Shown: positions 1 to 64,000 of the stretch, piece after piece
How the letters are laid out: every line of letters begins with the position of its first letter
Position numbering within the stretch: position 1 is the first letter of the stretch
Source of the DNA: Gemmatimonadota bacterium
GTDB lineage: Bacteria > Gemmatimonadota > Gemmatimonadetes > Gemmatimonadales > GWC2-71-9
DNA: 64,000 bases
Direction of reading: 5' to 3'
NCBI GenBank assembly: GCA_003222195.1
Contig: QHVB01000035.1
Location: forward strand, 19 to 64,018
Notes under the pieces: model-generated
What the model saw: the letters and a program-made list of their open reading frames with translations, nothing else
Database searches by the model: none
What the model was told of the DNA's origin: nothing
Program-made: the position numbers and the translations under genes

Positions 1-1165
1 CTCCGATGGTAAACATGGAAACGAACCCAAGGGCATTGAGCATCGGCACGTGGAAGCGGATGTTGCCGCGCCAGATCGTGCCCAGCCAGTTGAACACCTT
101 GATCGCCGAGGGCACCGCGATGAGCAGAGTCGAGACCATGAACGTCGACCCGAGGGTCGGATTCATGCCGCTCATGAACATGTGGTGGCCCCACACGATC
201 CAGCCCAGGAATGCGATCCCGATGATGGCGAACACCATCGAGTGATAGCCGAAGATCGGCTTGCGGCTGCCGTTGGCGATGATGTCGGAGACCATACCCA
301 TCGCCGGCAGGATCAAGATGTAGACCTCGGGATGGCCGAAGAACCAGAACAGATGCTGCCACAGCAGCGCCTGGCCGCCCGCCACGGGGTCGAAGAAGTG
401 GGTGCCGAGGACGTTGTCGAACAGCAGCATGATCGCCGCGCCCTGGAGCACGGGCAGCGCGAGCACGCCGAGGATGGCGGTGATGAACAGCGCCCACACG
501 GAGAGCGGCATCCGGAACCACGTCATGCCCGGCGCGCGATGGTTGATCACGGTCGTGATGTAGTTCAGCGACCCCAACACAGACGAGAGCCCCAGCACCA
601 CGATCGAAATACACCACAGCATCTGGCCGACGGTCACGCCCGAGAGATCGGGCCGCGCCGCCAGCGGCGCGTAGTTCGTCCACCCGGACCGAATCGGCCC
701 GTTCGGCACGAAGAAGCTCGCCGTCATGATCAGGCCGGCGAGCAGCGCCAGCCAGAACGAGGCCATGTTGATGCGCGGGAACGCCATGTCGTGCGCGCCG
801 ATCTTCAGCGGAATGAGGAAATTGGCGTACACGCCGACCAGCAGCGGCATGATGGCGAAGAACACCATGAACGTGCCGTGCATCGAGACGAGCTGGACGT
901 AATACTCCGGGAGAATCACGCCGCCCGACACCATCGACTCGGGCAGGATCCCGCCGCCCGGCAGCGGCTTGCCGGGGAATCCCAGCTGCCAGCGGATCTG
1001 CATCGCCAGCAATCCGCCCACCAGCAGGAAGAACAGGCTGACGAACAGGAACTGGATGCCGATGATCTTGTGGTCGGTCGAGAAGATGTATTTGCGCCAG
1101 AAGCTCATCGGCGCGTGTGCGTCGTGAGCCCCTCCTTGCGGCTTGGCGTGCGCGACGCTCGTCAT
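1..1165 (-). CDS. ctaD: cytochrome c oxidase subunit I (A-type heme-copper oxidase), C-terminal part cut by the window edge
   Basis: Hand translation of the minus strand from ATG at 1163-1165 gives MTSVAHAKPQ..FSTDHKIIGIQFLF..LFWFFGHPEVYILILPAMG..WGHHMFMSGMNP. The frame stays open to position 1, so it is absent from the ORF track. It has an ATGA overlap with the coxII stop. The listed + ORF 50..1189 is its antisense shadow. Confidence 0.93.
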   Translation of the reverse strand, partial: MTSVAHAKPQGGAHDAHAPMSFWRKYIFSTDHKIIGIQFLFVSLFFLLVGGLLAMQIRWQLGFPGKPLPGGGILPESMVSGGVILPEYYVQLVSMHGTFMVFFAIMPLLVGVYANFLIPLKIGAHDMAFPRINMASFWLALLAGLIMTASFFVPNGPIRSGWTNYAPLAARPDLSGVTVGQMLWCISIVVLGLSSVLGSLNYITTVINHRAPGMTWFRMPLSVWALFITAILGVLALPVLQGAAIMLLFDNVLGTHFFDPVAGGQALLWQHLFWFFGHPEVYILILPAMGMVSDIIANGSRKPIFGYHSMVFAIIGIAFLGWIVWGHHMFMSGMNPTLGSTFMVSTLLIAVPSAIKVFNWLGTIWRGNIRFHVPMLNALGFVSMFTIG

Positions 1166-1833
1166 TCGGTTCCTCCGGCGGCTTGTTGAGCGACCCAGGC
1201 CTTATACTCGTCGGGCGTGTGGACGAACACGCGCGCCCGCATCTTGTAGTGCCCCATCCCGCACAGCTCCGCGCAGCCCAGCTCGAACTCGCCGGTCTTG
1301 GTCGCCTCGAACCAGGCGGTGATGTGCATTCCCGGCACGGCATCCTGTTTCAGACGCCACTCGGGGACGAAGAACGAATGGATCACGTCCTCGGAGGTGA
1401 GCTCGACGGCGAACGGCTGGTTGACGATGACGTGCAGCTGGTTGCGAACGGTGAAGTCGTCACTCGTGCCGAGCTTCTCGTCCGGCCCCGGATACGTCAC
1501 CTGCCACTCGAACTGTTTGGCATGGACGCCCAGGTGATAGGCGTTCGGGGGGACGCTCTTTTTGTCCTTGATGAGCACCCAGTAGTGATTGCTGATCAGG
1601 CCGAGCGCCACCATCGTCACGGCGGGGATTGCCGTCCAGATCACTTCCGCGCGCGTCGAGCCGTGCGTGTAGAACGCCTTCCGCCCGGGACGCGCGCGGT
1701 AGCGAATCACGAACGTCACCAGTCCGGCCTCGACGAGCACGAGCGCGATCCCCGTGATGATGAGAATCGCCAGAAACAGCGCGTCGATCGGACCGGCGAA
1801 CGTCGATCCTGCGTCGGGAAGCCACCAACGCAT
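1162..1833 (-). CDS. ctaC: cytochrome c oxidase subunit II (CuA)
   Basis: 223 aa with two N-terminal TM helices. CuA motif ..HSFFVPE..CAELCGMGHYKM (H..CxExCGxxHxxM). 4-nt overlap with subunit I. Confidence 0.93.
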   Translation of the reverse strand: MRWWLPDAGSTFAGPIDALFLAILIITGIALVLVEAGLVTFVIRYRARPGRKAFYTHGSTRAEVIWTAIPAVTMVALGLISNHYWVLIKDKKSVPPNAYHLGVHAKQFEWQVTYPGPDEKLGTSDDFTVRNQLHVIVNQPFAVELTSEDVIHSFFVPEWRLKQDAVPGMHITAWFEATKTGEFELGCAELCGMGHYKMRARVFVHTPDEYKAWVAQQAAGGTE

Positions 1834-1849
1834 CGAGCTCTCCTCGCGC

Positions 1850-2623
1850 CTAGTGCGCGGCGAAGGTGAAGTTGGCCGTCTTGCTCTCGGTTCCGGCGAT
1901 CGTCACCGTCGCGGTCTGGGTGCCGAACTTCTCGTGCCAGGCTTCGATCGTGTACGTGCCGGGCGGCAGGCCGCTGATCGTAAAACTGCCGTCCTGCTGC
2001 GAGACCGCGAAGAACGGATCGGAGCGCACGCCGGCATAGGCGTGCATCCAGCCGTGGACGTTGCACTCGAGGTTGACCATCACTTCGGGCTGCGAGAACG
2101 TCACCGTTTTCGTCATGCCGGCGTTCGGCTGGCTGACGTTGAACGGTCGATTTTTCTTCGCGATCGCCTTGATGTTGTGCAGCACCGGGTCGGAATTCTT
2201 GATCTCGAGATTCTGCCCCACCATGACCCCAAGGATGTGCGGGTGGTAGCGGCAGCCGTTTTGATCGAGCACGACAGGCGTCGCCGGGGCCGGGAACGTC
2301 TGACCCGCCGGCAGACCGGACTTCACGTACACGAACACGTTGGCGAGGGCGTTAGCCGGCCCCGCCACGACGTTCTCTTCCGTCGGCGTCGTCGTGTACT
2401 TTGCCTTGCACGCCGCCTCTTCGCTCATATCGATCGCGGGGTTGCGCGGCGCCGTGCCGGTGAACTTGATCTTGCCTGTGATCGTCCCGCCAGCCGCCGC
2501 AAGGTCCGAGGCTGCCGCAGGCGCCGGGGGCGGGGCTGCCGGAGCCGCGTTGCTCTGACTGCCCTTGCTGCACACGGTGAGCAGGAACATAGCGCCCACC
2601 ACGTTGAAGATTCGGCCTGTCAT
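1850..2623 (-). CDS. cupredoxin-like (type-1 copper) lipoprotein with C-terminal CarboxypepD_reg-like beta-sandwich
   Basis: Lipobox LLTVC. Candidate T1Cu ligands ..NSDPVLHN.. and ..ECNVHGWMH (C-x2-H-x2-M, amicyanin-like spacing). C-terminal DGSFTISGLPPGTYTIEAWHEKFG. Abuts the upstream stop with 0 nt gap. Confidence 0.7.
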   Translation of the reverse strand: MTGRIFNVVGAMFLLTVCSKGSQSNAAPAAPPPAPAAASDLAAAGGTITGKIKFTGTAPRNPAIDMSEEAACKAKYTTTPTEENVVAGPANALANVFVYVKSGLPAGQTFPAPATPVVLDQNGCRYHPHILGVMVGQNLEIKNSDPVLHNIKAIAKKNRPFNVSQPNAGMTKTVTFSQPEVMVNLECNVHGWMHAYAGVRSDPFFAVSQQDGSFTISGLPPGTYTIEAWHEKFGTQTATVTIAGTESKTANFTFAAH

Positions 2624-4204
2624 TTACTGCCTCCCCTTCCGGTATGAAGTCTTCTGCTGCGCGCGCCACACGACGAGCATGCCCAACCCCAGGGTCAGCA
2701 CCATGGCGAGGACCGGCGAGATGAATACCCGAGCCGGCACCGGTTCGTCGAGGGCGAGGAAGTACCACGTACTGATGGCCATACGCGTGCCGTGCTCTCC
2801 ATTGGACCCATCCCACGCAAAGAACGCCACGGGGATAGCACGACCGCTCCGGAACGGAAGCTGGCTGGCGGTATCCGCGGAAGCAAGTGCGCGGGTGAAG
2901 ACGACGCGCCACTGACCGTGGTCATAGACGGCCTGGGTGGGGATGCCCGCCGCCGCACCCAGCGGGTCGAAGCGGTCGATCCCGCGCGCGAGTCCGGCCA
3001 CGGCCGCTGTGCGCGAGCTGCTCGACCAACGCCACTGATAGACGGGCGCGCCGGCGCTGCCCATGAGGAAATACGGCCGTTCCATTCCCGAGGGAATTGT
3101 CACGGGGAACTGCACGGCCAGCTGATCCGGCCAAGGCGCCGGTTGCTCGCGCGTCGAGTCGTCGCTGTCGAGGGTGTTGAGCACGCGACCGATGAACGGC
3201 AGCCATGACGTATCGGGGCTCGCGGAGCGGTCATCCCAGGTGACGCGCAGCGCGATCGAGTCCGCAGTGTGCACGGCCTTGACCCACACGCCCGTCACGG
3301 CGGGCGCGAACCAGCGCTCCTTGTGGATGATCTGGCCCACGAGCGGGAACCAGTACACGTCGACCGCCGTCCAGGCGGAGTCATCCGGCGAATGGGGGAG
3401 TCGCTTCGCCAGGGGCACGTGGACGACGTCGCGGACGACGGGCGGCTCCTGGGGCGACAGGCTGCGCACGTACTGCGCGACGCGCCACAGCTGCTCGTCG
3501 GTCAGGAACTTCTGCTCCAGGAGATCGCTGAACGAGGGCATCGGTGTGCCGTCGAGGCCCGTGCGCAGACGGTGGTAGATGTCCTCCACGGTGCCGCCGC
3601 CGTTGAAGCGCCAGTTCTCGTGCAGATTCGCCGCGAAGATCGGATGGCCGGCATCGTCCTTCAACGTGGGCGCCGACGGCCCGTCGCCCCGGCCCTGATC
3701 CCCGTGGCACTTGCGACAGCCGATGGAGTCGTAGAACTGACGACCGACCTTCAACGCCTCCGCGCCGCCGCCGCCCCCAGGCGCGCTGCCGTACGCGATC
3801 GGCTGCGGCCGTTGCGTCGTATCGGCGAAGAAGCTCGAGAATGTCTTGATATACGCCAACACGTCGCGGCGTTGGCGGTCGGACAGCCGAGTTTTCCATC
3901 CCGGCATCGCGGTGCCAAACAGCCCTTCATCTATAGACCGCAGCAAATCGGCGTCGGTGGGCAGCTGGCCGCTGGGTGTCGAGCGGATCTGGTAGATGGC
4001 ACCGGTGAAGTCGCGCGGCGGCGGGATCATGTGCTTCGCACCCGGACCATCACCCGCGCCGTTGTCGCCATGGCAGCCGGCGCACCATTTCTGGTACACT
4101 GCTTTTCCCGCTGATGTGTCCTGGGGGAAGGGGGACGCGGGAAGGGGGACGGGTAAGGCAAACACGAATACGAAGAGCGCTGCGATCGCAACGCTGGCGC
4201 GCAT
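2624..4204 (-). CDS. membrane-anchored di-heme cytochrome c fused to an EB_dh/DOMON-like heme-binding domain
   Basis: The track ORF 2624..4531 is over-extended (Arg-rich N-terminus). The likely start is M110 (MRASVAIAALFVFVFALPVPLPA signal) preceded by GGAAGGG. Two CxxCH motifs (CAGCH, CRKCH). The C-terminal ~300 aa match the EB_dh pattern (..DQLAVQFP..YFLMG..YQWRW..GQWRVVFTRAL..AFFAWDGSNGEHG..). C-terminal TM helix. The start coordinate may be off by 1 nt. Confidence 0.8.
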   Translation of the reverse strand: MRASVAIAALFVFVFALPVPLPASPFPQDTSAGKAVYQKWCAGCHGDNGAGDGPGAKHMIPPPRDFTGAIYQIRSTPSGQLPTDADLLRSIDEGLFGTAMPGWKTRLSDRQRRDVLAYIKTFSSFFADTTQRPQPIAYGSAPGGGGGAEALKVGRQFYDSIGCRKCHGDQGRGDGPSAPTLKDDAGHPIFAANLHENWRFNGGGTVEDIYHRLRTGLDGTPMPSFSDLLEQKFLTDEQLWRVAQYVRSLSPQEPPVVRDVVHVPLAKRLPHSPDDSAWTAVDVYWFPLVGQIIHKERWFAPAVTGVWVKAVHTADSIALRVTWDDRSASPDTSWLPFIGRVLNTLDSDDSTREQPAPWPDQLAVQFPVTIPSGMERPYFLMGSAGAPVYQWRWSSSSRTAAVAGLARGIDRFDPLGAAAGIPTQAVYDHGQWRVVFTRALASADTASQLPFRSGRAIPVAFFAWDGSNGEHGTRMAISTWYFLALDEPVPARVFISPVLAMVLTLGLGMLVVWRAQQKTSYRKGRQ

Positions 4205-4240
4205 TACCCTTCCCCCTTCCCCCGTCCCCCGTCCCCTCAT
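4120..4240 (-). promoter_or_regulatory. long imperfect G/C-rich inverted repeat enclosing the RBS, start codon and signal-peptide codons of the di-heme cytochrome c/EB_dh gene
   Basis: mRNA sense: GGGGACGGGGGACGGGGGAAGGGGGAAGGGTAA-(ATG plus ~45 nt)-TTACCCGTCCCCCTTCCCGCGTCCCCCTTCCCCC. About 33-nt arms with about 3 mismatches. The 5' arm has five G-runs. Confidence 0.4.
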
Positions 4241-5007
4241 TTCGCGGTGACCTCCCACGTCCTCGGCTTCCATCCCGTCTGATCGTACAGAAAAAGGACG
4301 ACCGACCAGATCTCGTCCTCGGTCAGAAAGTCTTCCCACGCGGGCATCGCCGAATTCCACGGTGTTCCTTCGCGCGGCAGCCCGGGGCCGCCCTTGGCGA
4401 TGCGCCAGAAGACAAAGCTCTCGGTCAGCTGCGCGATCGTGCCGTTGTCCTGGAAATTTGCCGGGAGGGGATTGAACCCACTCGCGAAATGGCCCTGACC
4501 GTCGAGATGGTCGCCGTGACATGGGACGCAATTTTGATAATAGATTCGGCGACCTTCGGCGACATGCGGCGCCAGCTCTCCTTGTTTGCGTAACGGGTTC
4601 TCAAGGCCCACAAGGGTGATCGTCTTGCCGCGGAACGTGATCTGCGAGGGCGGCGCGGGGTGAATCGACCGGAGATTGGGCGGCGCCGCGACACTCGCCT
4701 TCACCTGGCTGTAGGTGAGACAGCCCACGACCAGTGTGACGGCTGCGAGCAGGCCGTTTCGGACCAGCTTGAGCCGCGGCTGGATGAGCACCTCGTGCAA
4801 CGGCTCCTTGAACGTGGTCCAGCGCGCCTCGTCATCGCTGACCCAGATCAGGATCCCGACCAGCACGGTCGCCATGTACTGCAACACGACACTACTTGGC
4901 ACCATGGCGCTGCCGGGTAGCATCGGGATGACGAATACGATCACGAGATACGCCAGCACGAACAGGCCCACGGCCTGCCAGAACGGGTGGCGTAGGTAGG
5001 CTCTCAT
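4237..5007 (-). CDS. membrane-anchored mono-heme cytochrome c
   Basis: 256 aa with N-terminal TM helices, one CVPCH heme motif and a distal ..NSAMPAW.. Met. ATGA overlap with the upstream gene. Confidence 0.8.
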   Translation of the reverse strand: MRAYLRHPFWQAVGLFVLAYLVIVFVIPMLPGSAMVPSSVVLQYMATVLVGILIWVSDDEARWTTFKEPLHEVLIQPRLKLVRNGLLAAVTLVVGCLTYSQVKASVAAPPNLRSIHPAPPSQITFRGKTITLVGLENPLRKQGELAPHVAEGRRIYYQNCVPCHGDHLDGQGHFASGFNPLPANFQDNGTIAQLTESFVFWRIAKGGPGLPREGTPWNSAMPAWEDFLTEDEIWSVVLFLYDQTGWKPRTWEVTAK

Positions 5008-5807
5008 TTCTGGCTCGACAGGAATTGCACCAGCGCTTCGAGCTGCGCGCCGGTCAGCTGATTGCCGAACATCTTCGGCATGACCCCGACGAACTTCTCG
5101 TAGCCTTTCGCGACCCGAGTATCAGGCTTGAGAATGCATTCGCGGATCAACGCCGCCGACAAGCGCGAACCGACGTGCGTCAGGTTTGGCCCAATGGCGC
5201 CGCCTTCGGTGCCGACCTTGTGACAGCCGGTGCAGCCCGCGCCGCGGATGATCGTCATCGGCTCGGTGGATCCGCCGGCGATCCCTGGCCCTCCGCCGCC
5301 ACTGGCGGCAGGGGCGGCAGAGGCGGCAGGGCCGGATGCTGCGGGGATGTCCGACGCGGTCACGTCGACCGTGCCGCTCTGCGATTCAAGGAAGGCAACC
5401 AGCGCCCAGATCTGTTGGGGCGAGAGAATGCGGCCCATCTCCGGCATGATCGGCTCATAGCCGGACACGACGTAGGCGCGAGGGCTCGTGAGCGACTCAT
5501 AGAGGTAGGCCTTGCAGTCTTTGCCGGCCTCGCGTTTGCCGCAGCGCGCGCCGATCGGGCCCAGTCCCTTTTCGTCGGTCAGGAGATTCGGGGCCCGCGT
5601 GCCCAGTCCGTGACAGGCAGTGCAACCGCCCGCGCCGTGGTACAGCTGGTCGCCGGCTGCTACCAGCTGCTCGGGCGTCACGTTCGCACCGAGGGTGAGC
5701 GCGTGCGGCACCTCCGACTGCACCTGCGGGATCTTGTTCGCGATCAGGGTATACAGCGCCAGGGTGCCGAGCACGATCCCGATGATGCGCAGGTTAGTGG
5801 CCCACAT
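5004..5807 (-). CDS. membrane-anchored di-heme cytochrome c
   Basis: 267 aa with an N-terminal TM anchor, CTACH and CTGCH motifs, each followed by an MP(E/K)M-type Met region, and an Ala/Gly/Ser linker between the two domains. Confidence 0.85.
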   Translation of the reverse strand: MWATNLRIIGIVLGTLALYTLIANKIPQVQSEVPHALTLGANVTPEQLVAAGDQLYHGAGGCTACHGLGTRAPNLLTDEKGLGPIGARCGKREAGKDCKAYLYESLTSPRAYVVSGYEPIMPEMGRILSPQQIWALVAFLESQSGTVDVTASDIPAASGPAASAAPAASGGGGPGIAGGSTEPMTIIRGAGCTGCHKVGTEGGAIGPNLTHVGSRLSAALIRECILKPDTRVAKGYEKFVGVMPKMFGNQLTGAQLEALVQFLSSQK

Positions 5808-7497
5808 GCGGCGCCTCCGTCGACGGAACGAACGTCGATTTTTCCGCGAGCCCGCCGAGCCAGAAAATGAAGCCGACGAGGGAGAGGAAGATCAGCACGC
5901 AGGTACTGATCATGATCGCGGCGTAGCCCAGCGCCGGCGTCGCGGCGTACGGCGTCGTATCCTGCATGACCTGCCAGACATGCCAGTGCTGGCGGATGCC
6001 GCTGCGCGCGAATCCCATCAGACCCATCAGCCACGTGAACGTGACCGCGAGAATGAATAGCGCGTACTGCGAGCGCGGCGGCATCTTGCCCCACTGAATG
6101 GCCCCGAGCGACTGCGCGCCGCGGGCCATGAGTACGTCGATCACGGTCACGAACACGATGCAGGCGAGCACCGCGCCGACCTGATACACCGAGTATCCGA
6201 TGCGCACGATCGCTTCGACGAAATAGCCGCGGATCCCGAAGAAGAGCACGACGCCCGCGGCGATGACGAACATTGCCGCCTGAATCCGGGTGCCCGTTTT
6301 GGCCCAGGGCACCACCTGGCGGATATTCGCGCGGCGATACAGGAGGAAGGAGAGGAACGTCGACAGAATCATCAGGTTCACGGCGGTGTTCTTGGCGCTC
6401 ATCACGCCGAGCGCGCCGAGCAGCGGGTGGTGCGAGCCACCCATGGCCGCGAGCTCACGCGAGTCCGCGATCATCGTATGCGGCGTCCCCCACACGAGCG
6501 CACCCAGCACCAGCACTACCAGGAGCCACTTCGTGTAGGGCCGGAACCGCTCCGCGCCGGGGATCCGACCCATCCCGACCCAGAGGTAGTAGTTGCCCGC
6601 CAGGAACAGCACCGCGATCAGGAACGCCTGGATCACCCACAGCCAGCTCATGAAACCACCCATCATCGTGATGCCCATCGACTGGTCGTACTGATAGATC
6701 TCGCGTCCCAGCCAGTAGCCCGCGAACGGCAGCACGATCAACGCCGAGATCGCGATGAAATTGCCGACGTACCCCATCCAGTCGTAGTGCGCCCGTTCCT
6801 CATCCGTCTTGGCCGCGAGGAAGCGGTAGCTCGCGTACGCACCCACGATCGCCCCACCGAACACGACGTTGCCGATCAGGCGGTGGATGTTGATCGGCAT
6901 CCAGGTGTGATTGAGGATGGCGTGCCAGAGCTTGATGCTGGCGGGCGAGGTTTCGGGCGTGATGTCGCGCGGCGGCGTCATCATGTAGGTGAGCCAGGAG
7001 TCGGCGATGAACATCACCGCGGTCCCCCAGATGTTCAGCAGAATGCCCAGGCACCAATGCACGATCTTCGCCCGCCCCTGTTTCCAGCGGTCCCAGCCGT
7101 AATAGTAGAGGTACAGGGTGAACGACTCGAAGAAGAAGATCGAGACGTACACCCACATCGACACGCCGAAGATCGCCGTCAGATACGCCCAGAACCGCGG
7201 ATACAGCGTCGACAGCAGGAACACGAAGACCGCGCCCCAGATCGCGGTCGCGCTATAGGCGATCAGCAGGAGCCGCGTGAACTCTTTCGCGAGCCGGTCG
7301 TAGCGCTGGTCCTTGCCGAAGATCCCGATCGCCTCGGCGACCACCGCGAAAATCGGCACCCCCAGCACGAACGCCGCGAACATCAGATGGATCTCGGCGG
7401 CGATCCAGATCGCCGCGCGGCTGCCGATGACCGGGAAGTCGCGGTAGGCGGCGGCGCTGTCGGCGGCGGCTTGGACGAGGGCGAAGACGTGCGCCAT
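5794..7497 (-). CDS. cytochrome bd-like oxidase subunit I homolog (CydA-only, no Q-loop, no adjacent cydB)
   Basis: CydA signatures: ..AAEIHLMFAAF (TM1 His), FFFESFTLYLYYYGWDRW, INIHRLIGN. About 14 predicted TM helices and no hydrophilic loop longer than ~30 aa. ATG at 7495-7497 overlaps the radical-SAM TGA by 1 nt (the track starts at a TTG one codon earlier). Confidence 0.85.
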   Translation of the reverse strand: MAHVFALVQAAADSAAAYRDFPVIGSRAAIWIAAEIHLMFAAFVLGVPIFAVVAEAIGIFGKDQRYDRLAKEFTRLLLIAYSATAIWGAVFVFLLSTLYPRFWAYLTAIFGVSMWVYVSIFFFESFTLYLYYYGWDRWKQGRAKIVHWCLGILLNIWGTAVMFIADSWLTYMMTPPRDITPETSPASIKLWHAILNHTWMPINIHRLIGNVVFGGAIVGAYASYRFLAAKTDEERAHYDWMGYVGNFIAISALIVLPFAGYWLGREIYQYDQSMGITMMGGFMSWLWVIQAFLIAVLFLAGNYYLWVGMGRIPGAERFRPYTKWLLVVLVLGALVWGTPHTMIADSRELAAMGGSHHPLLGALGVMSAKNTAVNLMILSTFLSFLLYRRANIRQVVPWAKTGTRIQAAMFVIAAGVVLFFGIRGYFVEAIVRIGYSVYQVGAVLACIVFVTVIDVLMARGAQSLGAIQWGKMPPRSQYALFILAVTFTWLMGLMGFARSGIRQHWHVWQVMQDTTPYAATPALGYAAIMISTCVLIFLSLVGFIFWLGGLAEKSTFVPSTEAPHVGH

Positions 7498-8768
7498 CAA
7501 CTATCGGCCACGAAGAAGGGACGTTGCTTGGAGAAGTCCACCGGCATCGCGCTGCGGATTTCCGTCAGCAGCTCGGGCGTGATCTCGTGCACGCCCCGCG
7601 CCAGCGCCCAGTCTTCAACTCGCTTGGCCACGACCCCGCGCACGAAGGACGGGATGCGATCGAGCCGCGCGCGCGCGGCAGCCGACCAGGCAAGCGCGGG
7701 GACAAAATCCTTCCCATACGTGATGTCGCGCTCCGGCTCAATCACGGCAGCACCCGACGGTTCATAGACGCACGATGGATCGGCCGCCATCACGTCGCCC
7801 TCGAGCGCGAACGCCCTCGCGCGGCAGCCGCCACACAGCCTTTGGTACTCGCAGCGGCCGCACTTGCCGCCCAACGTCCCTTCCCGCAGCTGCCGGAACA
7901 GCGGCGCGGAGCGCCAGATCTCGCCGAAGTTCTGCGCGCGCAGGTCGCCCGCGACCTCGGGGAGATAGGGGCAGGGCGTCAGCTTCCCGTCGGGCGTGAT
8001 GCGGCAGTATTGCGTCCCGCACGGACAGCGCGTCGCGTAGTTGAGAATCGGCGAGTCGGGATCGGCCGAATGCACATGCCGCATGAAGTGCGGCGCGCAC
8101 TTGGCGCGAATCATCATCTGGCCGCGGTACTGGCGCTGCCAGCGGGCGAGGTCGGCGAGGACCGCTTCGTATTCGGCGGGCGCCAGATCGGACAGCCCCG
8201 CACCGCGTCCCGTCGCCACGAGGAAATAGCAGTTGAACGCGACCGCGCCCTGCTCCGCCGACCACTGCGCCACCCGCTCGAGCTCGGCGCGATTGCCCTT
8301 GGTCGCCGTCGTCTGGATGATGAAATCGAGTCGCTGCGCGCGCAGGCGCCCCAGCGCCGCGATCGTGTCGTCGAGCGAGCCCTTGCCGTGCCGGAAGTTG
8401 TCGTGATAGGTCGGCCGCAGCGAGTCGATCGACACCGCGACACCGCGGACGCCCGCCCCCTTGAGCCCCGCGATGCGCTCATCGGTCAACAGCGTGCCGT
8501 TCGTGCCGACGACCACCGTCGCGCCTTGCCGCGACGCGTAACCCGCGATCTCGGTCAGATCGTGACGCAGCAGCGGCTCGCCGCCCGACAGAATGATCAT
8601 GGGCGCCGGGTTGACCGCGAGCAGCTCATCGACGATGCGCAAGCAGTCCGCGGTGCCCAGCTCCGAGGTGGCCGATTCGTGCGGGCCGGCGGCGATGTAA
8701 CAGTGGGCGCACTCCAGGTTACAGCGCCGCGTGAGATTCCAGGCGACGACGTGCGGAACGTAGCTCAC
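7497..8768 (-). CDS. radical SAM/SPASM enzyme with C-terminal PCP_red (ChlB/BchB C-terminal-like) domain
   Basis: CNLECAHC (CxxxCxxC) and a GGEPLL SAM motif. SPASM cysteines CPCGTQYC..CPYL..GKCGRCEYQRLCGGCRARAF. C-terminal WSAAARARLDRIPSFVRGVVAKRVEDWALARGVHEITPELL. The likely start is the GTG forming a GTGA overlap with the upstream stop (the track ORF extends to 8834). Confidence 0.85.
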   Translation of the reverse strand: MSYVPHVVAWNLTRRCNLECAHCYIAAGPHESATSELGTADCLRIVDELLAVNPAPMIILSGGEPLLRHDLTEIAGYASRQGATVVVGTNGTLLTDERIAGLKGAGVRGVAVSIDSLRPTYHDNFRHGKGSLDDTIAALGRLRAQRLDFIIQTTATKGNRAELERVAQWSAEQGAVAFNCYFLVATGRGAGLSDLAPAEYEAVLADLARWQRQYRGQMMIRAKCAPHFMRHVHSADPDSPILNYATRCPCGTQYCRITPDGKLTPCPYLPEVAGDLRAQNFGEIWRSAPLFRQLREGTLGGKCGRCEYQRLCGGCRARAFALEGDVMAADPSCVYEPSGAAVIEPERDITYGKDFVPALAWSAAARARLDRIPSFVRGVVAKRVEDWALARGVHEITPELLTEIRSAMPVDFSKQRPFFVADS

Positions 8769-10738
8769 TGCAGCAGCTTCTCGATTGCCCGCTTCGCTTC
8801 CTCGGGCGTCACGGTCTTCATGTCGACTGGACACTTCTCCATCTTCTCTTCGATATCGCGGATGGGGCAGCGCGTGATGCCTTGCGCCTTGGCTTCTTCG
8901 ATGAACGCACGCATCTCAGGCGACAGTGCGTCTTTCCCCTCGGCCTCTGCCCTGATCTGCTTCGCCCGCAGCTCGGTGAACATCACCATCATCGTGTCCA
9001 CGTCGAACTCGTCGGCTTCGATCATCGCCTGCTTGTTGTTATCCATGACGTGGGTCGTGACGCGCCAGATGTCGTGATTGCGGGCGAAGCGCTCGACGGT
9101 GTTGCGCGCCAGCGGCCGGGCGATGAGCGGCACGAGCTGCAGCCGTTGCCAGCTCTCCTCCGTCCACACGATGGGATCGGTGGCGACGCGCGGGCGCTTG
9201 GACACCGCACCCGTCACGGGGCATTTCGTCTCGACTTCGGCGACTGCCGGCTCCGCATCGGCGTCGCGCCCCTGGACCTTCGTGGCTTTCAGCTGCTCCG
9301 TCGCCTTCAGCTCGGCCAACGCGATTTCTTCCGCGCTCCCGATCCCCATAATCAGCTGCATGTGCGTGGGGAGGAGCTTCTGGATCGCCTCGTCGAGCCA
9401 CTTGTTCGTGACGGTGGGCGGCGGCCCGCCATTGCCCGCCTTTTCGAGGACGTACTCTTCGACGGCGCGCCGCGCGATGCCCTGCGCGAAGGGCGGAACG
9501 CGGAGAATCCGGACTTCGGCTTCCGGAGCCCACGGCAACCCCGCCTGGCCGTCTTCCTCGATCCAGGGAATGTCTTCCGGGCGAACACCGACGACACCCG
9601 TCAACAGCACGTCGCACGGCGCGAGCCGCACCAGGTTCTCCGACTGGCTGCCGAGCTCCGTGTGCTCGATGCGATGGGCCCCATGCCGGCCGATGACCAG
9701 CAACGTCGGTTTGATCTCGTCCGCCCACTGCATGATCACCTGGAACGGCTTGCCGATGAGGATCTGCGTCTTGATCGGGACATCCGGGAACTGCTGCGCC
9801 ATGACCTCGGCGCGTTTGAGATTCGCCTGGCAGAGCTTGAGCAAGCCCTTGTCGATGATGTTGTTGTGCAGCTCTTCCTGCTCTTCGAACTTGAAGACTT
9901 TCGACGCCTGATAGGACAGCACGTCCTTGATGTTGTGGAAGACGACGTGATGATACTCCACGTCGAAGGCGCTGCAGACATACAGCGACGCGCCGAACGC
10001 CTGGGCCAGCTCGAGCGCGGATTTCATGGCCTGGTAGCTGTAGGACGAGCCGTCGACGCAGACCAGGAAGCGCCCGCCGGTGAGCGGCTGCTGATCGCGC
10101 ACGATCAGCACGTCTTTCTCGACGCCGCGTAACACGCGAGCCGCTACACCACCGAGCTGCGAAAACTCCTGCCGCCCCAGTCCATGCGCGCCGAGCGCGA
10201 GCAGGTCGTACTGCCGTCCCGACGAGCCGACGAGGCGCGCGGCGGAGTCTTCCTCTTCCGCGACGAGCCGGCCGTTCTCGCCGAGCTTTACGTCGCTGCG
10301 GACCTTGTCGCCCCCGTCGTAGCCTGCGGCGCGGTTGGGATCGAAGCCGATCAGGCCCGGCAGGCGCCCAGCCCCGCGGTTCACCTCGTTGACGATCTCT
10401 TCGTAGTTGATGCCTTCGAGCAGCTGCCGTGTGAGCGCCACGCCCGAAGCTTCGCAGCGCTTGCCGAGCTGATCGAGAAAACTGTCGGCGATGAGCTGCA
10501 GTCCCTTTTCGATCAGCTTGTCGTGGATCTTGCGCTGCTTCTTGATCTCTTCAGGAGTCTGGAACTGAGCGGGGAGGCCGGTCTCGAGCTGGCGGAAGCG
10601 GACATCGTGCAGGCGGGCGGCGTAGACGTGATTCCCGGTGATCCGTCCGCCCGACTTGCGACACATCTCGATGGCGCGATCGACGGCCCAATCGGAGTGC
10701 TGCGAGTTGTCGACGGGAACGAAAATCTCGCGGTACAC
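8765..10738 (-). CDS. tandem universal-stress-protein (USP) domains fused to two PCP_red-like domains and a Cys-Pro-containing tail
   Basis: 657 aa. USP-like blocks: IFVPVDNSQHS..LLALGAHGLG.. and FLVCVDGSSYS..LLVIGRHGAH..GSQSENLVRLAPCDVLL. PCP_red-like blocks: WAPEAEVRILRVPPFAQGIARRAVEEYV.. and WTEESWQRLQLVPLIARPLARNTVERFA... GTG start with a GGGGAGG SD. Confidence 0.8.
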   Translation of the reverse strand: MYREIFVPVDNSQHSDWAVDRAIEMCRKSGGRITGNHVYAARLHDVRFRQLETGLPAQFQTPEEIKKQRKIHDKLIEKGLQLIADSFLDQLGKRCEASGVALTRQLLEGINYEEIVNEVNRGAGRLPGLIGFDPNRAAGYDGGDKVRSDVKLGENGRLVAEEEDSAARLVGSSGRQYDLLALGAHGLGRQEFSQLGGVAARVLRGVEKDVLIVRDQQPLTGGRFLVCVDGSSYSYQAMKSALELAQAFGASLYVCSAFDVEYHHVVFHNIKDVLSYQASKVFKFEEQEELHNNIIDKGLLKLCQANLKRAEVMAQQFPDVPIKTQILIGKPFQVIMQWADEIKPTLLVIGRHGAHRIEHTELGSQSENLVRLAPCDVLLTGVVGVRPEDIPWIEEDGQAGLPWAPEAEVRILRVPPFAQGIARRAVEEYVLEKAGNGGPPPTVTNKWLDEAIQKLLPTHMQLIMGIGSAEEIALAELKATEQLKATKVQGRDADAEPAVAEVETKCPVTGAVSKRPRVATDPIVWTEESWQRLQLVPLIARPLARNTVERFARNHDIWRVTTHVMDNNKQAMIEADEFDVDTMMVMFTELRAKQIRAEAEGKDALSPEMRAFIEEAKAQGITRCPIRDIEEKMEKCPVDMKTVTPEEAKRAIEKLLQ

Positions 10739-10841
10739 CGCTACCTCCCCGAGTGACGCCGCTCGAGCGGGTCGCCTAACCTCTAGATGTCGGTGTGGAT
10801 GCCGTCAGAGTTAAGGGATATGCAGGCATGCCCCAGTGCTG

Positions 10842-11105
10842 TCAAGGAACTTGTTCACAAGCCGCGGGGACGATCTGGATGCCGTTTTCGTTCCAAACCG
10901 TAATTGCGTCTACTGGGCAAGCGTCGCACGCGCGCAGCAGGCGCTCGCGGTCGGCGGCGTCCGGCTGCACGAACACCGCCGTCCCGCTCTCATCGAGCAC
11001 GAACGCCTCGGGCGCCTCGGTGATGCAGTCGCCGAAGCCGACGCACAGCGTGCGGTCGATGCGGACGCGCAGCTCACCGACGGTCCGTTCCTCGAAATCG
11101 CTCAC
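10842..11105 (-). CDS. small single-cluster ferredoxin (3Fe-4S/4Fe-4S, CxxxxxC..CP type)
   Basis: The C-terminal 87 aa of track ORF 10842..11264: ..RIDRTLCVGFGDCITEAPEAF..LLRACDACPVDAI... The GTG start forms a GTGA overlap with the stop of the upstream Zn-ribbon gene. The N-terminal part of the track ORF overlaps that gene and is Arg/His-rich. Confidence 0.75.
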   Translation of the reverse strand: MSDFEERTVGELRVRIDRTLCVGFGDCITEAPEAFVLDESGTAVFVQPDAADRERLLRACDACPVDAITVWNENGIQIVPAACEQVP

Positions 11106-11503
11106 ATCCCTTCCAATCCCAGCTCGCTCCGGGCGTTGTCCATGATCGCTGGCGTGATCTCCGTGATGCCGCGTTCCCGCGCATAGTCGGCGTAGATCTT
11201 CTTCACCATGCCGCGCACGAAGCTCGGCACCCGAGCAAGCCGCTCCTGGGCGTCGCCCGACCACGCCGGACCACCGGTCACGACGTTCGCGCGCAGCATC
11301 TCGAACGGCTCAGCGGGAACCGTGCGACCGCCGATCTCGACGCCCAACGACGACACGAGCTGGGTTTCCATGGGATTTGTCAGCATCGCCACGACGCGGC
11401 CGCATTTCGGGCACTTGAACGTCGCCGCCAGCGTGCCGTCGCCGGGCAGCTCGCGCTGCGCGAAGGCCATTTGCTGATCGCACTCAACGCAGAGGAATTT
11501 CAT
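11102..11503 (-). CDS. zinc-ribbon protein with C-terminal PCP_red-like domain
   Basis: 133 aa. CVEC..x22..CPKC ribbon. WSGDAQERLARVPSFVRGMVKKIYADYARERGITEITPAIM. 4-nt overlap with the upstream ATPase gene. Confidence 0.7.
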   Translation of the reverse strand: MKFLCVECDQQMAFAQRELPGDGTLAATFKCPKCGRVVAMLTNPMETQLVSSLGVEIGGRTVPAEPFEMLRANVVTGGPAWSGDAQERLARVPSFVRGMVKKIYADYARERGITEITPAIMDNARSELGLEGM

Positions 11504-12249
11504 AGCTGCGCTGCCAACTGGCTCCAGGTCTCCGGTGTCGGGTGCCAGGGGATGCGCGCGAGCACCGGTGTCGCGAACTCTTCAGCCAAGTCCTGCGCTG
11601 CGGTTCCCACGAACTCCCGGCCGACCATGTTCTCCACGATGCCGAGCAGCTCGGAGCCACGGTCGACGGCGGCGCGCATGGCGCGCCGGACGGCGTCGCG
11701 GGACTCGGGGGTCGGGATGGTCACCGTGAGCACGGCCGGCGGGTTGCCGAGGATGTCGCACAGCTCGATGTAGCGCTGCATCCCGGGCGGGAGATCGACC
11801 AACAGGACGTCGAGGGTACCCCACTCCACGTCGCCGAGAAACTCGCGCAGCGCGGACGCCTCCATGGCGCCGCGCCACACGAAACTCTCGGCCGCCGGAC
11901 CCGTGAACGAGAGGGGAGCGCCCGCGTCCAAGAACTGCCCCATGGAGATGCATTTCACGCCATCGAGGCCGACCGCCGGCGGCTGGGCGGTCGGCGGTGC
12001 CTGCAGCAGGCCGGGGATCGTCGGGCCATTCAGGTCGGCATCGAGCACGCCCACGCCCCAGCCGCCGCGGGCCAGGGCACGTGCCAGGTGCGCCGTGACG
12101 TAACTCTTTCCTACGCCGCCCTTCCCGCTCATCACCGTCACGATCCGCCGTACACCGGCCAGGCGCTCCGCCACGCGCTTGCGCTGGGCGCCGATCTGGT
12201 CGAGAAGGCCGGAGCGGTCGGGGTCGGTCAGCTGATGATAGGTCCGCAC
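11500..12249 (-). CDS. Mrp/MinD-family P-loop ATPase (deviant Walker A), lacking the Mrp/ApbC CxxC cluster motif
   Basis: VMSGKGGVGKS Walker A, ..LLVDLPPG.. Walker B-like. No CxxC is visible. First gene of the long minus-strand operon. Confidence 0.85.
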   Translation of the reverse strand: MRTYHQLTDPDRSGLLDQIGAQRKRVAERLAGVRRIVTVMSGKGGVGKSYVTAHLARALARGGWGVGVLDADLNGPTIPGLLQAPPTAQPPAVGLDGVKCISMGQFLDAGAPLSFTGPAAESFVWRGAMEASALREFLGDVEWGTLDVLLVDLPPGMQRYIELCDILGNPPAVLTVTIPTPESRDAVRRAMRAAVDRGSELLGIVENMVGREFVGTAAQDLAEEFATPVLARIPWHPTPETWSQLAAQL

Positions 12250-12295
12250 GGGTTAAAAGCTAGCCGGTGGGGCGGTTAGTCGGTTAGTATCCCGT

Positions 12296-12781
12296 ATGAT
12301 CGAAGCGCTCAAACAAAGGCTCCAGTCCGAAGTCGAACGCCTGAATCACGAAATCTCGTTTGTCCTGCCGAAGGAAATCGAGAAGGCGCGCGCCCACGGT
12401 GACCTGCGCGAGAACTCCGAATACAAGGCCGCGCTCGAGCGGCAGCAATTCGCCCAGGCGCGCGTGCATCACTTGCGTCTGCGCCTTGCGAAACTCTCCG
12501 ACGTCCGCGAGCAAGACATTCCGCGTGACCGCGTCGGGTTTGGGTCGCGGGTGACCGTCGAAGACGTCGACACGAAAAAGAAAGAGATTTACGCGTTGAC
12601 CCTCGGCGAGTTTATCGAGGGTGAGGATGGCGAGGAGATGCCGGTCTCGATGGCATCACCGCTCGGGAAGGCCTTGCTCGGAGGAAAAGTCGGTCAGAAG
12701 GTGGACATCACACTGCCGATGGGCAAGCGCAAGCTCAAGATCGTGAGCGTAGCTACGGTGCACGATCTGGCGGGCTCTTGA
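12296..12781 (+). CDS. greA: transcription elongation factor GreA
   Basis: 161 aa. ..ARAHGDLRENSEYKAALERQ.. coiled-coil signature and a C-terminal FKBP-like ..VSMASPLGKALLGGKVGQ... Confidence 0.92.
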   Translation: MIEALKQRLQSEVERLNHEISFVLPKEIEKARAHGDLRENSEYKAALERQQFAQARVHHLRLRLAKLSDVREQDIPRDRVGFGSRVTVEDVDTKKKEIYALTLGEFIEGEDGEEMPVSMASPLGKALLGGKVGQKVDITLPMGKRKLKIVSVATVHDLAGS

Positions 12782-12844
12782 CTAAAACATTTCAATGATA
12801 TCACTTAGACACACGAAACAGTGGTCAATTCGCCTGGAGTGTCG

Positions 12845-13531
12845 ATGATGACGATGCGTCTGCGGACCGCTGCGGCGGTCTTTCTGCTTTTCGCCCCCCT
12901 CCCCTTGGGGGGCCTGATGGCCCAAGCCGACCCCGACCGTCCTGTCGCCGGGGGCGGCACGATCCCGACCGGTTGGCACGTCCGTACCGAGCCGAACCGC
13001 CAGACCGGGCAGCCGGCGTCGCTCGAGAACGTGAAGTTCACGAGCATGGGCGACGGCCTGCATACGACGGTCGGTCCGGCCGCGATCTACTGGCGGGATC
13101 GGGACACGATCTCGGGGAATTACCACGTCGTCGCCAAGATGGCGCAGATGAAGAATCCGGCGCACCCCGAGGCATTCGGCATCTTCATCGGCGGCAAGAG
13201 CCTCGCCGACTCGGGTCAGACCTACACCTACTTCCTCGTGCGGCCCATCGACGGGATGTACTCGATCCGCCGCCGGACGAGTTACCTGACGCGGCCGACC
13301 GCGATCGTCGAATGGACCGCGAGCGACGCGGTCACGAAAGCCGACGCGAGCGGCGCGGCGGCGAACGAACTCAGCATTCAGGTGCAGGGTGGCAAGGCGA
13401 AGTTCATGGTGAATGGGAAAGAGGTCTACACGGCCGATGCCGCGAATCTCGATGTGAATGGCGTGGTCGGCTATCGCATCAATCACAATCTCGACGTCCA
13501 TTTGGGACCGCTCGGGATTCACAAACTGTGA
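12845..13531 (+). CDS. secreted DUF1080 / LamG-like (3-keto-disaccharide hydrolase family) protein
   Basis: Signal peptide MMTMRLRTAAAVFLLFAPLP. Single beta-sandwich-like domain ending ..VGYRINHNLDVHLGPLGIHKL. The start could be 12821 (GTG), 12845, 12848 or 12854. Confidence 0.65.
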   Translation: MMTMRLRTAAAVFLLFAPLPLGGLMAQADPDRPVAGGGTIPTGWHVRTEPNRQTGQPASLENVKFTSMGDGLHTTVGPAAIYWRDRDTISGNYHVVAKMAQMKNPAHPEAFGIFIGGKSLADSGQTYTYFLVRPIDGMYSIRRRTSYLTRPTAIVEWTASDAVTKADASGAAANELSIQVQGGKAKFMVNGKEVYTADAANLDVNGVVGYRINHNLDVHLGPLGIHKL

Positions 13532-14355
13532 CCGCCTTGAACCCAACGGCAGACGAAGATCGCTTTTCGTTCACGCCGTTCACCCGGCATCCGTTCTTTT
13601 TTTACGTCAACCGCTGGATTCTGGAGCGGGTGATTTGTCCGGGCCGTCAGGTGATCGTGGACCTCGGCTGCGGCCCGGGCGCCATCACGGAGCTGATCCT
13701 CGAGCGCGTGCGCGACCAGCAGCCGCCGCCGCACGTCATCGGCGTCGATCCGTCGCCGTCCGCCCTCGCCAAAGCGCGCACGGCGATCTCCTCCAAGTTC
13801 GCCGAGTTCGTGCAGGGCAGCGCCGAATGGCTGTCGAAGCTCGTCAAGTCGGCCGACGCGGTCGTGTTCCTCAACGCCATTCACCTGATGCCCGACAAGG
13901 AACAGGTGCTCAAGGAGATTCGCCGCGTGCTGAAGCCGGGCGGCCTGCTCGCATTCAACAGCACGTTCTTCAACGGCGCCTATGTCGAGGGGACGAGCGG
14001 TTTCTGGCGGCGCTGGATCGTGCGCTCGGTTCAGGCTCTGCGGGAAAACGGCATCGAGGTCAAGCACAGCGGCCACGCCGCCGCGATGGAATGGTTTTCC
14101 GCCGATCAGTACAGAGCGGCTTGTACCGCGGCGGGTTTGCGTCCCACCACCGTCGAGCTGCTACGCGTGGATATGACGCGCCAAGCGCTCATCGATATCG
14201 GTCGGTTTTCACTGTTTATCGAGGGTGCGCTCCCCGGCGTCCCCCTCGAGGAAGGCGCCAAGGCGCTCGAAGTAGGCCTCGAGCGCACCATGGAAGAGCT
14301 CAAAGTTGAGTCGGTCCCGCGGCACTGGTTGGAGGTTGTGGCGGAAGCTGTCTAG
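13528..14355 (+). CDS. class I SAM-dependent methyltransferase
   Basis: VIVDLGCGPGAIT (motif I) ..AVVFLNAIHLM.. ..LKPGGLLAF... The real start is probably the GTG in a GTGA overlap with the previous stop. The track fuses it to an upstream out-of-context frame (12973..14355). Confidence 0.8.
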   Translation: MTALNPTADEDRFSFTPFTRHPFFFYVNRWILERVICPGRQVIVDLGCGPGAITELILERVRDQQPPPHVIGVDPSPSALAKARTAISSKFAEFVQGSAEWLSKLVKSADAVVFLNAIHLMPDKEQVLKEIRRVLKPGGLLAFNSTFFNGAYVEGTSGFWRRWIVRSVQALRENGIEVKHSGHAAAMEWFSADQYRAACTAAGLRPTTVELLRVDMTRQALIDIGRFSLFIEGALPGVPLEEGAKALEVGLERTMEELKVESVPRHWLEVVAEAV

Positions 14356-15535
14356 CCGCCCAGATCGTCAGCCCCAGCACGAGCAGTGCCCCCAGCGTAA
14401 TCGCGTTCAACGATTCCACCACACTTCGCCCGCTCGCGCCTAGGAGCGCCGGCGCGGTGAGTGTCAGGCAAGCAAACGACGCCCACCACGCGAGCCACAC
14501 CCAGCGGCGAACCTTCCCGCGCTGCATCACCCGCCAAATCAGCCAGTAGCCTGCCAGCAGCGAGACGAAGTGAGCCTTCCACGCAAGTGGAGAGACGAGT
14601 GGCAGGATACAGAGTGCGACGGCGAGCTCGCCGTGCAGGAACGGGTGATCGAGGCCGGGCGGGTGACGCCGCCAGGCAAACGCGAGCGCGAGTGCTCCGA
14701 TCGCGCCGAGCGCGTAGAAGAGCCGGACGACCCGCTGCGGCGGCCACTCGGCCACCGCGTAGTAGATGGGGTCACGTGCTCCACCTTCGCGCGTAAGCAG
14801 GCGCCTCAGCGCGGCGAGCAGCGACTGGTTCGGGAACATCGGCGTGGGGTTGGCGGTCTCCGCCGCGGCGACGGTGCGCCACTCCTTCCAGCGCTCGCCC
14901 GCGATCGCGGGACCGAAGCAGAGCGCCGGCAGCAGCACATTCAAGACTGCGAGGAATCCGGCGGTCCACGCGACGGCGCGCCAGGCGCGCTTGTAGAGGA
15001 GAAACACGAGAAACAGGATGGGCACGGCGCGCACGCTGATCGCCGTCGCCAGCGCGAGTCCGCCCATCGCTTCGCGGCGGCGCCGGAACAAGTCGAAAGC
15101 GAGCAGCACGAGGAACAGCAGATACAGATTGATCTGCATGCTCTGCAGGTGTTCCTGGAGCAGCCGCGCCGTCATTACCAGCGGGACGAGCGTCGCCGTC
15201 GACGTAAATGGCGCGGGGGCTTCGCCGGCAAGACGCGGCAGCAGCCGGCATGCTCCCCACAGCGCCGCCACGCTCCCGAGCTGCCAAGTGAGGAGCGCTC
15301 CGACGCGCGATATGCGGGCGACCTCCGCCAGGACGACTGCGATGAAGATGAAAAAGGGAGGCCAGGTGTTGAAGCTCAGCGTGGCGTAGGGGTCACCATG
15401 CTGCAGCACGACTTGGCCGACGCGCAGGTAGTCGTGGAACACGGCCAGGTCGATTCTGACAAGACTGCGCCCGACCTCCCAGGCCGCCAGCAGTACGAGG
15501 AGAGCCGCGACGGTGCGACGGCTTCCGCGGCTCAC
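14300..15535 (-). CDS. polytopic membrane glycosyltransferase-like protein (GT87/DUF2029-like, GT-C fold)
   Basis: 411 aa with about 10-11 TM helices and an Arg-rich loop pattern typical of DUF2029 mannosyltransferase-like proteins. GTGA overlap with the upstream ATP-grasp gene. The family call is from memory of the overall pattern. Confidence 0.7.
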   Translation of the reverse strand: MSRGSRRTVAALLVLLAAWEVGRSLVRIDLAVFHDYLRVGQVVLQHGDPYATLSFNTWPPFFIFIAVVLAEVARISRVGALLTWQLGSVAALWGACRLLPRLAGEAPAPFTSTATLVPLVMTARLLQEHLQSMQINLYLLFLVLLAFDLFRRRREAMGGLALATAISVRAVPILFLVFLLYKRAWRAVAWTAGFLAVLNVLLPALCFGPAIAGERWKEWRTVAAAETANPTPMFPNQSLLAALRRLLTREGGARDPIYYAVAEWPPQRVVRLFYALGAIGALALAFAWRRHPPGLDHPFLHGELAVALCILPLVSPLAWKAHFVSLLAGYWLIWRVMQRGKVRRWVWLAWWASFACLTLTAPALLGASGRSVVESLNAITLGALLVLGLTIWAARQLPPQPPTSAAGPTQL

Positions 15536-16758
15536 GCGATTACGAATGTCAAACGGCTATGGGCCTCTCGCAGCGCGGTCTCGACGGCGGCCGGCGTCTC
15601 TCCGCGCGCAAAAATGAATCCGGGATACCGCGACCCCTCCGGAAACGGAATCAGCCGCTCGCCTGGATGCGCGGTGATCTGCACGTCCTCGACGAGCGGC
15701 ACGCGCTTCGCTTCGGCCACACCGCGCACCTCCCGCAACGTCCCCGCCCCTGGAATCGGAATCATCATGACGCCGGCGGCCAGGCGCTCGCGCTGGAGTG
15801 AGGGAATGGCCATCCCGAGGGCTTGGCGCAGGATGATCTCTTCGAGCGAAATCCCCTTGTCGCCAAATCGCAGCACTGCCGAGCAGCGCCCGCCGATCGG
15901 TCGCGCGGCCAGCTCGATCAGCCACGGGCCGTTCTCGTTGTAGCGCAGCTCGGCGTGGATGGGACCGTCGGTGATGCCGATCGCGCGTACCGCCCGATCG
16001 GCGCAGTCCTTGATTGCCGCCTGTAATCCGCCGGGAACGGTCGAGGGCGTAACATAGATCGTCTCCTCGAAGAAGGGCCCGTCGAGCGGGTCCGGCTTGT
16101 CGAACAACGCCAGCACGTGCAGCCGGCGGTCGACCACCAATCCTTCGAGCGCAACCTCGTAGCCGGGGATGAACTCCTCGATGAGATAGTGCCGCGCCCG
16201 ATCTCCGCACGCCGCGGCGGTCTCCGGGTCGGCGAGGATGGCTCGTAAACGGCCGTGAGCGGCGAGGAATGATGGAGGGTTGTCGGCGCGGATGACGCCA
16301 CGCGACGCCGAAAGCCGCACGGGTTTGAGCACGCAAGGATACGTGATGGATTTCGCGATCGCGGCAGGATCTTCGTCCAGGCTATGCAACATGAAGCGCG
16401 GGATCGGGACCGCCGCCCTCGCCAGCTGCTCGCGCTGGACGTGCTTATCGCTCGCCGCGATCGCGGCGTGCACGGGATTTCCTCTGAGCCTCAGCTTCGT
16501 CGCGATGGCTGCGGCAACCACGGCAGTCCGGTCGTCCACGCCAACGACCCCCGCGATGGGGTACTGCGTCGCGAACACGCGGACCGCGTCCGCTGCTCGG
16601 TCAGGTTGCTCGAAATCGAGAGTGAGGAGACCTGCGGGATTCGCCGCTTCGAGCGTACTCGCCTGCTCGGACGCCACCGTCAGCTCGACACCAATTTGCC
16701 GCGCGGCCTCCACGAACGCCGCCGTGCGGTAGGTCGTCGTGGGCAGCAGCAGCAGCAG
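15532..16758 (-). CDS. ATP-grasp domain protein (amino-acid/carboxylate ligase-like)
   Basis: Pre-ATP-grasp RLLLLLPTTTYRTAAFVEAARQIGVEL, then ..YPCVLKPVRLSASRGVIRAD.., ..YLIEEFIPGYEVALEG.., ..GPIHAELRYNENGPWLIELAARPIGG... There is no ATG/GTG downstream of the NfuA stop, so the start is uncertain (CTG run at 16744-16758 or ATA at 16770). Confidence 0.75.
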   Translation of the reverse strand: MLLLLPTTTYRTAAFVEAARQIGVELTVASEQASTLEAANPAGLLTLDFEQPDRAADAVRVFATQYPIAGVVGVDDRTAVVAAAIATKLRLRGNPVHAAIAASDKHVQREQLARAAVPIPRFMLHSLDEDPAAIAKSITYPCVLKPVRLSASRGVIRADNPPSFLAAHGRLRAILADPETAAACGDRARHYLIEEFIPGYEVALEGLVVDRRLHVLALFDKPDPLDGPFFEETIYVTPSTVPGGLQAAIKDCADRAVRAIGITDGPIHAELRYNENGPWLIELAARPIGGRCSAVLRFGDKGISLEEIILRQALGMAIPSLQRERLAAGVMMIPIPGAGTLREVRGVAEAKRVPLVEDVQITAHPGERLIPFPEGSRYPGFIFARGETPAAVETALREAHSRLTFVIA

Positions 16759-16766
16759 GCGAGGAG

Positions 16767-17393
16767 TTATTTCTTGGCGGCCTGGAAGTAGGGGTTGGCG
16801 CCCGACGTGTGGTCGGTGATATCCACGATGCCGCGCACCGCCGGCACCAGCTGTGCCAGCATGCCCTCGATGCCTTGGCGCAGCGTGACGTCGGCCATCC
16901 CGCACCCCTGGCAGCCGCCTCCCATGCGCAGCATCACGACCGCGTCCTGGACGTCGATGAGCTCGACGCGCCCACCGTGCCGCGCGACCATCGGATTAAC
17001 CTGCTCTTCGAACACCCGCGCGACCTGCTCGTAGAGCGCGTCGTCATTGACCGCTGATCCTTCACCGGAAGCCGGCCTTTGCGCCGGATGGACCGCCGGC
17101 ACGTCCGCCGTCAATGTGGATCGTATGGCGTCACCGACCGACCGACCGACCGCCTGCCAGGGCGCCGCAGACCGCTTGACTACGGTGACGAGGTTGCCCG
17201 ACACAATCAGCTCGCTCACCGCGAGCCCCGGGATCGCGAAGATCGCCTCGGCGAGGGGAGAGCCTCTCGCGTCGTCGGCTCCGGAGAAGCGGCGCACCCC
17301 TCCCGCCAGCACCGGTACGCTCACGACGAACTTGCAGCGATTGGTGTCGATCGGTTCCGCCGTGATCCGAACGTCCGTCGGGTTACCGGGCAC
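16767..17393 (-). CDS. NfuA-like Fe-S cluster carrier (Nfu_N plus NifU C-terminal CxxC domain)
   Basis: 208 aa with C-terminal ..[34 protein letters not shown]... Confidence 0.85.
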
Positions 17394-19647
17394 CGTTCTC
17401 TCGCATGGCTTTCGCCGCCGCGACCATGTTCTTGAGCGCCGCCAACGTTTCCTCCCACCCGCGCGTCTTCAGGCCGCAGTCGGGGTTGACCCAGATCTGC
17501 GCGTCCTCCAGCACGCGCTTCATGCTCTTCAAGGCGCCCGTGATCTCCGCCGTCGAGGGCACGCGCGGCGAGTGGATGTCGTAGACGCCGGGACCGATCT
17601 CGTTCGGGTACTTGTACTGCTCGAGTCCCTGCAGCAGCTCCGAGCCGGAGCGGGCGTTCTCGATCGAGATCACGTCCGCGTCCATGCGCTCGATGACGCG
17701 CAGGACGTCATTGAACTCGCTGTAGCACATATGCGTGTGAACCTGGGTGGCGTCGCGGACGCCCGCCGTAGCGAGCCGGAACGCGTCCACCGCCCAGCGC
17801 AGATAGTCGTTCCACTCGGCGCGCCGCAGCGGCAACCCCTCTCGCAGCGCCGGCTCGTCGATCTGAATGACGCGAATGCCCGCCGCCTCGAGATCGATCA
17901 CTTCGTCGCGGATCGCGAGCGCGATCTGCTTCGCCGTTTCGGCGCGCGGCTGGTCGTCGCGCACGAACGACCACTGCAGGATCGTCACCGGCCCGGTGAG
18001 CATTCCCTTGACCGGCCGCTCGGTCAATGACTGCGCGTACTTGCTCCAGCGCACCGTCATCGCGGTGGGGCGCGAGATGTCTCCGAAGATGATCGGCGGC
18101 TTCACATACCGCGTCCCGTAGGACTGCACCCAGCCGTGCTCGGTGAACGCGAATCCGACCAGCTGCTCTCCAAAGTACTCGACCATGTCGTTGCGCTCGA
18201 ACTCCCCGTGCACCAGCACGTCGAGCCCCAGCTCTTCCTGCAGCTTGATCGTCTTGGCGATCTGTGCTTCGATGAACTGGTCGTACTGCGCGGCCGTCAG
18301 CTGAGCGTCGTGCAGCTTGCGCCGCGCGGCGCGAACGTCGGCGGTCTGCGGGAACGAGCCGATCGTCGTGGTAGGGTAGGATGGGAGCTCCACCTGGAAC
18401 TGTCTGCGGTCCGCGAACCGCGTCCCGCGCGCCCGGTCCTGTTCCGTCACGGATGCGGCACGCCGCTGGACGGCGGCGTTATTGATCCGCTTCGACGTGC
18501 GCCGCGACTGCGCGGCACGGCTCGAAGCCTCGATGGCCGCGCGGTCCCCCTTCGCCAGCGACACGACCTCCTGCAGCTTCTGCTTCGCAAACGCCAGCCA
18601 GCCCTTGAGCTCCGCGTCGAGCTTGGTCTCGAGATCGAGGTCGCGTGGCGTGTGCAGCAGCGAGCAGGACGGCGCGACCCACAACCGGTCCTTGCCCACC
18701 TTCGCCGCCGCCTTCTCGAGCAGAACCCGCTGCTGCTGCAGATCGGCCCGCCACACGTTGCGGCCGTCGATGACGCCGGCCGACAGCACCCGACCCTTGG
18801 GCCATTTGGCCAGCAACGGATCGAGCTGCTGCGGGGCGCGCACCAAATCCACGTGCAAGCCTTGCACCGGCAACGCGAGCGCCGTCGACAGGTTGTCGTC
18901 GAGCCCGGCGAAATACGTCGCGACGAGGAGCTGAAGTTTGCCGGCGCGCCTGGCCAGCTGCGTGTAGGCGCGCACGTACGCGGCCCGCTCCGCTTCGGTG
19001 CGATCGAGCGCGAGGCATGGTTCGTCGATCTGCACCCAGGTCGCACCCGCCGCGGCGAGCGACTCCAACACGTCGCCGTAAACGGGGAGCAGCGCATCGA
19101 GCAACGACAGACGGTCGAACGCCGTGCCCCTGGTTTTGGCGAGCAGCAGGAACGTCAGCGGTCCGATCAAGACTGTCGTCGCGTCGATGCCGGCGGCCTT
19201 CGCTTCGCGGTACTCGTTCGCAGGCTTCGCGGAGGCCATGCGGAAACGCTGCCCACGCTCGAGCTCGGGCACGATGTAGTGGTAATTCGTGTCGAACCAC
19301 TTCGTCATTTCCATCGCGGTGACGTCGCGGCTCTTGCCCTGACTGCCACGCGCCATGGCGAAGTACGTATCGGCATCCATCCACTCGCCCTTGAACCCGT
19401 ACCGCGGCGGCACCGCGCCGACCAGGGCACAGGTGTCCAGCATGCGGTCGTAGAACGAGAAGTCGTTCGCGGGAATGCGGTCCAAACCGATGTCCCGCTG
19501 CAGCTGCCAATGCCGGCGCCGCAACTCCGTGCCGGTGGTGAGCAGCTGCGCGCGACTCACTTTGCCGCTCCAGTACCCTTCTGTGGCACGCTTCAATTCG
19601 CGCGCGGCTCCCAGGGGTGGGAAGCCCAAATTCGAGGCGATGGTCAT
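17383..19647 (-). CDS. metE: cobalamin-independent methionine synthase (5-methyltetrahydropteroyltriglutamate-homocysteine methyltransferase)
   Basis: 754 aa. [26 protein letters not shown].., ..[15 protein letters not shown].., ..HTHMCYSEF.., ..[10 protein letters not shown]... Confidence 0.95.
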
Positions 19648-19720
19648 AATAGGAAGAGGAATCTTACAGGGTTGTGAGCCCTTCCGGTACTTGACCTACC
19701 GTGTTGCGAAGCCCTGCAGC

Positions 19721-20383
19721 CTACGGATGATGCGGCGGAGCGGGAGGGTGCGGTCGTTGCTGCCCGTGCCCTGGTGGCGGCCCGTGACGCGCCTGCGCCG
19801 CAGCGGCCCGCGAAAGGCCCGCGGCTGCCGCCGCAGGTGTCAGGCCTTTCGCCACTTCGGACTCCACGTCTGCGGGCAGGAGCAGGAGGTCGGCCGCGGA
19901 CTTACCGGAGCGCAGTGACACGCTCACGAGGGCGATGTTTTCGGCAGGGGGAACGCCAAGCGCCGCCAGCGTCCCGGCCACCCGGAGTCCCACCGTCAGG
20001 GCCTGCGGGCGCGCGCCGACGCGCGCCAGGGCCGTAATGTCGTTGGCGCTGAGTCCCGCCGTAATCGCGAACGCGCCGGCGGCGACGGCGAGCGTGTCGG
20101 AGGCGAGTCCACCCTCTCGAAGCGCAGCAGCGGCAGCGTCCAGCTGCGTCGCTACCATGCGCACCGCGGCCGCGACGCGATCGTCGGGAATGCCCTTGGC
20201 GCTGCCTTCGATGGCCTTTTGAATCAGGGGATCGACGGGCAGGCCGCGCGCCGATCCTGTCGTCCCGAGCTGCTCGACGAGCGCGGCAACGTTGGGTGAG
20301 ACACGCCCCGCGAGCCGCTGAGCGATGGCTCCCGGCTGTTGCATGCTCAGCAACGTGAGCGGGACCGCGAGCAGTGTGAGCAT
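19721..20383 (-). CDS. hypothetical Ala-rich exported protein, last gene of the sigma/anti-sigma operon
   Basis: 220 aa with an N-terminal hydrophobic segment, an Ala/Gly/Leu-rich body and a His/Pro-rich tail (GPPPGHGQQRPHPPAPPHHP). Start overlaps the anti-sigma stop by 1 nt. No recognised family. Confidence 0.5.
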   Translation of the reverse strand: MLTLLAVPLTLLSMQQPGAIAQRLAGRVSPNVAALVEQLGTTGSARGLPVDPLIQKAIEGSAKGIPDDRVAAAVRMVATQLDAAAAALREGGLASDTLAVAAGAFAITAGLSANDITALARVGARPQALTVGLRVAGTLAALGVPPAENIALVSVSLRSGKSAADLLLLPADVESEVAKGLTPAAAAAGLSRAAAAQARHGPPPGHGQQRPHPPAPPHHP

Positions 20384-20976
20384 CAGAGCGTCAAGACGCT
20401 ATTGCGGCGTCCAAAGCCATCGTCGACGGCGGGCGCGCCCGGATCGGGCACCCAGCGCTGGCCGTCCACGACGAACGCATACTGGTGCTGTCCGGCCGGA
20501 AGCGTCAGCGACACGGTCCACACCCCGTTCGCACCGGCACGCACCAGCGGTGTGGCCCGCGCGTCCCACTGATTGAAAGTCCCGGCCAGGCTAACCGCCT
20601 TCGCGTCCGGTGCAACCAATACAAACCGGACGGTAACCAGGGGGGGGGGCGCGGTTAGCCTGGCCGGCCAGATCCATACGATCAGCGCGGCTGCAATAGC
20701 GAGTGCGGGAGCGAGCAGCCACGGCCGGATTCTCAGCCGGATCTCGCGCGGCTCTAGCGCACGTTTCCAACGAGGACGGCGGGGCGCGGGCCGCGACTCG
20801 AGCGCCCGCATCACGCGTTGCACGACGCCGGGCACTTCGACCGGTCGACGATCGACCGCGGCCAAGAGCCTCAGCGCTTCCTCACCCTGGGCGCGCAGCT
20901 CGGCCGGCAGATCAGCGATTGTGAGATCGCCGTCCAGCAGCTGCATCACCAGGGGATGGAAGTCATGGTCGCTCAT
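20383..20976 (-). CDS. single-pass anti-sigma factor with extracytoplasmic CBM48/AMPK1_CBM-like (E-set) domain
   Basis: N-terminal zf-HC2-like region without obvious Cys (MSDHDFHPLVMQLLDGDL..), TM helix WLLAPALAIAAALIVWIW, then VRFVLVAPDAKAVSLAGTFNQWD..GVWTVSLTLPAGQHQYAFVVDGQRWVPDP. 4-nt overlap with the ECF sigma gene. Confidence 0.75.
   Translation of the reverse strand: MSDHDFHPLVMQLLDGDLTIADLPAELRAQGEEALRLLAAVDRRPVEVPGVVQRVMRALESRPAPRRPRWKRALEPREIRLRIRPWLLAPALAIAAALIVWIWPARLTAPPPLVTVRFVLVAPDAKAVSLAGTFNQWDARATPLVRAGANGVWTVSLTLPAGQHQYAFVVDGQRWVPDPGAPAVDDGFGRRNSVLTL
20582..20667. repeat. 17-bp perfect inverted repeat with nested 8-bp hairpin and a G10/C10 homopolymer, inside the anti-sigma coding region
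   Basis: CCGGCCAGGCTAACCGC (20582-20598) pairs with GCGGTTAGCCTGGCCGG (20651-20667). Inner stem CGTCCGGT/ACCGGACG. G10 run at 20640-20649, which encodes PPP-L on the minus strand. Confidence 0.7.
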
Positions 20977-21518
20977 GCGTGCTCCCGCAGTTCTTGGCGC
21001 AGTCGATCGTAGGCGCGATGCATTCGCATCTTCAGTGACGCTACCGAGGTGCTCAAGCGCTCGGCAATCTGTCCGTATGACAACCCTTCGACATGCTTCA
21101 GAACGAACACTTCACGCTGATCCGGCGTCAACTCGAGCAACGCGAGCTGCAGCGCGCGGCGGCGTTCGGCCGTTTCTGCTCCCCCGTCGGTCCGATCCGC
21201 CGCCGCGACGCTGTCAGCTGCTTCCAAGGGCGCCGTGGCCCGACTGCGCCGCCGTTCCGCAAAGCAGCGATTCCGCAGGATCAGAAAAAACCAGCCCAGG
21301 AAATTGTCGGGCTCCTTGCACTGTGCGAGCTGATCAAAGGCACGCACGAACGCGTCCTGCACCGCATCCTCGGCTGCGTCGGCCGAGCCCAGCATCCGCG
21401 CCGCGTAACGCGCGTACCGGTCGCGATAGCGCTCGACCAGCTGCGCGTATCGCTCGCGCTCACCTGCGAGCACGGCCCTCACAATGTCACCGTCTGTCAG
21501 CTCGGCTCCAAGGCGCAA
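20973..21518 (-). CDS. ECF (sigma-24 family) RNA polymerase sigma factor
   Basis: 181 aa. Region 2 ..YRDRYARYAARMLGSADAAEDAVQDAFVRAF..FLGWFFLILRNRC.. and region 4 ..LTPDQREVFVLKHVEGLSYGQIAERLSTSVASLKMRMHRA... Confidence 0.9.
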   Translation of the reverse strand: MRLGAELTDGDIVRAVLAGERERYAQLVERYRDRYARYAARMLGSADAAEDAVQDAFVRAFDQLAQCKEPDNFLGWFFLILRNRCFAERRRSRATAPLEAADSVAAADRTDGGAETAERRRALQLALLELTPDQREVFVLKHVEGLSYGQIAERLSTSVASLKMRMHRAYDRLRQELREHA

Positions 21519-21626
21519 CCGATTCCTCCGCTAAAGAGTGGCTACCCAAGGGATTGGTAACGGTTTAGGATGCGCTGTAGTGTGACCTGCGTTACCTCGC
21601 TGCCCTCCGGGGAATCTTTAGCAAGC

Positions 21627-21953
21627 ATGGTACCTACACAACGTCCCCTCGTAGCAGACGCTGACCTGCTCCAGCGGGTCGTGCAGCGGGATGCGACAGC
21701 GCTGATCGAGCTGGAGCGCCGCCACCGCCCCTCGTTGTACGCCCAGGCGTACGGCATGCTGATGGATTCCACGTTGGCCGAGGGGGTCGTTCGCGAGGTG
21801 TTCGCCCAACTGTGGTTTGTGGCCGACCGGCTCGTCGTCCGGCGCAGCCTGTGGAGCTGGTTACGCATGCTGGCGAAGGATCTCGCCCGGGGCCGAGCTG
21901 GCGCCCCGCGCTGCGAGATACGCACGACGTTCGACACAGCGGAGGACAAATGA
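21627..21953 (+). CDS. sigma-70 region-2-only protein (truncated ECF-sigma-like, no region 4)
   Basis: From M20 of track ORF 21570..21953: LLQRVVQRDATALIELERRHRPSLYAQAYGMLMDSTLAEGVVREVFAQLW..SLWSWLRMLAKDLA resembles regions 2.1-2.4. The protein ends about 30 aa later. Confidence 0.5.
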   Translation: MVPTQRPLVADADLLQRVVQRDATALIELERRHRPSLYAQAYGMLMDSTLAEGVVREVFAQLWFVADRLVVRRSLWSWLRMLAKDLARGRAGAPRCEIRTTFDTAEDK

Positions 21954-22300
21954 AGCGCATAGTATGGCTCATCCCGGCACTGCTCATCCCCGCGCTCGCC
22001 GCGGCACAAACGCCGGGAACGATTCCGAACTCCCACGCATCCGATATCGCCAAGGCGAAGGTGGCGGCACGAGCGCATCGCACGAAGCATGTCCGTGGTG
22101 AAGCGCTCGGTCTCGACCACCGGCCGGTGACGCCGGCACAACACGCCGACCCGGCAACGCATGCGACGCCGCATCCCGGCGAAGGGCCAGCGACTCCGGC
22201 CACGCCGGCGACTCCGGCCGTGCCCGCGTCACCCTCGCACCGCCCCGCGCACGCTGGTCTCGGGGGTCAAGGCCGGACCAACAACCCGCGGCGTCCCTAA
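21950..22300 (+). CDS. small secreted His/Pro/Thr-rich protein
   Basis: ATGA overlap with the previous stop. MKRIVWLIPALLIPALAAAQ signal, then low-complexity ..HADPATHATPHPGEGPATPATPATPAVPASPSHRPAH... Confidence 0.45.
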   Translation: MKRIVWLIPALLIPALAAAQTPGTIPNSHASDIAKAKVAARAHRTKHVRGEALGLDHRPVTPAQHADPATHATPHPGEGPATPATPATPAVPASPSHRPAHAGLGGQGRTNNPRRP

Positions 22301-22343
22301 CTAGAACTAGACAACACCTGTCGCGCTGTATCTTACCGGTCCC

Positions 22344-23429
22344 ATGCACGTGGGACCGGTTTCATCTTCAGCGCTGCTCTTCGGCCTAGCGCCGCTCGCT
22401 CTTGCGGCACAGCGTCAGGCGTCCGTCGGCGTCGGCACTGGCGTGGTGCGCTACGCCGGTGGTTCGAGCTTTAGCGCCCTCACCGTGTCGCCGGCCGCGC
22501 AGAGTCTGTCGATTTCCCGCTATCTCGCCGTCACCGGGTCGGTGTCGTTGCTCGAAGCCGGTGTCTGGGCGAGCCAGGGTCGCGCCGATATCTGGTCCGC
22601 TCTCACCCAACTGGGGAACACGCGAGTCGCGGTCAGTGGAACGATCGGATTCAGCACGCGCTCCGACGGGGTCGCGGCCGGCTCCGGCAGCGCCCTGGCC
22701 GAGGCGGTGCGGGGTGATGTTGCCATCGGCGCTGGCGTCGTCAGCGGCGTCATCCAACAGGAGTCCGGGGTCGCGGCGTTCCGGCTCCGAGGCCGGACAT
22801 GGCGGCAACTCGGCGCACCCACGCAGCTCTCGTTCACTACCGAAGCCACGCGGTTTCTTGGTGCTTGGTATACAGACGTCGTAGGCGGCCTATCGTTTGA
22901 CGGCTCCAGGATCGTTGGCTCCATCTGGTTGAGCGGCCGGCTCAGCAAGACCTATGGATCGACCGGAGCTGCCAGCGCCACGCTGCAGTACTTCCTGACT
23001 CCTTCCCTCGCCGTGGAAGCATCGGGCGGGAATTACCTGCGCGATCCATTCCAGGGACTGCCCCGGGCAGGCTTCATCACAGGGGGAGTGCGATTCTTCG
23101 CGAAACGCCGCGCGATGGCGCCGAGTGTGCCCGCGGCGACGCAGGTGTTGCAGCCGTTGGTTGCTCAGCACCGCGGTGGCGACACCGTGGTCGTCCGCTT
23201 CAACATGACGGGTGTGCAAAGCGTCGCGATCGCGGGCAACTGGAACGCGTGGAAGCCGGAGGCGTTGCGCGGCTTGGGGAACGATCTCTGGGAGGCCGCG
23301 CTGCGGCTGCCGGCCGGCACCTACTACTTCAACCTGGTAGTGAATGGAAAGGAATGGGTTGTCCCCGGTGGCGTCGCGACGATTTCCGACGGCATGGGTG
23401 GGCTGGTCGCGGTCCTGAACGTGCTGTGA
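22344..23429 (+). CDS. exported protein: N-terminal Gly/Ser/Ala-rich beta-rich region plus C-terminal CBM48/AMPK1_CBM-like domain
   Basis: 361 aa with signal ..LLFGLAPLALAAQ. C-terminal VVVRFNMTGVQSVAIAGNWNAWKPE..LWEAALRLPAGTYYFNLVVNGKEWVVP mirrors the anti-sigma sensor domain. Confidence 0.65.
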   Translation: MHVGPVSSSALLFGLAPLALAAQRQASVGVGTGVVRYAGGSSFSALTVSPAAQSLSISRYLAVTGSVSLLEAGVWASQGRADIWSALTQLGNTRVAVSGTIGFSTRSDGVAAGSGSALAEAVRGDVAIGAGVVSGVIQQESGVAAFRLRGRTWRQLGAPTQLSFTTEATRFLGAWYTDVVGGLSFDGSRIVGSIWLSGRLSKTYGSTGAASATLQYFLTPSLAVEASGGNYLRDPFQGLPRAGFITGGVRFFAKRRAMAPSVPAATQVLQPLVAQHRGGDTVVVRFNMTGVQSVAIAGNWNAWKPEALRGLGNDLWEAALRLPAGTYYFNLVVNGKEWVVPGGVATISDGMGGLVAVLNVL

Positions 23430-23513
23430 CTTGACGATTCCGGTTCTCATCCGTACCGTGGCGACGGCTGGCTCCCAATTCGGTGCTGTCCTCTCCTTTG
23501 AGGGGGTGTCACG

Positions 23514-23990
23514 ATGGGGAAGATCAACATGATGAAGGTGCTTGCCGGAGGACTGATCGCGGGTGTCGTGCTGAACGCGATCGATTACGTGGTGTTCAAC
23601 ATGGCGCTGAAGGACCAAATGGCGGCCGCCATGACCGCACTCGGGAAGTCGGCAGCGCCGACGACCTCCCAGATCCTTTGGTACGTGTTCCTAGATTTCG
23701 TGGCTGGCGTGTTCCTCGTGTGGCTCTACGCCGCCGTGCGCCCCCGCTTTGGCGCCGGACCCGCTACCGCGGCGAAGGCCGGCCTGGCGGCGTGGTTCGT
23801 CGGTAACCTGCTCGTCACCGCCTTCATGTGGCCGATGCAGATCTGGCCGCACAACTTCATGATGATTACGACGGTGATCGGGCTGGTGGAATGGCCCCTC
23901 GCCGCCGTAATCGGCGCCAAGTTCTACACGGAAGGCGCGGGAATGGGAGCGGGTATGGGGGCAGGCGCTGGCATGGGTGCGAGGATGTGA
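23514..23990 (+). CDS. small 4-TM membrane protein with Gly/Met-repeat C-terminal tail
   Basis: 158 aa. Hydrophobic helices, then a tail EGAGMGAGMGAGAGMGARM. Confidence 0.6.
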   Translation: MGKINMMKVLAGGLIAGVVLNAIDYVVFNMALKDQMAAAMTALGKSAAPTTSQILWYVFLDFVAGVFLVWLYAAVRPRFGAGPATAAKAGLAAWFVGNLLVTAFMWPMQIWPHNFMMITTVIGLVEWPLAAVIGAKFYTEGAGMGAGMGAGAGMGARM

Positions 23991-24020
23991 TCTTGTAACT
24001 GCGCGAATAGGCGCATGAAA

Positions 24021-24059
24021 GGCGCGGCGGGTGGCACATCACCCGCCGCGCCTTTTTTT
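24021..24059. terminator. bidirectional rho-independent terminator between convergent genes
   Basis: GGCGCGGCGGGTG-gcacat-CACCCGCCGCGCC (13-bp perfect stem) followed by T7 on the + strand and preceded by AAA, so a short U-tract on the - strand. Confidence 0.75.
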
Positions 24060-24082
24060 GCGCCGTTCTGCGCCGTTGAGAG

Positions 24083-26743
24083 TTAGTAATCGAACCGCAT
24101 CGCCACACCGACCGTCCGCGGCTGGTTGGTCAAATACCCGACCCGCGCTCTCGTGCCGCGCTCGCGGTCCAAGGCCAGGAACGCGATCTCGTCGAGCGCG
24201 TTATTCAGGTACACGGACAACTCCCAGGTCTGACGCGTCAGGCCGACGCGAAGGTTGACGAGGTTATACGCCGGCAGCAATGGATCGAATCGGAAGATCC
24301 CCTGCGTCAGCGGACCGCCGATGGTGTGTGATCCGAAGGTGTTGAGATCCACGCAACCGAACTTCTGACCGGCGCACGCGGGACCGACTCCGTTGCCCTG
24401 ATCGTCGATCAAGGTGTAGCGCGACCCGACGTAGTGGTAGGTGCCGGACACAAACGCCCGCGACCCCGTCCCCATATTCCACCCATAGGTGAGGGCGGCG
24501 CTTCCCTGGAACCGCGGCACGCTCGGGAGGCGATTCCCCTCCGCAATTCCTGCCACGACATTCCCACCCTGATCTTTAAAGGTGGTGAGCAGCTTGGAGT
24601 TGTTCAGACCGGCGGAAACTGAAAGGTCCACGTGGTCATTCGGACTCGCCGTAAGCTCGAACTCGGCCCCTACCGACCGAGCCTTGTCCGCGTTCAAAAT
24701 GAGCCGGGAAGAGCACGAGCCAGCCGTCACGGTGAGCTGCAAGTCCCGGATATCCATGTAGAACGCGGAGACGTTGAGCGAGCCGCGACCGCCCGAAAAC
24801 TGAGACTTGGCTCCAACCTCGTAGTTCCAAGCCGTTTCATCTTTCCAGGAACCCGCCAATGGGCCGAATGTCGACAAGTCTGCGGCCGAACATAGCGGGG
24901 CGTTGAGAGGATCGTTGATCCCACCCAGCCGGAACCCTCGCGACGCTTGCGCATTGAGCGTGAGCGCGTTCGAGGCCTTGTAGCTCACGATGAAGCGCGG
25001 CGCCACACCGCTCGCGTCGGTCGTGCCAGTTGTGTCTGTCGGCACCGCGAATGCACCGTCAAAGATCAGCGACCGATTCTCGTTGAAATTGTAGTAGCGC
25101 AACCCCGCCGTGAGATCCACCCGGTCAGTAGCGGACAGCGTCGCTTCGCCGAAGGCGGCGTATTGCTTGAGGTCGTAGTGCAGTTTGGAAAAGAACAGTA
25201 CGTCGATTCCGGCTCCCAGATTTCCGCGGCTCCATCCCCTTGGTGCAAAGCCTTCTGCCGCGGCGAGCGAGTCCACGCCCACCGGTCTGACGTTTTGCCC
25301 ATAATCGCGCTTGCTCTTGGCGTAGAAGCCGCCCACCAGCCAGCGAAGCTTTCTTGAAGCGCCTGTCAAACGCAGCTCCTGCGTCCACACTTTGCTCCTC
25401 GTGGTATCATTGAGCGGGGAGTCGAGTGTGTACACGCGATCTGACAAGCCGAGTGTGCCGCCCATGACACTGGCGGTGAGCGCGGTGGCGTCACGGACGA
25501 CCAAGATGTTGCGGTGGGTGTAGGACGTGATCGAGGTGAGAGTCGCCCCACCAAATTTGTATTGCCAATTCACGTCACCCAGCAGGAAGTCGTCAGTATA
25601 CGGCTCGTTGATTTGCGTGAAGAGCTGGCGATTCCCCAGGGTGACGGGGCGACGGCTGGTCGTGTAGGGGTTGGCCAAGATGTTGAATGCGTCGATTCGG
25701 TTCCAGCCGTCCGCCCTCACGCGCTGCACGAAGATCCGCGGCGTGATGCTGAAGCGTTCATTCGGCTGCAGGCGGACCGCAGCGCGGAGCCCGGCTTTGT
25801 CGCTTCCGTTGACGTCCCTATTGACGGTGAAGTCGGGTTGCACGGCGTCCATCCAACCACCCGTGCGGTTACTGTAGCCCACGATTCGGGCGGCGGCATG
25901 TTGGCCCAGCGGCGCGTTCACACCAATCTTGGCAGTGCTGCCCGGACCGCCCCCATCCACCCAGTGTCCACCAACCTCGCCAAACGTGCTGCTCACGCCG
26001 AGCTCGGGCTGATTGCTGATATAGCGCACCGTGCCGGCCAGCGAGCCGGCGCCGAACAGCGTGCCCTGCGGCCCGCGCAGCACCTCCACGCGGCTCACGT
26101 CGAACAGGTCGACGTCCGGCGTGAACAGCGACAGCGAGACGGGTGATTCGTCGAAATAGGCGCCGACCTGTTCCTTCACGCCGGGCTGATCGCGAGCAAT
26201 CTGACCTGACGAGGCGCCGCGCATCGCGACCTGGCTCTGTCCGGGGCCGAGGTTCTGCACGCTGAATCCTGCGACGTTTGCCGCCACCGCCTCAATGTTG
26301 TCCGCCCCGCGGACCCGCAGCGCCTGCTCTGTTGGTGCCGCAATGGAGAATGGCACGTCGGCGAGCCGCTGCTCGCGAAGCATGGCGGTCACCGTCACCG
26401 CTTCCAGCTGGAGCGCCTGCATGACGAAGTCGACCACCGTCTCGGCGTCCGCGGAGACTCGTACATTTGCCTGGGATTGCGTACGCAGACCGGGCAGCGA
26501 CGCCGAGACCACGTAGGTTCCGGGTGTGAGATTCGAGACCGTATAGCTTCCGTCCGAGGCCGTCGTTGCCCGGTGTGGGGCGGCCGTCCCCTGGGCCCTG
26601 ATCGTGACTCCCGCCAAGGCGTCGCCACTCGCGTCGCGCACCGTCCCCCGGATCCGGCCGTTCTGGGCGTGCGCCACTGCCGGGACTGCGAAGAACAGTG
26701 CCGCGGCGACGGCGAGGCTCAAGAACCTTCCAACGGTAAGCAT
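24083..26743 (-). CDS. TonB-dependent receptor with N-terminal CarboxypepD_reg domain
   Basis: 886 aa. Signal ..AVPAVAHAQ, GRIRGTVRDASGDALAGVTIRA, plug (..VEVLRGPQGTLFGAGSLAGTVRY..), long beta-barrel ending ..RTVGVAMRFDY. Confidence 0.9.
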   Translation of the reverse strand: MLTVGRFLSLAVAAALFFAVPAVAHAQNGRIRGTVRDASGDALAGVTIRAQGTAAPHRATTASDGSYTVSNLTPGTYVVSASLPGLRTQSQANVRVSADAETVVDFVMQALQLEAVTVTAMLREQRLADVPFSIAAPTEQALRVRGADNIEAVAANVAGFSVQNLGPGQSQVAMRGASSGQIARDQPGVKEQVGAYFDESPVSLSLFTPDVDLFDVSRVEVLRGPQGTLFGAGSLAGTVRYISNQPELGVSSTFGEVGGHWVDGGGPGSTAKIGVNAPLGQHAAARIVGYSNRTGGWMDAVQPDFTVNRDVNGSDKAGLRAAVRLQPNERFSITPRIFVQRVRADGWNRIDAFNILANPYTTSRRPVTLGNRQLFTQINEPYTDDFLLGDVNWQYKFGGATLTSITSYTHRNILVVRDATALTASVMGGTLGLSDRVYTLDSPLNDTTRSKVWTQELRLTGASRKLRWLVGGFYAKSKRDYGQNVRPVGVDSLAAAEGFAPRGWSRGNLGAGIDVLFFSKLHYDLKQYAAFGEATLSATDRVDLTAGLRYYNFNENRSLIFDGAFAVPTDTTGTTDASGVAPRFIVSYKASNALTLNAQASRGFRLGGINDPLNAPLCSAADLSTFGPLAGSWKDETAWNYEVGAKSQFSGGRGSLNVSAFYMDIRDLQLTVTAGSCSSRLILNADKARSVGAEFELTASPNDHVDLSVSAGLNNSKLLTTFKDQGGNVVAGIAEGNRLPSVPRFQGSAALTYGWNMGTGSRAFVSGTYHYVGSRYTLIDDQGNGVGPACAGQKFGCVDLNTFGSHTIGGPLTQGIFRFDPLLPAYNLVNLRVGLTRQTWELSVYLNNALDEIAFLALDRERGTRARVGYLTNQPRTVGVAMRFDY

Positions 26744-26755
26744 AGAGAACTCCTC

Positions 26756-29554
26756 CTATTGGATCAGTCGGACTTCTGCCCGTGCGTAGAGATACCGGCC
26801 GTTGTAACCGAACGGCGACGCCGCGGCCCAGGGGAACGTGTTGTCGTTGTTGTTGAATTCCGCTTTGGGTTTGTCCGGGTACACATCGAACAGGTTGCGC
26901 GCGCCGATCGCCAGATTCACGTCGCTGAAGTGATAACCCACTTCGGCGTCGATCAGCGTCTTGCCGCCGTACGTCTCACGATCGGTGAAGCTCGGCTGCG
27001 CGGAGGCAAAGCCGCCGTAGTAGGAAAGGCGACCGAGCCCGTGCACGCGGCCGACCGTGTATTGCGCGGTCAGCGTGCCGCGCCAATCGGGACGTTCCTC
27101 CTCGATGCCCACCTTGGTCACGAGATCGAGAATGCTGGTGAGGTCGGTCGGCTTGCCCTGCAGGATCTGCGGCAACGGATCGACGCGCGTGATCCGATTC
27201 TTGGTGTAGTTCACGGCGGCGTTGAGGTCGAGCATGCCGCGACCCGCGGGCACATGGACATCTCCGGTGACGTCCACGCCGTTCGTCCGCGTATCGAGGC
27301 CGTTCGTGAAGAACTGCACGGCACCGATGTTGGAGAAGCCCGAATCCGCGAGGATCGCCTGCGAAACCGAATCGCCGAATGTGGCACCCAGGAGAATTCG
27401 GTTGTCGATCGTGATGCGGAAATAGTCGACCGTGAAGGTGACGTTATCCCGTGGGGTGAGGGCGAACCCTGCGCTCAAGTTCACGGACGTCTCTTCCTTC
27501 AGCGGCTTGGCCCCAAAGATGCGCGAGGCCCGGTTGTCCACCGGGAAGTTGCCCACCTGAATGAACTGCCCGCCAATGACGTTCGTGGTCGTATGACTGA
27601 AGAAGCTTTGCGCCAAGCCGGGGGCGCGAAACCCGGTGCTCGCCGCTGCCCGCAGCGCGAATCGCTGCGCCGGCTGATAGCGGAGCGCCACCTTTCCGGT
27701 GAGCCGCTGCCCGAAGTCGCTGTAATGCTCGAACCGGCCGGCGACGTTTGCCAGGAACTGTTTGGTGAGCTGGCTCTCGAGATCGAGATACGCGCCCACG
27801 TTGGTACGACCGTGGTCACTCGCGTCCGTAGGAGCGAAGCCGGGGAACACCGACGAGCCCGCCGGAGCCGGCAGGCTGTCATCGTCCGCCGTCCCCCAGA
27901 TGCCGTCGGCGCCGGCGCTGTCCTGGGCGAGATGGTTGCCGTTGATCCAAGACGCTGGTTCGCCGGCCTCGATCTTGAAGCTCTCGCGCCGGTATGCGGC
28001 GCCGAGCGCGACGTTGACGGGCGCCGATAGGCCGAGGCTCACCGGCTTGGCCAGGTTGACGGCGAAGATGCCTTCGGTCCGCTTCAGACGACCGGCGAAG
28101 AATGAGAGCTTATTCGGAATGCGGGGATCGTCCGCCGTCCCGAGGATTCGGTCCGGTCCGGGCGCACACGCCGTCACGAGGCAGGGGCCGAGCGACGGGT
28201 TGTTCGTATGCTCCAGGTTGTAGTCGAACCGGTTTCCACCGTACGACCCGCCGATATCGAGTGACCAGCCGCTGACGTTGGCCCGGAAGCCCGCGACGCC
28301 GGAGTAGTCCGCGACATCGGGCCGGAATTGCGGCAGGAATCCCTGCGGATAGAACTGCGGCCAGTTCTTGTTGCTGTCGAAATAGCGCCAGAAGCCGTTG
28401 CCCGTGCCGGTGCGATGGCTGTAGCCACCAAATGCATAGACTTCGCTCGTGCCTCCCGGATTGAGCGGCATCCGGAAGTTCGCGAACGTCATCCCGTCCT
28501 CCTCCAGTCCGTCGCCCCAGTGATAATTCGGTTGGGGCAGCACATTGCGTTTCTGGATGATCTGACCGGTGTTCGGATCGATGAGATCGTTCACACCTTT
28601 TGTGTCGACCAGGAACGAATCCGGCCAGGCGCGGTTGGTCTTGTCGCGATGGAGATATTCGCCGAACACGGCGAGGGAGCCGCGGCCCAGCTGAATGCCC
28701 CAGCCGCCGTTCAGATCCCCCGTGGTCCCGTCGACCGGATACCCCTTCGAGTTGTACTGGCCGACGTCGGCGTTGATGAACGGGGAGAAGCCGCCCTCCT
28801 TCAGCACGACGTTTACCACGCCGGCAATCGCGTCGGAGCCGTACTGCGCCGACGCACCGTCCCGCAGCACCTCGATGCGATCGATCGCCCCGCCCGGCAG
28901 CGCATTGAGATCGACCCCGCTCGATCCGGCGCCCATGCCGTAGGCGAACGTATTGAGCACCGCCATTTGATGGCGGCGCCAGCCGTTGACCAGCACCAGC
29001 GTGTGATCGGGACTGAGACCCCGCAGCGTGAACGGCCGCGCGATGTCGTTCGCGTCGGTCACGCTCTGCCGCGGGAAATTGACCGACGGCGCGAGCGCCT
29101 GGAGGATCTGACTCGTCTCGTGCGTGCCTTGCAGCGCAATGTCCTCGGATGTGAACACGTCCACCGGCACCGCGAGCTGCTCCGCCGCGGTATGCCGCGC
29201 GCGGGACCCGACGACCACGTCGACCGGGGAGAGGCTGATCGCCTGCGCGGCCAGCGTGAAGTCCTGGGTGACCGGCGACTGGCCGACGGTCACCTTCACC
29301 GACTGCGGCACGTAGCCGAGCAGCCGAACGCGCAGCGTGTAGGTGCCGGCCGCGACACCGCGAATCTCGTAGCGCCCCTGTTCGTCGCTCGTCGCGCGCA
29401 GGCCCGCGGCCTCCGCCGAGATCGTGGCCCGCGCGAGCGGCGCTCCGGAGGCGTCTGCCACGCGCCCACGAATCGATCCGTTCTGTCCCAGCAGCGTCGC
29501 CGGAAGCAAGGCCAGCATGAGAACGAGTAAACTCTCGACACGTCGCATATTCAT
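26756..29554 (-). CDS. TonB-dependent receptor with N-terminal CarboxypepD_reg domain
   Basis: The start is probably M20/M22 of the track ORF (MNMRRVESLLVLMLALLPATLLGQ). GSIRGRVADASG.., plug ..IEVLRDGASAQYGSDAIAGVVNVVLK.., beta-barrel. 12 nt upstream of the next receptor gene. Confidence 0.9.
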   Translation of the reverse strand: MNMRRVESLLVLMLALLPATLLGQNGSIRGRVADASGAPLARATISAEAAGLRATSDEQGRYEIRGVAAGTYTLRVRLLGYVPQSVKVTVGQSPVTQDFTLAAQAISLSPVDVVVGSRARHTAAEQLAVPVDVFTSEDIALQGTHETSQILQALAPSVNFPRQSVTDANDIARPFTLRGLSPDHTLVLVNGWRRHQMAVLNTFAYGMGAGSSGVDLNALPGGAIDRIEVLRDGASAQYGSDAIAGVVNVVLKEGGFSPFINADVGQYNSKGYPVDGTTGDLNGGWGIQLGRGSLAVFGEYLHRDKTNRAWPDSFLVDTKGVNDLIDPNTGQIIQKRNVLPQPNYHWGDGLEEDGMTFANFRMPLNPGGTSEVYAFGGYSHRTGTGNGFWRYFDSNKNWPQFYPQGFLPQFRPDVADYSGVAGFRANVSGWSLDIGGSYGGNRFDYNLEHTNNPSLGPCLVTACAPGPDRILGTADDPRIPNKLSFFAGRLKRTEGIFAVNLAKPVSLGLSAPVNVALGAAYRRESFKIEAGEPASWINGNHLAQDSAGADGIWGTADDDSLPAPAGSSVFPGFAPTDASDHGRTNVGAYLDLESQLTKQFLANVAGRFEHYSDFGQRLTGKVALRYQPAQRFALRAAASTGFRAPGLAQSFFSHTTTNVIGGQFIQVGNFPVDNRASRIFGAKPLKEETSVNLSAGFALTPRDNVTFTVDYFRITIDNRILLGATFGDSVSQAILADSGFSNIGAVQFFTNGLDTRTNGVDVTGDVHVPAGRGMLDLNAAVNYTKNRITRVDPLPQILQGKPTDLTSILDLVTKVGIEEERPDWRGTLTAQYTVGRVHGLGRLSYYGGFASAQPSFTDRETYGGKTLIDAEVGYHFSDVNLAIGARNLFDVYPDKPKAEFNNNDNTFPWAAASPFGYNGRYLYARAEVRLIQ

Positions 29555-29617
29555 GCCTTTCGGGATGGGATCGTTCGCCCTAGTGCTACCGCGCTCCGCG
29601 AAGACCGTCAAGCGACG

Positions 29618-29854
29618 CTAGTGATGATGCGCGTTCCAGGGGTCGCCTTCGGAAAACGCCATTACGTGCACCATCCACCCGAACAGGCGCGGGTGAAACC
29701 GCCCGCCGACCGCCTCGCAGGCTTCCGCCGTCGCGATCGGCGATTTTGGCCCGAATACCGGCTGGCCATCCTTGGTCTCGCGCCAGCGGCGACGCGCGTC
29801 CGCGAGTGGCGGCAGGCACCAGTTGATGTGCTGGTGCCACCGACGCGGTGGCAG
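29618..29854 (-). CDS. possible small ORF (~78 aa) immediately upstream of the TonB-dependent receptor, ending ..GDPWNAHHH
   Basis: Strong G/C third-position bias across ..RRWHQHINWCLPPLADARRRWRETKDGQPVFGPKSPIATAEACEAVGGRFHPRLFGWMVHVMAFSEGDPWNAHHH*. No ATG/GTG start clear of the divergent gene (CTG at 29854 is possible). No family recognised. Confidence 0.3.
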   Translation of the reverse strand: MPPRRWHQHINWCLPPLADARRRWRETKDGQPVFGPKSPIATAEACEAVGGRFHPRLFGWMVHVMAFSEGDPWNAHHH

Positions 29855-29941
29855 CCGGCGGCCAGCACATATAGTAGAAGGACCACTCCTCGCATTACCA
29901 CCACTATAGATTCCCCCGGGAGCCTTTGCGAGGGAGGATTT

Positions 29942-30337
29942 ATGCGCCGTTTCGCTTTGCTGTGCTTCGTGATTACTGCTCCCCTTGCCGTCGCCGCGCA
30001 GCGACCCGCTGCGCCCCAACCCCCCCAGCCCGCCCCATCAGTCCCCGCGGCGCCGCATGACAGCGTTCGGGGTGCGATTCGCGCCATTGACGTTCGCGCC
30101 CGCACGGTCGAAGTCACGACCGGGGTCGGTTATGCCTTGCGCGTCGTGGTCTTGCAGGTGCCCGCCAGCGTGCCGATTACCGCTGCCGTAGCGGGTCAGC
30201 GCCAGCCCATCGGGCTGGCAGCCCTGAAGCTCGGCGACGTCGTTCGCGCCAGCTTCGGTGGGCAGCGCGCTCCCTTTGTCGCCTACACGATCGAGCGGAT
30301 CGGCCGTGTGGAAACCGGCGTGGAGTCGACCCCATGA
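29942..30337 (+). CDS. small secreted protein (131 aa), upstream partner of the DUF1111 di-heme protein
   Basis: Internal ATG of track ORF 29621..30337. MRRFALLCFVITAPLAVAAQ signal, Pro-rich linker, then a beta-rich domain. Its stop overlaps the next start (ATGA). Confidence 0.55.
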   Translation: MRRFALLCFVITAPLAVAAQRPAAPQPPQPAPSVPAAPHDSVRGAIRAIDVRARTVEVTTGVGYALRVVVLQVPASVPITAAVAGQRQPIGLAALKLGDVVRASFGGQRAPFVAYTIERIGRVETGVESTP

Positions 30338-31491
30338 CGCACCGCCGCGTGATCATCGGCGCGATCGCGCTGGCCGCGGCCGCCGCATGCAAGCGGCCGC
30401 AGCCCGGTGACCCGGTGCGCGGGCTGTCCGCGGCGGAGCGAGCGCGATTCGACAGTGGGCGCGCCGTGTTCGACAGCACCTTTACGCCCGCAGTCGGACT
30501 GGGCCCGCTGTTCAATGCCAGTGGATGCAAGGAGTGCCACGAGGATCCCGTGTCCGGCGGCGTCGGCGACGAGGTCGAGCGGCATGCCGCCGTCTTCCAT
30601 CCTGAGCGCATTGGGGCCGTCTGCGACCAGCTGGCCGCGCAGGGCGGACCGGTGTTTCAGGACAGCGTGACTCCCGCGCTCCACGCAGCGCTCGGCATCG
30701 ACCGCGAACCGCTGCCGGCCGGCGTTACGACCGTCGCGGCGCGGACCACGCCCGAAATCTTCGGGTTCGGTTTCCTCGACGCGATCCCCGACTCCGTCAT
30801 CCTGTCGTACGCCGATCCAGACGATCGCGATCATGATGGCATTTCGGGCCGTCCCAATCGCTTCGTCGACGGGCGGCTGGGGCGCTTTGGGCGGAAGGCG
30901 TTCGTGCCCACGCTGCGTGAGTTCAACGACGCAGCATTTCAGGTCGAGATCGGAATCACGAATCCATCGGTGCCCCTGGAAGGGACGGTGACGGGCCAGC
31001 CATTGCCCCCGGGTACGGACCCCGCTCCCGACCCTGAACTGAATGCGCACGGCTTGGAACTGACGGACGCATTCGTGCGCCTGCTGGCGCCGCCGGCGCC
31101 GCTGAAACAGTCGCGCGAGGCTCGGCACGGCCGGGACGTATTCACTCAGGTCAAATGCGCCGGCTGTCACATCCCCGCGCTCCGCACGGGAGATAGCCCG
31201 ATCGAGGCGCTGCGTTACAAGGACGTGGCGGCGTTTACCGATCTGCTGCTCCATGACATGGGTCCCGATCTCGCGGACATCTGTTTTGGTCTCGCGACGC
31301 CGAGCGAGTTCCGTACGGAGCCGCTCATGGGGCTGCGGTTGAGGTCCCATTTCCTCCATGACGGCCGGGCCAATACCCCCGAACAGGCCATCGACTTGCA
31401 CGGCGGAGAGGCGACGCGGTCGCGCGAATTGTTCCGGGCGCTCCCGGCGGCAGATCGGGCGGCGCTGCTGGCGTTTCTAAAGACACTGTGA
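30334..31491 (+). CDS. di-heme oxidoreductase family lipoprotein (DUF1111, cytochrome-c-peroxidase-like)
   Basis: Lipobox ..LAAAAAC. CKECH and CAGCH. ..GRFGRKAFVPTLREF.., ..EFRTEPLMGLR..FLHDGRA.. are typical of DUF1111. Confidence 0.85.
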   Translation: MTHRRVIIGAIALAAAAACKRPQPGDPVRGLSAAERARFDSGRAVFDSTFTPAVGLGPLFNASGCKECHEDPVSGGVGDEVERHAAVFHPERIGAVCDQLAAQGGPVFQDSVTPALHAALGIDREPLPAGVTTVAARTTPEIFGFGFLDAIPDSVILSYADPDDRDHDGISGRPNRFVDGRLGRFGRKAFVPTLREFNDAAFQVEIGITNPSVPLEGTVTGQPLPPGTDPAPDPELNAHGLELTDAFVRLLAPPAPLKQSREARHGRDVFTQVKCAGCHIPALRTGDSPIEALRYKDVAAFTDLLLHDMGPDLADICFGLATPSEFRTEPLMGLRLRSHFLHDGRANTPEQAIDLHGGEATRSRELFRALPAADRAALLAFLKTL

Positions 31492-31507
31492 CCGGGGGGG
31501 GACGAAC

Positions 31508-32068
31508 TCAGCCGTGTAGCTGCTCGAAGTGCGGCTTCTCGACCAGGAGATAGAAGCCGAGAATCGCCGCCTGGGCGAAGGCGGCCGCGACCATTCCGGG
31601 CCACGAACCGGTAATCAGGGCGAGGCCGTACATCTGGAGATAGCCGATGGTATACATCGGATTCGAGACGTAGCGATACGGGCCGGTGCTCACCGGCCCG
31701 CGCGCGTTCCCGGGGTCGAAGAAGTTGTGCCAGTAATACGCGTCGCTGCCGAGGGTGCGCGCGGCCCACAGCTTCACGCCGAGACCGATGATCACGAGGA
31801 TCGCACCGGTCGTGATCAGAACGACGCTCGGGACTGGAAGGATCACCGTCCCGCGGGTCACGACGCACAGCAGAACGAACACGACTGCGTCGTGGTTCAT
31901 GACGAGCGCGGCCCGGCGCCGGAAGCGCCGAAACGCCTCGGCACGTCCAAACCGCCGCGTGTAGACGCCGTCGCGGTCTTCCCGCCGCAGCGCTCCACCC
32001 ACAAACAGCACGTACGCCATTCGGCTGAGAATGGCGTACGCGAAGACCGCGACCTGCGCCGCGCTCAC
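31508..32068 (-). CDS. ICMT/PEMT-family membrane methyltransferase
   Basis: C-terminal ..GPYRYVSNPMYTIGYLQMYGLALITGS.. motif and 4-5 TM helices. The GTG start in a GTGA overlap with the upstream stop is preferred over the track start at 32182. Confidence 0.75.
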   Translation of the reverse strand: MSAAQVAVFAYAILSRMAYVLFVGGALRREDRDGVYTRRFGRAEAFRRFRRRAALVMNHDAVVFVLLCVVTRGTVILPVPSVVLITTGAILVIIGLGVKLWAARTLGSDAYYWHNFFDPGNARGPVSTGPYRYVSNPMYTIGYLQMYGLALITGSWPGMVAAAFAQAAILGFYLLVEKPHFEQLHG

Positions 32069-32430
32069 TTCCGGCCGAAGAGGCGCACAGTCGCCAAACC
32101 GCGCGTCCATCGGCTGCGGTACCAGAAATCGACGCGCCGCAGGATCCGCACGGGTCCTGGGAGATCGATCGTGCGGCTCCACGAGCCCTGATGGAATTGC
32201 ACGCGGGTCTCGGGCGAAAAGCTTTGGCCGTTCCCGAAGGTGACTTTGATGTTGTACATCTCGAGATTGCCGCCCGCGACTTCGATCCTAATCGCGGTGA
32301 ATCCGCCTTCGCGCGCGCCCACGATCATGGCGTCGTGATCGAGCGTGAAACTCACGCGGCGGGTACCCAGCAATTCCCAATCGGCGGTTGGGACGGTCAG
32401 GAGGACGAGAGCGGCCAGGACAGCGCGCAT
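32065..32430 (-). CDS. small secreted hypothetical protein
   Basis: 121 aa. Signal MRAVLAALVLLTVPTA, beta-rich body. No recognised family. Confidence 0.5.
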   Translation of the reverse strand: MRAVLAALVLLTVPTADWELLGTRRVSFTLDHDAMIVGAREGGFTAIRIEVAGGNLEMYNIKVTFGNGQSFSPETRVQFHQGSWSRTIDLPGPVRILRRVDFWYRSRWTRGLATVRLFGRK

Positions 32431-32571
32431 GCGGGAGCCTCCGAATCAGGGGTGAACCGGTGAGTGCAACATACTATGCGCGTCCGCGCGGCACTAAGCC
32501 CTCCTGTGGCGCGACCGCCATAGTGACGATCGCGACAATCGCGGAGGTATAGTCTAGACAAGGAGGCCAGA

Positions 32572-33819
32572 ATGAAGCCTGCGCGTCTGATCGCGATTGC
32601 CGTGATGTTGCTGTCCCTGAGTTGCGCCAAAGATCCTGTTGGTGGTCCTGGTGCGCCGCCCCGGATTACCGCGTTACCGCGTGCACTCACGAGCCAGGAA
32701 CAGCAGCTAATTCAGGCTGACAACCGGTTTGCCATCGCGCTGCTGAAGCAGGTGACGGCCGACACGCGGGACACAGTGCCGAATCTGTTCATCTCGCCGC
32801 TCTCGGTCGCCATGGCGCTCGCGATGACGTATAACGGGGCGGCGGGAACGACCGAAGCGGCGATGCGCTCGACACTCGAACTGGACAGCATGAGCGTCGC
32901 GGACGTGAATGTCGCGTACCGCGGTTTGATCGAGATGCTCCGAAATCTCGACCCGCATGTGCGGTTTCAGATCGCGAACTCCATCTGGTACAAGCAAGGC
33001 TATACGATCGAGCAGCCGTTCCTCGCTGCCAATCACGACTACTACGACGCGCAGGTTACGGCCCTCGACTTTACCTCGCCCACCGCGCCGGCGACGATCA
33101 ACAATTGGGTCAGCCAGCAGACCCACGGCCTGATCGACCACATCGTCGATGCGATCCCGGACTACATGCGCCTCTATCTCATCGATGCGATCTACTTCAA
33201 GGGAGACTGGACTCAACAGTTCGATCCGGAGCAGACCAAGCCGCGGCCGTTCCGGCTCGATGACGGCTCGACGGTGGACCTGGCGACGATGGCCCGTGGG
33301 CCGGGGGAGCTCCGGCTATCCGATCAACCGAGTGCCACGATTGTGGATCTGCCGTACGGCGGCGCTGCCTTCTCGATGACCATTGTCCTGCCGCGGGACA
33401 CCACCACTGTGGATCACGTCGTCGACGCCTTGACGCAGGAACAATGGAACGGGTGGATCGCGAGCCTGCAGCCGGGTGAGAACGAAGTCCTGCTACCAAA
33501 GTTCAAACTCACCAACGATCTGTCATTGATCCCCTCGCTCACCGGTCTGGGTATGGGCGCCGCCTTCAGCGTTTTCGCGGATTTCACCCGCATCCATACG
33601 CCGTCGGAGCTGGCCATCACCGAGGTGAAGCACAAGACGTATGTCGATGTGAACGAAGAGGGCACGGTCGCGGCGGCAGTGACCTCGGTGGGTCTCGGCG
33701 TCACGAGCGTCGGGCCCAGGATCATCATTGTCGATCGGCCGTTCCTCTTTGCGTTGCGGGAGAACCTGTCGGGGACGATTCTGTTCATGGGGGTGATTCG
33801 ACACCCGCCCGCGAACTAG
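32572..33819 (+). CDS. serpin-family protease inhibitor, lipoprotein
   Basis: Lipobox LLSLSC. Serpin blocks ..NLFISPLSVAMALAMTYNGA.., ..LYLIDAIYFKGDW.., reactive-centre hinge ..VNEEGTVAAAVTS.. followed by ..IIVDRPFLFALRE... Confidence 0.9.
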   Translation: MKPARLIAIAVMLLSLSCAKDPVGGPGAPPRITALPRALTSQEQQLIQADNRFAIALLKQVTADTRDTVPNLFISPLSVAMALAMTYNGAAGTTEAAMRSTLELDSMSVADVNVAYRGLIEMLRNLDPHVRFQIANSIWYKQGYTIEQPFLAANHDYYDAQVTALDFTSPTAPATINNWVSQQTHGLIDHIVDAIPDYMRLYLIDAIYFKGDWTQQFDPEQTKPRPFRLDDGSTVDLATMARGPGELRLSDQPSATIVDLPYGGAAFSMTIVLPRDTTTVDHVVDALTQEQWNGWIASLQPGENEVLLPKFKLTNDLSLIPSLTGLGMGAAFSVFADFTRIHTPSELAITEVKHKTYVDVNEEGTVAAAVTSVGLGVTSVGPRIIIVDRPFLFALRENLSGTILFMGVIRHPPAN

Positions 33820-33882
33820 CGGCGCAGCAGGTGCGCGGTTGGCGGGATACATTGGGACGGTCTCCCACATCGGGTTCACGCC

Positions 33883-36800
33883 ATGCGCGCACCATCTCTG
33901 CTGGTGCTCTGCGCCGCCACACTCGCGGCCGCTCCGCTCAGAGCGCAAGCCATCGATGCCCGTCAGCTTTCCGCACTGGTTTGGCGGAACGTCGGCCCAT
34001 TCCGCGGCGGACGGATCTCCGCGGCGTCGGGCGTCATCGGACAGCCCGGCGTGTTCTACGTCGGCACGCCCGAGGGCGGCGTTTGGAAGACGACAAGCGC
34101 TGGGGCGACGTGGTACCCGATCTTCGATTCCATTAGGACCGTTTCGTCCATCGGCGCTCTCGAGGTGGCGCAGTCGGACCCGAACGTAATTTACGTCGGC
34201 ACGGGCGACCTGAATTCCTACTTCGACGGGCGGGGCGACGGGATGTACAAGTCCTCCGATGCCGGACGGAGCTGGCGTCGCATCGGTCTCGAGGGCACCC
34301 AACAAATCACGTCGATCCTGGTTCACCCGCGCGACCCCAACCTCGTCCTGGTCGGGGCGCTGGGAGGCTTTTTCCAGACCCAGAGCGACGCGCGTGGCGT
34401 CTTCCGCTCGACCGACGGCGGCGCGAACTGGGTCAAGACCCTCTACGTCGACGACAAGACCGGCATCGGAACGCTCGCCCGCGCGGCAGACGCGCCCGAC
34501 GTCATCCTAGCTGCCACTATGTTCCGCTCCGGGGCGCCAGGGACCGGTATCTTATTCGGGCAGAGGACCGACACGGCGCAGACCCGCACGCGGCTGTACA
34601 AATCCATAGACGGTGGGTTGACCTGGCATGAGGTGTCAGGCGGAGGGCTGCCCCGCCTCACGGGTCGCATCTCTCTCGCGATCGCCGTGGGCACGAACGC
34701 TCAGCGCAGCTATCTCATCGGCAACTTCGGACTCTACCGCTCCGACGATGGCGGCACGTCGTGGCGGCAGATGGCGGCGGACGACAAGCGGATCGCCAAC
34801 GGGCAGGGCGGCTATAACTCCGGGGTCTCTGTCGACCCGAAAAATCCCGACGTCGTCTACACATTCCACGTGACGGCTTACAAGTCCACCGATGGCGGTA
34901 ACAGCTTCGTGGCCTTCAAGGGCGGCCCGCCCGGCGGCGACGATCCGCAGGTGATGTGGATCGACCCCACTGACGGCAAGCGCATCCTCATGGGTTACGA
35001 CCAGGGGGCGATTGTTTCATTCGACGGCGGCGACAGCTGGAGCTCGTGGTACAACCAATCCACCGAGCAGGTCTATCACGTCGCCGCCGACAACTCGTTT
35101 CCCTATTGGATTTACGCGACGCAGCAGGACGCCGGCGCCATCGCCACGCGCAGTCGCGGCGACCTGGGGACGATCACGCCCATCGACTGGAAGCCGGTAC
35201 CCGCTTGGGAGTGGGGCACGATCCTTCCCGATCCGCTTGATCCCAACATCGTCTTCTCGAGCGGACTCAGCATCTCGAAGATCAGCTATCCCAGTGGCGC
35301 GTGGATTAACGTGGGGCCGGAGCAGGATCCGTCGCTCAAGCTGCGCGCCTCACTGAACCTCCCGATCGTCTTCTCGACGTGGCACGGGCAGCGCGAGCTG
35401 CTCGCGGGCTATCAGTATCTCATGGCGACGAGGGACGGCGGGGTGACCTGGACGAAGCTGGGTCCCGATCTCAGTGAGACACGGGCCCACCCGGCCCCGA
35501 GCGACACGAGCATTCGACGTTGCGCGTGCATCTGGTCGATCGCGGCATCGACCGTGCGGCCCGGCGTCATCTGGATTGGGGCCATCAACGGCATCGTCCA
35601 GGTGTCGCGAAACCACGGGGTGACGTGGAACGACGTAACAAGCCCGGATATCGGCGTCGGTGTGCGCGTAACGCCCACCTGGGTCGAGGCGTCGCGCTTC
35701 GACGCGGGTACGGCGTACACCGCCTTCAACTTCCAGTATCGCGGCGACGTCGCCCCACATCTCTACCGCACTCGTGACTACGGGAACACGTGGACGAAGA
35801 TCGTGGCTGGATTGCCGGCGACCTCGCCCGGCGGCGCGTCTGTGCGTGTCGTGCGAGCGGATCCCAAGCGGTCCGGCCTGCTATTCGCCGGCACGGGGAG
35901 CGGCGTGTATGTCTCGTTCGACGACGGCGATCACTGGCAGTCCCTGATGCTCAACCTGCCGACCACGATCGTCGACGACATCGCCTTCCACGACAACGAT
36001 CTGATCGTCGGCACGTATGGCCGCGGCATCTGGGTGCTCGACGACATCGGGCCGCTGCGGCAGCTCAGCGCGGCGCTGGCCAGCGACCCGGCCCATCTGT
36101 TCAAGCCGAGCGAAGCGTTTCGTGTGCGGCGGAATGTGGACTACAACACGCCGTTCCCCAAGGAAGAACCGCAGGCACCGAATCCCCCGCCGGGAGCCAT
36201 CATCTACTACTTGCTCGGCAGCAAACCGTCGGCGGGTATCGCGATTGATGTGCTCGATGCGAAAGGCAATCTCGTGCGCCACCTGACGAGTGCTCCGTCC
36301 ACGCCGGTTCGCGAAGCCGGGCGGGCGCCGATGGAACAGTTCTGGCTCGCGCCGCCGAGTGCTCTCCCGGTGAACATCGGACTCAATCGCGTCGCGTGGG
36401 ACCTCAGGTACGACACGCCGCCCGCCTTCGCACATTCGTTCGAGTTCAACGGCAACCCAGGTTCCACACCGATGGCGCCCGAAGGACCGCTGGCGCTGCC
36501 GGGCGTCTATACCGTTCGGCTCACGGTCGACGGTAACCACTACATGCAGACGATCGCCGTGCGCGCCGACCCACGCTCACACGTCACCCCGGCGGCACTC
36601 GCCGCCCAGCACGCCCTGCTCATGCGGCTGAACTCCGGACTTCAGGCGACGTGGGATGACTTCAAGCCCGTCGCGGAGCTGCGCGCTCGAGTCGCGAAGC
36701 TCGCCCCGGACGACACGGTATCCGAAGTCGGGAAAGCTGCGAAGAAGCTCGTGACGACGTTGGATTCCATTGCGGGGGATTCCCTGACGGACGCGCGCCA

Positions 36801-37071
36801 GGTCTGGGAGGCGCGGCCGGCGGCATGGAGCTTCGTGGATCTGAACGGAGAATTTGGGATCGAGTTGACGGGACAGGACAATGCCGACCACGCGCCGACG
36901 CAGGCGGCGCTCGCCGTTGCGCGCTCGAGCTGTGACGGGCTGAGGAAGCTGGTGGGGCGCTGGAGTCAGCTGGTTCGGGTGGATCTGCCGGCTTTCAATG
37001 GAGCGCTGCAGCGTCACGGGATGACGACGCTCGCGGCCCCGGCGGCCGGAGGTCAGCTCTGCGCTCCGTGA
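33883..37071 (+). CDS. secreted BNR/Asp-box repeat protein (sortilin/VPS10-like double beta-propeller)
   Basis: 1062 aa with a signal peptide and at least 10 Asp-boxes (SSDAGRSW, STDGGANW, SIDGGLTW, SDDGGTSW, STDGGNSF, SFDGGDSW, TRDGGVTW, TRDYGNTW, SFDDGDHW..). Confidence 0.85.
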   Translation: MRAPSLLVLCAATLAAAPLRAQAIDARQLSALVWRNVGPFRGGRISAASGVIGQPGVFYVGTPEGGVWKTTSAGATWYPIFDSIRTVSSIGALEVAQSDPNVIYVGTGDLNSYFDGRGDGMYKSSDAGRSWRRIGLEGTQQITSILVHPRDPNLVLVGALGGFFQTQSDARGVFRSTDGGANWVKTLYVDDKTGIGTLARAADAPDVILAATMFRSGAPGTGILFGQRTDTAQTRTRLYKSIDGGLTWHEVSGGGLPRLTGRISLAIAVGTNAQRSYLIGNFGLYRSDDGGTSWRQMAADDKRIANGQGGYNSGVSVDPKNPDVVYTFHVTAYKSTDGGNSFVAFKGGPPGGDDPQVMWIDPTDGKRILMGYDQGAIVSFDGGDSWSSWYNQSTEQVYHVAADNSFPYWIYATQQDAGAIATRSRGDLGTITPIDWKPVPAWEWGTILPDPLDPNIVFSSGLSISKISYPSGAWINVGPEQDPSLKLRASLNLPIVFSTWHGQRELLAGYQYLMATRDGGVTWTKLGPDLSETRAHPAPSDTSIRRCACIWSIAASTVRPGVIWIGAINGIVQVSRNHGVTWNDVTSPDIGVGVRVTPTWVEASRFDAGTAYTAFNFQYRGDVAPHLYRTRDYGNTWTKIVAGLPATSPGGASVRVVRADPKRSGLLFAGTGSGVYVSFDDGDHWQSLMLNLPTTIVDDIAFHDNDLIVGTYGRGIWVLDDIGPLRQLSAALASDPAHLFKPSEAFRVRRNVDYNTPFPKEEPQAPNPPPGAIIYYLLGSKPSAGIAIDVLDAKGNLVRHLTSAPSTPVREAGRAPMEQFWLAPPSALPVNIGLNRVAWDLRYDTPPAFAHSFEFNGNPGSTPMAPEGPLALPGVYTVRLTVDGNHYMQTIAVRADPRSHVTPAALAAQHALLMRLNSGLQATWDDFKPVAELRARVAKLAPDDTVSEVGKAAKKLVTTLDSIAGDSLTDARQVWEARPAAWSFVDLNGEFGIELTGQDNADHAPTQAALAVARSSCDGLRKLVGRWSQLVRVDLPAFNGALQRHGMTTLAAPAAGGQLCAP

Positions 37072-39513
37072 TTACTGCGGGGTCTCGTTGCCGATGAGGT
37101 CGTCGCGCCCATGCTGCCGCGGCCGCCCGAACATCCAGTTCACGCTGAGCAGCAGCCCACGGATCACGCGCCTGCGGTCCGACACCTGGTAGAATCGCGG
37201 ATCGATCGTCGTGGAGCTCTCGCGCGAGGTATTGAACGGGTCGATCACGCGCAACGTTATGCTCATCTGATCGTTCCTGAGCTTCTTGCGCGCGGCAAGC
37301 GTGAATCGCGTCCGGCTGGCGACCCGGCCTTGCTCGACCGTGATTGGCGCCTGATAGGCCAGCAGCGCCTGGAGATCGAACGTGGGCGAGACGCGGAATG
37401 ATGCGTTCGTCCGAGCCGTCCAGCCGAACGTTTTGGCGGAGAGACCCGGCCCCAGATTCGACGCGTTGCTGACCTGCCGGAACGCGCTCGCGCCCGCGAA
37501 CCCGCTGAGCCGCCCACCACTTCTGGCGATCGTCACGTCGGCGCCATACGCGTCGCTGGTGGAGACGTTGGCAAACGTCCGCGTCATCACGCCGGCCGTG
37601 TCGAGTGTCCGGATCGTGCGGACGGCATCGACCGTGTGCCGGAAGAAGGGCGTGAGCTGGAGCGTCAGGCGGTCCGCGGTGCGTTGCAATCCCAGCTCGA
37701 GCGCGCGGATGTACTCCGGCTTCAGGTAGGGGTTGCCACGTGAAATGTTGAGCGGGTCCAGATAGTGCGCCGTCGGGTCGAGCAGATCGGTGTCGTCGGG
37801 GCGGCGGATGCGCGTCGAATAGCTCAGCTTCACCTGATGCGTGTCATCGATGTTGTAGGCGATGAGGCCGCTTGGAAAGACACTGTTGTACGGATTTGCG
37901 TAGGTGGCGCCGGTCGTGAGCAGATGAAACTGCGTCGTGGCGCGCTCGACGCGGATGCCACCCTGGAGCAGGAACTTGCCGCGCTGCGCGTCGAGGATCC
38001 CGTACGCGGCGTGCACGACCTGGCGGTAGGTGAAATCGCTGATGCGCGTGGAGTCGGGCGCCCACGCGGCCTGCGCCGTGTCGAACACCTGCGTGTCCAG
38101 CCTCGTGTGAAAGCGTTGCAGCGATCCGCGGTACCCCGCTTCCAGCCGCAATACGCTCGAGAGCGGCCGCACGTAATCCAGCCTGAGCGAGTTCTCGTCG
38201 GGGTGCTCCCAACTGGTCTGCCGCTCGAGTGCCGACGTGTCGCTCGGCGTCCCGTCGAGCGCCAGGTCGCGGGCGATGATCCCGTTGGGGCCGCCTTCCT
38301 GCGCCCGCACGACGCGCAGCTCGCTGGACAGCTTGTGGCCCTTCGCGGCGAAGCCGTGCTTGTATGCGAGCGTCGCTTCGAAGTTGAACTCATGGTTCGT
38401 CCCGCGAGTGAACCGGTCGCTCAGTGCGGACAGCGTGCGTGCCGAGTCGAGGTCGCGGTAGAGAAGGCTGTAGGTTTCCGCCTCATTGCGCGTGCTATAG
38501 TCGGCGTCAGCCGAGAGCGCGTCGTGCTCGCCGAGCTGGTAGCCCACGCTGCCAGTCAGCGTGTGCGCGAGCGGGATCTGCGTACGGAGTCCTGCCTCTT
38601 CCAGATACGTGAGGGGACTCTGGTAGTCATTCACGCGAAAGATGGTGTCGCGCCGCGGGCGGTTGTCCCGCAGAAAACCGTAGCTGCCGAATAGCGAGAG
38701 TGGCCCGCGCTCGTAGCCGAGGTTGCCGCCGGCGTCGACGTGGCCGGTGGTCCCACCCCCAACGGTGAGCCCGCCGCTCCGCCCTTCATCGGCCTTCTGC
38801 TTGAGGACGATGTTGATGATTCCCGCGTCCCCCTCCGGGTTCTCGCGTGCCGAGGGGTTGGGGATGACTTCCACCTTGTCGACCATGTCGGCCGGCACCT
38901 GCGCGAGGAAGTTGCCCAGCTGCGCCGGCTTCAGCGGGCTGGGTCGCCCGTTGATTTGGAGCACGACGCCGGTGTTGCCCCTCAGGCTCACGATATTGTC
39001 GATGTCGACGTCCACGGCCGGCACGTTGCGCAGCACATCGAGCGCCGTGCCTCCGCGGGTGGTCGGCATGTCGCGGACGACATAGGTGGTACGGTCGGGA
39101 GCCAACTCCACGTCGCGCTTCTGGCCCGTCACCTGGAGCGGCTGTAGCACGAGCGCCGACGCCGTGAGAGCCACCGATCCCAGGTCGACGCTCGGCGATG
39201 CCACACTGATTTCGACCGGGAGCACCCGCGGCGTGTACCCCAGCGCGAGGATGCGGACCCGATAGCGGGCGGGAAGAAGGCCCTCAATGCGGAAGCTGCC
39301 GTCCGCATCGGTGGACGCGTGGGCTCGCACTCCACCGGCGGAGTCCATCACTTCCACCGTGGCGATGCCGATCGGCGTCCTGCTCGCGGCATTCACCACG
39401 CGGCCGCGGATTTCGCCGCTGCCCTGCGCGGCCGCCACGGACTGGGTCGCGAGGATCAACAGGATCGCGTGCGCGAGGAGGAGAGACCTGGACGCCACCA
39501 TTGCCTCGTACAA
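37072..39513 (-). CDS. TonB-dependent receptor-like outer-membrane beta-barrel with CarboxypepD_reg domain
   Basis: 813 aa. Signal ..ATQSVAAAQ, GEIRGRVVNAASRTPIGIATVEV, plug ..VEVIPNPSARENPEGDAGIINIVLK.., barrel. The start may be M5 (39501). Confidence 0.85.
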   Translation of the reverse strand: MYEAMVASRSLLLAHAILLILATQSVAAAQGSGEIRGRVVNAASRTPIGIATVEVMDSAGGVRAHASTDADGSFRIEGLLPARYRVRILALGYTPRVLPVEISVASPSVDLGSVALTASALVLQPLQVTGQKRDVELAPDRTTYVVRDMPTTRGGTALDVLRNVPAVDVDIDNIVSLRGNTGVVLQINGRPSPLKPAQLGNFLAQVPADMVDKVEVIPNPSARENPEGDAGIINIVLKQKADEGRSGGLTVGGGTTGHVDAGGNLGYERGPLSLFGSYGFLRDNRPRRDTIFRVNDYQSPLTYLEEAGLRTQIPLAHTLTGSVGYQLGEHDALSADADYSTRNEAETYSLLYRDLDSARTLSALSDRFTRGTNHEFNFEATLAYKHGFAAKGHKLSSELRVVRAQEGGPNGIIARDLALDGTPSDTSALERQTSWEHPDENSLRLDYVRPLSSVLRLEAGYRGSLQRFHTRLDTQVFDTAQAAWAPDSTRISDFTYRQVVHAAYGILDAQRGKFLLQGGIRVERATTQFHLLTTGATYANPYNSVFPSGLIAYNIDDTHQVKLSYSTRIRRPDDTDLLDPTAHYLDPLNISRGNPYLKPEYIRALELGLQRTADRLTLQLTPFFRHTVDAVRTIRTLDTAGVMTRTFANVSTSDAYGADVTIARSGGRLSGFAGASAFRQVSNASNLGPGLSAKTFGWTARTNASFRVSPTFDLQALLAYQAPITVEQGRVASRTRFTLAARKKLRNDQMSITLRVIDPFNTSRESSTTIDPRFYQVSDRRRVIRGLLLSVNWMFGRPRQHGRDDLIGNETPQ

Positions 39514-39575
39514 AGTTAGCCTATGCCCCTTACGGCTTCCTTACACGGCACGTTGTGAAACGCGAGGCGCCGCCT

Positions 39576-40640
39576 ATGAAGATTGCTCGTGGGGCACTGC
39601 TGGCGACTGGACTGCTGGCCGCGTGTACCAACGCGGTGGGCAGTAAGTCGCCCACACCGGGGGTATGGAGCGACGCGCCAGCCCTCCACGTTCAAGGCAC
39701 GCAGCTGGTCGACACGGCGGGACGGGTCGTCCGGCTCGGGGGGGTGAATCGTTCCGGCGCCGAATACGCCTGCGCGCAGGGGTGGGGGTTCTTCGACGGC
39801 CCGTCCGACTCGGCGTCGGTACAGGCGATCAAGTCGTGGAACGTCAATGCGGTTCGCGTGCCCCTTAACGAGACGTGTTGGCTCGCCATCAACGGCGTGG
39901 CGCCCGCGTACTCGGGAGACAACTATCGCCGAGCGATCAGCGATTATGTGGCGCTGCTAAATCGCGCCGGCATGGTTGTCATCCTCGATCTGCATTGGAG
40001 CGCCGCCGGAACGGCCATCGCGCTGGGTCAGGCACCGATGCCCAATCGGGACCACACGCCGCAATTCTGGAGCGAGGTTGCCGCGGCGTACGCCAGCAAC
40101 AGCCGGGTGATCTTCGACCTGTTCAACGAGCCGTTTCCCGACAACAACTCCGACACCCCGGAGGCGTGGCGCTGCTGGCGGGATGGCGGCACGTGCACAG
40201 GCATGAGCTACCAGGCGGCCGGAATGCAGGAGCTCGTGAACGCGGTGCGTCGCGCCGGCGCGAAGAACGTCATCATGCTCGGAGGTGTGCAGTACTCCGC
40301 GACCCTCTCGAGCTGGCTCGCGTCCAGACCCACCGACTCGCTCAACAACACCGCGGCCTCATGGCACATCTACAATTTCAGTTGGTGCAACACCCAAGCA
40401 TGTTGGGACCGCGACGCCGCTCAGGTGGCGCAGCGCGTTCCGCTGGTGCTCGGCGAGCTGGGGCAGAACGATCGTGGCAGCGCCTTTGTCACGGCGCTGA
40501 TGGATTGGATGGACGCGCGGCAAGGGAGTTATCTCGCCTGGTCGTGGGACGTGTGGGGAAATGCGCTCGACCTGATCGCGAACTACGACGGGACGCCGAC
40601 GACGTACGGGCAGACGTTCAGGGCTCGGTTCTCGCTTTAG
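39576..40640 (+). CDS. glycoside hydrolase family 5 (cellulase/mannanase-like) lipoprotein
   Basis: Internal start MKIARGALLATGLLAAC (lipobox). ..NAVRVPLNE.., acid/base ..IFDLFNEPF.., nucleophile ..PLVLGELG... Confidence 0.85.
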   Translation: MKIARGALLATGLLAACTNAVGSKSPTPGVWSDAPALHVQGTQLVDTAGRVVRLGGVNRSGAEYACAQGWGFFDGPSDSASVQAIKSWNVNAVRVPLNETCWLAINGVAPAYSGDNYRRAISDYVALLNRAGMVVILDLHWSAAGTAIALGQAPMPNRDHTPQFWSEVAAAYASNSRVIFDLFNEPFPDNNSDTPEAWRCWRDGGTCTGMSYQAAGMQELVNAVRRAGAKNVIMLGGVQYSATLSSWLASRPTDSLNNTAASWHIYNFSWCNTQACWDRDAAQVAQRVPLVLGELGQNDRGSAFVTALMDWMDARQGSYLAWSWDVWGNALDLIANYDGTPTTYGQTFRARFSL

Positions 40641-40652
40641 GACGAGACACCC

Positions 40653-42194
40653 ATGACCGCGTCGATCAGCGCCGAGTTCCTCGCCCTGCAGGAGCTGCTC
40701 GCCGGCCGCTATTCGATCGAGCGCGAGCTCGGGCGAGGCGGTATGGGGATCGTGCTGCTCGCCCGTGATGTGGCGCTCGACCGCCCGGTGGCGATCAAGC
40801 TGCTCCCGCCGCACCTCGCGACGCGCCCCGACGAGCGGGACCGGTTTCTCCAAGAGGCGCGGACCGCCGCCGGCCTCTCGCATCCCAATATCGTGCCGAT
40901 TCACCTCGTCGAGGCACACGGTGATCTCGTGTTCTTCGTGATGGGCTTCGTGGACGGCGAGACGCTGCGCGATCGGGTGCAACGGGCCGGCCCGCTCCCG
41001 CCGCGCCTGGCGACGAAACTGCTGCAGGAAGTGGCGTGGGCGCTCGGCGCCGCGCATCAGCGCGGCGTGATTCACCGCGACGTGAAGCCTGACAACATCA
41101 TGATCGAGCGCGCGACCGAGCGCGCGGTCGTCACCGACTTCGGGATCGCCCTGGGCAGACGGGCGGCCGAAACCGCGGGCGGCGCCGTCACCGGGACCGC
41201 GCGCTACATGAGCCCCGAGCAGGCGTGCGGCGAGCCGGTGGACGCGCGCAGCGACCTCTACTCCCTGGGCGCGACGTTCTTCTACGCCCTCACCGGCCGG
41301 GCACCATTCGAGGCTGCAAACGTACCCGCGATCATCACGAAACACGTCTACGAGCCCGCCCCCCTGGTCCAGACGCTCCGTCCCGAGGTGCCCACCAAAC
41401 TTGCGGCCGTGGTCGACCGCTTGCTCCGCAAAGCAGCGCCTGAGCGGTTCCAAACCGCCGACGATCTCGCGCGGGTCGCGGGGGAAGTGCGGGGGCGGGA
41501 CTTTCGCGCCCCACCGCTGCTGCGCGCCTTCGTGCGGAACGCGCAAGTCTCGACCCTGGTCCTGTTGACGTCGGTGCTCGCTGGGAGAGGGACAGGGCTG
41601 ATCGGTGCGATCCTCCTCTTTCAACTGGTCGTGGTGGCGCGCCGACTCCTGAAGGATGGCTACACCTTCGGCGACATTCGGGCGGCCCTGCTTGCCGAAC
41701 GGCAAGTGCAGCAGGAGGAGGACGAAGTCATCAAGCGGCGCCGCTGGTTCCTGCGGCTGGACTCGTTGTGGTATCGGATCTGGGCCGGAAGAGCCGGACG
41801 CTCGTTCTTCTGGCTCGCTGGGTGGGGTCTCAAGACCGCCGCACGCCCGGCCCTGCCCTCCGTCGAGCGGACCGAGCTCGTGCTCGGACGCTCGGCGCTC
41901 GCCGCATATAAGGCGCTGCCGGACGCGGAGCGGCGGCAGGCGCGAGACCTCCCGGCCGTGCTCGAGCGCTTGGAGACTGGGGCAGAGGCACTGCGGGCAC
42001 GGGGCGACACGGGTGAATCGCTCACCGAAGCCGTGGCCGCGCTCGAACACCTGCGCCTTGCCCTCGTGAAGCGGCAGTCCGGCGTGGGGTCGCCCTCCGA
42101 TCTGACGCTCGTCCTCGAGCGCGCCAGGGCGATCGGGGACCACGTCGACCGCCGGATTGCGGCGGCTGCTGAAGTGCAGGCGCTGCTCGAGTAG
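40653..42194 (+). CDS. Ser/Thr protein kinase with TM segment and C-terminal domain of unknown function
   Basis: GRGGMGIVLLARD..VAIKLL, HRDVKPDNIMI, DFGIA, ..RYMSPEQ... TM around ..VLLTSVLAGRGTGLIGAILLFQLVVVA. Confidence 0.9.
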   Translation: MTASISAEFLALQELLAGRYSIERELGRGGMGIVLLARDVALDRPVAIKLLPPHLATRPDERDRFLQEARTAAGLSHPNIVPIHLVEAHGDLVFFVMGFVDGETLRDRVQRAGPLPPRLATKLLQEVAWALGAAHQRGVIHRDVKPDNIMIERATERAVVTDFGIALGRRAAETAGGAVTGTARYMSPEQACGEPVDARSDLYSLGATFFYALTGRAPFEAANVPAIITKHVYEPAPLVQTLRPEVPTKLAAVVDRLLRKAAPERFQTADDLARVAGEVRGRDFRAPPLLRAFVRNAQVSTLVLLTSVLAGRGTGLIGAILLFQLVVVARRLLKDGYTFGDIRAALLAERQVQQEEDEVIKRRRWFLRLDSLWYRIWAGRAGRSFFWLAGWGLKTAARPALPSVERTELVLGRSALAAYKALPDAERRQARDLPAVLERLETGAEALRARGDTGESLTEAVAALEHLRLALVKRQSGVGSPSDLTLVLERARAIGDHVDRRIAAAAEVQALLE

Positions 42195-42209
42195 CTACTT
42201 GCCCGCTGT

Positions 42210-43142
42210 TTGGAGCTAGTGTCAATTCTGAAACTCGTGACCGTTTCTCCTGCAAGCGACATCGTCGTCCTCGACGAGCGGGCTGTGCAGCAACGGCTCC
42301 ATTACCAGGACCTCATTCCCGCCATCGCGCAGGCGCTCGCGGCGTTGTCCTCGGGCAACGTCGTGCAGCCGGTACGCACCGTGCTTCCGGTCGCTCCCCA
42401 TCACGGATTCTTGGCCGTCATGCCGGCGTACGCGGGCGCTCTGGGGGCCAAGCTCGTCACGTTCTATCCTCAGAACGTCGGGATTCACACGCATCATGCC
42501 GTTATCGTGCTGTTCAAGGCCGAGACGGGCGAGCCGCTCGCCATGATGGACGGCCGGCTCATCACCGAGATGCGGACCGCCGCGGCATCGGCGGTCGCGA
42601 CTGAGCGGCTCGCCCGGGCGGATGCGTCGGTGCTTGCGATCCTCGGATCCGGGGTGCAGGCGAAGAGTCACCTCGCCGCGCTGCGTCACGTCCGTTCATT
42701 TAAGGAAGTGCGTGTGTGGAGTCCTCGAAATGCGCCGGCGTTTGCCGAGCGGCATGGCGTGAAGGCCGTGGCGACGGCGGCGGATGCCGTGCGCAGCGCA
42801 GACGTGGTTGTAGTCGCGGCGAGCTCGACGACGCCCATCCTGCAGGGACGCTGGCTCTCTCCCGGGACGCATATCAATGCGATCGGCGCAACCCGCCCCG
42901 ACTGGCGCGAGCTGGACGACGATCTCGTCACCACGGCCCGCGTCTTCGTCGACTCCCGCGAGGCAGCACTGCGTGAATCAGGCGACGTCATCGCGGCACA
43001 GAGCGAGGTCGTGGAAATCGGCGCCGTCGTGGCCGGTGCGGATCCCGGCAGGCGTAACGCACAAGAGATCACGTTGTTCAAGTCGGTCGGTGTCGCGGTC
43101 GAAGACGTGGCGGCCGCGGCGCTGGTTCTGGGGGCTAGATGA
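42210..43142 (+). CDS. ornithine cyclodeaminase/mu-crystallin family protein
   Basis: ..LAILGSGVQAKSHLAAL.. Rossmann motif, ..HINAIGA.., ..LFKSVGVAVEDVAAA... The TTG start is uncertain (GTG at 42219 or 42237 is possible). Confidence 0.85.
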   Translation: MELVSILKLVTVSPASDIVVLDERAVQQRLHYQDLIPAIAQALAALSSGNVVQPVRTVLPVAPHHGFLAVMPAYAGALGAKLVTFYPQNVGIHTHHAVIVLFKAETGEPLAMMDGRLITEMRTAAASAVATERLARADASVLAILGSGVQAKSHLAALRHVRSFKEVRVWSPRNAPAFAERHGVKAVATAADAVRSADVVVVAASSTTPILQGRWLSPGTHINAIGATRPDWRELDDDLVTTARVFVDSREAALRESGDVIAAQSEVVEIGAVVAGADPGRRNAQEITLFKSVGVAVEDVAAAALVLGAR

Positions 43143-44113
43143 CGAGGGCCCTTGAACCGGTGCGCCCCATCGTCTTGGATGAGATCCGGGACGCTCGGAA
43201 GCGCATCGCCGCAACGATCGTTCGCACACCGTTGGTCCGGCTGGAACTGGGGTCGGGGTTCCCGGACGTGCGGCTGAAGCTCGAGAACCTCCAACCGATC
43301 AACGCCTACAAACTGCGCGGCGCTGCCAACGCGGTTGCTCTGTTGTCCGATGCCGAGCGCCGGCGCGGCGTCTGGACGATCAGCGCCGGGAATGCCGGGC
43401 AGGGTGTCGCGTACGCCGCGCGGGCAGCGGGCGTGCCGTGCACGGTCGTCGCGATCGAGACGGCGCCCGCCGCGAAGCTCGAGCGCATGCGCGCGTTGGG
43501 CGCGAAGCTCGTGCTCGTCCCGTACGCGGTCGCCTGGCAGGCGCTCGATGACCGCTCGTATCCCGGCGTCGAGGGGACCTTCATCCATCCGTTCGACGAT
43601 CAAAACTTCATAGCCGGTCACGCGACGATGGGCCTCGAGATTCTCGAGGATGCGCCGGACACCGTCGCCATCATTGCCGCGATCGGCGGTGGCGGCCTGG
43701 TCACGGGCGTGGCCAGTGCCGTGAAAGCGTTGCGCCCTGAGATCAAAGTGTGGGGCGCCGAGCCGGAGACCGCCGCGCCCGCGGCGCTCTCGTTTGCGAA
43801 AGGCTCGGCGCAGGTGTTCCTGGACTGGAAAGCCACGTTCGTGGACGGCGCGGGCGGCAAGAGTGTGTTTCCGCGCATGTGGCAGCGCATGCGGCCGGTC
43901 GTGGACGGCTCCATCGTGGTAAGCCTGGAGGAGGTGAAACGCGCCATGCGGCTCATGGCGGAGAAGGCCCGCGTCATCGCCGAGGGAGCTGGTGCGCTCG
44001 GCCTAGCGGCTGCGCTTACGGGCAAGGCCGGTCCGGGCCCGATCGTCGCCATTGTCTCGGGCGGCAACATCGACCTCGAGAAGTTCTCCGAGTTGATTGC
44101 CGCGGCCAGTTGA
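43139..44113 (+). CDS. PLP-dependent threonine/serine dehydratase family enzyme
   Basis: ..ENLQPINAYKLRGA.. (PLP Lys), ..SAGNAGQGVAYAA.., ..IGGGGLVTG... ATGA overlap with the OCD gene. Confidence 0.85.
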   Translation: MTRALEPVRPIVLDEIRDARKRIAATIVRTPLVRLELGSGFPDVRLKLENLQPINAYKLRGAANAVALLSDAERRRGVWTISAGNAGQGVAYAARAAGVPCTVVAIETAPAAKLERMRALGAKLVLVPYAVAWQALDDRSYPGVEGTFIHPFDDQNFIAGHATMGLEILEDAPDTVAIIAAIGGGGLVTGVASAVKALRPEIKVWGAEPETAAPAALSFAKGSAQVFLDWKATFVDGAGGKSVFPRMWQRMRPVVDGSIVVSLEEVKRAMRLMAEKARVIAEGAGALGLAAALTGKAGPGPIVAIVSGGNIDLEKFSELIAAAS

Positions 44114-44118
44114 AGGGA

Positions 44119-45642
44119 TCAGCGCCGACGGATCACGTGTCCGGGAAACGCGCCGGTCGCAGCCCCATTGTAGACCAGCAGGCCATTCACCCAAACCGCG
44201 CGTGCGCCGGTCGCGGTGAGGTGCGGTTCCTTGGGAGTGGCCCGGTCCGCTAGCGAAGCCGTGTCGAGGAGCACGAGATCGGCAAACATCCCTGGAGCGA
44301 TTCGACCACGGTTCGTGATGCCGACGTTCGCGGCGGCGAGTGAAGTCATCCGACGCACGGCCTCCTCGAGCGAAAGGAGATGGCGCTCCCGCACCGCCAT
44401 CCGGAAGAACCGGGGAAAGGCGCCGAAGCCTCTGGGGTGCGCGCCCTGCAGCGCACCGTCGCTGCACACGTTGGCAAACGGCCAGCGCCACAACCGGTCG
44501 ATGTCCGGTTGCACCATGCTCACCGCGACGACGCTCTCGTCGTAGCTTCCGCCGCCCGGCTTGGGTTTCGCTGCTTCGGCAATCAGGTCCATGAGGGTGA
44601 CCGCGGGGTCGGTGTGACGCAGCGCCGAGATCTCAGCGATGCTCTTCCCCGCAAGTGTCGTGTCCAGCTCGAAATCGCCAAGGATGGCGCTGTCCGGCGT
44701 CGTGACTTCGGTCAGCGCAAACCGCGCGGCCGCGGTGTCCGTGAAATTGCGCTCCGGAAACAACACAGTCAGCGTCGACTGCCAATAGGTGTAGGGATAG
44801 ATGTCGAGCGTGACGCGGACGCCTGACGCCCTCGCACGATCAAGGATCCCGATGAGACTGTCGGCGCGGCCCCACACGCTTCGCATCGCCAGCTTCGCGT
44901 GCGAGAGCTGAACCGGGAGCCCGCCCCGCCGGCCAATCGTGATCAGCTCGTCGATCGCCGCCCAGAAGTGGCGGTCCTCGCTCCGGACGTGGCTGATGTA
45001 GCGGCCGCCGTGACGGGCGGCGACGCGCGCCAGCGCGACGAGCTCGTCCGTCGCGGAATAGATCCCCGGGTCATACTCCAGGCCGCTCGAGAGACCGAGC
45101 GCGCCAGCCGCCATCTCTCCGTCGAGCAGCGCGGCCATGTGCCGCACCTCGGCGGGTGTCGCCTGCCGCTTGAAGTCGTCTCCAAGAATCGCGGCGCGCA
45201 GCCGGCCGTGACCCACGTAGGACGCTACGTTCACCGCCGCCGGTCGCTGCTCCATCTGGGCGAACCAGTCGGCGAGTGGGAAGTTCGACCATCCGTCCTG
45301 GCCGACGACGATGGTCGTGATGCCCTGGCTCACGGCGGCGAGTGCGGTGCGCTCAGTGCCCAGTCCCCGGTCATGATGGCTGTGCGTGTCGATGAACCCC
45401 GGAGCGAGCACGAGGCCGCGCGCTTCCACGACGGAATCGCGGGGGCTCGGCGTGAGTTGCCCAACCTGCTGGATCCTGCCTCCGGCGACTCGGACGTCCG
45501 CGATTCGACTGGGGCCGCCTGTTCCGTCCACAACGATGGCACCGCGAATCAGGACGGGACGCGCAGGGACAAAGGGGAGCGTCTGCGCCATCGCCGGCGC
45601 GGCGACGCAAAAAATGAAGGCAACAAAGCTATGAGCGGACAT
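44119..45642 (-). CDS. secreted D-aminoacylase / N-acyl-D-amino-acid deacylase family amidohydrolase
   Basis: 507 aa with a signal peptide, ..GFIDTHSHHD.. metal motif, ..YISHVRSE.., ..CSDGA... Confidence 0.85.
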   Translation of the reverse strand: MSAHSFVAFIFCVAAPAMAQTLPFVPARPVLIRGAIVVDGTGGPSRIADVRVAGGRIQQVGQLTPSPRDSVVEARGLVLAPGFIDTHSHHDRGLGTERTALAAVSQGITTIVVGQDGWSNFPLADWFAQMEQRPAAVNVASYVGHGRLRAAILGDDFKRQATPAEVRHMAALLDGEMAAGALGLSSGLEYDPGIYSATDELVALARVAARHGGRYISHVRSEDRHFWAAIDELITIGRRGGLPVQLSHAKLAMRSVWGRADSLIGILDRARASGVRVTLDIYPYTYWQSTLTVLFPERNFTDTAAARFALTEVTTPDSAILGDFELDTTLAGKSIAEISALRHTDPAVTLMDLIAEAAKPKPGGGSYDESVVAVSMVQPDIDRLWRWPFANVCSDGALQGAHPRGFGAFPRFFRMAVRERHLLSLEEAVRRMTSLAAANVGITNRGRIAPGMFADLVLLDTASLADRATPKEPHLTATGARAVWVNGLLVYNGAATGAFPGHVIRRR

Positions 45643-45687
45643 GGTTGATCACGTTAGCTTAAAAACACCTCCAACCCAAAGCCCCCC

Positions 45688-46335
45688 ATGCCGCGACGCA
45701 GAGACTTTCTCTCACAACTGGGACTCGCCGCAGCGGCCCTCGCCATGGATGCGGCCGAGCTCCGGGCTGAATCTGCTCCGCAGCAGTCCAACTGGGATAC
45801 GTCATGGCTCGATCGTCTCGCGAAAGCGCGCTACCGCGTCGTGTTCAACGCGAACGTGATCGATGATGGCGGAGTCTTCAGCTACGCGTCGACGTTCTTC
45901 GACCAGTATCATGAGGTCCATAACACCACGGACGCCGAGACAATTCCGGTCGTCGTCTTCCGTCGGCTCGGCACGCCGATGGCGCTAAACGACCATCTGT
46001 GGGATCGCTATGAGCTGGGCAAGGAGACGAAGACCGACGATCGCGATACCGGGACCGCCGCACGCCGCAACGTCTTTTGGCCCGCGGGACGATCCGCTGG
46101 AAACGCGGCGACCAAGATCGAGACGCTGCACAAACGCGGGATGATCAGTCTGGTCTGCAACATCTCATTGGGAAACATGGGGCGCCGGTTCGCTGAGCAA
46201 GCGAACCGCAATGTCGAAGAAGTGCAGCAAGAGGTTCGGACGAACCTGGTCCCAGGAGCGATCGTCGTCCCCTCGGGCGTCTACGCGTTGATTCGCGCGC
46301 AGAATGCCGGCTGCGCGTTCATGCCGGGGAGCTGA
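45688..46335 (+). CDS. Tat-signal hypothetical protein (possibly DsrE/F-like fold)
   Basis: MPRRRDFLSQLGLAAAALA twin-arginine motif. 215 aa. The family assignment is weak. Confidence 0.55.
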   Translation: MPRRRDFLSQLGLAAAALAMDAAELRAESAPQQSNWDTSWLDRLAKARYRVVFNANVIDDGGVFSYASTFFDQYHEVHNTTDAETIPVVVFRRLGTPMALNDHLWDRYELGKETKTDDRDTGTAARRNVFWPAGRSAGNAATKIETLHKRGMISLVCNISLGNMGRRFAEQANRNVEEVQQEVRTNLVPGAIVVPSGVYALIRAQNAGCAFMPGS

Positions 46336-46393
46336 CACCTAAAAAGCAGGCTTCTTCTTCCTCCTAACCCCTTTTTGTAAGCAAGCGCGTAGC

Positions 46394-46515
46394 GTTGTCA
46401 TCCTGAGCGAGCGCGCACGCGCGAGCGAAGGACCTGCTTGTGATGGGTCCGAAAAGCAGGTCCTTCGCGCCTGCGGCGCTCAGAGCCTGCCCTGAGCGCA
46501 GCGAAGGGATGACAG
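46394..46515. repeat. composite palindromic intergenic element (REP/MITE-like) built from GTCATCC-TGAGCG..GCGAAGG-type units
   Basis: TGTCATCCTGAGCGAGCGCGCACGCGCGAGCGAAGGACCTGCTT - 14-nt loop - AAGCAGGTCCTTCGC (15-bp perfect stem 46425-46439/46454-46468), then CCCTGAGCGCAGCGAAGGGATGACAGG. Lies in the 257-bp gap before the permease gene. Confidence 0.6.
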
Positions 46516-46592
46516 GCTCGCTCGCTCTTGCAAGGTAGGAAGAGAGGAGAGGAGCGCGTAGCCAAGGACCTCCCTTTCTATACCTTGGTGGC

Positions 46593-47936
46593 ATGGCCGC
46601 ACCGGTCCCTGCCGCCGCCGAACCAGCGCTGCGCCGAGTCATCGGCGTGCGCGGGCTCGCCGCCGCCATTTTCAATATCACCGTCGGCGCGGCGATCTTC
46701 GTGCTCCCCGCGCACATGGCCGCCGGCCTCGGTGCCGCGGCTCCCCTGGCCTACCTCGTGTGCGCCGTCGCGACGGCGCTCGTTGCCCTCTGCATCGCAG
46801 AGGCCGGGAGCCGAGTCCCACAGAGCGGCGGCCCGTACGCGTATGTCGGGACCGCGCTCGGCCCCTACGCCGGATATCTGTGCGGCGTGCTGCTCTGGCT
46901 CGGCATCACGCTCGCGATGGGCGCAGTCTCCACCGTATTCGCCGATGCGGTCGGCGGGTTGCTACCGGGCCTCGGCGGCCCGCTACCGCGCGCCATCCTC
47001 CTCGTAGCAGTGATTGCCGGCCTTGCGGTCGTGAACATCCGCGGTGCTGCGCTGGGATCGCACGTGAGCTCCATCGCGACGGTCGCGAAGGTCGTCCCGC
47101 TCATCGCGTTCGTGGCGCTCGGCCTGCCGCACGTCCGGGCAGACAATCTCGCGTTGGGATCATTCCCCTCGCTCTCACGCCTGGGAGAATCCGGGCTGCT
47201 CCTGATGTTTGCGTTCTTTGGAATGGAATCCGCGCTGCAAGTGAGCGGCGAGGTACGCGATGCGGCCCGCGCCGTGCCGCGGGCGATCGCCCTCGCAGTG
47301 ACGGGCGTGGGGGTGCTGTACATCTCCGTTCAGCTCGTCGCCCAGGGCATCCTCGGCAGCGCCCTCGCCGCCCCCGAGACGGCCAAGGCCCCGCTCGCTG
47401 CGGCGGCCGTGCAAATCGCCGGACCGACCGGCTCTACGCTGATCCTCATCGCGATGATCGTCTCGACTTTCGGCTTCATGACGGCCACGATGCTCTCCAC
47501 ACCGCGGACGCTCTTCGCCCTCGCGGTGGACCGCTACCTGCCCCGGCCGCTCGCGGCAGTGCACCCGGAACACCACACCCCGTACGTTGCCATCGCGATC
47601 CAGGGGGTGATCGTGTGCGCCATCGCCATCACCGGCACGTACGTCAAACTCGCGATCATGGCGAACGTAGCGATCCTGCTCGTGTACCTGGCGTGCTGCC
47701 TGGGCGTGTGGAGGCTGCGGCGGCTCGACGCGGGCGCGGCCGACAAGCCGTTCGTCATGCCGGCGGGGCAGGTTGTGCCGTGGGTGGCGGCGGGCTTGAT
47801 CGTGGCATTACTGGCGCGGGCCACGGCGCAGGCGTGGCTGCTCACGGGAGGAGTCATGGCCGCGGCTTCGGTCGCGTTCCTGGTGCGGCGGGGCTCCCTG
47901 CAACCCTCGGGGCGCGCTTCCCATCCAACTTCCTAA
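46593..47936 (+). CDS. APC-superfamily amino acid permease
   Basis: 447 aa with 12 TM helices. ..GLAAAIFNITVGAAIFVLPA.., ..ESALQVSGEVRDAARAVPRAI... Confidence 0.9.
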   Translation: MAAPVPAAAEPALRRVIGVRGLAAAIFNITVGAAIFVLPAHMAAGLGAAAPLAYLVCAVATALVALCIAEAGSRVPQSGGPYAYVGTALGPYAGYLCGVLLWLGITLAMGAVSTVFADAVGGLLPGLGGPLPRAILLVAVIAGLAVVNIRGAALGSHVSSIATVAKVVPLIAFVALGLPHVRADNLALGSFPSLSRLGESGLLLMFAFFGMESALQVSGEVRDAARAVPRAIALAVTGVGVLYISVQLVAQGILGSALAAPETAKAPLAAAAVQIAGPTGSTLILIAMIVSTFGFMTATMLSTPRTLFALAVDRYLPRPLAAVHPEHHTPYVAIAIQGVIVCAIAITGTYVKLAIMANVAILLVYLACCLGVWRLRRLDAGAADKPFVMPAGQVVPWVAAGLIVALLARATAQAWLLTGGVMAAASVAFLVRRGSLQPSGRASHPTS

Positions 47937-47955
47937 ATCCACTTCGGGAGTCCCT

Positions 47956-48909
47956 ATGCGGTTCGCCGTCCTTCTCCTGACCAGTTTCCTCGCAGCTCCA
48001 GTACTGTCAGCCCAACACGCGGTCCCGTCCGGCGGGCAGTGGTTGATCGAGCCGGGTGAGCGTCCGGGCATCGTCCGGCTCACCATCCGTTACGGCGAGC
48101 GGCGGTACTCGGATAACTGGAACAGCCAGGATGACGTGCCCCTGAGCCAGCTGGTGGGCCTCTCCGCGGCGGACATGGGCGGATCCGGAGCTGCGGTGCA
48201 CTTCAAGATCGTGCGGTCCGCCGGCACGCTCACCTGTGAAGGCTGGTTCGACGATGGCAAGGGCTCGGGCCACTTCACCTATCAGCCGAATCCCGATTTC
48301 GTGGCCGAGCTGGCCAAACGCGGCATCAACGGGGCCCCCCCGACGGCTTGGGAGCAGTTCCAGATGACGATGGCGGGAGTGGGACTGGATCTCGTGGACG
48401 AGCTGGCGCGGCAGAAGTATGACCGCCCCACCGCGCGGGATCTCACGCGGATGGCGACGCACGGCGTGGACCTGGAGTATGTCCGGGACATCGGGGCTAG
48501 GGGATACCACCTCAGGGATTCGGAGAGTCTGGTCCGGATGCGCGATCACGGTGTGGATCCGGAGTTCATCGAGTCACTGAATAGCGCGGGTTACAAGAAC
48601 CTGGGCGCGGAGGACCTCGTGCGCCTGCGGGATCACGGCGTCGACGGGGAGTACATCGCGGACATGAAAGAGCTGGGCTACGCGCCCTCGAACCTCGAGG
48701 AACTGGTCGAGGCGCGCGACCACGGCGTCGATGCCTCCTACATCGTGTCGCTCAAGGAGGCAGGGTACGAGCGGCTGTCCCTGCAGGAGCTTCGCCGGGC
48801 CCGCGACCACGGCGTGACCAGAGGATTCATCCAGCGTGTGAAGGCTCGCGGATACGGCAACCCCTCGCTCGACGAGGTGATCCGACTGCGCGATCGGGGG
48901 CTGGACTGA
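47956..48909 (+). CDS. secreted protein with about eight tandem 29-aa repeats (RDHGVDxEYIxxLxxxGY...L)
   Basis: Signal MRFAVLLLTSFLAAPVLSAQ. HGV (or AGV/RGL) recurs at aa 140, 169, 198, 227, 256, 285 and 314, an exact 29-aa period. Confidence 0.7.
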   Translation: MRFAVLLLTSFLAAPVLSAQHAVPSGGQWLIEPGERPGIVRLTIRYGERRYSDNWNSQDDVPLSQLVGLSAADMGGSGAAVHFKIVRSAGTLTCEGWFDDGKGSGHFTYQPNPDFVAELAKRGINGAPPTAWEQFQMTMAGVGLDLVDELARQKYDRPTARDLTRMATHGVDLEYVRDIGARGYHLRDSESLVRMRDHGVDPEFIESLNSAGYKNLGAEDLVRLRDHGVDGEYIADMKELGYAPSNLEELVEARDHGVDASYIVSLKEAGYERLSLQELRRARDHGVTRGFIQRVKARGYGNPSLDEVIRLRDRGLD

Positions 48910-48910
48910 C

Positions 48911-50812
48911 TCACGAGCCGTCTAGAACCTCCCGCACCTTCGCGGCGAGGTTGTCGCCCGAGAATGGCTTGTTGATGAACGCCGTATTCCGCGCGAGCAC
49001 GCCGCGATGCACAATCGCATCCTCCGTGTAGCCGGACATGAACAAGACCTTGAGGTCGGTACGCCGTGACACCAGCTCGCCGGCCAGGGTCGGGCCGCTG
49101 GCCCCGGGCAACACCACGTCGGCGAGCAGCAGGTGGATGGGACCGACGTGCTCCCGCGCGAGCGCGAGCGCCGCGTCCGCGGTCCCCGCCTCGAGCACCA
49201 TGTAGCCATGCTTCTCGAGTAAGCGCCGGGTGAGCGCGCGCAAACCCACTTCGTCCTCCACCAGCAGGATCGTCTCCGAACCCAGCGTCCGCGGGAGGGC
49301 AGCGCGTGCCGGGAATTGGTCGACGGGAGCATCAACACGCGGCAAGTACACCTTGAACGTGGTCCCCTCGCCACGCTCGCTATAACACCACACGTAGCCG
49401 CCGCTCTGCTTCACAATCCCATACACGGTCGCCAGGCCAAGACCGGTGCCCTTGCCTGCCTCCTTGGTCGTGAAAAACGGCTCGAACACGTGCGACATCG
49501 TCTCGGCCGACATCCCGATTCCCGTATCGCTGACCGCGAGCATGACGTAACGGCCAGGTTGCACCGGCACGTGCTCGCGCACGTACGAGTCATCGAGCTC
49601 GGCGTTGCGTGTCTCGATCGTGAGCCGCCCACCTTCGGGCATCGCGTCCCGCGCATTCACCGCGAGATTGACGATCACCTGTTCCAGCTGGCCCGCGTCC
49701 GCCCGCACGGCTCCCAGCGTGGACCCGAGTTTCGTCAGCACGTCGATGTCCTCTCCCAAGAGCCGCCGCAGCATCTTGTCCATGTCGGCGACCAGCTCGT
49801 TGAGGTCGAGCACGCGCATCTCCAGCACCTGCTTGCGGCTGAACGCCAGGAGCTGGCGCGTGAGCGCGCCGGCGCGATTGGCCGCTTTGCGGATTTCCTC
49901 GAGGTCCGGTCGCAGCGGCGAGAGCGTCGGCAGGCCATCGAGCAGCAGGTCCGCGTAGCCCAGAATCGCAGTCAGCAGGTTGTTGAAATCATGCGCCACG
50001 CCGCCCGCCAGACGCCCCACCGCTTCCATTTTCTGCACCTGGAGGAACTGCCGCTCGAGTACGCGGCGCTCCGTGACGTCCCGAGCGTTGATGACGACGC
50101 CCTTCACCAGGGGATCGTCCAGGAGATAGCGGCCGATGGCTTCGAGGTGGCGGAACGTCCCGTCTTTATGGCGCACGCGCAGCTCGAGGAGCCGGCCGCC
50201 CTGACCCGTCGCTACGCCCTCGCTGAAAACACGCAGCGTCTCATCGACATCGTCGGGGTGCACCAGCGCGAAGATCGACAGCCCCACAAGATCTTCGGGA
50301 GCGTAGCCGAGCAGTGGCAACACCGAGGGGCTCGCATAGCGAAGCGCCCCCTCGGGGTCGAGCACCGCGATGATGTCCATGGCCTGCTCGATCAACGACC
50401 GGAAGTACTCCTCGCGCTCGTCCAGCTGCTGCTTCATCCGCTTGCGGTCGAGCGCGGCGCGGACCGCCGGCCCCAGGCGGGCGAGCCGGTCCTTCAGGAT
50501 GTAGTCCGTCGCTCCCGCCTTCATGTACTCGACGGCGCTTTCCTCATCGAGCGAGCCGGTGAGCAGAATGAACGGCGCCGCCAGCGCCATCTGCCGCGCG
50601 AGTGCCAGCGCGGCAGCGCCGTTGAATTGCGGGAGATTGTGGTCGGCAATGATGAGATCGGGGCGAAACTCGCGCAGGGCGCGCTCGAACTCCGGTTGTG
50701 TCGTGACCCGTCGCGCCGTGAACTGCAGGCCCGCCTTGCGCAGCTCGACCTTCACCAGCTCAGCATCGGCCCACACGTCCTCCAACAGGAGGATGCGGAC
50801 ATTCCCTTCCAA
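48911..50812 (-). CDS. hybrid sensor histidine kinase (REC-PAS-HisKA-HATPase-REC)
   Basis: N-terminal REC (ILLLEDV..DLIIADHNLP..), PAS, H-box ..GGVAHDFNNLLTAILGY.., N/G boxes ..NLAVNARDAM..DTGIGM..GTGLGLA.., C-terminal REC ..ILLVEDE..LLLADVVLPG... Confidence 0.9.
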   Translation of the reverse strand: MEGNVRILLLEDVWADAELVKVELRKAGLQFTARRVTTQPEFERALREFRPDLIIADHNLPQFNGAAALALARQMALAAPFILLTGSLDEESAVEYMKAGATDYILKDRLARLGPAVRAALDRKRMKQQLDEREEYFRSLIEQAMDIIAVLDPEGALRYASPSVLPLLGYAPEDLVGLSIFALVHPDDVDETLRVFSEGVATGQGGRLLELRVRHKDGTFRHLEAIGRYLLDDPLVKGVVINARDVTERRVLERQFLQVQKMEAVGRLAGGVAHDFNNLLTAILGYADLLLDGLPTLSPLRPDLEEIRKAANRAGALTRQLLAFSRKQVLEMRVLDLNELVADMDKMLRRLLGEDIDVLTKLGSTLGAVRADAGQLEQVIVNLAVNARDAMPEGGRLTIETRNAELDDSYVREHVPVQPGRYVMLAVSDTGIGMSAETMSHVFEPFFTTKEAGKGTGLGLATVYGIVKQSGGYVWCYSERGEGTTFKVYLPRVDAPVDQFPARAALPRTLGSETILLVEDEVGLRALTRRLLEKHGYMVLEAGTADAALALAREHVGPIHLLLADVVLPGASGPTLAGELVSRRTDLKVLFMSGYTEDAIVHRGVLARNTAFINKPFSGDNLAAKVREVLDGS

Positions 50813-50906
50813 TTCGTGTCTCCGGTCGAGCCTCTCGGTCTCAGCCTAGCAGCTAGGACCGGAGGGCGAAGTCGGGAAAGGACCGGAGATTGGGGAGGAG
50901 GACTAC

Positions 50907-51563
50907 CTAGGAATCGGGATGGACGAGCCCCACCTGGATGGCGTAGCGCACCAGCCCCGCCACGCCATGAATGCCGAGGCGCTCCATGAGCTCGGTGCGG
51001 TGCGTCTCGACGGTCTTCAGCGCCACCTGGAGGCGGCTCGCGATCTCCTTGTTGGAATGCCCCTCGGCGACGAGCTGCAGCACCTCGCGCTGGCGCGGGG
51101 TGAGTACTTCGAATGGTCCGTCGGGAGCTGCGCGGGCGCCCAGCGCATACGCCGCGACGACACGCTTGGTGAGTGACGGGCTGAGCCATGTATCGCCACG
51201 CGCAACCGTGTTCAACGCCAGCTCGAGCTCGCTACGATCGGAATTCTTGAGCAGATAGCCTGCCGCGCCGTCCACCAGCGCGCGCCGCACCGATTCGTCG
51301 TCGCCGTGCATGGAGACGATGATGACGCGCGTAGCCGGGTGTTCCTGTGCCACCCGGGCGGCCACCTCCAGGCCGTTGAGTCCCGGCATGGAGATGTCGA
51401 GCAGCGCGATGTCGGGTTTGCGCTCACGGATGAGCCGCAGCGCTTCGCGGCCGTCGCCGGTTTCCGCCACCACCGTGACGCCGGGCAGCTCGCTCAGGAG
51501 CGCGAGCATCCCCGCGCGCACCAGGGCATGATCGTCCGCGAGCAGGAGTCGCAGCGTGCTCAT
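50907..51563 (-). CDS. NarL/LuxR-family response regulator
   Basis: REC (LLLADDHALVRAG..DIALLDISMPGLNG..) plus HTH_LuxR (..LTPRQREVLQLVAEGHSNKEIASRLQVALKTVETHR..). Confidence 0.92.
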   Translation of the reverse strand: MSTLRLLLADDHALVRAGMLALLSELPGVTVVAETGDGREALRLIRERKPDIALLDISMPGLNGLEVAARVAQEHPATRVIIVSMHGDDESVRRALVDGAAGYLLKNSDRSELELALNTVARGDTWLSPSLTKRVVAAYALGARAAPDGPFEVLTPRQREVLQLVAEGHSNKEIASRLQVALKTVETHRTELMERLGIHGVAGLVRYAIQVGLVHPDS

Positions 51564-53389
51564 GTGTCGCTGCCCGCGGTCAGTGGTAGGCGCGCGCGAA
51601 CGGTCGTTCCCCGGCCGGGTGCCGAGTCGATCTCGAGGTCGCCGCCGGCGAGTGCGACGCGCTCCTGCATGCTCAGCAGGCCCTGGCTCCCGCCGTGCGC
51701 GGCGCGCTTGCGTGCGGCGGAGACATCGAAGCCGCGGCCATCGTCGTGCACCACGAGTTGCAGCGTTCCGCTGGCCGCGCTGAGCTCGACGTCAACGACA
51801 TGTGCCTGCGCGTGGCGGATGACGTTCGTGAGTGCCTCCTGCGCGACACGGAAGCAGGTCGTCTCCACCGCCGCCGGCGGCCGCTGCGCGAGCGGCGCGA
51901 GGGCGAGGCGGCTGGCGAGCCCGGCCCGTTTGGCCTCCCGCTCCACGTACCACCGCAGCGACGCCTCGAGCCCGAGCTCATCGAGCAGCGGCGGGCGCAG
52001 GTCCTGCGCCAGCTCGCGCATCCGCGCGATCGCGCCGTCCACCAACGCGATGCTCTCGGCATCACCACGACCCTGGGCCTGAAGGTTGAGCTTGAGCGCG
52101 GTGAGCACCTGCCCAAAGTCGTCGTGGAGCTCGCGCGCGACCGCGCGGCGCTCTGCTTCCTGCGCCTCGATTAGCCGCCGCGACAACGCCTCGAGCTGCA
52201 GCGTGCGCCGAGCGAGCTCCTCCTCGGCGCGCTTGCGCTCGGTGATATTCGCATTGGTGCCGTACACGCGGAGCGGCCGGCCTGACTCGTCGCGGACCAC
52301 CGTGGCGCGGCCGAAGATCCAGTGCAGGCTGCCATCGGGCCGGACGACGCGGTACGCGATGTCTCCCGACCCCGTGCCCGCGAGCAGCTGTCCGCGGCGC
52401 TCCGTCACCCACGCCCGATCGTCGGGGTGGAGGACGTCGACGTAATCCTCGAGTCGAGCACCTTTGCTCGCGTCGTCGCCAAAGAAGAGGCGCCGATTCG
52501 CTTCCGTGTTGACGATCGCTCCGCTGATGAGGTCTTGCTCCCAGCTTCCGGTCTGTCCCAGCGTCTCCGCCTCGACCAGCAGGCGCTCGGTCTTGCGCAG
52601 CGCTTCCTCGGCACGCACCTGGTCGGTCACGTCGTCGTTGACCACAACGGCGCCCGTGATATTGCCGGCGCCATCCCGCATGGGTGCCGCGTAATTCTCG
52701 ATCGTCCGCCGCTGGCCGTCGAACGTGTTGATGTCGATCAGCTCATCGCGGCTGATTTCCCCCTCCGCGATCGCGCGCCGCGACGCCCATTCCTCGGGGC
52801 CGATCGCCTTCCCCGAGCCGTGCCAAAAGCCCTCACTCTTGGCATACCGTTCCTGTCCCGGCACGATCAGGCGCCCCCAAATCCGGCTGGAGGCCGGGTT
52901 GTGCAGTACCACGTCGCCGGCGCGATCGACCACCGCCACCCCAACGGGGAGGGTGTCGAGCACCTGTCGCAGCTGCGACTCGGCTTCCTTGAGCTTGCTG
53001 ATGTCGATCATCGCGCCGACCGCGCGCCGAGCCCGGCCCTCGGCATCGCGCTCGATGACGCAGCGCGACGCCACCCAGGCCCACGAGCCGTCTTTGCGGC
53101 GGAAGCGGTACTCGTTGGACCATCCCGGGGCGTCGCCGCGGATGGCGTCCGCGGCGGTCTGCTCGACGCGCGCGAGGTCGTCCGGATGGACCCGCTCGCG
53201 CCACCACCCGAGGTGGCTCGCGACTTCGTCGCGCCGGTACCCGAAGATCGACTCCAGGTTTTCATCCCAGCTCAGCGCGTCGTTGTCGAGATCGCGCTCC
53301 CAGATGGCCTCGAAGGCGACACCGGCCAGCCGGTCCCGCGCTTGGCTCAGATCGGTGGAAGATCCGAAGGGAGGTTTCATCACTGACAT
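51560..53389 (-). CDS. multi-PAS sensor histidine kinase (HisKA_3 / NarX-like class)
   Basis: Three PAS-like blocks, H-box ..VARELHDDFGQVLTALK.., HATPase ..EALTNVIRHA..DDGRGF... 4-nt overlap with the response regulator gene. Confidence 0.9.
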   Translation of the reverse strand: MSVMKPPFGSSTDLSQARDRLAGVAFEAIWERDLDNDALSWDENLESIFGYRRDEVASHLGWWRERVHPDDLARVEQTAADAIRGDAPGWSNEYRFRRKDGSWAWVASRCVIERDAEGRARRAVGAMIDISKLKEAESQLRQVLDTLPVGVAVVDRAGDVVLHNPASSRIWGRLIVPGQERYAKSEGFWHGSGKAIGPEEWASRRAIAEGEISRDELIDINTFDGQRRTIENYAAPMRDGAGNITGAVVVNDDVTDQVRAEEALRKTERLLVEAETLGQTGSWEQDLISGAIVNTEANRRLFFGDDASKGARLEDYVDVLHPDDRAWVTERRGQLLAGTGSGDIAYRVVRPDGSLHWIFGRATVVRDESGRPLRVYGTNANITERKRAEEELARRTLQLEALSRRLIEAQEAERRAVARELHDDFGQVLTALKLNLQAQGRGDAESIALVDGAIARMRELAQDLRPPLLDELGLEASLRWYVEREAKRAGLASRLALAPLAQRPPAAVETTCFRVAQEALTNVIRHAQAHVVDVELSAASGTLQLVVHDDGRGFDVSAARKRAAHGGSQGLLSMQERVALAGGDLEIDSAPGRGTTVRARLPLTAGSDT

Positions 53390-53509
53390 ATTGGTGTCCC
53401 GAAACGTAACGATCTACAAGACGAAACACATCCCGGTTCTCATCGCTCGCTATGCCATCTAGGCCACCAAACGACGTAACAGACGGTGAGAATTGCGGCG
53501 AGGCGGTCG

Positions 53510-53564
<55 letters not shown>

Positions 53565-53572
53565 TCTTCCCG

Positions 53573-54562
53573 CTAGATGGCAGCACACCCTCGCATAAGA
53601 CTTGCGCGGAAGAGGTCAGCAAAGACATGGACGTGGGATTCCAGGAGCATGTGGTCACCGTCGCAGCCGTCCGGCCCGACGTGCTTCTCCGTTTCGCGCG
53701 CTACCCGTTTCCAGCGAAGCATCGGGCTGCCCGGGCGCAGCCATCCCTTGTTGGGGAGAAACAAGCTGAGACGGCCGTCGAAATGGCGCGGTGTGTAACG
53801 ACGCAGCCCCACGATCGTGGCCGCCTGAACCTTCGCGCGGAGCACCTCCACGGGATCCGGCGGGGCGGGAGGGGCGTTCCGCCGCGCTTTGCGGTCGCGC
53901 AGTCTCTGGGTGATGTACCGGCGGCGCTCCCCATTTGAAAGCGACAGCAGCACACGGGCGTGCTCGCGTACACTTTCCACCTCACCCGCGATGCGCTGTC
54001 CGAGTTGCGGCAGCCGCCGATACGAGGTTGGATACGGACTCGTGAACAGGGCGACGAAGCGAATGGCCGCGCCGTGCTGCAGCAGTTGTCGCGCAAGCTC
54101 GAACGCGATCGTCCCTCCCGCACAATAGCCGGCGATGACGTACGAATCGTCGGGCCGATAGGCCCGGATCTGGGCGGCGAAGTAGGCAGCCAGATCCTCA
54201 ACGCGCGTCAGGGGCTCGCTCTGACCATCGACACCCGGAGGCTGCAGTCCGAAGAACGGCTGATCGTCCCCCAAGTGCTGCGCGAGGAGACGGTAGCAGA
54301 AGACGTCGCCGCTGTGTCCCGGCACGCCAAAGATGGGAGCGCGCATGCCGTGCGGCTGCAGCGGCACGATGGCCCGCTCTTGCTGGGTGAGCGTCTCGAC
54401 CGAGCGGAGGAATTCCACAATATCAGCCTTGCGCTCGCGCAGCTGGTGGCGCAGCTCGGGCGTCAGCACACCGGTGGGGGCAGTGCACCGCAGCTGGTCG
54501 CCGTCCGCCCAGACCCGGATGTCGCGGCTCCGCAGCTCCTCGAGAAAGGCCGGCACGATCAC
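53573..54562 (-). CDS. TubC-N-type docking domain fused to a thioesterase with a Cys nucleophile (GYCAG)
   Basis: The GTG start forms a GTGA overlap with the NRPS stop (the track ORF to 54811 is an out-of-frame extension over the T domain). AFLEELRSRDIRVWADGDQLRCTAPTGVLTPELRHQLRERKADIVEFL docking motif. Alpha/beta-hydrolase ..IFGVPGHSGDVF..VIAGYCAGGTIAFELA..GDHMLL... Confidence 0.8.
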   Translation of the reverse strand: MIVPAFLEELRSRDIRVWADGDQLRCTAPTGVLTPELRHQLRERKADIVEFLRSVETLTQQERAIVPLQPHGMRAPIFGVPGHSGDVFCYRLLAQHLGDDQPFFGLQPPGVDGQSEPLTRVEDLAAYFAAQIRAYRPDDSYVIAGYCAGGTIAFELARQLLQHGAAIRFVALFTSPYPTSYRRLPQLGQRIAGEVESVREHARVLLSLSNGERRRYITQRLRDRKARRNAPPAPPDPVEVLRAKVQAATIVGLRRYTPRHFDGRLSLFLPNKGWLRPGSPMLRWKRVARETEKHVGPDGCDGDHMLLESHVHVFADLFRASLMRGCAAI

Positions 54563-57486
54563 AGCGCGAACTCCTCTCGCTCGACGGCGTCGGCGGCCGG
54601 CGCGTTCGCCTTCGCGACCCAGGCCAGCTGCTCGATGACCTCGGCCAGCCCGGCGATCGTCGGCCGCTCGAACAGGTTGCGGAGCGGCAGATCCACCCCG
54701 AAGGTATCCCGGATGCGCGACAAAGCCTTGATCGCGACGAGCGACTGTCCCCCCAAGTCGAAGAAATCGTCGTTGATGCCGATGCTCTCCACGACGAGCA
54801 ATTCGCGCCACATCGCGGCGAGTGCCTTCTCGGTCTCCGTGCGCGGCCCGACGACCTCGTGCGCCGGCTGGATGTTCTCATGCGCGAGTGCCGGGAGAGC
54901 TAGGCGATCGACTTTGCCGTTGGACGTGAGCGGCAACCTGTCCAACCGGATGAAGTACGTGGGAAGCATGTAATCCGGTAACCACGTCGCGAGATGGGCG
55001 CGCAGCTCCGCCGCGGTCAGCGCCGTCTCGCTTACGTAGTACGCCGCCAGGCGGTTGATGCTGGTCTCGGTCGTTTGCGCCGGCTCGGAGTAACCGATCT
55101 GCCGCAGGATCTGCTGAACCCGCGATTCGTCAATTTCATCCTCGAGCTCTGCCATTGCCTCAGCGCGGGTTTTTTGCCCGAGGCGCACGTCCCAGCTGTA
55201 GGGCAGCGAGTAGTTGTGGAACCCACGCTGCTTCTTGTGGACGTAGATGCCGACATCGTTGATGAGGCAGTTGGTGGACCGGCCCGTATCGGAGGGACGG
55301 AGCCAGGGTGTGCGCTGTCGCAAATAGGTGTGCAGCTCCGCCAGCGGCACGCTCCAATACCGATAGAAGTCGACAAACTGGATGTCGCGGAACACGCCAT
55401 CGTCACGGAAGATGTCCACCTCGAGGTGACACGAGACCGCATCCTCGCGCCGGTGGTAGGCCTTGCGTGCCTCGAGCACGAGGTCGTCCAGCTTGGCGAC
55501 GTCGAAATCCTCCCGCTGGAACACCTCTTCGGTCAGGCGAGTCTCGAAGAACTGCCCGCGCGATAGTCCGGTGACGATGTAGCGGATGCCTTTCTGCTGA
55601 GCGAGGTTGGTGGCCAGGGTGTAGATGGTCTTGAAGCAGCCATTGCAGACGTTCGCGAAGCGCTTGAGGCTGTCGACGAAGATCTCGTTCATGTGCGGCG
55701 TACCACCCATAATCAGGTCCACGCCCAGCGAGTCCACGACCCGGCGGATGTTGGCCTTCGCCTCGTCCGAGATGAAGCCATTATCCAACGTGAAGACCAG
55801 CGGCTTCAGTCCGAGGTCGCAGAGCTGATACAACATGTACGTGCTGTCCTTGCCGCCGCTTAACAACACCAGACAGTCGTACTCCCCTCCCCCGGTTCGT
55901 GTCGCCTTCATCTGCGCAACGAGTGCTTTAAGCTCATCGGGCGACTTGAAATACGCCTGCGCCTTAGCGACGTAGGTGTCCAGGCCGCGGCACACATTGC
56001 ACACCCCCGTCGCGTCGTAACTCGTCCCCGGTACGTTGGACGCGAGACCGCACCGCGTGCAGTAGGTCAATCGTTTCGCCGCCCGCATGGCGAGGGGATT
56101 GACGATATCAACCACGCACTCGCGCACGTCGGCGTGCTCCAGCAACCGGGCCTCGATCTCGCCCAGCTCGATGCGCGCGCCGGCGACCTTCACCTGGTGA
56201 TCCGCGCGGCCAAGGAATTCCATCCGGCCATCGATGCCCCAGCGCGCGAGGTCGCCGCTCTTGTACAAGCGGAGCGGCGCCGCCGGGTCCTTCTGTCTCG
56301 GATCACCCGCGGTCAGGAATCTCTGCGCGGTGAGGTCCGGACGATTGAGGTAGCCCCGCGCCAGTCCATCTCCCGCGAGGTACATCTCACCGATGACGCC
56401 GCTGGGCACGGGACGAAGCTGCTCGTCGAGGATGTAGATGCCGGTATTGGCAGCGGGAGTTCCGATCGGCACCGAGAGGGCGAGATCCTTTTCCACGTCG
56501 TAGCGGTGAATCATGCAACCGACCGTGGCCTCGGTCGGACCATATTCGTTGTAGATATCGACGGGGCGGCCGAAGTTATCGGTGATCTCGCGCGCCAGCG
56601 CAGTTTTGAAATCCTCGCCGCCTACGATGAGCTTGCGAATCCTGGTGGCGCCGAGATTCATGTCTTTGATCATCGCGAGATGCGCGGGCGTGAGCTTTAC
56701 GATATCGACCGCACCGCTCTCGATGACTTTGAAGATCGCCATGCCAGGCATTCCGGGGTCCTCCCGGACGACCACGATACGACCACCCGAAATGAGCGGG
56801 GTGAAGATCGATGTCACCGTGAGATCGAACGCCAGCGAGGAGAACAGCGGCCAGGCCAGGCGTTCGCCGCGGCTGTACCGCTCCTTGGCCCACCAGATGT
56901 AATTCACCAGGCTGCGGTGCTCGATCATCACACCCTTGGGTGTGCCGGTGGAGCCCGACGTGTAAATGACGTAGGCGAGACTGTCGGGGGCGGTAGGCCG
57001 CCCGGGATTCACCACCGGTAATCCCGTGATCGGCGCGAGGTCGGCGTCCAACGTCATGACGCGCGCGGCGCTCCGCGGAACGCTGCTTTCCAAATGCGAT
57101 TGCGTCACCAAGACAGGCAGCGCGCCGGCGCGTGCGGCGGCGATATCCCGCAGCATGAAGGCGAGGCGTTCCTTCGGAGACGCCGGATCGACGGGCACGT
57201 ACGCGGCGCCGGTCTTGAGCACGCCGAGGATGGCGCACACCACGTCGATCGAGTGGTCCATATACAGCGCCACGAGCTGGTCCGGGCCAACGCCGCGTGC
57301 GCCGAGATGCGCTGCCACCTGGTTCGCGCGGTCCTTGAGCTCGCGATACGTCAACGATTGATCGGCGTAGTGGATGGCGTCGTCGTCTGGCGTGCAGGCG
57401 ACCTGGGCTTCAAAGAGCTCCACGACGGTCTTGTCGGCCGGGTATGGCGAGGCCGTGTCGTTGTACGCGCGGAGGTCTTGATTCAT
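54559..57486 (-). CDS. stand-alone NRPS module: adenylation domain interrupted (A8/A9) by a PP-loop amidotransferase-like domain, plus a thiolation domain
   Basis: ATG in an ATGA overlap with the ACAD stop (MNQDLRAYND..). A3 YTSGSTGTPKG, A5 NEYGPTE, A7 YKSGDLARW, A8 GRADHQVKVAGARIELGEIE. Then about 350 aa with YCTRCG..CNVCRG and LLSGGKDS. Then A9 LPDYMLP, A10 NGKVDR, and T domain DFFDLGGQSL. No C or E domain. Confidence 0.88.
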   Translation of the reverse strand: MNQDLRAYNDTASPYPADKTVVELFEAQVACTPDDDAIHYADQSLTYRELKDRANQVAAHLGARGVGPDQLVALYMDHSIDVVCAILGVLKTGAAYVPVDPASPKERLAFMLRDIAAARAGALPVLVTQSHLESSVPRSAARVMTLDADLAPITGLPVVNPGRPTAPDSLAYVIYTSGSTGTPKGVMIEHRSLVNYIWWAKERYSRGERLAWPLFSSLAFDLTVTSIFTPLISGGRIVVVREDPGMPGMAIFKVIESGAVDIVKLTPAHLAMIKDMNLGATRIRKLIVGGEDFKTALAREITDNFGRPVDIYNEYGPTEATVGCMIHRYDVEKDLALSVPIGTPAANTGIYILDEQLRPVPSGVIGEMYLAGDGLARGYLNRPDLTAQRFLTAGDPRQKDPAAPLRLYKSGDLARWGIDGRMEFLGRADHQVKVAGARIELGEIEARLLEHADVRECVVDIVNPLAMRAAKRLTYCTRCGLASNVPGTSYDATGVCNVCRGLDTYVAKAQAYFKSPDELKALVAQMKATRTGGGEYDCLVLLSGGKDSTYMLYQLCDLGLKPLVFTLDNGFISDEAKANIRRVVDSLGVDLIMGGTPHMNEIFVDSLKRFANVCNGCFKTIYTLATNLAQQKGIRYIVTGLSRGQFFETRLTEEVFQREDFDVAKLDDLVLEARKAYHRREDAVSCHLEVDIFRDDGVFRDIQFVDFYRYWSVPLAELHTYLRQRTPWLRPSDTGRSTNCLINDVGIYVHKKQRGFHNYSLPYSWDVRLGQKTRAEAMAELEDEIDESRVQQILRQIGYSEPAQTTETSINRLAAYYVSETALTAAELRAHLATWLPDYMLPTYFIRLDRLPLTSNGKVDRLALPALAHENIQPAHEVVGPRTETEKALAAMWRELLVVESIGINDDFFDLGGQSLVAIKALSRIRDTFGVDLPLRNLFERPTIAGLAEVIEQLAWVAKANAPAADAVEREEFAL

Positions 57487-58631
57487 AGCGACGACGCGAT
57501 CATCTCCTTCAGGATCTCGTTGGTGCCGGCGTAGATCCGGTGCACACGGCTGTCGGTCCACATGCGGGCGATCGGATACTCCGCCAAGTAGCCATAACCG
57601 CCGTGCAGCTGCAGGCATTCATCGACGACGCGGCACTCGGCGTCGGTCAACCAATATTTGGCCATGGCGGTGCTGAAGGCGTCGAGCTCGCCGGCGACGA
57701 AGCGCTCGACGCAGTCGTCGAGGAAGACGCGGGCGATGTACGCTTCAGTCTTGCACTCGGCCAACTTGAAGCGCGTATTCTGAAAGTCGATCAGCGGCTT
57801 GCCGAACGCGTTGCGCTCTTTCACGTACTTGGTCGTGACGGCGACGGCTCGCTCTGCGGTTGCGACGGCGGCCACGCCGATCGCCAGGCGCTCATAGCTC
57901 ATCTTGTCCATGATCTGGAGGGACCCCTTGCCTTCGGCAGGACCGAGCAGGTTCGCGGCCGGCACCCGCACGTTGTCAAAGAACAGCTCGCAGGTGTCCT
58001 GCGCATGCATGCCGATCTTCTCGAGCGGACGGCCGACGCGGTAACCGGGAAGATCTCTTGTTTCAACCATGATGAGTGAAATGGCCTTCGGTCCCGTCGC
58101 TTTCGGATCGGTTTTCACCGCGAGGCAGACGAGGCCTGCGTGCCAGCCGTTCGTGATGAACGTCTTCGAGCCATTGATGACGTATTGGTCACCGTCGCGG
58201 CGGGCAGTCGTTGCAATGCCTTGCAGGTCCGAGCCCGCCGCGGGTTCGCTCATCGCAACGGCGCCAACCAGCTCTCCGCGCGCCATGCGGGGGAGCCACT
58301 CGCGTTTTTGCGCTTCGCTGCCGTACGCGAGGATGTAGTGCGCAACATTGTCATGAATGAAGGAATGAAGGGGCACGCCTTCGCGCGCGAGCTCCTCCAC
58401 GACGACGGTTTCGTGGACGAACGTGCCTCCTCCGCCACCATATTCCGTTGGGACATCGCTGAGCAGCATCCCCACCGAGCCGGCTTTGGTCCACGCGTCA
58501 GGGTCCGGGAATCGCTGCTCGCGCCAGCGGTCCTGGTGAGGGACGAATTCGGTGCGTACGAACGCGCGGATGGTCGAGCGGAACGCCCGCAGCGCGTCAC
58601 CCGTCCGGGGGGGTTGGGAGAGAGAGATCAT
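57483..58631 (-). CDS. acyl-CoA dehydrogenase family flavoprotein
   Basis: Internal ATG (MISLSQPP..) in an ATGA overlap with the PPTase stop. ..AMSEPAAGSDL.., ..GSKTFITNG.., ..MSYERLAIG.. (IVD/LCAD-type Glu position), ..IYAGTNEILKEMIA (no Glu in the YEGT position). Confidence 0.9.
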   Translation of the reverse strand: MISLSQPPRTGDALRAFRSTIRAFVRTEFVPHQDRWREQRFPDPDAWTKAGSVGMLLSDVPTEYGGGGGTFVHETVVVEELAREGVPLHSFIHDNVAHYILAYGSEAQKREWLPRMARGELVGAVAMSEPAAGSDLQGIATTARRDGDQYVINGSKTFITNGWHAGLVCLAVKTDPKATGPKAISLIMVETRDLPGYRVGRPLEKIGMHAQDTCELFFDNVRVPAANLLGPAEGKGSLQIMDKMSYERLAIGVAAVATAERAVAVTTKYVKERNAFGKPLIDFQNTRFKLAECKTEAYIARVFLDDCVERFVAGELDAFSTAMAKYWLTDAECRVVDECLQLHGGYGYLAEYPIARMWTDSRVHRIYAGTNEILKEMIASSL

Positions 58632-59293
58632 GCCTGGCTGGCGATCGCCACTACGTAGCCCGCAGCTGGACACAAACTGTCCAGCCGCCAGCCGGAGTCG
58701 TCCCCGGGTGTGTCCTCGACGCGCAGGACCTTCGCCGGATCCCCCGGAGCGAGCGTCACGTCGAAGCGATCGAGCGGCATCGAGAGGCCATCGCCGAGCG
58801 CCTTGACGAAGGCTTCCTTGCGGGTCCAGCAGTTGAAGAATCCCAGCGGCCTGTCGCATGGCTTGAGGCTGCGATACGTCGCGTTCTCGAGGCGCGAGAA
58901 ATAGCGTGCGGCGATGTTGTCGGCGTCGCTGATCTCCCGGACGGCTTCGACGTCGATGCCGATCGCGTGTCCGCCTGAAAACGCGTACGCCGCCACATCA
59001 TCGCAATGCGATACGTTGAAGTGCAGGTCCGAGTCCGCGAACCGCCGTGAGAGTACCGGCTTGCCGTACGCGCCGTACTCGAACTCGACCGCCTGCGCTC
59101 GCACACCCAGCCGCGCCGCGAGCAGCTGGCGCAGGCGTGCTCGCGCGACGATGAATCGGCTGGCGTCGCGATCGAAGGCAAACCGCCGCGCCCGGTGGCG
59201 CTCGGCATCCGAGAGCAGCGCCGCCGACGCACGAACGGCTTCGGGCGCGGCGGCCAAGCGCGTCACCACGACCTCGATGGGCGCGTCGGTCAT
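58628..59293 (-). CDS. Sfp-type 4'-phosphopantetheinyl transferase
   Basis: Internal start MTDAPIEVVV.. (221 aa). ..HFNVSHCDD.., ..GIDVEAV.., ..FFNCWTRKEAFVKALG... The upstream 105 codons of the track ORF are Arg-rich and non-protein-like. Confidence 0.85.
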   Translation of the reverse strand: MTDAPIEVVVTRLAAAPEAVRASAALLSDAERHRARRFAFDRDASRFIVARARLRQLLAARLGVRAQAVEFEYGAYGKPVLSRRFADSDLHFNVSHCDDVAAYAFSGGHAIGIDVEAVREISDADNIAARYFSRLENATYRSLKPCDRPLGFFNCWTRKEAFVKALGDGLSMPLDRFDVTLAPGDPAKVLRVEDTPGDDSGWRLDSLCPAAGYVVAIASQA

Positions 59294-59629
59294 TTCCACG
59301 TCTGTGCCCTTCCCCTGGGTGTGGTGCCGACGCTCGTGTGCATGGTTGGTGCCAAGCACTGCGCGCAGAGGCCAGCACGACAAGTGGCCCCGTTTCATCA
59401 GACTGATGCGCTCGCGCAACGTCTGGCGGTGCCGCCTTCGCAACGGTGGAGCGAGACGGCGGGCGGCGCAGCTCTTGCCCAAAGGGCGGCGCCAAGAGGG
59501 TCGGCATCGCTCGTCTACGACACGCGCACCGGGGGGAAAGCGGGATTGCAAAGTCGGCCGCTGGTCATCGGGCCCGCTGTTCGCACCAGCGGCGTCCGGG
59601 TCACGCAAGCCCCGCCAGCCACACCAGGG

Positions 59630-60712
59630 GTGACGCAGACATCCCTGTCGGAGGCTCTAGCGTTCGGGCCCGATGCGTGGGATGCGCTGCGCGCGCGCAG
59701 CACACCGCCATCCCCATTCATGAGCTGGGCGTGGCATCGTGCGTGGGCAAACTCGGCGCCGCCGGCGGAAGTGGATGCGACCCGGGTTCTCCTGCTCCAC
59801 GGCTCGGACAGCTCGCTTCAGGCCATGTTGCCCCTCCGCATGTGCCGCTTTCGGTTCCACCGGGTCTGGGTGCGTGCGCTGAACTGGGCCATCGGGGAGA
59901 TCGGCTGTCCGGATCAGCTTGACGTGCTGGCTCGGCCCGAGGCCGACATGCGATCCTTCGCGGCGGCGATCGAAGCCATGCCGTGGGAGGTTATTATCCT
60001 CGACAACCTCGTGGAGGCAGCTCCCAATGCGGAGCGGCTGTGCGCCGCCCTTGCGGCACGCGGCCATGCGATCCGACGGAGCCCGCTGTGGAGCTGTCCG
60101 CGGCTCGAGTTGCCGCGTTCGTGGGACGCCTACCTCACGACGCTCAGCTCGAACCGACGCCAGATCCTGCGCCGCAAGGAGCGCAGCCTTTTTCGAGATC
60201 ACGCCGCCACCCTTGTGGACTATGGGGAAGACCGGCTCGACGAGGGCTGGGACCACTTGCTGCGGTTGCACGAGCAGCGCTGGGACGGTGCAGGCGGGGG
60301 AGCGTTCCGCGACCCTCGCAACGAGCGGTTGCAGCGGCAGTTCGCCGGTGAGATGGCGAAGCAAAAGCGACTCTGGCTTACTACGCTGGACTTGGACGGG
60401 CAACCCGCAGCGGCTTGGTACGGCTTTACCTCCGACGACACCGTGTACTTCTACCAGAGCGGGCGAGCCTGGCGCTGGAAGCGGGAAAGCGTGGGCCTGG
60501 TGTTGATGGGACTGATGATTCAGCGCGCGATTCAGCAGGGGTATCGCACGTTCGACTTCCTGCGCGGGGACGACCGTTACAAACACCACTGGACGCCGGC
60601 GCGACGGAAGACCAGCGAGACCGTGATCTTCCGCTCGGGGTGGAGAAGGCTCTGGTTGCGCGCGCTTGATGCGGTCTCGGCGTTGCGGCAGGGAGTACCG
60701 CGCGACGCCTGA
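59630..60712 (+). CDS. CelD/BcsL-like GNAT (FemAB-fold, Acetyltransf_6 family) acyl/aminoacyl transferase
   Basis: GTG start assumed (VTQTSLSEALAFGPDAWDAL..), 360 aa. ..PFMSWAWHRAW.., ..RRQILRRKERSL.., ..YFYQSGRA..SVGLVLMGLMIQRAIQQGYRTFDFLRGDDRYKHHW.. is typical of the family. The start is uncertain. Confidence 0.72.
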   Translation: MTQTSLSEALAFGPDAWDALRARSTPPSPFMSWAWHRAWANSAPPAEVDATRVLLLHGSDSSLQAMLPLRMCRFRFHRVWVRALNWAIGEIGCPDQLDVLARPEADMRSFAAAIEAMPWEVIILDNLVEAAPNAERLCAALAARGHAIRRSPLWSCPRLELPRSWDAYLTTLSSNRRQILRRKERSLFRDHAATLVDYGEDRLDEGWDHLLRLHEQRWDGAGGGAFRDPRNERLQRQFAGEMAKQKRLWLTTLDLDGQPAAAWYGFTSDDTVYFYQSGRAWRWKRESVGLVLMGLMIQRAIQQGYRTFDFLRGDDRYKHHWTPARRKTSETVIFRSGWRRLWLRALDAVSALRQGVPRDA

Positions 60713-60762
60713 GCCCGCGGCCCTCCGTTCGGGTAGCGTCCTCGCTCATCTGTAAGTCTATA

Positions 60763-60835
<73 letters not shown>

Positions 60836-60891
60836 GAAGGACGCGAAACTTCATGAGCGACAACCACTTTTGCAAGCGGGAGCGGCAACAA

Positions 60892-63800
60892 TCAACCCGA
60901 GGACTCCTTGACCGCACTGGCCCTCTCCCTCGGCGCGAGATTGGGCGCCAAGACTTCTGCATAGCGAGCAGGGTTCCGGATTCCCTGGCTGTGCATCCAT
61001 GCGTCGGCCGCGTGAACCAGCGAGCGCCCCTCGTCGCCGCTCAACATCTCCCCCAGGCGGCGTCGCACGACGTGGGCGTGCACGGCCATTTGCGCCGCGT
61101 CGAACGCCGCGGTCGCTCGCTCCAGCAGCGGGGCCACGTCGGCTACCTCGCCACGCGCGACCGAGAGTCCCGCGCGTAGGAGCAGCGCGAGCGCGTCGGC
61201 CCAGGCCAGCCGCTCGCGCTCGAGCTGTCCGACATCGCGTTCAGCCACCGCGAGCAGTGGGGCGCGGTCAGCGCCACCGGCGGCAGCCGCAAGCGCACAG
61301 CGAGCGCGCAAATCGCGCATGTTGATCCGGACGCCCTGGACGCGCAGCAGCCCCGACGAGACGAGTCCCGGCCAGTCCCGCCTGAAGCCCTCCCACGCGA
61401 GCGCCGGCTCCCCGCGATAGAGCAGGATGTGCCCGCGCGCGACCATCGTCCAGTAGTGCGGGACGCCGAACTCTTCCTGATGCCACTCCCGCACGGCCTC
61501 GTCCAGATTCCGCTCCGCGCCAGCCACGTCGTCTGCCGCGAGCCACACCGCGTTGGTGAACCCGGAGCGGCAGTAGAAGCCAGCCAAGCGATTGCCGCGC
61601 TCACGGGCGTTGCTCAGGAACGTGCGGCTGCGCCGTGCCAGCTCCGGGAAGTCACCGATGAAGTAGCAGGCATATGTTTGGTACAATTGCGCCGTATTGA
61701 GCTCCCAGGGAACGCCGCCGCACTCGAGCAGCAGCTGCTCGGCGCGCTCCGCGAACCCACGTGTGTGCTCCCACCGCCCCTCGTAGAAGGCGGCGACGCA
61801 AGAAGCCAGCTCGCACAAGGCGAGCGCGTGCTGAGACTGAATCCGCTCGGCGAGGGGGCGAGACACCGCGATCAGCTGTGCGGCGCGCCGTCGACCGGTG
61901 CTGCTTTGGCTCGCCGTGAACGCCGCCTCCAGCGCGAGGCCGCGCGCGACGCGGTAGGGCTCACCCGCGCGAAGGGCGAGGAGGAGGTGACGCGCGAGGA
62001 AGTCGGCGGCGCGAAGGTTGTCGACCAGGGCTAGCCCTGCGGCCACCGCCCAGCAGGTGTCGATGCGCGCGAGCTCCCGAGCTCCAATGTCCGCAACTGA
62101 CCGCTCCCGAAACGTCAACCCCCTCAACCGGACCGCCGCTCGCCGCCATAGCAGCGAGAGGATCGCCCGCCGCGGCGTGGGCGCGAGCTCGAGCCCCACC
62201 GATCGCAGTACGGTGCGTATGACGTCGAGCCCAGCCTCGAGATGGCCGCTGATCAGCAGCTGCTCCGCCGCCCGCCGCTGGTATTGGAGCGCGTCCTCCG
62301 GTGCACCGGCAGCCGCGGCGGCCAGGTACGCCTGCGCCGCAGCGGGACAGCGGGCGGCGCTCGCCAGTGCATCGCCCAGCCTGACTCGCAATGCGGACAG
62401 GTCAGCCGCACCCGGTGCAGTGAGCTCCAGCGCGCGCTCGTAGAGCAGGGCAGCACGGTCGAACGCGAGAGCCGCGAAGGCCTTGTCTGCGGCGCGGGCC
62501 GCGTACACGGCGGCCCGATCGCGGTTGCCCGCCGCGACGTAATGTTCGAACAGGGCCTCGGGATCCTCGAGCCCCAACAACTCCTCGGAGCACTGCGCGA
62601 GCCGCCAGTGGATGCCGGCAGCCACTTGGGGCGCCAGAGCCGCGACCAGCGTTTCTCGCATACGGTCGTGATACAGCTCGAGCCGCGAGGGAGCACCCAA
62701 GCTGCGCAGGAAGTGCGCCTTGATCAGGAGTGCGACCAGCGGCCGGTCATCGCCTTCGAGGCCGGCCGCCGCGCGTGCGACCTTGGCATCGACGGGCCGA
62801 CCGGCGACGGCCAGCGTGGCGAGGAGCGGGCGCGCCCCTTCCGGGAGAGCGCGTATGCGGGATTCCAGCATTTCGCCCAAACCGATGCCCGTCGCCCTGG
62901 CGGCGTCATTCGAATCGAGCGCATACCGCACGATCTGCTCCACCAGGAACGGACTGCCTGCAGACTCGCGGATGATGGTGTCCGCCTGCACCCTCGGTGG
63001 TCCGCTCGACGACACTAACAGCGTCTCGGTCAAGCGCATCGTGTCGGCCGAGGTCAGAGGCCCGAGCCGGCAGGCGCGACAGGCCGGGGTGTCGGCGTGC
63101 TCGAGCAGGGCGCGCAGGAAGGGCTGCGAGGCGAGATCTTCGGTGCGGAAGGATGCAATCAGCAGCACGTGGGGCGGATCGGGAGGGCGCAGCACGTCCT
63201 CGAGCAACACCATGCTGTCGTGGTCCGCCCACTGCAGGTCGTCGATGAACACGAGAACGGGTTGTTGCGCAGAGAGTCGCACGAGCAATTGCCGGAGGCA
63301 CGCGAATCCGCGTTGCCGCAACGCCAACGGATCGGCCGGCTCACGCTCACCAATGCGCGCGTCTCCCACGGCCTCGATCCTGAGCAGGACCGGGAACAGC
63401 CGGGCGAGCGCAGATACGCCCTCCGGTAGCAGCGCCTTTACCTGCGGACCCGCCAGCGTCTTGAGGTAGCGACTCAAGCTGTCGATGACGCCGTCCACTG
63501 CCTTGTACGGCACCGACTCGCGCTCATAACAGCGACCCCTCAGCACCAGAGCCGCGGCTTCTCGCTCGACGGCGTCGGCGAAATGACCGATCAGCGCACT
63601 CTTGCCGATCCCGGAGACGCCATGCACGTAGAACGTGACTGCCTGACCGAAACCCACGGTGCCGAAGGCGTCTCGGAGCTGGGCGAGCTCCGCGTCGCGC
63701 CCGATGAGGGACGGCGGGCGCCCGGGTTCGTGGGCCTCCGCTCCTGACGTCGTGTGCTCTAACACGCCGGTGCGGCGCAGGATTTCCCCGTCCTCCGGGC

Positions 63801-64000
63801 GAGCCGCTGGGTCGCGAGCCATGAGATCACCGCATAGCGTCACGAGATCCTCGGGAAGCTCCGGCACGAGCTCGCTCGATCTCGGCGGATCCTGCCGACC
63901 CTTATCGGCGAGGACTCTCAACGCGCTGCCCTGAAACGGGAGCCGCCCGGTCAGCGCTTCGTACAGCATTACGCCCACCGCGTACCAGTCGCTCGCGGGG
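60892..64000 (-). CDS. Ser/Thr protein kinase fused to an AAA/STAND ATPase and TPR-like C-terminal region; the 5' end lies beyond the window
   Basis: The reading frame continues past 63978 (..SDWYAVGVMLYEALTGRLPF is kinase subdomain IX). P-loop ..FYVHGVSGIGKSAL.., Walker B ..VLVFIDDLQWAD.., then about 600 aa of helical-repeat region. Confidence 0.85.
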   Translation of the reverse strand, partial: PASDWYAVGVMLYEALTGRLPFQGSALRVLADKGRQDPPRSSELVPELPEDLVTLCGDLMARDPAARPEDGEILRRTGVLEHTTSGAEAHEPGRPPSLIGRDAELAQLRDAFGTVGFGQAVTFYVHGVSGIGKSALIGHFADAVEREAAALVLRGRCYERESVPYKAVDGVIDSLSRYLKTLAGPQVKALLPEGVSALARLFPVLLRIEAVGDARIGEREPADPLALRQRGFACLRQLLVRLSAQQPVLVFIDDLQWADHDSMVLLEDVLRPPDPPHVLLIASFRTEDLASQPFLRALLEHADTPACRACRLGPLTSADTMRLTETLLVSSSGPPRVQADTIIRESAGSPFLVEQIVRYALDSNDAARATGIGLGEMLESRIRALPEGARPLLATLAVAGRPVDAKVARAAAGLEGDDRPLVALLIKAHFLRSLGAPSRLELYHDRMRETLVAALAPQVAAGIHWRLAQCSEELLGLEDPEALFEHYVAAGNRDRAAVYAARAADKAFAALAFDRAALLYERALELTAPGAADLSALRVRLGDALASAARCPAAAQAYLAAAAAGAPEDALQYQRRAAEQLLISGHLEAGLDVIRTVLRSVGLELAPTPRRAILSLLWRRAAVRLRGLTFRERSVADIGARELARIDTCWAVAAGLALVDNLRAADFLARHLLLALRAGEPYRVARGLALEAAFTASQSSTGRRRAAQLIAVSRPLAERIQSQHALALCELASCVAAFYEGRWEHTRGFAERAEQLLLECGGVPWELNTAQLYQTYACYFIGDFPELARRSRTFLSNARERGNRLAGFYCRSGFTNAVWLAADDVAGAERNLDEAVREWHQEEFGVPHYWTMVARGHILLYRGEPALAWEGFRRDWPGLVSSGLLRVQGVRINMRDLRARCALAAAAGGADRAPLLAVAERDVGQLERERLAWADALALLLRAGLSVARGEVADVAPLLERATAAFDAAQMAVHAHVVRRRLGEMLSGDEGRSLVHAADAWMHSQGIRNPARYAEVLAPNLAPRERASAVKESSG

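Follow-up and report, generated by a model that had tools for sequence, protein, structure and literature searches.

The radical SAM enzyme AhbD occurs in organisms of the coproporphyrin-dependent pathway that have no other AHB enzymes (PMC13564367), and its relatives NirJ and AhbC show that new side-chain chemistry is readily evolved in this family (PMC10114771). HemW, a radical SAM paralogue of the heme biosynthetic enzyme CgdH, needs its cluster to insert heme b into NarI, a respiratory subunit (PMC10114771). With regard to the oxidases, OR-N2 operons encode several cytochromes c and an EbdC homologue, and the related archaeal enzyme CydAA' contains b hemes only (Murali et al.). Here we analysed a 64,000-nucleotide stretch of DNA from a Gemmatimonadota bacterium with a Gemmatimonadales-like genome (the window), in which a CydA homologue of the OR-N2 type directly follows a set of genes for an AhbD-like radical SAM/SPASM enzyme and putative helper proteins (the module). 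The initial annotation had described this gene set as having no assigned function, and we likewise found no literature on the module.

Gene organization

The genes of the module and the oxidase are all on the minus strand and are listed from 5' to 3' of that strand.

11500..12249, minus strand: Mrp/NBP35/NUBPL-type P-loop ATPase without the CxxC site (249 aa; PF10609, ParA/NUBPL, 146 bits)
11102..11503, minus strand: Cys4 ribbon and PCP_red protein (133 aa; PCP_red 56.4 bits)
10842..11105, minus strand: single-cluster ferredoxin (87 aa; Fer4_13 43 bits, Fer4_15 40.8 bits)
10816..10845, minus strand: promoter-like element TTGACA-N-CATATC (consensus match only; its -35 part overlaps the ferredoxin stop codon)
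8765..10738, minus strand: tandem USP protein with two PCP_red domains (USP2P, 657 aa; Usp 128 bits, PCP_red 58.5 bits)
7497..8768, minus strand: AhbD-like radical SAM/SPASM enzyme with a C-terminal PCP_red domain (423 aa from GTG at 8768)
5794..7497, minus strand: CydA homologue, OR-N2 type (567 aa; Cyt_bd_oxida_I 67.9 bits, profile positions 2-405 of 418)
5004..5807, minus strand: dihaem cytochrome c (267 aa; Cytochrom_C and Cytochrome_CBB3, two stretches each)
4237..5007, minus strand: membrane-anchored monohaem cytochrome c (256 aa; Cytochrome_CBB3 39 bits)
2624..4204, minus strand: two cytochrome c domains and an EbdC/NxrC-like heme b domain (EB_dh), with a C-terminal TM helix
1850..2623, minus strand: lipoprotein-like protein o257 with a type-1-copper-like motif and CarboxypepD_reg (38.6 bits)

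The ATPase and ribbon genes overlap at ATGA, the ribbon and ferredoxin genes at GTGA, and the USP and radical SAM genes at GTGA, while the TGATG stop-start overlap between the radical SAM gene and cydA agrees with the translational coupling of these two genes proposed in the initial annotation. The dihaem cytochrome c gene overlaps the 3' end of cydA by 14 nt and the monohaem gene its upstream neighbour by 4 nt. The genes are translationally coupled from USP2P on through the cytochromes. The start of the radical SAM gene, formerly placed at 8834, is most likely the GTG at 8768, because the homologues are about 424 aa long and the GTGA overlap with the USP stop codon results from this choice.

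The ferredoxin and USP genes are separated by 103 nt with the conserved promoter-like element. A TTGACA ... TATATA/CATACT arrangement is also found 5' of the USP gene in other Gemmatimonadota loci (L002, L004, L005, L006 and L011), though the element before the USP gene was absent from the output of a generic scan. Because of this conserved site, the co-transcription of the whole gene set that had been assumed is doubtful, and a separate transcript may, judging from sequence, cover the ATPase, ribbon and ferredoxin genes. The same gap holds a 17-codon ORF, which is not kept in related loci. As every other junction overlaps, there is no space for a precursor peptide gene elsewhere in the module.

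Downstream, no cydB is adjacent to the CydA homologue. The EbdC-like fusion protein scored 63.7 bits for EB_dh, 78.7 bits for Cytochrom_C and 96.6 bits for the heme b subunit of type II DMSO reductases (TIGR03477), under the cut-off of 170; its start codon was inferred from a signal-peptide-like N-terminus. The motif H...C-x2-H-x2-M of o257 was read off the sequence and a Rokubacteria homologue. Recurring beside the module or oxidases in 24 of the 69 loci described below, o257 is part of the respiratory neighbourhood, not of the cytoplasmic module.

The radical SAM/SPASM enzyme

The radical SAM enzyme scored 85 bits for Radical_SAM, 36.7 bits for SPASM and 46.6 bits for PCP_red. Its best family profiles were NirJ2 (TIGR04055, 300 bits) and AhbD (TIGR04545, 297 bits), and these AhbD-type models were about 120 bits higher than NirJ (178 bits) and AhbC (161 bits). 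AhbD-type models were also on top for PCP_red-fused homologues of Brocadia, Nitrospina, Poribacteria and Rhizobiaceae (290-345 bits, window enzyme included), with a lead of at least 100 bits over NirJ, AhbC and all RiPP maturase models. On the other hand, true AhbD of Methanocellaceae and Syntrophus reached 554-560 bits, exceeding the curated cut-off of 500 bits that applies to both profiles, and because the window enzyme stays below it, it may use another substrate, or form another product, than AhbD does.

The catalytic hallmarks are all retained, namely the CX3CX2C motif (C16-C23), the GGEP motif and eight SPASM cysteines (C224-C333). The spacing of the latter, C-x23-C-x17-C-x36-C-x2-C-x5-C-x2-C-x17-C, is kept in nearly all homologues and exactly matches the published full AhbD motif. 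Neighbour-joining placed the PCP_red-fused enzymes together in a single clade next to AhbD-like sequences of archaea and left AhbC-like ones outside. Thus, the profile scores, cysteine spacing and tree narrow the NirJ/AhbC/AhbD branch suggested in the initial annotation to the AhbD-like part, and on this sequence evidence the enzyme is a member of a distinct AhbD-like clade. Some homologues carry the JGI name 'AdoMet-dependent heme synthase', and in some the enzyme itself bears PCP_red three or four times. The AF2 model of the window enzyme had pLDDT 85 and pTM 0.77. The closest solved folds were PqqE, SkfB, SuiB and anSME, which mainly reflects the set of solved structures, since no AhbD or NirJ structure was among the matches in two PDB searches.

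PCP_red domains and helper proteins

PF08369 exceeded the curated Pfam cut-off (32.5) in all three proteins, which supports both the homology to PCP_red and the count of four copies in three proteins made at first from a recurring motif. The copy on the radical SAM enzyme is at nt 7557-7688, shifted by about 12 nt from the earlier 7545-7676; those of USP2P are at about aa 401-445 (nt 9404-9538) and aa 525-567 (nt 9038-9166), and that of the ribbon protein is at aa 81-125 (nt 11129-11263). When aligned, the four copies share an invariant W, R and P, and among solved structures they match 2kru and 2l09, two NMR structures of PCP_red by itself, and the final ~50 residues of ChlB/BchB chains; the ribbon protein itself matches the same structures and C-termini. 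The idea that this part of ChlB caps the bound tetrapyrrole was not confirmed; the protochlorophyllide-contact residues tabulated in a 2026 review fall outside the ~45-aa PCP_red segment.

The tandem-USP core of USP2P was modelled by AF2 with pLDDT 85-94, with TTHA0350 and Rv2623 as the best Foldseek matches, and H37, H44, H72, H263, H291 and H355 with their flanking motifs are invariant across phyla. A natural fusion protein (P0280) joins two USP domains, PCP_red, radical SAM, SPASM and PCP_red in the same order as the genes of the window. The ferredoxin gene is restricted to loci of Gemmatimonadota, in which the internal Cys4 motif of the USP protein has been lost. In the ribbon protein, C5, C8, C31 and C34 are 93-100% conserved among 28 homologues, and this Cys4 ribbon with its CPxCG knuckle is possibly rubredoxin-like.

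The ATPase gene adjoins the Cys4-PCP_red gene in 33 loci. Its product scored 130 bits for MrpORP (cut-off 450) and 100 bits for ApbC (cut-off 348), and its Walker A motif SGKGGVGKS is invariant in 35 homologues. No cysteine is conserved across these 35, so the CxxC cluster site of Mrp is truly absent. By Pfam cut-offs and homologue alignment, the initial assignments all hold, namely a radical SAM/SPASM enzyme, a tandem USP protein, a ferredoxin with a single cluster and an Mrp-like ATPase that lacks CxxC.

Distribution across phyla

Among 69 species-level genome loci anchored on the gene for the PCP_red-fused radical SAM enzyme, USP-PCP_red was found in 43, ribbon-PCP_red in 34, the ATPase in 33, an EbdC-like protein in 26 and the CydA homologue in 24. 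An OR-N2 CydA homologue or EbdC-like heme b partner was within reach in 26 of the 43 USP-containing loci, and some oxidase or heme gene was near in 34 of them. The module is spread over 12 or more lineages of phylum level, which include Gemmatimonadota, Acidobacteriota, Planctomycetota (Anammoxibacter), Nitrospirota, Myxococcota, Desulfobacterota-like bacteria, Alpha- and Gammaproteobacteria, Rhodothermota/Bacteroidota and Binatota, with Verrucomicrobiota and Fibrobacterota added by USP-anchored look-ups. In the reverse direction, with the CydA homologue as anchor, the module was present in 33 of 80 metagenome loci (upstream of the oxidase in 23, downstream in 10); these loci are phylogenetically non-independent, like the other sampled ones, and fall into 5 clusters at 70% CydA identity. 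Among loci flanked on either side by 4 kb or more, only L137 was without the module, and 46 loci were too short to judge. As expected from the initial annotation, the module is found across phyla mostly beside the bd-like oxidase, but not exclusively. The CydA homologue is absent within 10 kb of the module in Poribacteria, Rokubacteria and several proteobacterial loci, and in the former two the module accompanies genes for heme-copper oxidase, heme O synthase (CtaB) or SCO. Moreover, the radical SAM gene is alone in Nitrospina, Brocadia and Scalindua, and a solitary USP-PCP_red homologue occurs in Dormibacteria (L086).

A gene for a HemY-type proto/coproporphyrinogen oxidase (TIGR00562, 250 bits, cut-off 98) is directly 3' of the radical SAM gene in at least eight proteobacterial/deltaproteobacterial genome loci and in L081-L083 and L085. 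In Proteobacteria, the usual route to heme is through protoporphyrin. The loci examined showed no gene for ferrochelatase or ChdC, and AhbA/B genes were absent from the PCP_red-type loci, unlike the archaeal ones.

Discussion

The data show the domain identities, the family placement, the overlaps between genes and, across phyla, a genomic association seen from both anchors. We see about an even chance that the module makes heme by oxygen-independent AhbD-type chemistry and hands it off, dedicated to the OR-N2 oxidase, and we infer the substrate, product, hand-off and role of every helper protein. Domains, synteny and AhbD-type placement are in favour of the dedicated tetrapyrrole modification or delivery pathway of the initial annotation, which is supported in part, with its function as the inferred part. 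Further support comes from the HemY-type gene after the radical SAM gene and the adjoining CtaB and SCO genes as independent links to tetrapyrroles, from the fusion protein P0280 as a physical link, from the exact AhbD cysteine spacing, and from the precedents of AhbD without other AHB enzymes and of HemW. The radical SAM enzyme would act on an iron tetrapyrrole at its propionate side chains, most likely converting coproheme to heme b, and the product would pass, unreleased, to the CydA homologue and its EbdC-like heme b partner, both encoded directly downstream. The PCP_red domains (one on the enzyme, two on the USP protein, one on the ribbon protein) may be a shared element that joins the proteins or covers the bound tetrapyrrole, and the nucleotide-binding tandem-USP protein, with its six invariant histidines, may be a scaffold or heme-holding partner. 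The ferredoxin may be the electron partner required for radical SAM turnover, a task that in other phyla may fall to a rubredoxin-like Cys4 insert of the USP protein. The cysteine-less Mrp-type ATPase and its Cys4-PCP_red partner may drive ATP-dependent assembly, in which either the cofactor is handed off or the enzyme is loaded with Fe-S. It is a puzzle that an oxygen-labile enzyme should serve an oxygen reductase; a role of the module under low oxygen is our guess.

Rather unlikely, though the best of the alternatives, is that the enzyme is a housekeeping anaerobic coproheme decarboxylase, that is, an AhbD orthologue of the coproporphyrin-dependent pathway that supplies heme b to all hemoproteins, is near respiratory genes for co-regulation only, and is tuned or protected by the PCP_red, USP and ATPase proteins. 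The best-matching AhbD-type models, the exact cysteine motif, the JGI name, the lack of AhbA/B, the adjoining HemY and the precedent of AhbD without other AHB enzymes (PMC13564367) fit such an enzyme, and the solitary copies of Nitrospina and Brocadia show that it can work away from the oxidase. However, its retention inside the OR-N2 cluster in both orders and at least 12 lineages, with a stop-start overlap onto cydA, is unexpected for a housekeeping gene, the scores are ~200 bits short of the AhbD equivalog cut-off, and protoporphyrin-route Proteobacteria have the module, with a HemY-like gene of its own, beside OR-N2 genes.

This last fact, the distinct clade under the AhbD cut-offs, the tight co-occurrence with one enzyme family and the ready evolution of side-chain chemistry in NirJ and AhbC (PMC10114771) would also suit a non-standard heme dedicated to the OR-N2 oxidase, e.g. 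partly decarboxylated coproheme or another side-chain change, comparable with heme d1 of cd1 nitrite reductase. We consider this improbable, since the radical SAM and SPASM motifs are identical to those of AhbD, archaeal CydAA' has b hemes only, and the module also adjoins heme-copper oxidase genes. Still less probable is a non-catalytic chaperone that, by analogy with HemW and its cluster-dependent delivery to NarI (PMC10114771), would insert finished heme b into membrane subunits with the help of the PCP_red proteins and ATPase. The ATPase and the additional PCP_red domains, of which one enzyme can have as many as four, resemble handling rather than catalytic parts, and the USP partner has invariant histidines, but the CX3CX2C, GGEP and eight SPASM cysteines are all intact, and with HemY as a direct neighbour in many loci synthesis fits better than trafficking alone. 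Finally, a maturase of RiPPs or other peptides with PCP_red as peptide-recognition elements, to which the nearest folds and the 17-codon ORF might point, is extremely unlikely, because peptide-maturase models scored at most 143 bits versus 300 for AhbD-type ones, the tree agrees with the latter, the neighbours are heme and respiratory genes, and no conserved precursor peptide gene is present at the module, including the ferredoxin-USP gap compared with related loci.

The reading of a dedicated heme-making and hand-off module for the OR-N2 oxidase places an AhbD-like enzyme next to an operon whose make-up, several cytochromes c and an EbdC homologue, matches the OR-N2 operons of Murali et al.

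Gene organization of the module and the oxidase

A single tightly packed gene string lies on the minus strand from about 1160 to 12249, downstream of a divergent greA-like gene.

Genes of the string and its upstream boundary
12296-12781, divergent: greA-like gene, upstream boundary
11500-12249, minus strand: Mrp/NUBPL-type ATPase
11102-11503, minus strand: Cys4-ribbon protein with C-terminal PCP_red
10842-11105, minus strand: single-cluster ferredoxin
Between the ferredoxin and USP genes, minus strand: 103-nt gap
8765-10738, minus strand: tandem-USP protein with two PCP_red
7497-8768, minus strand: radical SAM/SPASM (rSAM) enzyme with C-terminal PCP_red
5794-7497, minus strand: CydA homologue
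5004-5807, minus strand: dihaem cytochrome c
4237-5007, minus strand: monohaem cytochrome c
2624-4204, minus strand: two cytochrome c domains fused to an EbdC/NxrC-like heme b domain
1850-2623, minus strand: cupredoxin-like lipoprotein, 257 aa
1162-1833, minus strand: CoxB

Neighboring genes overlap by ATGA, GTGA, GTGA and TGATG. The TGATG overlap with the rSAM gene bears out the translational coupling of the module to the CydA homologue that the initial annotation had claimed, while the rSAM start placed there at 8834 is replaced by the GTG at 8768, as judged from the GTGA overlap and the length of homologues, about 424 aa. A generic scan found no terminator-like sites between the operon genes (10 matches, all elsewhere, against 6.0 ± 2.5 expected). 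The gap before the USP gene holds a candidate promoter, TTGACA-N-CATATC, which overlaps the ferredoxin stop, and equivalent TTGACA...TATATA/CATACT elements lie 5' of the USP gene in five further Gemmatimonadota loci. Therefore, the USP, rSAM, cydA and cytochrome genes very likely form a single translationally coupled unit with its own putative promoter. Co-transcription of all the genes, as originally suggested, thus very likely holds from USP to the cytochromes, but the ATPase, ribbon and ferredoxin genes may form a separate upstream transcript. This fits the position of the ferredoxin gene upstream of the ATPase gene in three of the compared loci (L005, L008 and L011). A sigma-54 promoter in the ferredoxin-USP gap was ruled out by direct reading, because the GG-GC spacing misfits.

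The oxidase genes comprise a CydA homologue together with several cytochromes c and an EbdC homologue, lack an adjacent second cydA-like or cydB gene, and hence fit the OR-N2 type; this assignment combines Pfam matches with the family description in the text and supplement of Murali et al. Bd-like oxidases of the OR-N type are presumed to act as terminal oxidases in nitrite oxidisers and in numerous phyla from soil and sea, and later surveys of Nitrospirales and Nitrospinota describe them as uncharacterised. The bd-like cluster is followed, in the same orientation, by CoxB, a subunit II with the CuA motif (1162-1833, minus strand), and in related Gemmatimonadota loci the series extends to CoxA, CoxC, subunit IV and heme O synthase; therefore the bd-like and heme-copper oxidases constitute one respiratory island. 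The lipoprotein-like protein at 1850-2623 carries a type-1-copper-like motif, NSDxxLHN ... C-x2-H-x2-M, followed by a CarboxypepD_reg domain, and its N-terminal part matches no Pfam or NCBIfam family. Its homologues occur in 24/69 loci (e.g. L040:7061-7810) across phyla, beside OR-N2 genes, heme-copper oxidase genes and the module, and it may be a blue-copper electron carrier of these clusters. Elsewhere in the window, an Nfu/NifU-type Fe-S scaffold protein (16767-17393, minus strand) lies 4.5 kb upstream of the module and adjoins an ATP-grasp ligase and a GT87 glycosyltransferase. Three TonB-dependent-type outer-membrane receptors with N-terminal CarboxypepD_reg (24083-29611, 37072-39513 and 54559-57618, all minus strand) and a 1019-aa adenylation-plus-carrier (NRPS-like) protein appear to have no relation to the module.

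Family placement of the radical SAM enzyme

Among NCBIfam models, the AhbD-type ones ranked first for the window enzyme, with 300 bits for TIGR04055 "NirJ2" and 297 bits for TIGR04545 heme b synthase (cut-off 500), and all NCBIfam scores stayed under their cut-offs. Control AhbD proteins from Methanocellaceae and Syntrophus loci scored 554-560 bits, over the 500-bit cut-off. The PCP_red-fused homologues of Brocadia, Nitrospina, Poribacteria and Rhizobiaceae scored 290-345 bits, always with AhbD-type models first. The enzyme is a radical SAM protein (PF04055, 85 bits) with the CX3CX2C motif C16-x3-C20-x2-C23, invariant in two homologue alignments (A2 and A5), and also a SPASM protein (PF13186, 36.7 bits) with eight conserved SPASM cysteines (C224, C248, C266, C303, C306, C312, C315 and C333). 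The published full spacing of AhbD, CX20-33CX17CX36-37CX2CX5CX2CX17-35C for two auxiliary clusters (PMC10452713), was matched as a regular expression by residues 224-333 and likewise by nearly all homologues. Thus, the placement in a NirJ/AhbC/AhbD branch proposed at the outset narrows to AhbD-like by scores and SPASM spacing; NirJ (178 bits, cut-off 515) and AhbC (161 bits, cut-off 650) match far less well, each in two stretches. In a neighbor-joining tree without support values, the PCP_red-fused enzymes form one clade beside archaeal AhbD-like proteins, with AhbC-like ones outside. By sequence, the enzyme is AhbD-like, yet outside the AhbD equivalog. Only the archaeal and Syntrophus loci (L074 and L077-L079) yielded AhbA and AhbB (159 and 187 bits, over their cut-offs), which were absent from all 69 loci of the PCP_red type.

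A peptide (RiPP) maturase, which the initial annotation had named as the competing reading, is ruled out by the model scores and the missing conserved precursor gene: the best peptide-maturase model, MftC, reached only 143 bits (cut-off 265) and the sole small ORF is not conserved, so that the tetrapyrrole reading stands. The AlphaFold model of the enzyme (pLDDT 85, pTM 0.77) predicts a three-helix PCP_red unit on a flexible linker. Its Foldseek matches were PqqE, SkfB, SuiB and anSME only; AhbD or NirJ structures were not among the matches of two PDB searches. The closest named relatives of the window protein are Gemmatimonadales MAG proteins of at most 87% identity, and an exact-sequence look-up gave no match.

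PCP_red domains and accessory proteins

All domains named by the initial annotation, including the four PCP_red copies, were confirmed by Pfam, with the copies over the curated cut-off: the three proteins scored 56.4, 58.5 (two stretches) and 46.6 bits against a gathering cut-off of 32.5. The four copies align mutually and correspond to the final ~50 residues of ChlB/BchB chains of solved structure (2xdq_B 461-510 of 511, 2ynm_D 480-529 of 530 and 3aek_B 458-520 of 525), as well as two stand-alone PCP_red NMR structures. PCP_red is present in 23/24 diverse rSAM homologues, and some others carry three or four on the enzyme. P0280, a homologous fusion protein (1066 aa; L081:10001-13201), joins two USP domains, PCP_red, rSAM, SPASM and PCP_red in the gene order of the window, and another homologue, P0271 (803 aa), has two radical SAM/SPASM units with PCP_red in between. 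The DPOR subunit B models TIGR01278 and NF002789 gave 39-44 bits against cut-offs of 490-509, matching over only the last ~55 profile positions, and ChlN/ChlL genes are missing from the ORF list of the flanking 18 kb; the window proteins are thus not DPOR subunit B. The C-terminal region of ChlB/BchB covers bound protochlorophyllide in DPOR crystal structures. The substrate-contact residues given in a 2026 DPOR review fall outside the PCP_red segment, and a role of the last ~50 ChlB residues is not described in the DPOR literature examined.

The N-terminal half of the USP protein (Usp, 128 bits in three stretches) is predicted to be a tandem USP like TTHA0350 and Rv2623, with 3ab8 and 3cis as top Foldseek matches of the model. 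By direct reading, GRHGAHRIEHTELGS in USP domain 2 fits the nucleotide motif G-x2-G-x9-G-(S/T); domain 1 ends in G-G instead. Six histidines (H37, H44, H72, H263, H291 and H355) are invariant across at least 10 phyla, within the motifs HVYAAxxHDxRFxQxE and QRxIHDxLI of domain 1 and YDPYxHY and QLHEExID of domain 2. Such histidine motifs repeated in both domains are unusual among USP proteins. Their conservation suggests a putative metal- or heme-binding site, and the segments holding them (residues 37-80 and 259-300) have pLDDT of 50-65 in the AlphaFold2 model, below the USP core. The USP protein of most other phyla carries three PCP_red units as well as a CxxCG...CxVC insert within the chain, which precomputed Pfam annotation assigns as a rubredoxin-like domain in some members. 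The Gemmatimonadota form has lost this Cys4 insert, and a separate ferredoxin gene is found only in Gemmatimonadota loci. This coincidence, a pattern from a single lineage, hints at an electron-transfer role of the Cys4 unit. The USP-PCP_red family has more than 2000 database matches. One member, P0328 of Candidatus Moanabacter tarae (L084), is labelled "Light-independent protochlorophyllide reductase subunit B", a misannotation due to its PCP_red domains.

The ATPase has an invariant deviant Walker A motif and, as first noted from the sequence, no CxxC cluster site: across 35 homologues, cysteine conservation never exceeds 6%. Hence, it has no means of bridging an Fe-S cluster in the manner of Mrp/NifH-type proteins, and a NifH/BchL-like electron-donating ATPase is ruled out on the same ground. 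In the ribbon protein, four cysteines including the CPxCG knuckle are 93-100% conserved.

Distribution and genomic association

A search of 50%-identity representatives yielded about 35 clusters of PCP_red-tailed rSAM enzymes. Taking one genome per species, a forward scan gave 69 loci (L001-L069) with the fused gene in many phyla, whose flanks of ±10 kb were analyzed by ORF clustering and profile searches.

Genes near the fused rSAM-PCP_red gene in the forward scan
USP-PCP_red gene: 43/69 loci
Ribbon-PCP_red gene: 34/69 loci
ATPase gene: 33/69 loci
EbdC-like gene: 26/69 loci
CydA homologue: 24/69 loci
Cupredoxin-like gene: 24/69 loci
CoxA: 14/69 loci
HemY-type oxidase: 8/69 loci

OR-N2 genes were within reach in 26 of the 43 USP-containing loci, and some oxidase or heme gene in 34. 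In the reverse scan, anchored on a CydA-homologue alignment, 33 of 80 metagenome loci had rSAM-PCP_red, USP-PCP_red or both, and the contigs of 46 were too short to judge; only L137 had at least 4 kb on both sides and an EbdC-like gene yet no module. Both gene orders are represented, with the module on the upstream side of cydA in 23 loci and on the downstream side in 10. The reverse sample is rather shallow: clustering by CydA identity reduces it to 27 groups at 80% and 5 at 70%. The association of the module and the OR-N2 oxidase is strong in both directions, and the co-occurrence with bd-like oxidases in other genomes that the first reading had called for is evident, with 33 positive loci against one informative negative in the reverse scan.

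Three layouts recur: the module 5' of cydA (Gemmatimonadota); the module 3' of the EbdC-like gene (Acidobacteriota, Rhodothermales, Bacteroidota and Binatia); and a proteobacterial form, in which HEAT-repeat, cupredoxin-like and USP-PCP_red genes precede an rSAM gene with 3-4 PCP_red and then a HemY-type oxidase gene. In Thiolapillus and a Lamellibrachia symbiont, this last form is divergent from adjoining cydA, cytochrome c and EB_dh genes. USP-anchored look-ups found the full association in Verrucomicrobiota and Fibrobacterota genomes and a solitary USP-PCP_red gene in Dormibacteria. The module adjoins cox, heme O synthase and SCO genes in Poribacteria and Rokubacteria, and the rSAM-PCP_red gene is solitary in Nitrospina, Brocadia and Scalindua. 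On the contig of L062 (Binatia), the whole CydA...rSAM cluster is present as two near-perfect inverted copies that join at the rSAM gene, which probably reflects faulty assembly.

Several loci have further neighbors. Two alphaproteobacterial loci (L054 and L060) carry an arsenite-oxidase-type Rieske subunit upstream of the module (TIGR02694, 115 bits, over the cut-off); their cupredoxin-USP-rSAM-HemY genes are also preceded by a large gene of ~890 aa, one resembling a dihaem peroxidase and one for a HEAT-repeat protein of 746 aa, and MoeA lies downstream, a possible tie to a molybdoenzyme. In Gammaproteobacteria (L082/L085), a conserved membrane-anchored protein of ~105 aa without a known family comes after the HemY-like gene; next are a PAS histidine kinase and a sigma-54 response regulator, suggesting dedicated regulation of the cluster. 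In the Poribacteria loci (L013-L027), the rSAM gene is immediately preceded by a four-helix membrane protein of the CopD/HemJ superfamily; downstream lie a zinc-ribbon/HEAT protein and a small protein that matches PCP_red weakly (22 bits, cut-off 32.5), and if this match is true, Poribacteria would have five PCP_red copies per cluster. The CopD/HemJ-like protein was dropped as a second porphyrinogen oxidase link, as its matches (CopD in 10/11 members, HemJ in 7/11) are ambiguous and all below cut-off.

Predicted function

The link to tetrapyrroles has three independent supports, namely the family placement, the HemY adjacency and the heme/oxidase neighborhood. For the second, the gene right after rSAM in the proteobacterial loci passes the proto/coproporphyrinogen oxidase model TIGR00562 (250 bits, cut-off 98), and a HemY-type gene likewise follows the fusion protein P0280. 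The most likely function of the module is an oxygen-independent, AhbD-type heme-forming step, which would be coupled to hand-off of the heme into the OR-N2 oxidase. What PCP_red, the USP protein, the ATPase and the Cys4 unit each contribute to it is inferred.

With regard to other readings, the AhbD-type scores also accord with a housekeeping heme synthase, which seems rather unlikely beside the repeated OR-N2 neighborhood. Production of a non-standard heme by the module, which the HemY-type neighbors in Proteobacteria would favor, appears quite improbable. The least probable of these three is a pure heme chaperone, in which the enzyme would carry heme without forming it; the conserved CX3CX2C motif and SPASM cysteines count against it. 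We consider it possible, though unlikely, that the module is a self-contained, ATP-assisted heme line, in which a PCP_red scaffold would build the cofactor and insert it directly into OR-N2. The cofactor could then be a non-standard heme made from coproporphyrinogen via HemY-like and AhbD-like steps, and PCP_red would be a general tetrapyrrole-holding or hand-off domain that is also used by chlorophyll biosynthesis (ChlB). If true, this would be the first cofactor pathway dedicated to a member of the cytochrome bd superfamily.

The accessory module of the AhbD-like enzyme is previously undescribed. The rSAM, USP, PCP_red and ATPase genes are unmentioned in the text and supplements of Murali et al. 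and in the later Nitrospirales and Nitrospinota surveys, and within the library searched, literature searches pairing bd-like oxidases with radical SAM, AhbD, heme synthase or NirJ yielded nothing relevant, nor did those for PF08369/PCP_red. A near-obligate AhbD-like neighbor module offers a testable handle on the heme supply of OR-N enzymes and on whether their heme is ordinary. Moreover, a large unnamed protein family is now defined by tandem USP, PCP_red and invariant histidines, and PCP_red turns from an appendage of a chlorophyll enzyme into a recurrent module of heme-related proteins in non-phototrophs. The database labels "protochlorophyllide reductase subunit B" and "heme d1 NirJ2" are corrected accordingly.

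Comparison with known systems

The genes downstream of the module fit the context described for OR-N2 operons by Murali, Gennis and Hemp (2021), who defined the OR-N family and reported several cytochromes c and an EbdC homologue as typical of these operons. ChlB/BchB share with the window proteins the homology of their extreme C-terminus to the PCP_red segment of ~45-50 residues, but the window proteins lack the nitrogenase-like catalytic domain and a ChlN/ChlL partner, and carriers of the PCP_red module include non-phototrophs. With a deviant Walker A motif and a PF10609 domain, the ATPase resembles the Fe-S carriers Mrp, NBP35, ApbC and NUBPL; proteins of the NUBPL type act, by their family description, as assembly factors for respiratory complexes. 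Unlike these carriers, it has no cluster-bridging CxxC, falls below the ApbC and MrpORP cut-offs and is always paired with a separate Cys4-PCP_red protein.

HemW, a radical SAM protein related to a heme biosynthetic enzyme, is the heme insertase for the respiratory subunit NarI (PMC10114771). Both HemW and the window enzyme are related to an anaerobic heme biosynthetic radical SAM enzyme and associated with heme delivery to a membrane respiratory complex, known for HemW and proposed for the window enzyme, but HemW belongs to the CgdH/HemN lineage, whereas the window enzyme is of the SPASM AhbD lineage, and HemW has no PCP_red, USP or ATPase partners. AhbD is the best-scoring family, aligning in full length over the radical SAM and SPASM parts with the CX3CX2C motif and an identical eight-cysteine SPASM spacing. 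The window enzyme also occurs without AhbA/B/C, as does AhbD in coproporphyrin-pathway organisms that have no other AHB enzymes (2026 review, PMC13564367). On the other hand, it scores 297-300 bits against 554-560 for true AhbD and falls in a separate clade, enzymes of its type carry one to four C-terminal PCP_red domains, and it resides not in an ahb cluster but in an oxidase cluster with USP, ATPase and ribbon partners.

Follow-up and report, generated by a model that had tools for sequence, protein, structure and literature searches.

An adenylation (A) domain of a nonribosomal peptide synthetase (NRPS) that is split by a PP-loop ATP pyrophosphatase domain raises the question which amino acid is activated and which reaction the inserted domain carries out on it. 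Such a protein of 975 aa is encoded in a 64,000-nt stretch of a Gemmatimonadota contig (QHVB01000035.1), referred to here as the window, and the first-pass annotation of this DNA knew of no characterized A domain with such embedded chemistry. A domains interrupted by a PP-loop amide-dehydrating domain have been known since the description of albicidin (2015) and were reconstituted for cystobactamid (2021). For AlbIV, the dehydration of Asn to β-cyanoalanine by the insert in cis was proposed in 2015 (Cociancich 2015, as cited in PMC7966384 and PMC12283262). In CysH of the cystobactamid system from Cystobacter velatus, the insert was named AMDH (aminomutase/amide dehydratase) domain and converts carrier-bound L-Asn to β-cyano-L-alanine in vitro, while isoasparagine is formed in vivo (Gross 2021, PMC7966384). 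With L-Asn, a shift from +114 to +96 Da was obtained with CysH only if AMDH was present, and deletion of AMDH abolished the isoAsn and cyanoAla linkers of cystobactamid (PMC7966384).

Architecture and specificity of the module

Translation of the minus strand from 57486 to 54559 gave a single unbroken ORF, confirming the coordinates of the first-pass annotation, which lacked the strand (Table 1). The encoded protein is an A-T module whose A domain, with complete motifs A1–A10, is split between A8 and A9 by a PP-loop domain of ~340 aa and is followed by a thiolation (T) domain; Pfam and NCBIfam profile searches of the 975-aa protein gave no match to a Condensation domain. The Pfam profile AMP-binding matched aa 25–380 (E 3e-81) and TIGR01733 of NCBIfam aa 46–459 (motif A8 is GRADHQVKVAGARIELGEIE, aa 426–445), TIGR03573 'N-acetyl sugar amidotransferase' matched aa 474–794 (profile positions 2–325 of 344, E 6.8e-38), and AMP-binding_C began only at aa 807, with aa 807–858 corresponding to profile positions 23–76. 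The insert therefore lies exactly in the A8–A9 loop, which is the canonical site of interrupted A domains, as had been annotated. The A core is 47% identical to that of CysH. Because the consensus REEIxL is conserved at the C-terminus and the partner thioesterase (TE) carries a TubC_N domain, the C-terminal tail is likely a docking peptide for the N-terminal docking domain of the TE.

Table 1. Features of the A(AMDH)-T gene and its neighbors, with positions in the window
Feature	Position	Strand	Basis
Thioesterase-fold protein, 329 aa	53573..54562	(-)	Pfam Thioesterase E 5e-24
TE cysteine nucleophile GYCAG (C147)	54116-54130	(-)	sequence
TE N-terminal TubC_N β-hairpin docking domain	54404-54550	(-)	Pfam TubC_N E 6e-20
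A(AMDH)-T gene, stand-alone NRPS module, 975 aa	54559..57486	(-)	translation, Pfam, NCBIfam, homologs
C-terminal tail ...EREEFAL, aa 960-975	54562..54609	(-)	homolog consensus REEIxL
Thiolation (carrier) domain with LGGQS serine, aa 888-951	54634..54825	(-)	Pfam PP-binding E 2e-14
A_sub remainder 3' of insert, aa 812-870	54877..55053	(-)	AMP-binding_C; strand 812-818 in structure model
A10 NGKVDR, aa 856-861	54904-54921	(-)	sequence
A9 LPDYMLP, aa 836-842	54961-54981	(-)	sequence
Inserted AMDH domain, NASAT-type PP-loop fold, aa 463-811	55054..56100	(-)	TIGR03573, CysH alignment, Foldseek
Part of insert homologous to CysH AMDH, aa 468-799	55090-56085	(-)	alignment
C740, invariant cysteine of AMDH	55267-55269	(-)	homolog alignments
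AMDH-specific C614-N-G-C617, within NVCNGCF	55636..55647	(-)	invariant in both homolog alignments
PP-loop SGGKDS, ATP α-β pyrophosphatase signature, aa 543-548	55843..55860	(-)	sequence
Tetracysteine CxxC-x16-GxCxxC (C476, C479, C496, C499)	55990..56061	(-)	sequence, homologs
A core and first A_sub strand, motifs A1-A8, aa 1-462	56101..57486	(-)	Pfam, TIGR01733, CysH alignment, code mapping
ACAD-family flavoprotein, dehydrogenase type, 382 aa	57483..58631	(-)	Pfam ACAD N, M, C domains
Sfp/HetI-type 4'-phosphopantetheinyl transferase (PPTase)	58628..59398	(-)	Pfam ACPS; NCBIfam HetI E 4e-48
Acetyltransf_6 protein (FemAB/CelD-like GNAT), ~360 aa, GTG at 59630, divergent	59630..60712	(+)	PF13480 E 2e-30

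A motif-anchored extraction of the specificity code yielded D221 L222 T225 K264 I287 G289 E314 V322 G323 K858, and the resulting DLTKIGEVGK is the Asn code, in agreement with the hand-made reading of the first-pass annotation. This code is listed for Cya-3 (cyanoalanine) of albicidin, the activating AlbIV domain of which has a 342-aa insert, and it has been linked to both Asn and cyanoAla (PMC12283262). CysH and AlbIV have the same nine specificity residues at positions 235–331 in the N-terminal parts printed in the supplement. Of 144 divergent representatives with an AMDH domain, 129 showed the pattern DLTK[IV]GEV[GA], and 97 of these are identical to the 975-aa protein at the nine residues. 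Judged by these codes, AMDH is invariably found inside an A domain with predicted Asn specificity.

Identity of the inserted domain

In the insert, aa 468–799 align with the full length of CysH AMDH with 185/334 identical residues (55%, E 1e-131), and the SGGKDS motifs are in register. Profiles of methyltransferases, ketoreductases or oxidases from Pfam and NCBIfam gave no match at aa 460–810, so that the insert does not fall into one of these known classes. The assignment to PP-loop ATP pyrophosphatases made at first was also borne out by structure comparison: the best Foldseek match of the insert model, which is of moderate confidence, was the N-acetyl sugar amidotransferase (NASAT) LpNASAT 8WEX (E 3.7e-10, TM 0.45), followed by YcfA, TtuA and LarE. 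The structure models had pLDDT values of 73 and 65, with values below 50 in the C-terminal third of the insert. The claim that an A domain with this chemistry was without precedent fails, as the architecture has already been characterized in CysH; according to the published parts of the sequences and descriptions, AlbIV and CysH share the A-insert-T architecture and the code.

PP-loop and tetracysteine motifs are conserved across homologs. The tetracysteine (YCTRCG...GVCNVC) was found by regular expression in 119 of 120 close homologs, is invariant in a 25-sequence alignment and also occurs in true NASATs, for which the motif CxxC-xn-[GN]xCxxC and its Zn binding have been defined (PMC10607449); by analogy, it is predicted to bind Zn in the insert. 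Further cysteines, those of the CNGC and STNC motifs, have no counterpart in the three true NASATs compared. C614 and C617 align with the CxxC of the archaeal LarE structure 8cnz, and the [4Fe-4S]-dependent LarE from T. maritima combines SGGXDS with a CXXC-C motif (PMC9283937). Purified CysH is dark brown (PMC7966384). C614xxC617 and C740 are candidate ligands of a third, AMDH-specific site for a metal or an Fe-S cluster; sequence comparison offers C740 or C538 as the possible third cysteine.

Proposed function

With a probability of roughly 70%, we take the gene product to be a stand-alone NRPS module for loading, similar in type to CysH and AlbIV, with Asn loading, AMDH step and operon partners as follows. 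The A domain would adenylate L-asparagine and load it onto its own carrier domain, which would be primed by the co-encoded Sfp-type PPTase. AMDH would then act in cis on the tethered Asn and convert the side-chain carboxamide to a nitrile (β-cyano-L-alanyl-S-T) and/or isomerize Asn to isoasparaginyl-S-T, in line with both outcomes known from CysH. NASAT (8WEX), YcfA, TtuA and LarE all consume ATP to activate carbonyl or carboxyl groups. Like these enzymes and QueC, AMDH may use ATP to O-adenylate the amide carbonyl, and loss of AMP from the imidate would give the nitrile; since the ATP requirement of the AMDH step was never separated from that of the A domain (PMC7966384), we infer this O-adenylation from family membership. 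The Zn(Cys)4 site would be structural, and the AMDH-specific CxxC...C may hold the further metal or Fe-S center. Finally, the ACAD-type flavoprotein would dehydrogenate the tethered product at the α,β-position, and the TE would use its β-hairpin domain to dock to the C-terminal tail of the A(AMDH)-T protein, take over the acyl group on its active-site cysteine and release, cyclize or transfer it to an acceptor. These roles of flavoprotein and Cys-thioesterase are suggested by the conserved gene linkage.

Genomic context and fate of the product

The neighbors of the A(AMDH)-T gene code for the PPTase, the ACAD protein, the TE, the GNAT and regulators. In the order PPTase, ACAD, A(AMDH)-T, TE, each gene shares 4 nt with the next: the ACAD ATG overlaps the PPTase stop codon, the ATG of the A(AMDH)-T gene overlaps the ACAD stop codon (ATGA), and its own stop codon overlaps the TE start codon (GTGA). 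The four genes form a translationally coupled cassette. For the PPTase, an in-frame ATG at 59398 results in 256 aa, while the ORF reaches up to a TTG at 59608. NCBIfam matches of the ACAD protein included AcrC (288 bits) and the prolyl-PCP dehydrogenase RedW (201 bits), and all 24 close homologs of the TE contain GxCxG with the cysteine nucleophile. The Acetyltransf_6 gene accompanies the four genes in some Gemmatimonadota loci only (L002, L003, L006, L010–L012).

All four genes were found together in 20 of 20 distinct single-A loci with flanks present. The cassette occurs in two phyla and two gene orders, namely in soil Gemmatimonadota and, in a different order, in Rhizobiales, where it is carried by Microvirga, Bradyrhizobium and Mesorhizobium. 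Among the window ORFs scanned, there was no CysJ-type β-hydroxylase, no CysQ-type O-methyltransferase and no acceptor NRPS module with inactive A domain. How much nitrile versus isoAsn is formed, and what becomes of the product, cannot be extrapolated from CysH.

The cassette could be an autonomous, NRPS-independent pathway to an undescribed small Asn metabolite, with a TtuA/LarE-like three-cysteine Fe-S site in AMDH, a combined proposal that we put forward tentatively and at somewhat less than even odds. Its product could be, for example, a dehydro-β-cyanoalanine, an amino-maleimide-type compound or a donor of acyl groups to a cell-surface polymer. If true, the Fe-S site would explain the brown color of CysH and the dehydratase/aminomutase mechanism.

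Alternatively, the Cys-thioesterase may be an aminoacyl shuttle of the CysB/SyrC/CmaE type that hands the modified Asn to a carrier domain of another NRPS, whose gene would lie at a different place in the genome. Exactly such an arrangement of a stand-alone A-AMDH-T protein and a shuttle is used by CysH and CysB (PMC7966384), and the TE studied here has a cysteine nucleophile and a docking domain. Yet the window ORFs that were scanned included neither a multimodular nor any other NRPS gene, and in all but one of the 20 distinct single-A loci, complete Microvirga replicons included, the ±10 kb around the module lacked a second A domain. As shuttle and acceptor are encoded in one cluster in the known cases, loading in trans appears unlikely.

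Alternative chemistries of the insert

Returning to the AMDH step of the loading module, a NASAT-like amidotransfer would use ammonia to turn the Asn carboxamide into an amidine (C=O to C=NH), in the way WbpG/WbuX/PseA-type enzymes act on N-acetyl sugars. The TIGR03573 match, the tetracysteine and PP-loop common to insert and NASATs, and 8WEX as best structural match are what one would expect in this case, but the TIGR03573 score of 131 bits is below the curated cut-off of 203.2, and the identity of the insert to true NASATs is no more than ~20%, compared with 55% to CysH AMDH. Also, the product of CysH AMDH is lighter by 18 Da, whereas an amidine would differ by −1 Da. In the NASAT loci examined, the true NASAT genes adjoin the ammonia-supplying genes hisH/wbuZ (WbuZ is HisF-like) and sugar-nucleotide genes, whereas neither the window nor 84 related loci contained a HisH/WbuZ homolog. 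Amidotransfer is therefore very unlikely, and of the two products that had been envisaged for the carrier-bound Asn side chain, the nitrile is retained by analogy to CysH AMDH (PMC7966384), while the amidine is dropped for lack of these partners.

A further possibility is sulfur insertion by a TtuA/LarE/YcfA-like thiolase with an Fe-S cluster, which would form a thioamide on the tethered Asn and make the in vitro nitrile of CysH a shunt product arising without a sulfur donor. This would fit the Foldseek matches to YcfA, TtuA and LarE, the alignment of the invariant C614xxC617 with the CxxC of LarE 8cnz, the motifs of the [4Fe-4S]-dependent T. maritima enzyme (PMC9283937) and the color of CysH (PMC7966384). 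Nevertheless, its probability is very low, since cyanoalanine is a real constituent of albicidin and minor cystobactamids, thioamide congeners are not reported (PMC7966384), and a scan of the cassette genes and of flanking ORFs revealed no sulfur carrier or desulfurase. A chimera of an A-domain gene and a separate PP-loop gene, arisen by frameshift or misassembly, can be dismissed, because a single ORF with both A_sub halves in frame around the insert is collinear with >120 protein clusters (63–100% identity), the A core directly precedes the insert in all 78 related genome loci whose upstream DNA was long enough, and the architecture occurs in 467 of ~185,000 species genomes and in 582 clusters at 50% identity.

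Significance and comparison with known systems

The original claim of an unprecedented A domain matters little, as the list of AMDH homologs published with CysH already names proteins of the same clade from Gemmatimonadetes and Microvirga (PMC7966384). Newly described here is the genomic context, i.e., the four-gene cassette with no multimodular NRPS nearby. As AMDH is a large family whose members, judged by the codes, invariably come together with an Asn-specific A domain, it provides a reliable handle for genome mining of products containing nitrile or isoAsn. The minimal ACAD/Cys-TE cassette in culturable rhizobia is a tractable system for a new Asn-derived metabolite, and the NASAT fold with an additional conserved CxxC...C gives concrete mutational and spectroscopic handles on a mechanism left open by the discoverers.

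Like CysH, the protein is a stand-alone A-insert-T module interrupted between A8 and A9. Its Asn specificity residues agree with those of CysH over the N-terminal part of CysH compared, and the SGGKDS, tetracysteine, NVCNGCF and STNC motifs are all kept. The two systems differ in their partners: the cystobactamid cluster has the β-hydroxylase CysJ, the O-methyltransferase CysQ, the shuttle CysB and a large NRPS that contains the acceptor module, whereas here the conserved partners are a flavoprotein of the ACAD family, a PPTase and a Cys-thioesterase with docking domain, without an NRPS nearby. AlbIV (NRPS-2*) of Xanthomonas albilineans likewise is a stand-alone A-T protein with an adenine-nucleotide α-hydrolase insert of ~342 aa and the code DLTKIGEVGK for cyanoalanine (PMC12283262, PMC7966384), the comparison covering the N-terminal 399 aa by sequence and the insert by description, but it belongs to a PKS-NRPS assembly line.

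NASATs (TIGR03573; WbpG, WbuX, PseA, LpNASAT 8WEX) share SGGxDS, the Zn tetracysteine and the overall fold with the insert. In contrast to it, they are free-standing, act on acetamido groups of sugars, are paired with hisH/wbuZ and lack the CNGC and STNC cysteines, with ~20% identity and a family score of the insert below the cut-off. TtuA and T. maritima LarE resemble AMDH in the Foldseek comparison and in a CxxC ~70 residues after the PP-loop that aligns with C614/C617, whereas AMDH has no known sulfur chemistry. With the classical interrupted A domains bearing methyltransferase, ketoreductase, oxidase (Ox) or monooxygenase (MOx) inserts, such as TioS A4-M and the Ox domains of IndC/BpsA, the protein shares the A8–A9 site in A_sub and the principle of a tailoring domain acting in cis on the tethered substrate. 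The PP-loop (AMDH) insert was not covered in a 2020 survey of interrupted A domains, and it differs from these SAM-, NADPH- or FMN-dependent inserts in being a PP-loop ATP pyrophosphatase.

Architecture and identity of the interrupted adenylation domain

The NRPS module is encoded on the minus strand, where translation from the ATG at 57486 within the listed ORF 54559..57618 yields 975 aa without stops; the same interval on the plus strand contains many stops. The coordinates of the gene and its motifs in the first-pass annotation stood, and the strand had to be corrected. All motifs that it had listed for an interrupted A domain are present in the translation, and the Pfam and NCBIfam matches (see table) therefore place an inserted PP-loop domain of ~340 aa exactly at the A8/A9 junction, splitting A_sub. 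AF2 models of the protein and of the insert were used for secondary structure and Foldseek searches; in the whole-protein model (pLDDT 72.8), a strand at 456-462 precedes the insert, a strand at 812-818 follows it, and an alpha/beta unit lies between them.

The lead to the identity of the insert came from the string DLTKIGEVGK, which a literature search found in one paper, according to which this code also fits beta-cyanoalanine in albicidin. The name AMDH (aminomutase/amide dehydratase) was given by Gross et al. (2021) to a homologous 38-kDa domain that they characterised in the stand-alone cystobactamid module CysH. CysH prefers L-Asn, its adduct changes from +114 Da to +96 Da solely with the AMDH domain present, and AMDH deletion in vivo led to the loss of isoasparagine and cyanoalanine linkers (PMC7966384). 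In a direct comparison, aa 468-799 of the window protein were 55% identical to CysH AMDH (185/334; E 1e-131), and the A cores were 47% identical. Nine pocket positions were mapped by alignment, and at these readable positions the N-terminal sequences of CysH and of its albicidin counterpart AlbIV (the first 399 aa, ending before the insert) carry the same specificity residues as the window protein. DLTKIGEVG was found in 118 of 120 close homologs, and DLTK[IV]GEV[GA] in 129 of 144 divergent representatives, with an exact match to the nine residues in 97. Given the identity of both AMDH domain and A core and the shared Asn code, the window protein belongs, as judged from sequence, with CysH and AlbIV among the Asn-specific A domains interrupted by AMDH, a class already known.

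The Asn code read by hand in the first-pass annotation is thus supported, as is its nitrile hypothesis, for which the similarity to CysH AMDH and the mass shift in PMC7966384 speak. Its view that no A domain of this kind had been characterised was wrong in the light of the same study. The source data of that paper comprise the CysH AMDH sequence and its 25 closest homologs, including two proteins from Gemmatimonadetes MAGs and those of Microvirga flocculans and Bradyrhizobium jicamae, and the clades of this set are those recovered here with the window protein. A 2020 survey of interrupted A domains covers methyltransferase inserts only and does not mention an amidotransferase or PP-loop insert (PMC8341866). 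Literature searches for interrupted A domains with an amidotransferase insert and for TIGR03573 found none, and no AMDH-domain publication after 2021 was found in the open-access papers searched.

Features of the window protein, its gene neighbourhood and two N-acetyl sugar amidotransferase (NASAT) loci
Feature	Position	Strand	Remarks
AMP-binding	aa 25-380		Pfam, E 3e-81
Amino-acid adenylation model	aa 46-459		NCBIfam
A8 GRADHQVKVAGARIELGEIE	aa 426-445		motif in translation
TIGR03573 'N-acetyl sugar amidotransferase'	aa 474-794		NCBIfam, profile 2-325 of 344, E 6.8e-38, 131 bits (cut-off 203 bits)
Cysteine ribbon YCTRCG...GVCNVC	within insert		motif in translation
PP-loop SGGKDS	aa 543-548 = 55843-55860	-	motif in translation
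C614/C617	55636-55647	-	invariant in AMDH domains, CysH included
C740	55267-55269	-	invariant in AMDH domains, CysH included
AMP-binding_C	only from aa 807		Pfam, profile positions 23-76
A9 LPDYMLP	aa 836-842		motif in translation
A10 NGKVDR	aa 856-861		motif in translation
PP-binding (carrier domain)	aa 888-951		Pfam
PAS histidine kinase (HisKA_3), LuxR-type response regulator, hybrid PAS histidine kinase/receiver	48911-53389	-	directly downstream of cassette
Thioesterase-fold protein	53573-54562	-	N-terminal TubC_N docking domain; GYCAG cysteine nucleophile (54116-54130)
A(AMDH)T module	54559-57486	-	
ACAD, true dehydrogenase type	57483-58631	-	best profiles AcrC (288 bits), prolyl-PCP dehydrogenase RedW (201 bits)
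PPTase, HetI/Sfp type	58628-59398 (ORF to 59608)	-	
Acetyltransf_6 (FemAB/CelD-like) GNAT	59630-60712	+	divergent from cassette
Large AAA_16 ATPase protein	60892-63978	-	aa 1-69 match PknB C-lobe (Ser/Thr kinase tail)
True NASAT gene with neighbours, Rhizobium sp. WL3 plasmid	L085:1815-4225		wbuZ/hisH or hisF/hisH-like and nonulosonic-acid sugar genes adjacent
True NASAT gene with neighbours, Azospirillum thermophilum plasmid	L086:228-3092		wbuZ/hisH or hisF/hisH-like and nonulosonic-acid sugar genes adjacent

Distribution of the architecture

More than 120 protein clusters with 63-100% identity to the window protein are collinear with it over the full length, and the PP-loop and the tetracysteine pattern were each present in 119 of 120 close homologs. 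In a scan with one genome per species, 467 loci were found to code for relatives of the insert. The best 80 of these, at 59-95% identity, come from Gemmatimonadota, Acidobacteriota, Rhizobiales, Chloroflexota, Planctomycetota, Cyanobacteria, Bacteroidota, Nitrospirota, Acidimicrobiia and further groups; in every locus where the upstream sequence was long enough (78 of 78), the insert immediately follows an A-domain core that stops at A8. The collinear clusters and these 78 loci rule out an artefact, and the fusion, for which a chimera of two genes had been considered, is genuine. An exhaustive HMMER search gave 582 clusters at 50% identity (E <= 1e-30), the majority of which are C-A(insert)-T modules of 1350-1900 aa.

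Relation to sugar amidotransferases and proposed mechanism

Two motifs define the NASAT family, SGGxDS and CxxC-xn-[GN]xCxxC, the latter binding Zn (PMC10607449), and the insert contains both. Its nearest solved relative in a profile search was 8WEX (E 2e-7), and Foldseek with a model of the insert alone (pLDDT 65, poor in the C-terminal third) also ranked 8WEX first (E 3.7e-10), followed by YcfA, TtuA, LarE and AsnB. The earlier assignment to a PseA/WbpG-like family was therefore essentially right. That the insert is a NASAT proper is not supported: it scores below the TIGR03573 cut-off and is only ~20% identical to three true NASATs obtained by tblastn against plasmids. True NASAT genes adjoin the ammonia-supplying hisH/wbuZ genes, and no gene of this type was found in the window or in the 84 related loci. 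These points count against an amidine product, which the first-pass annotation had offered as the alternative to a nitrile. The pairing of NASAT with hisH/wbuZ offers a practical marker to tell amidine-forming NASATs from NRPS-embedded AMDH domains.

For the amide-to-nitrile step, Gross et al. proposed no settled mechanism, and the ATP needs of the AMDH and A domains were never separated (PMC7966384). Because 8WEX, YcfA, TtuA, LarE and AsnB all use ATP to activate the oxygen of a carbonyl or carboxyl group, we infer by analogy that the most economical mechanism would be O-adenylation of the Asn carboxamide, from which loss of AMP would then give the nitrile.

Besides the tetracysteine motif, AMDH domains contain the invariant cysteines C614 and C617 (NVCNGCF), C740 (STNC) and C538, a feature not found in the literature searched. 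Where AMDH domains have CNGC and STNC, the three true NASATs lack cysteines. In a phmmer comparison, the CNGC pair aligned with the CxxC of the LarE structure 8cnz/8cp3. In the [4Fe-4S]-dependent LarE of T. maritima, which combines SGGxDS with a CXXC-C motif, a cluster is held by three cysteines as in TtuA (PMC9283937). Gross et al. noted a dark brown colour of CysH, and their motif search covered the radical-SAM motif CxxxCxxC only (PMC7966384). The LarE alignment, the LarE/TtuA precedent and the brown CysH led us to the hypothesis that AMDH domains may carry a TtuA-like three-cysteine Fe-S site.

The four-gene cassette and its neighbourhood

The module belongs to a cassette of four minus-strand genes, each overlapping the next by 4 nt. 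The thioesterase (TE) has a cysteine in place of serine as nucleophile, and GxCxG is retained in 24 of 24 close TE homologs. A cysteine nucleophile also occurs in many TEs of multimodular AMDH loci, and some relatives (P0081, P0097) carry TE and module in one fused protein. The conserved REEIxL tail at the C-terminus of the module fits a docking peptide, as would be expected beside a TubC_N domain. An N-oxygenase function of the ACAD (DszC/nitrososynthase type) was set aside, since its best profiles are true dehydrogenases and DszC reached only 35 bits. From gene linkage only, we infer that the ACAD would dehydrogenate the tethered Asn derivative at the alpha,beta position and that the TE would off-load it via the cysteine by release, cyclisation or transfer.

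No further NRPS or PKS gene was found among the ORFs scanned in the window. Two-component regulators and a kinase/AAA_16 regulator flank the cassette; a GAF/PAS-receiver-LuxR gene is also located near the cassette of Microvirga sp. M2 (L001). The start of the AAA_16 gene probably lies past the end of the window, so that the gene is cut here. Its product resembles the TOMM kinase/cyclase fusion family, and no such gene was found beside the cassette in related loci. GNAT homologs occur near the cassette in six Gemmatimonadota and related loci (L002, L003, L006, L010-L012) and are missing in Rhizobiales.

Comparison with related loci

When the cassette proteins were searched by tblastn in 84 related loci, two classes emerged. 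In the first, a single A domain is accompanied by PPTase, ACAD and Cys-TE, which holds for all 20 distinct loci with flanks present. The gene order of the window is found in Gemmatimonadota and one Acidobacteria-like contig, and the order PPT-TE-A-ACAD in Microvirga, Bradyrhizobium and Mesorhizobium. In Microvirga sp. M2 (CP134064.1), the cassette lies on a 1.94-Mb replicon annotated as plasmid. Polysaccharide genes, coding for glycosyltransferases, a heparinase II/III-like protein, an AsnB-like amidotransferase, a pyruvyl transferase and a Wzm/Wzt ABC transporter, are located beside the cassette there and in the metagenome contig L003. A link to polysaccharide biosynthesis was set aside, because neither the window nor L002 shows this adjacency.

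In the second class, the AMDH A domain is part of multimodular NRPSs. A Leptolyngbyaceae MAG (L078:3197-19948) encodes an ornithine cyclodeaminase, an ACAD and a free A domain ahead of C-A(AMDH)-T-C, which is followed by C-A, a methyltransferase, a glycosyltransferase and T-C. A similar layout was found in L055, L064, L071 and many loci of Chloroflexota, Planctomycetota and Bacteroidota, and would seem to represent an orphan NRPS family conserved in several phyla, in which the free A domain and its partners likely provide a pyrrole-2-carboxyl starter from proline.

What remains of interest in the window is the orphan four-gene cassette, together with the clues to mechanism from the NASAT fold, the missing ammonia donor and the extra CxxC...C set. 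With its single A domain accompanied by PPTase, ACAD and Cys-TE, the cassette is unlike the context in which AMDH domains occur in albicidin and cystobactamid biosynthesis.
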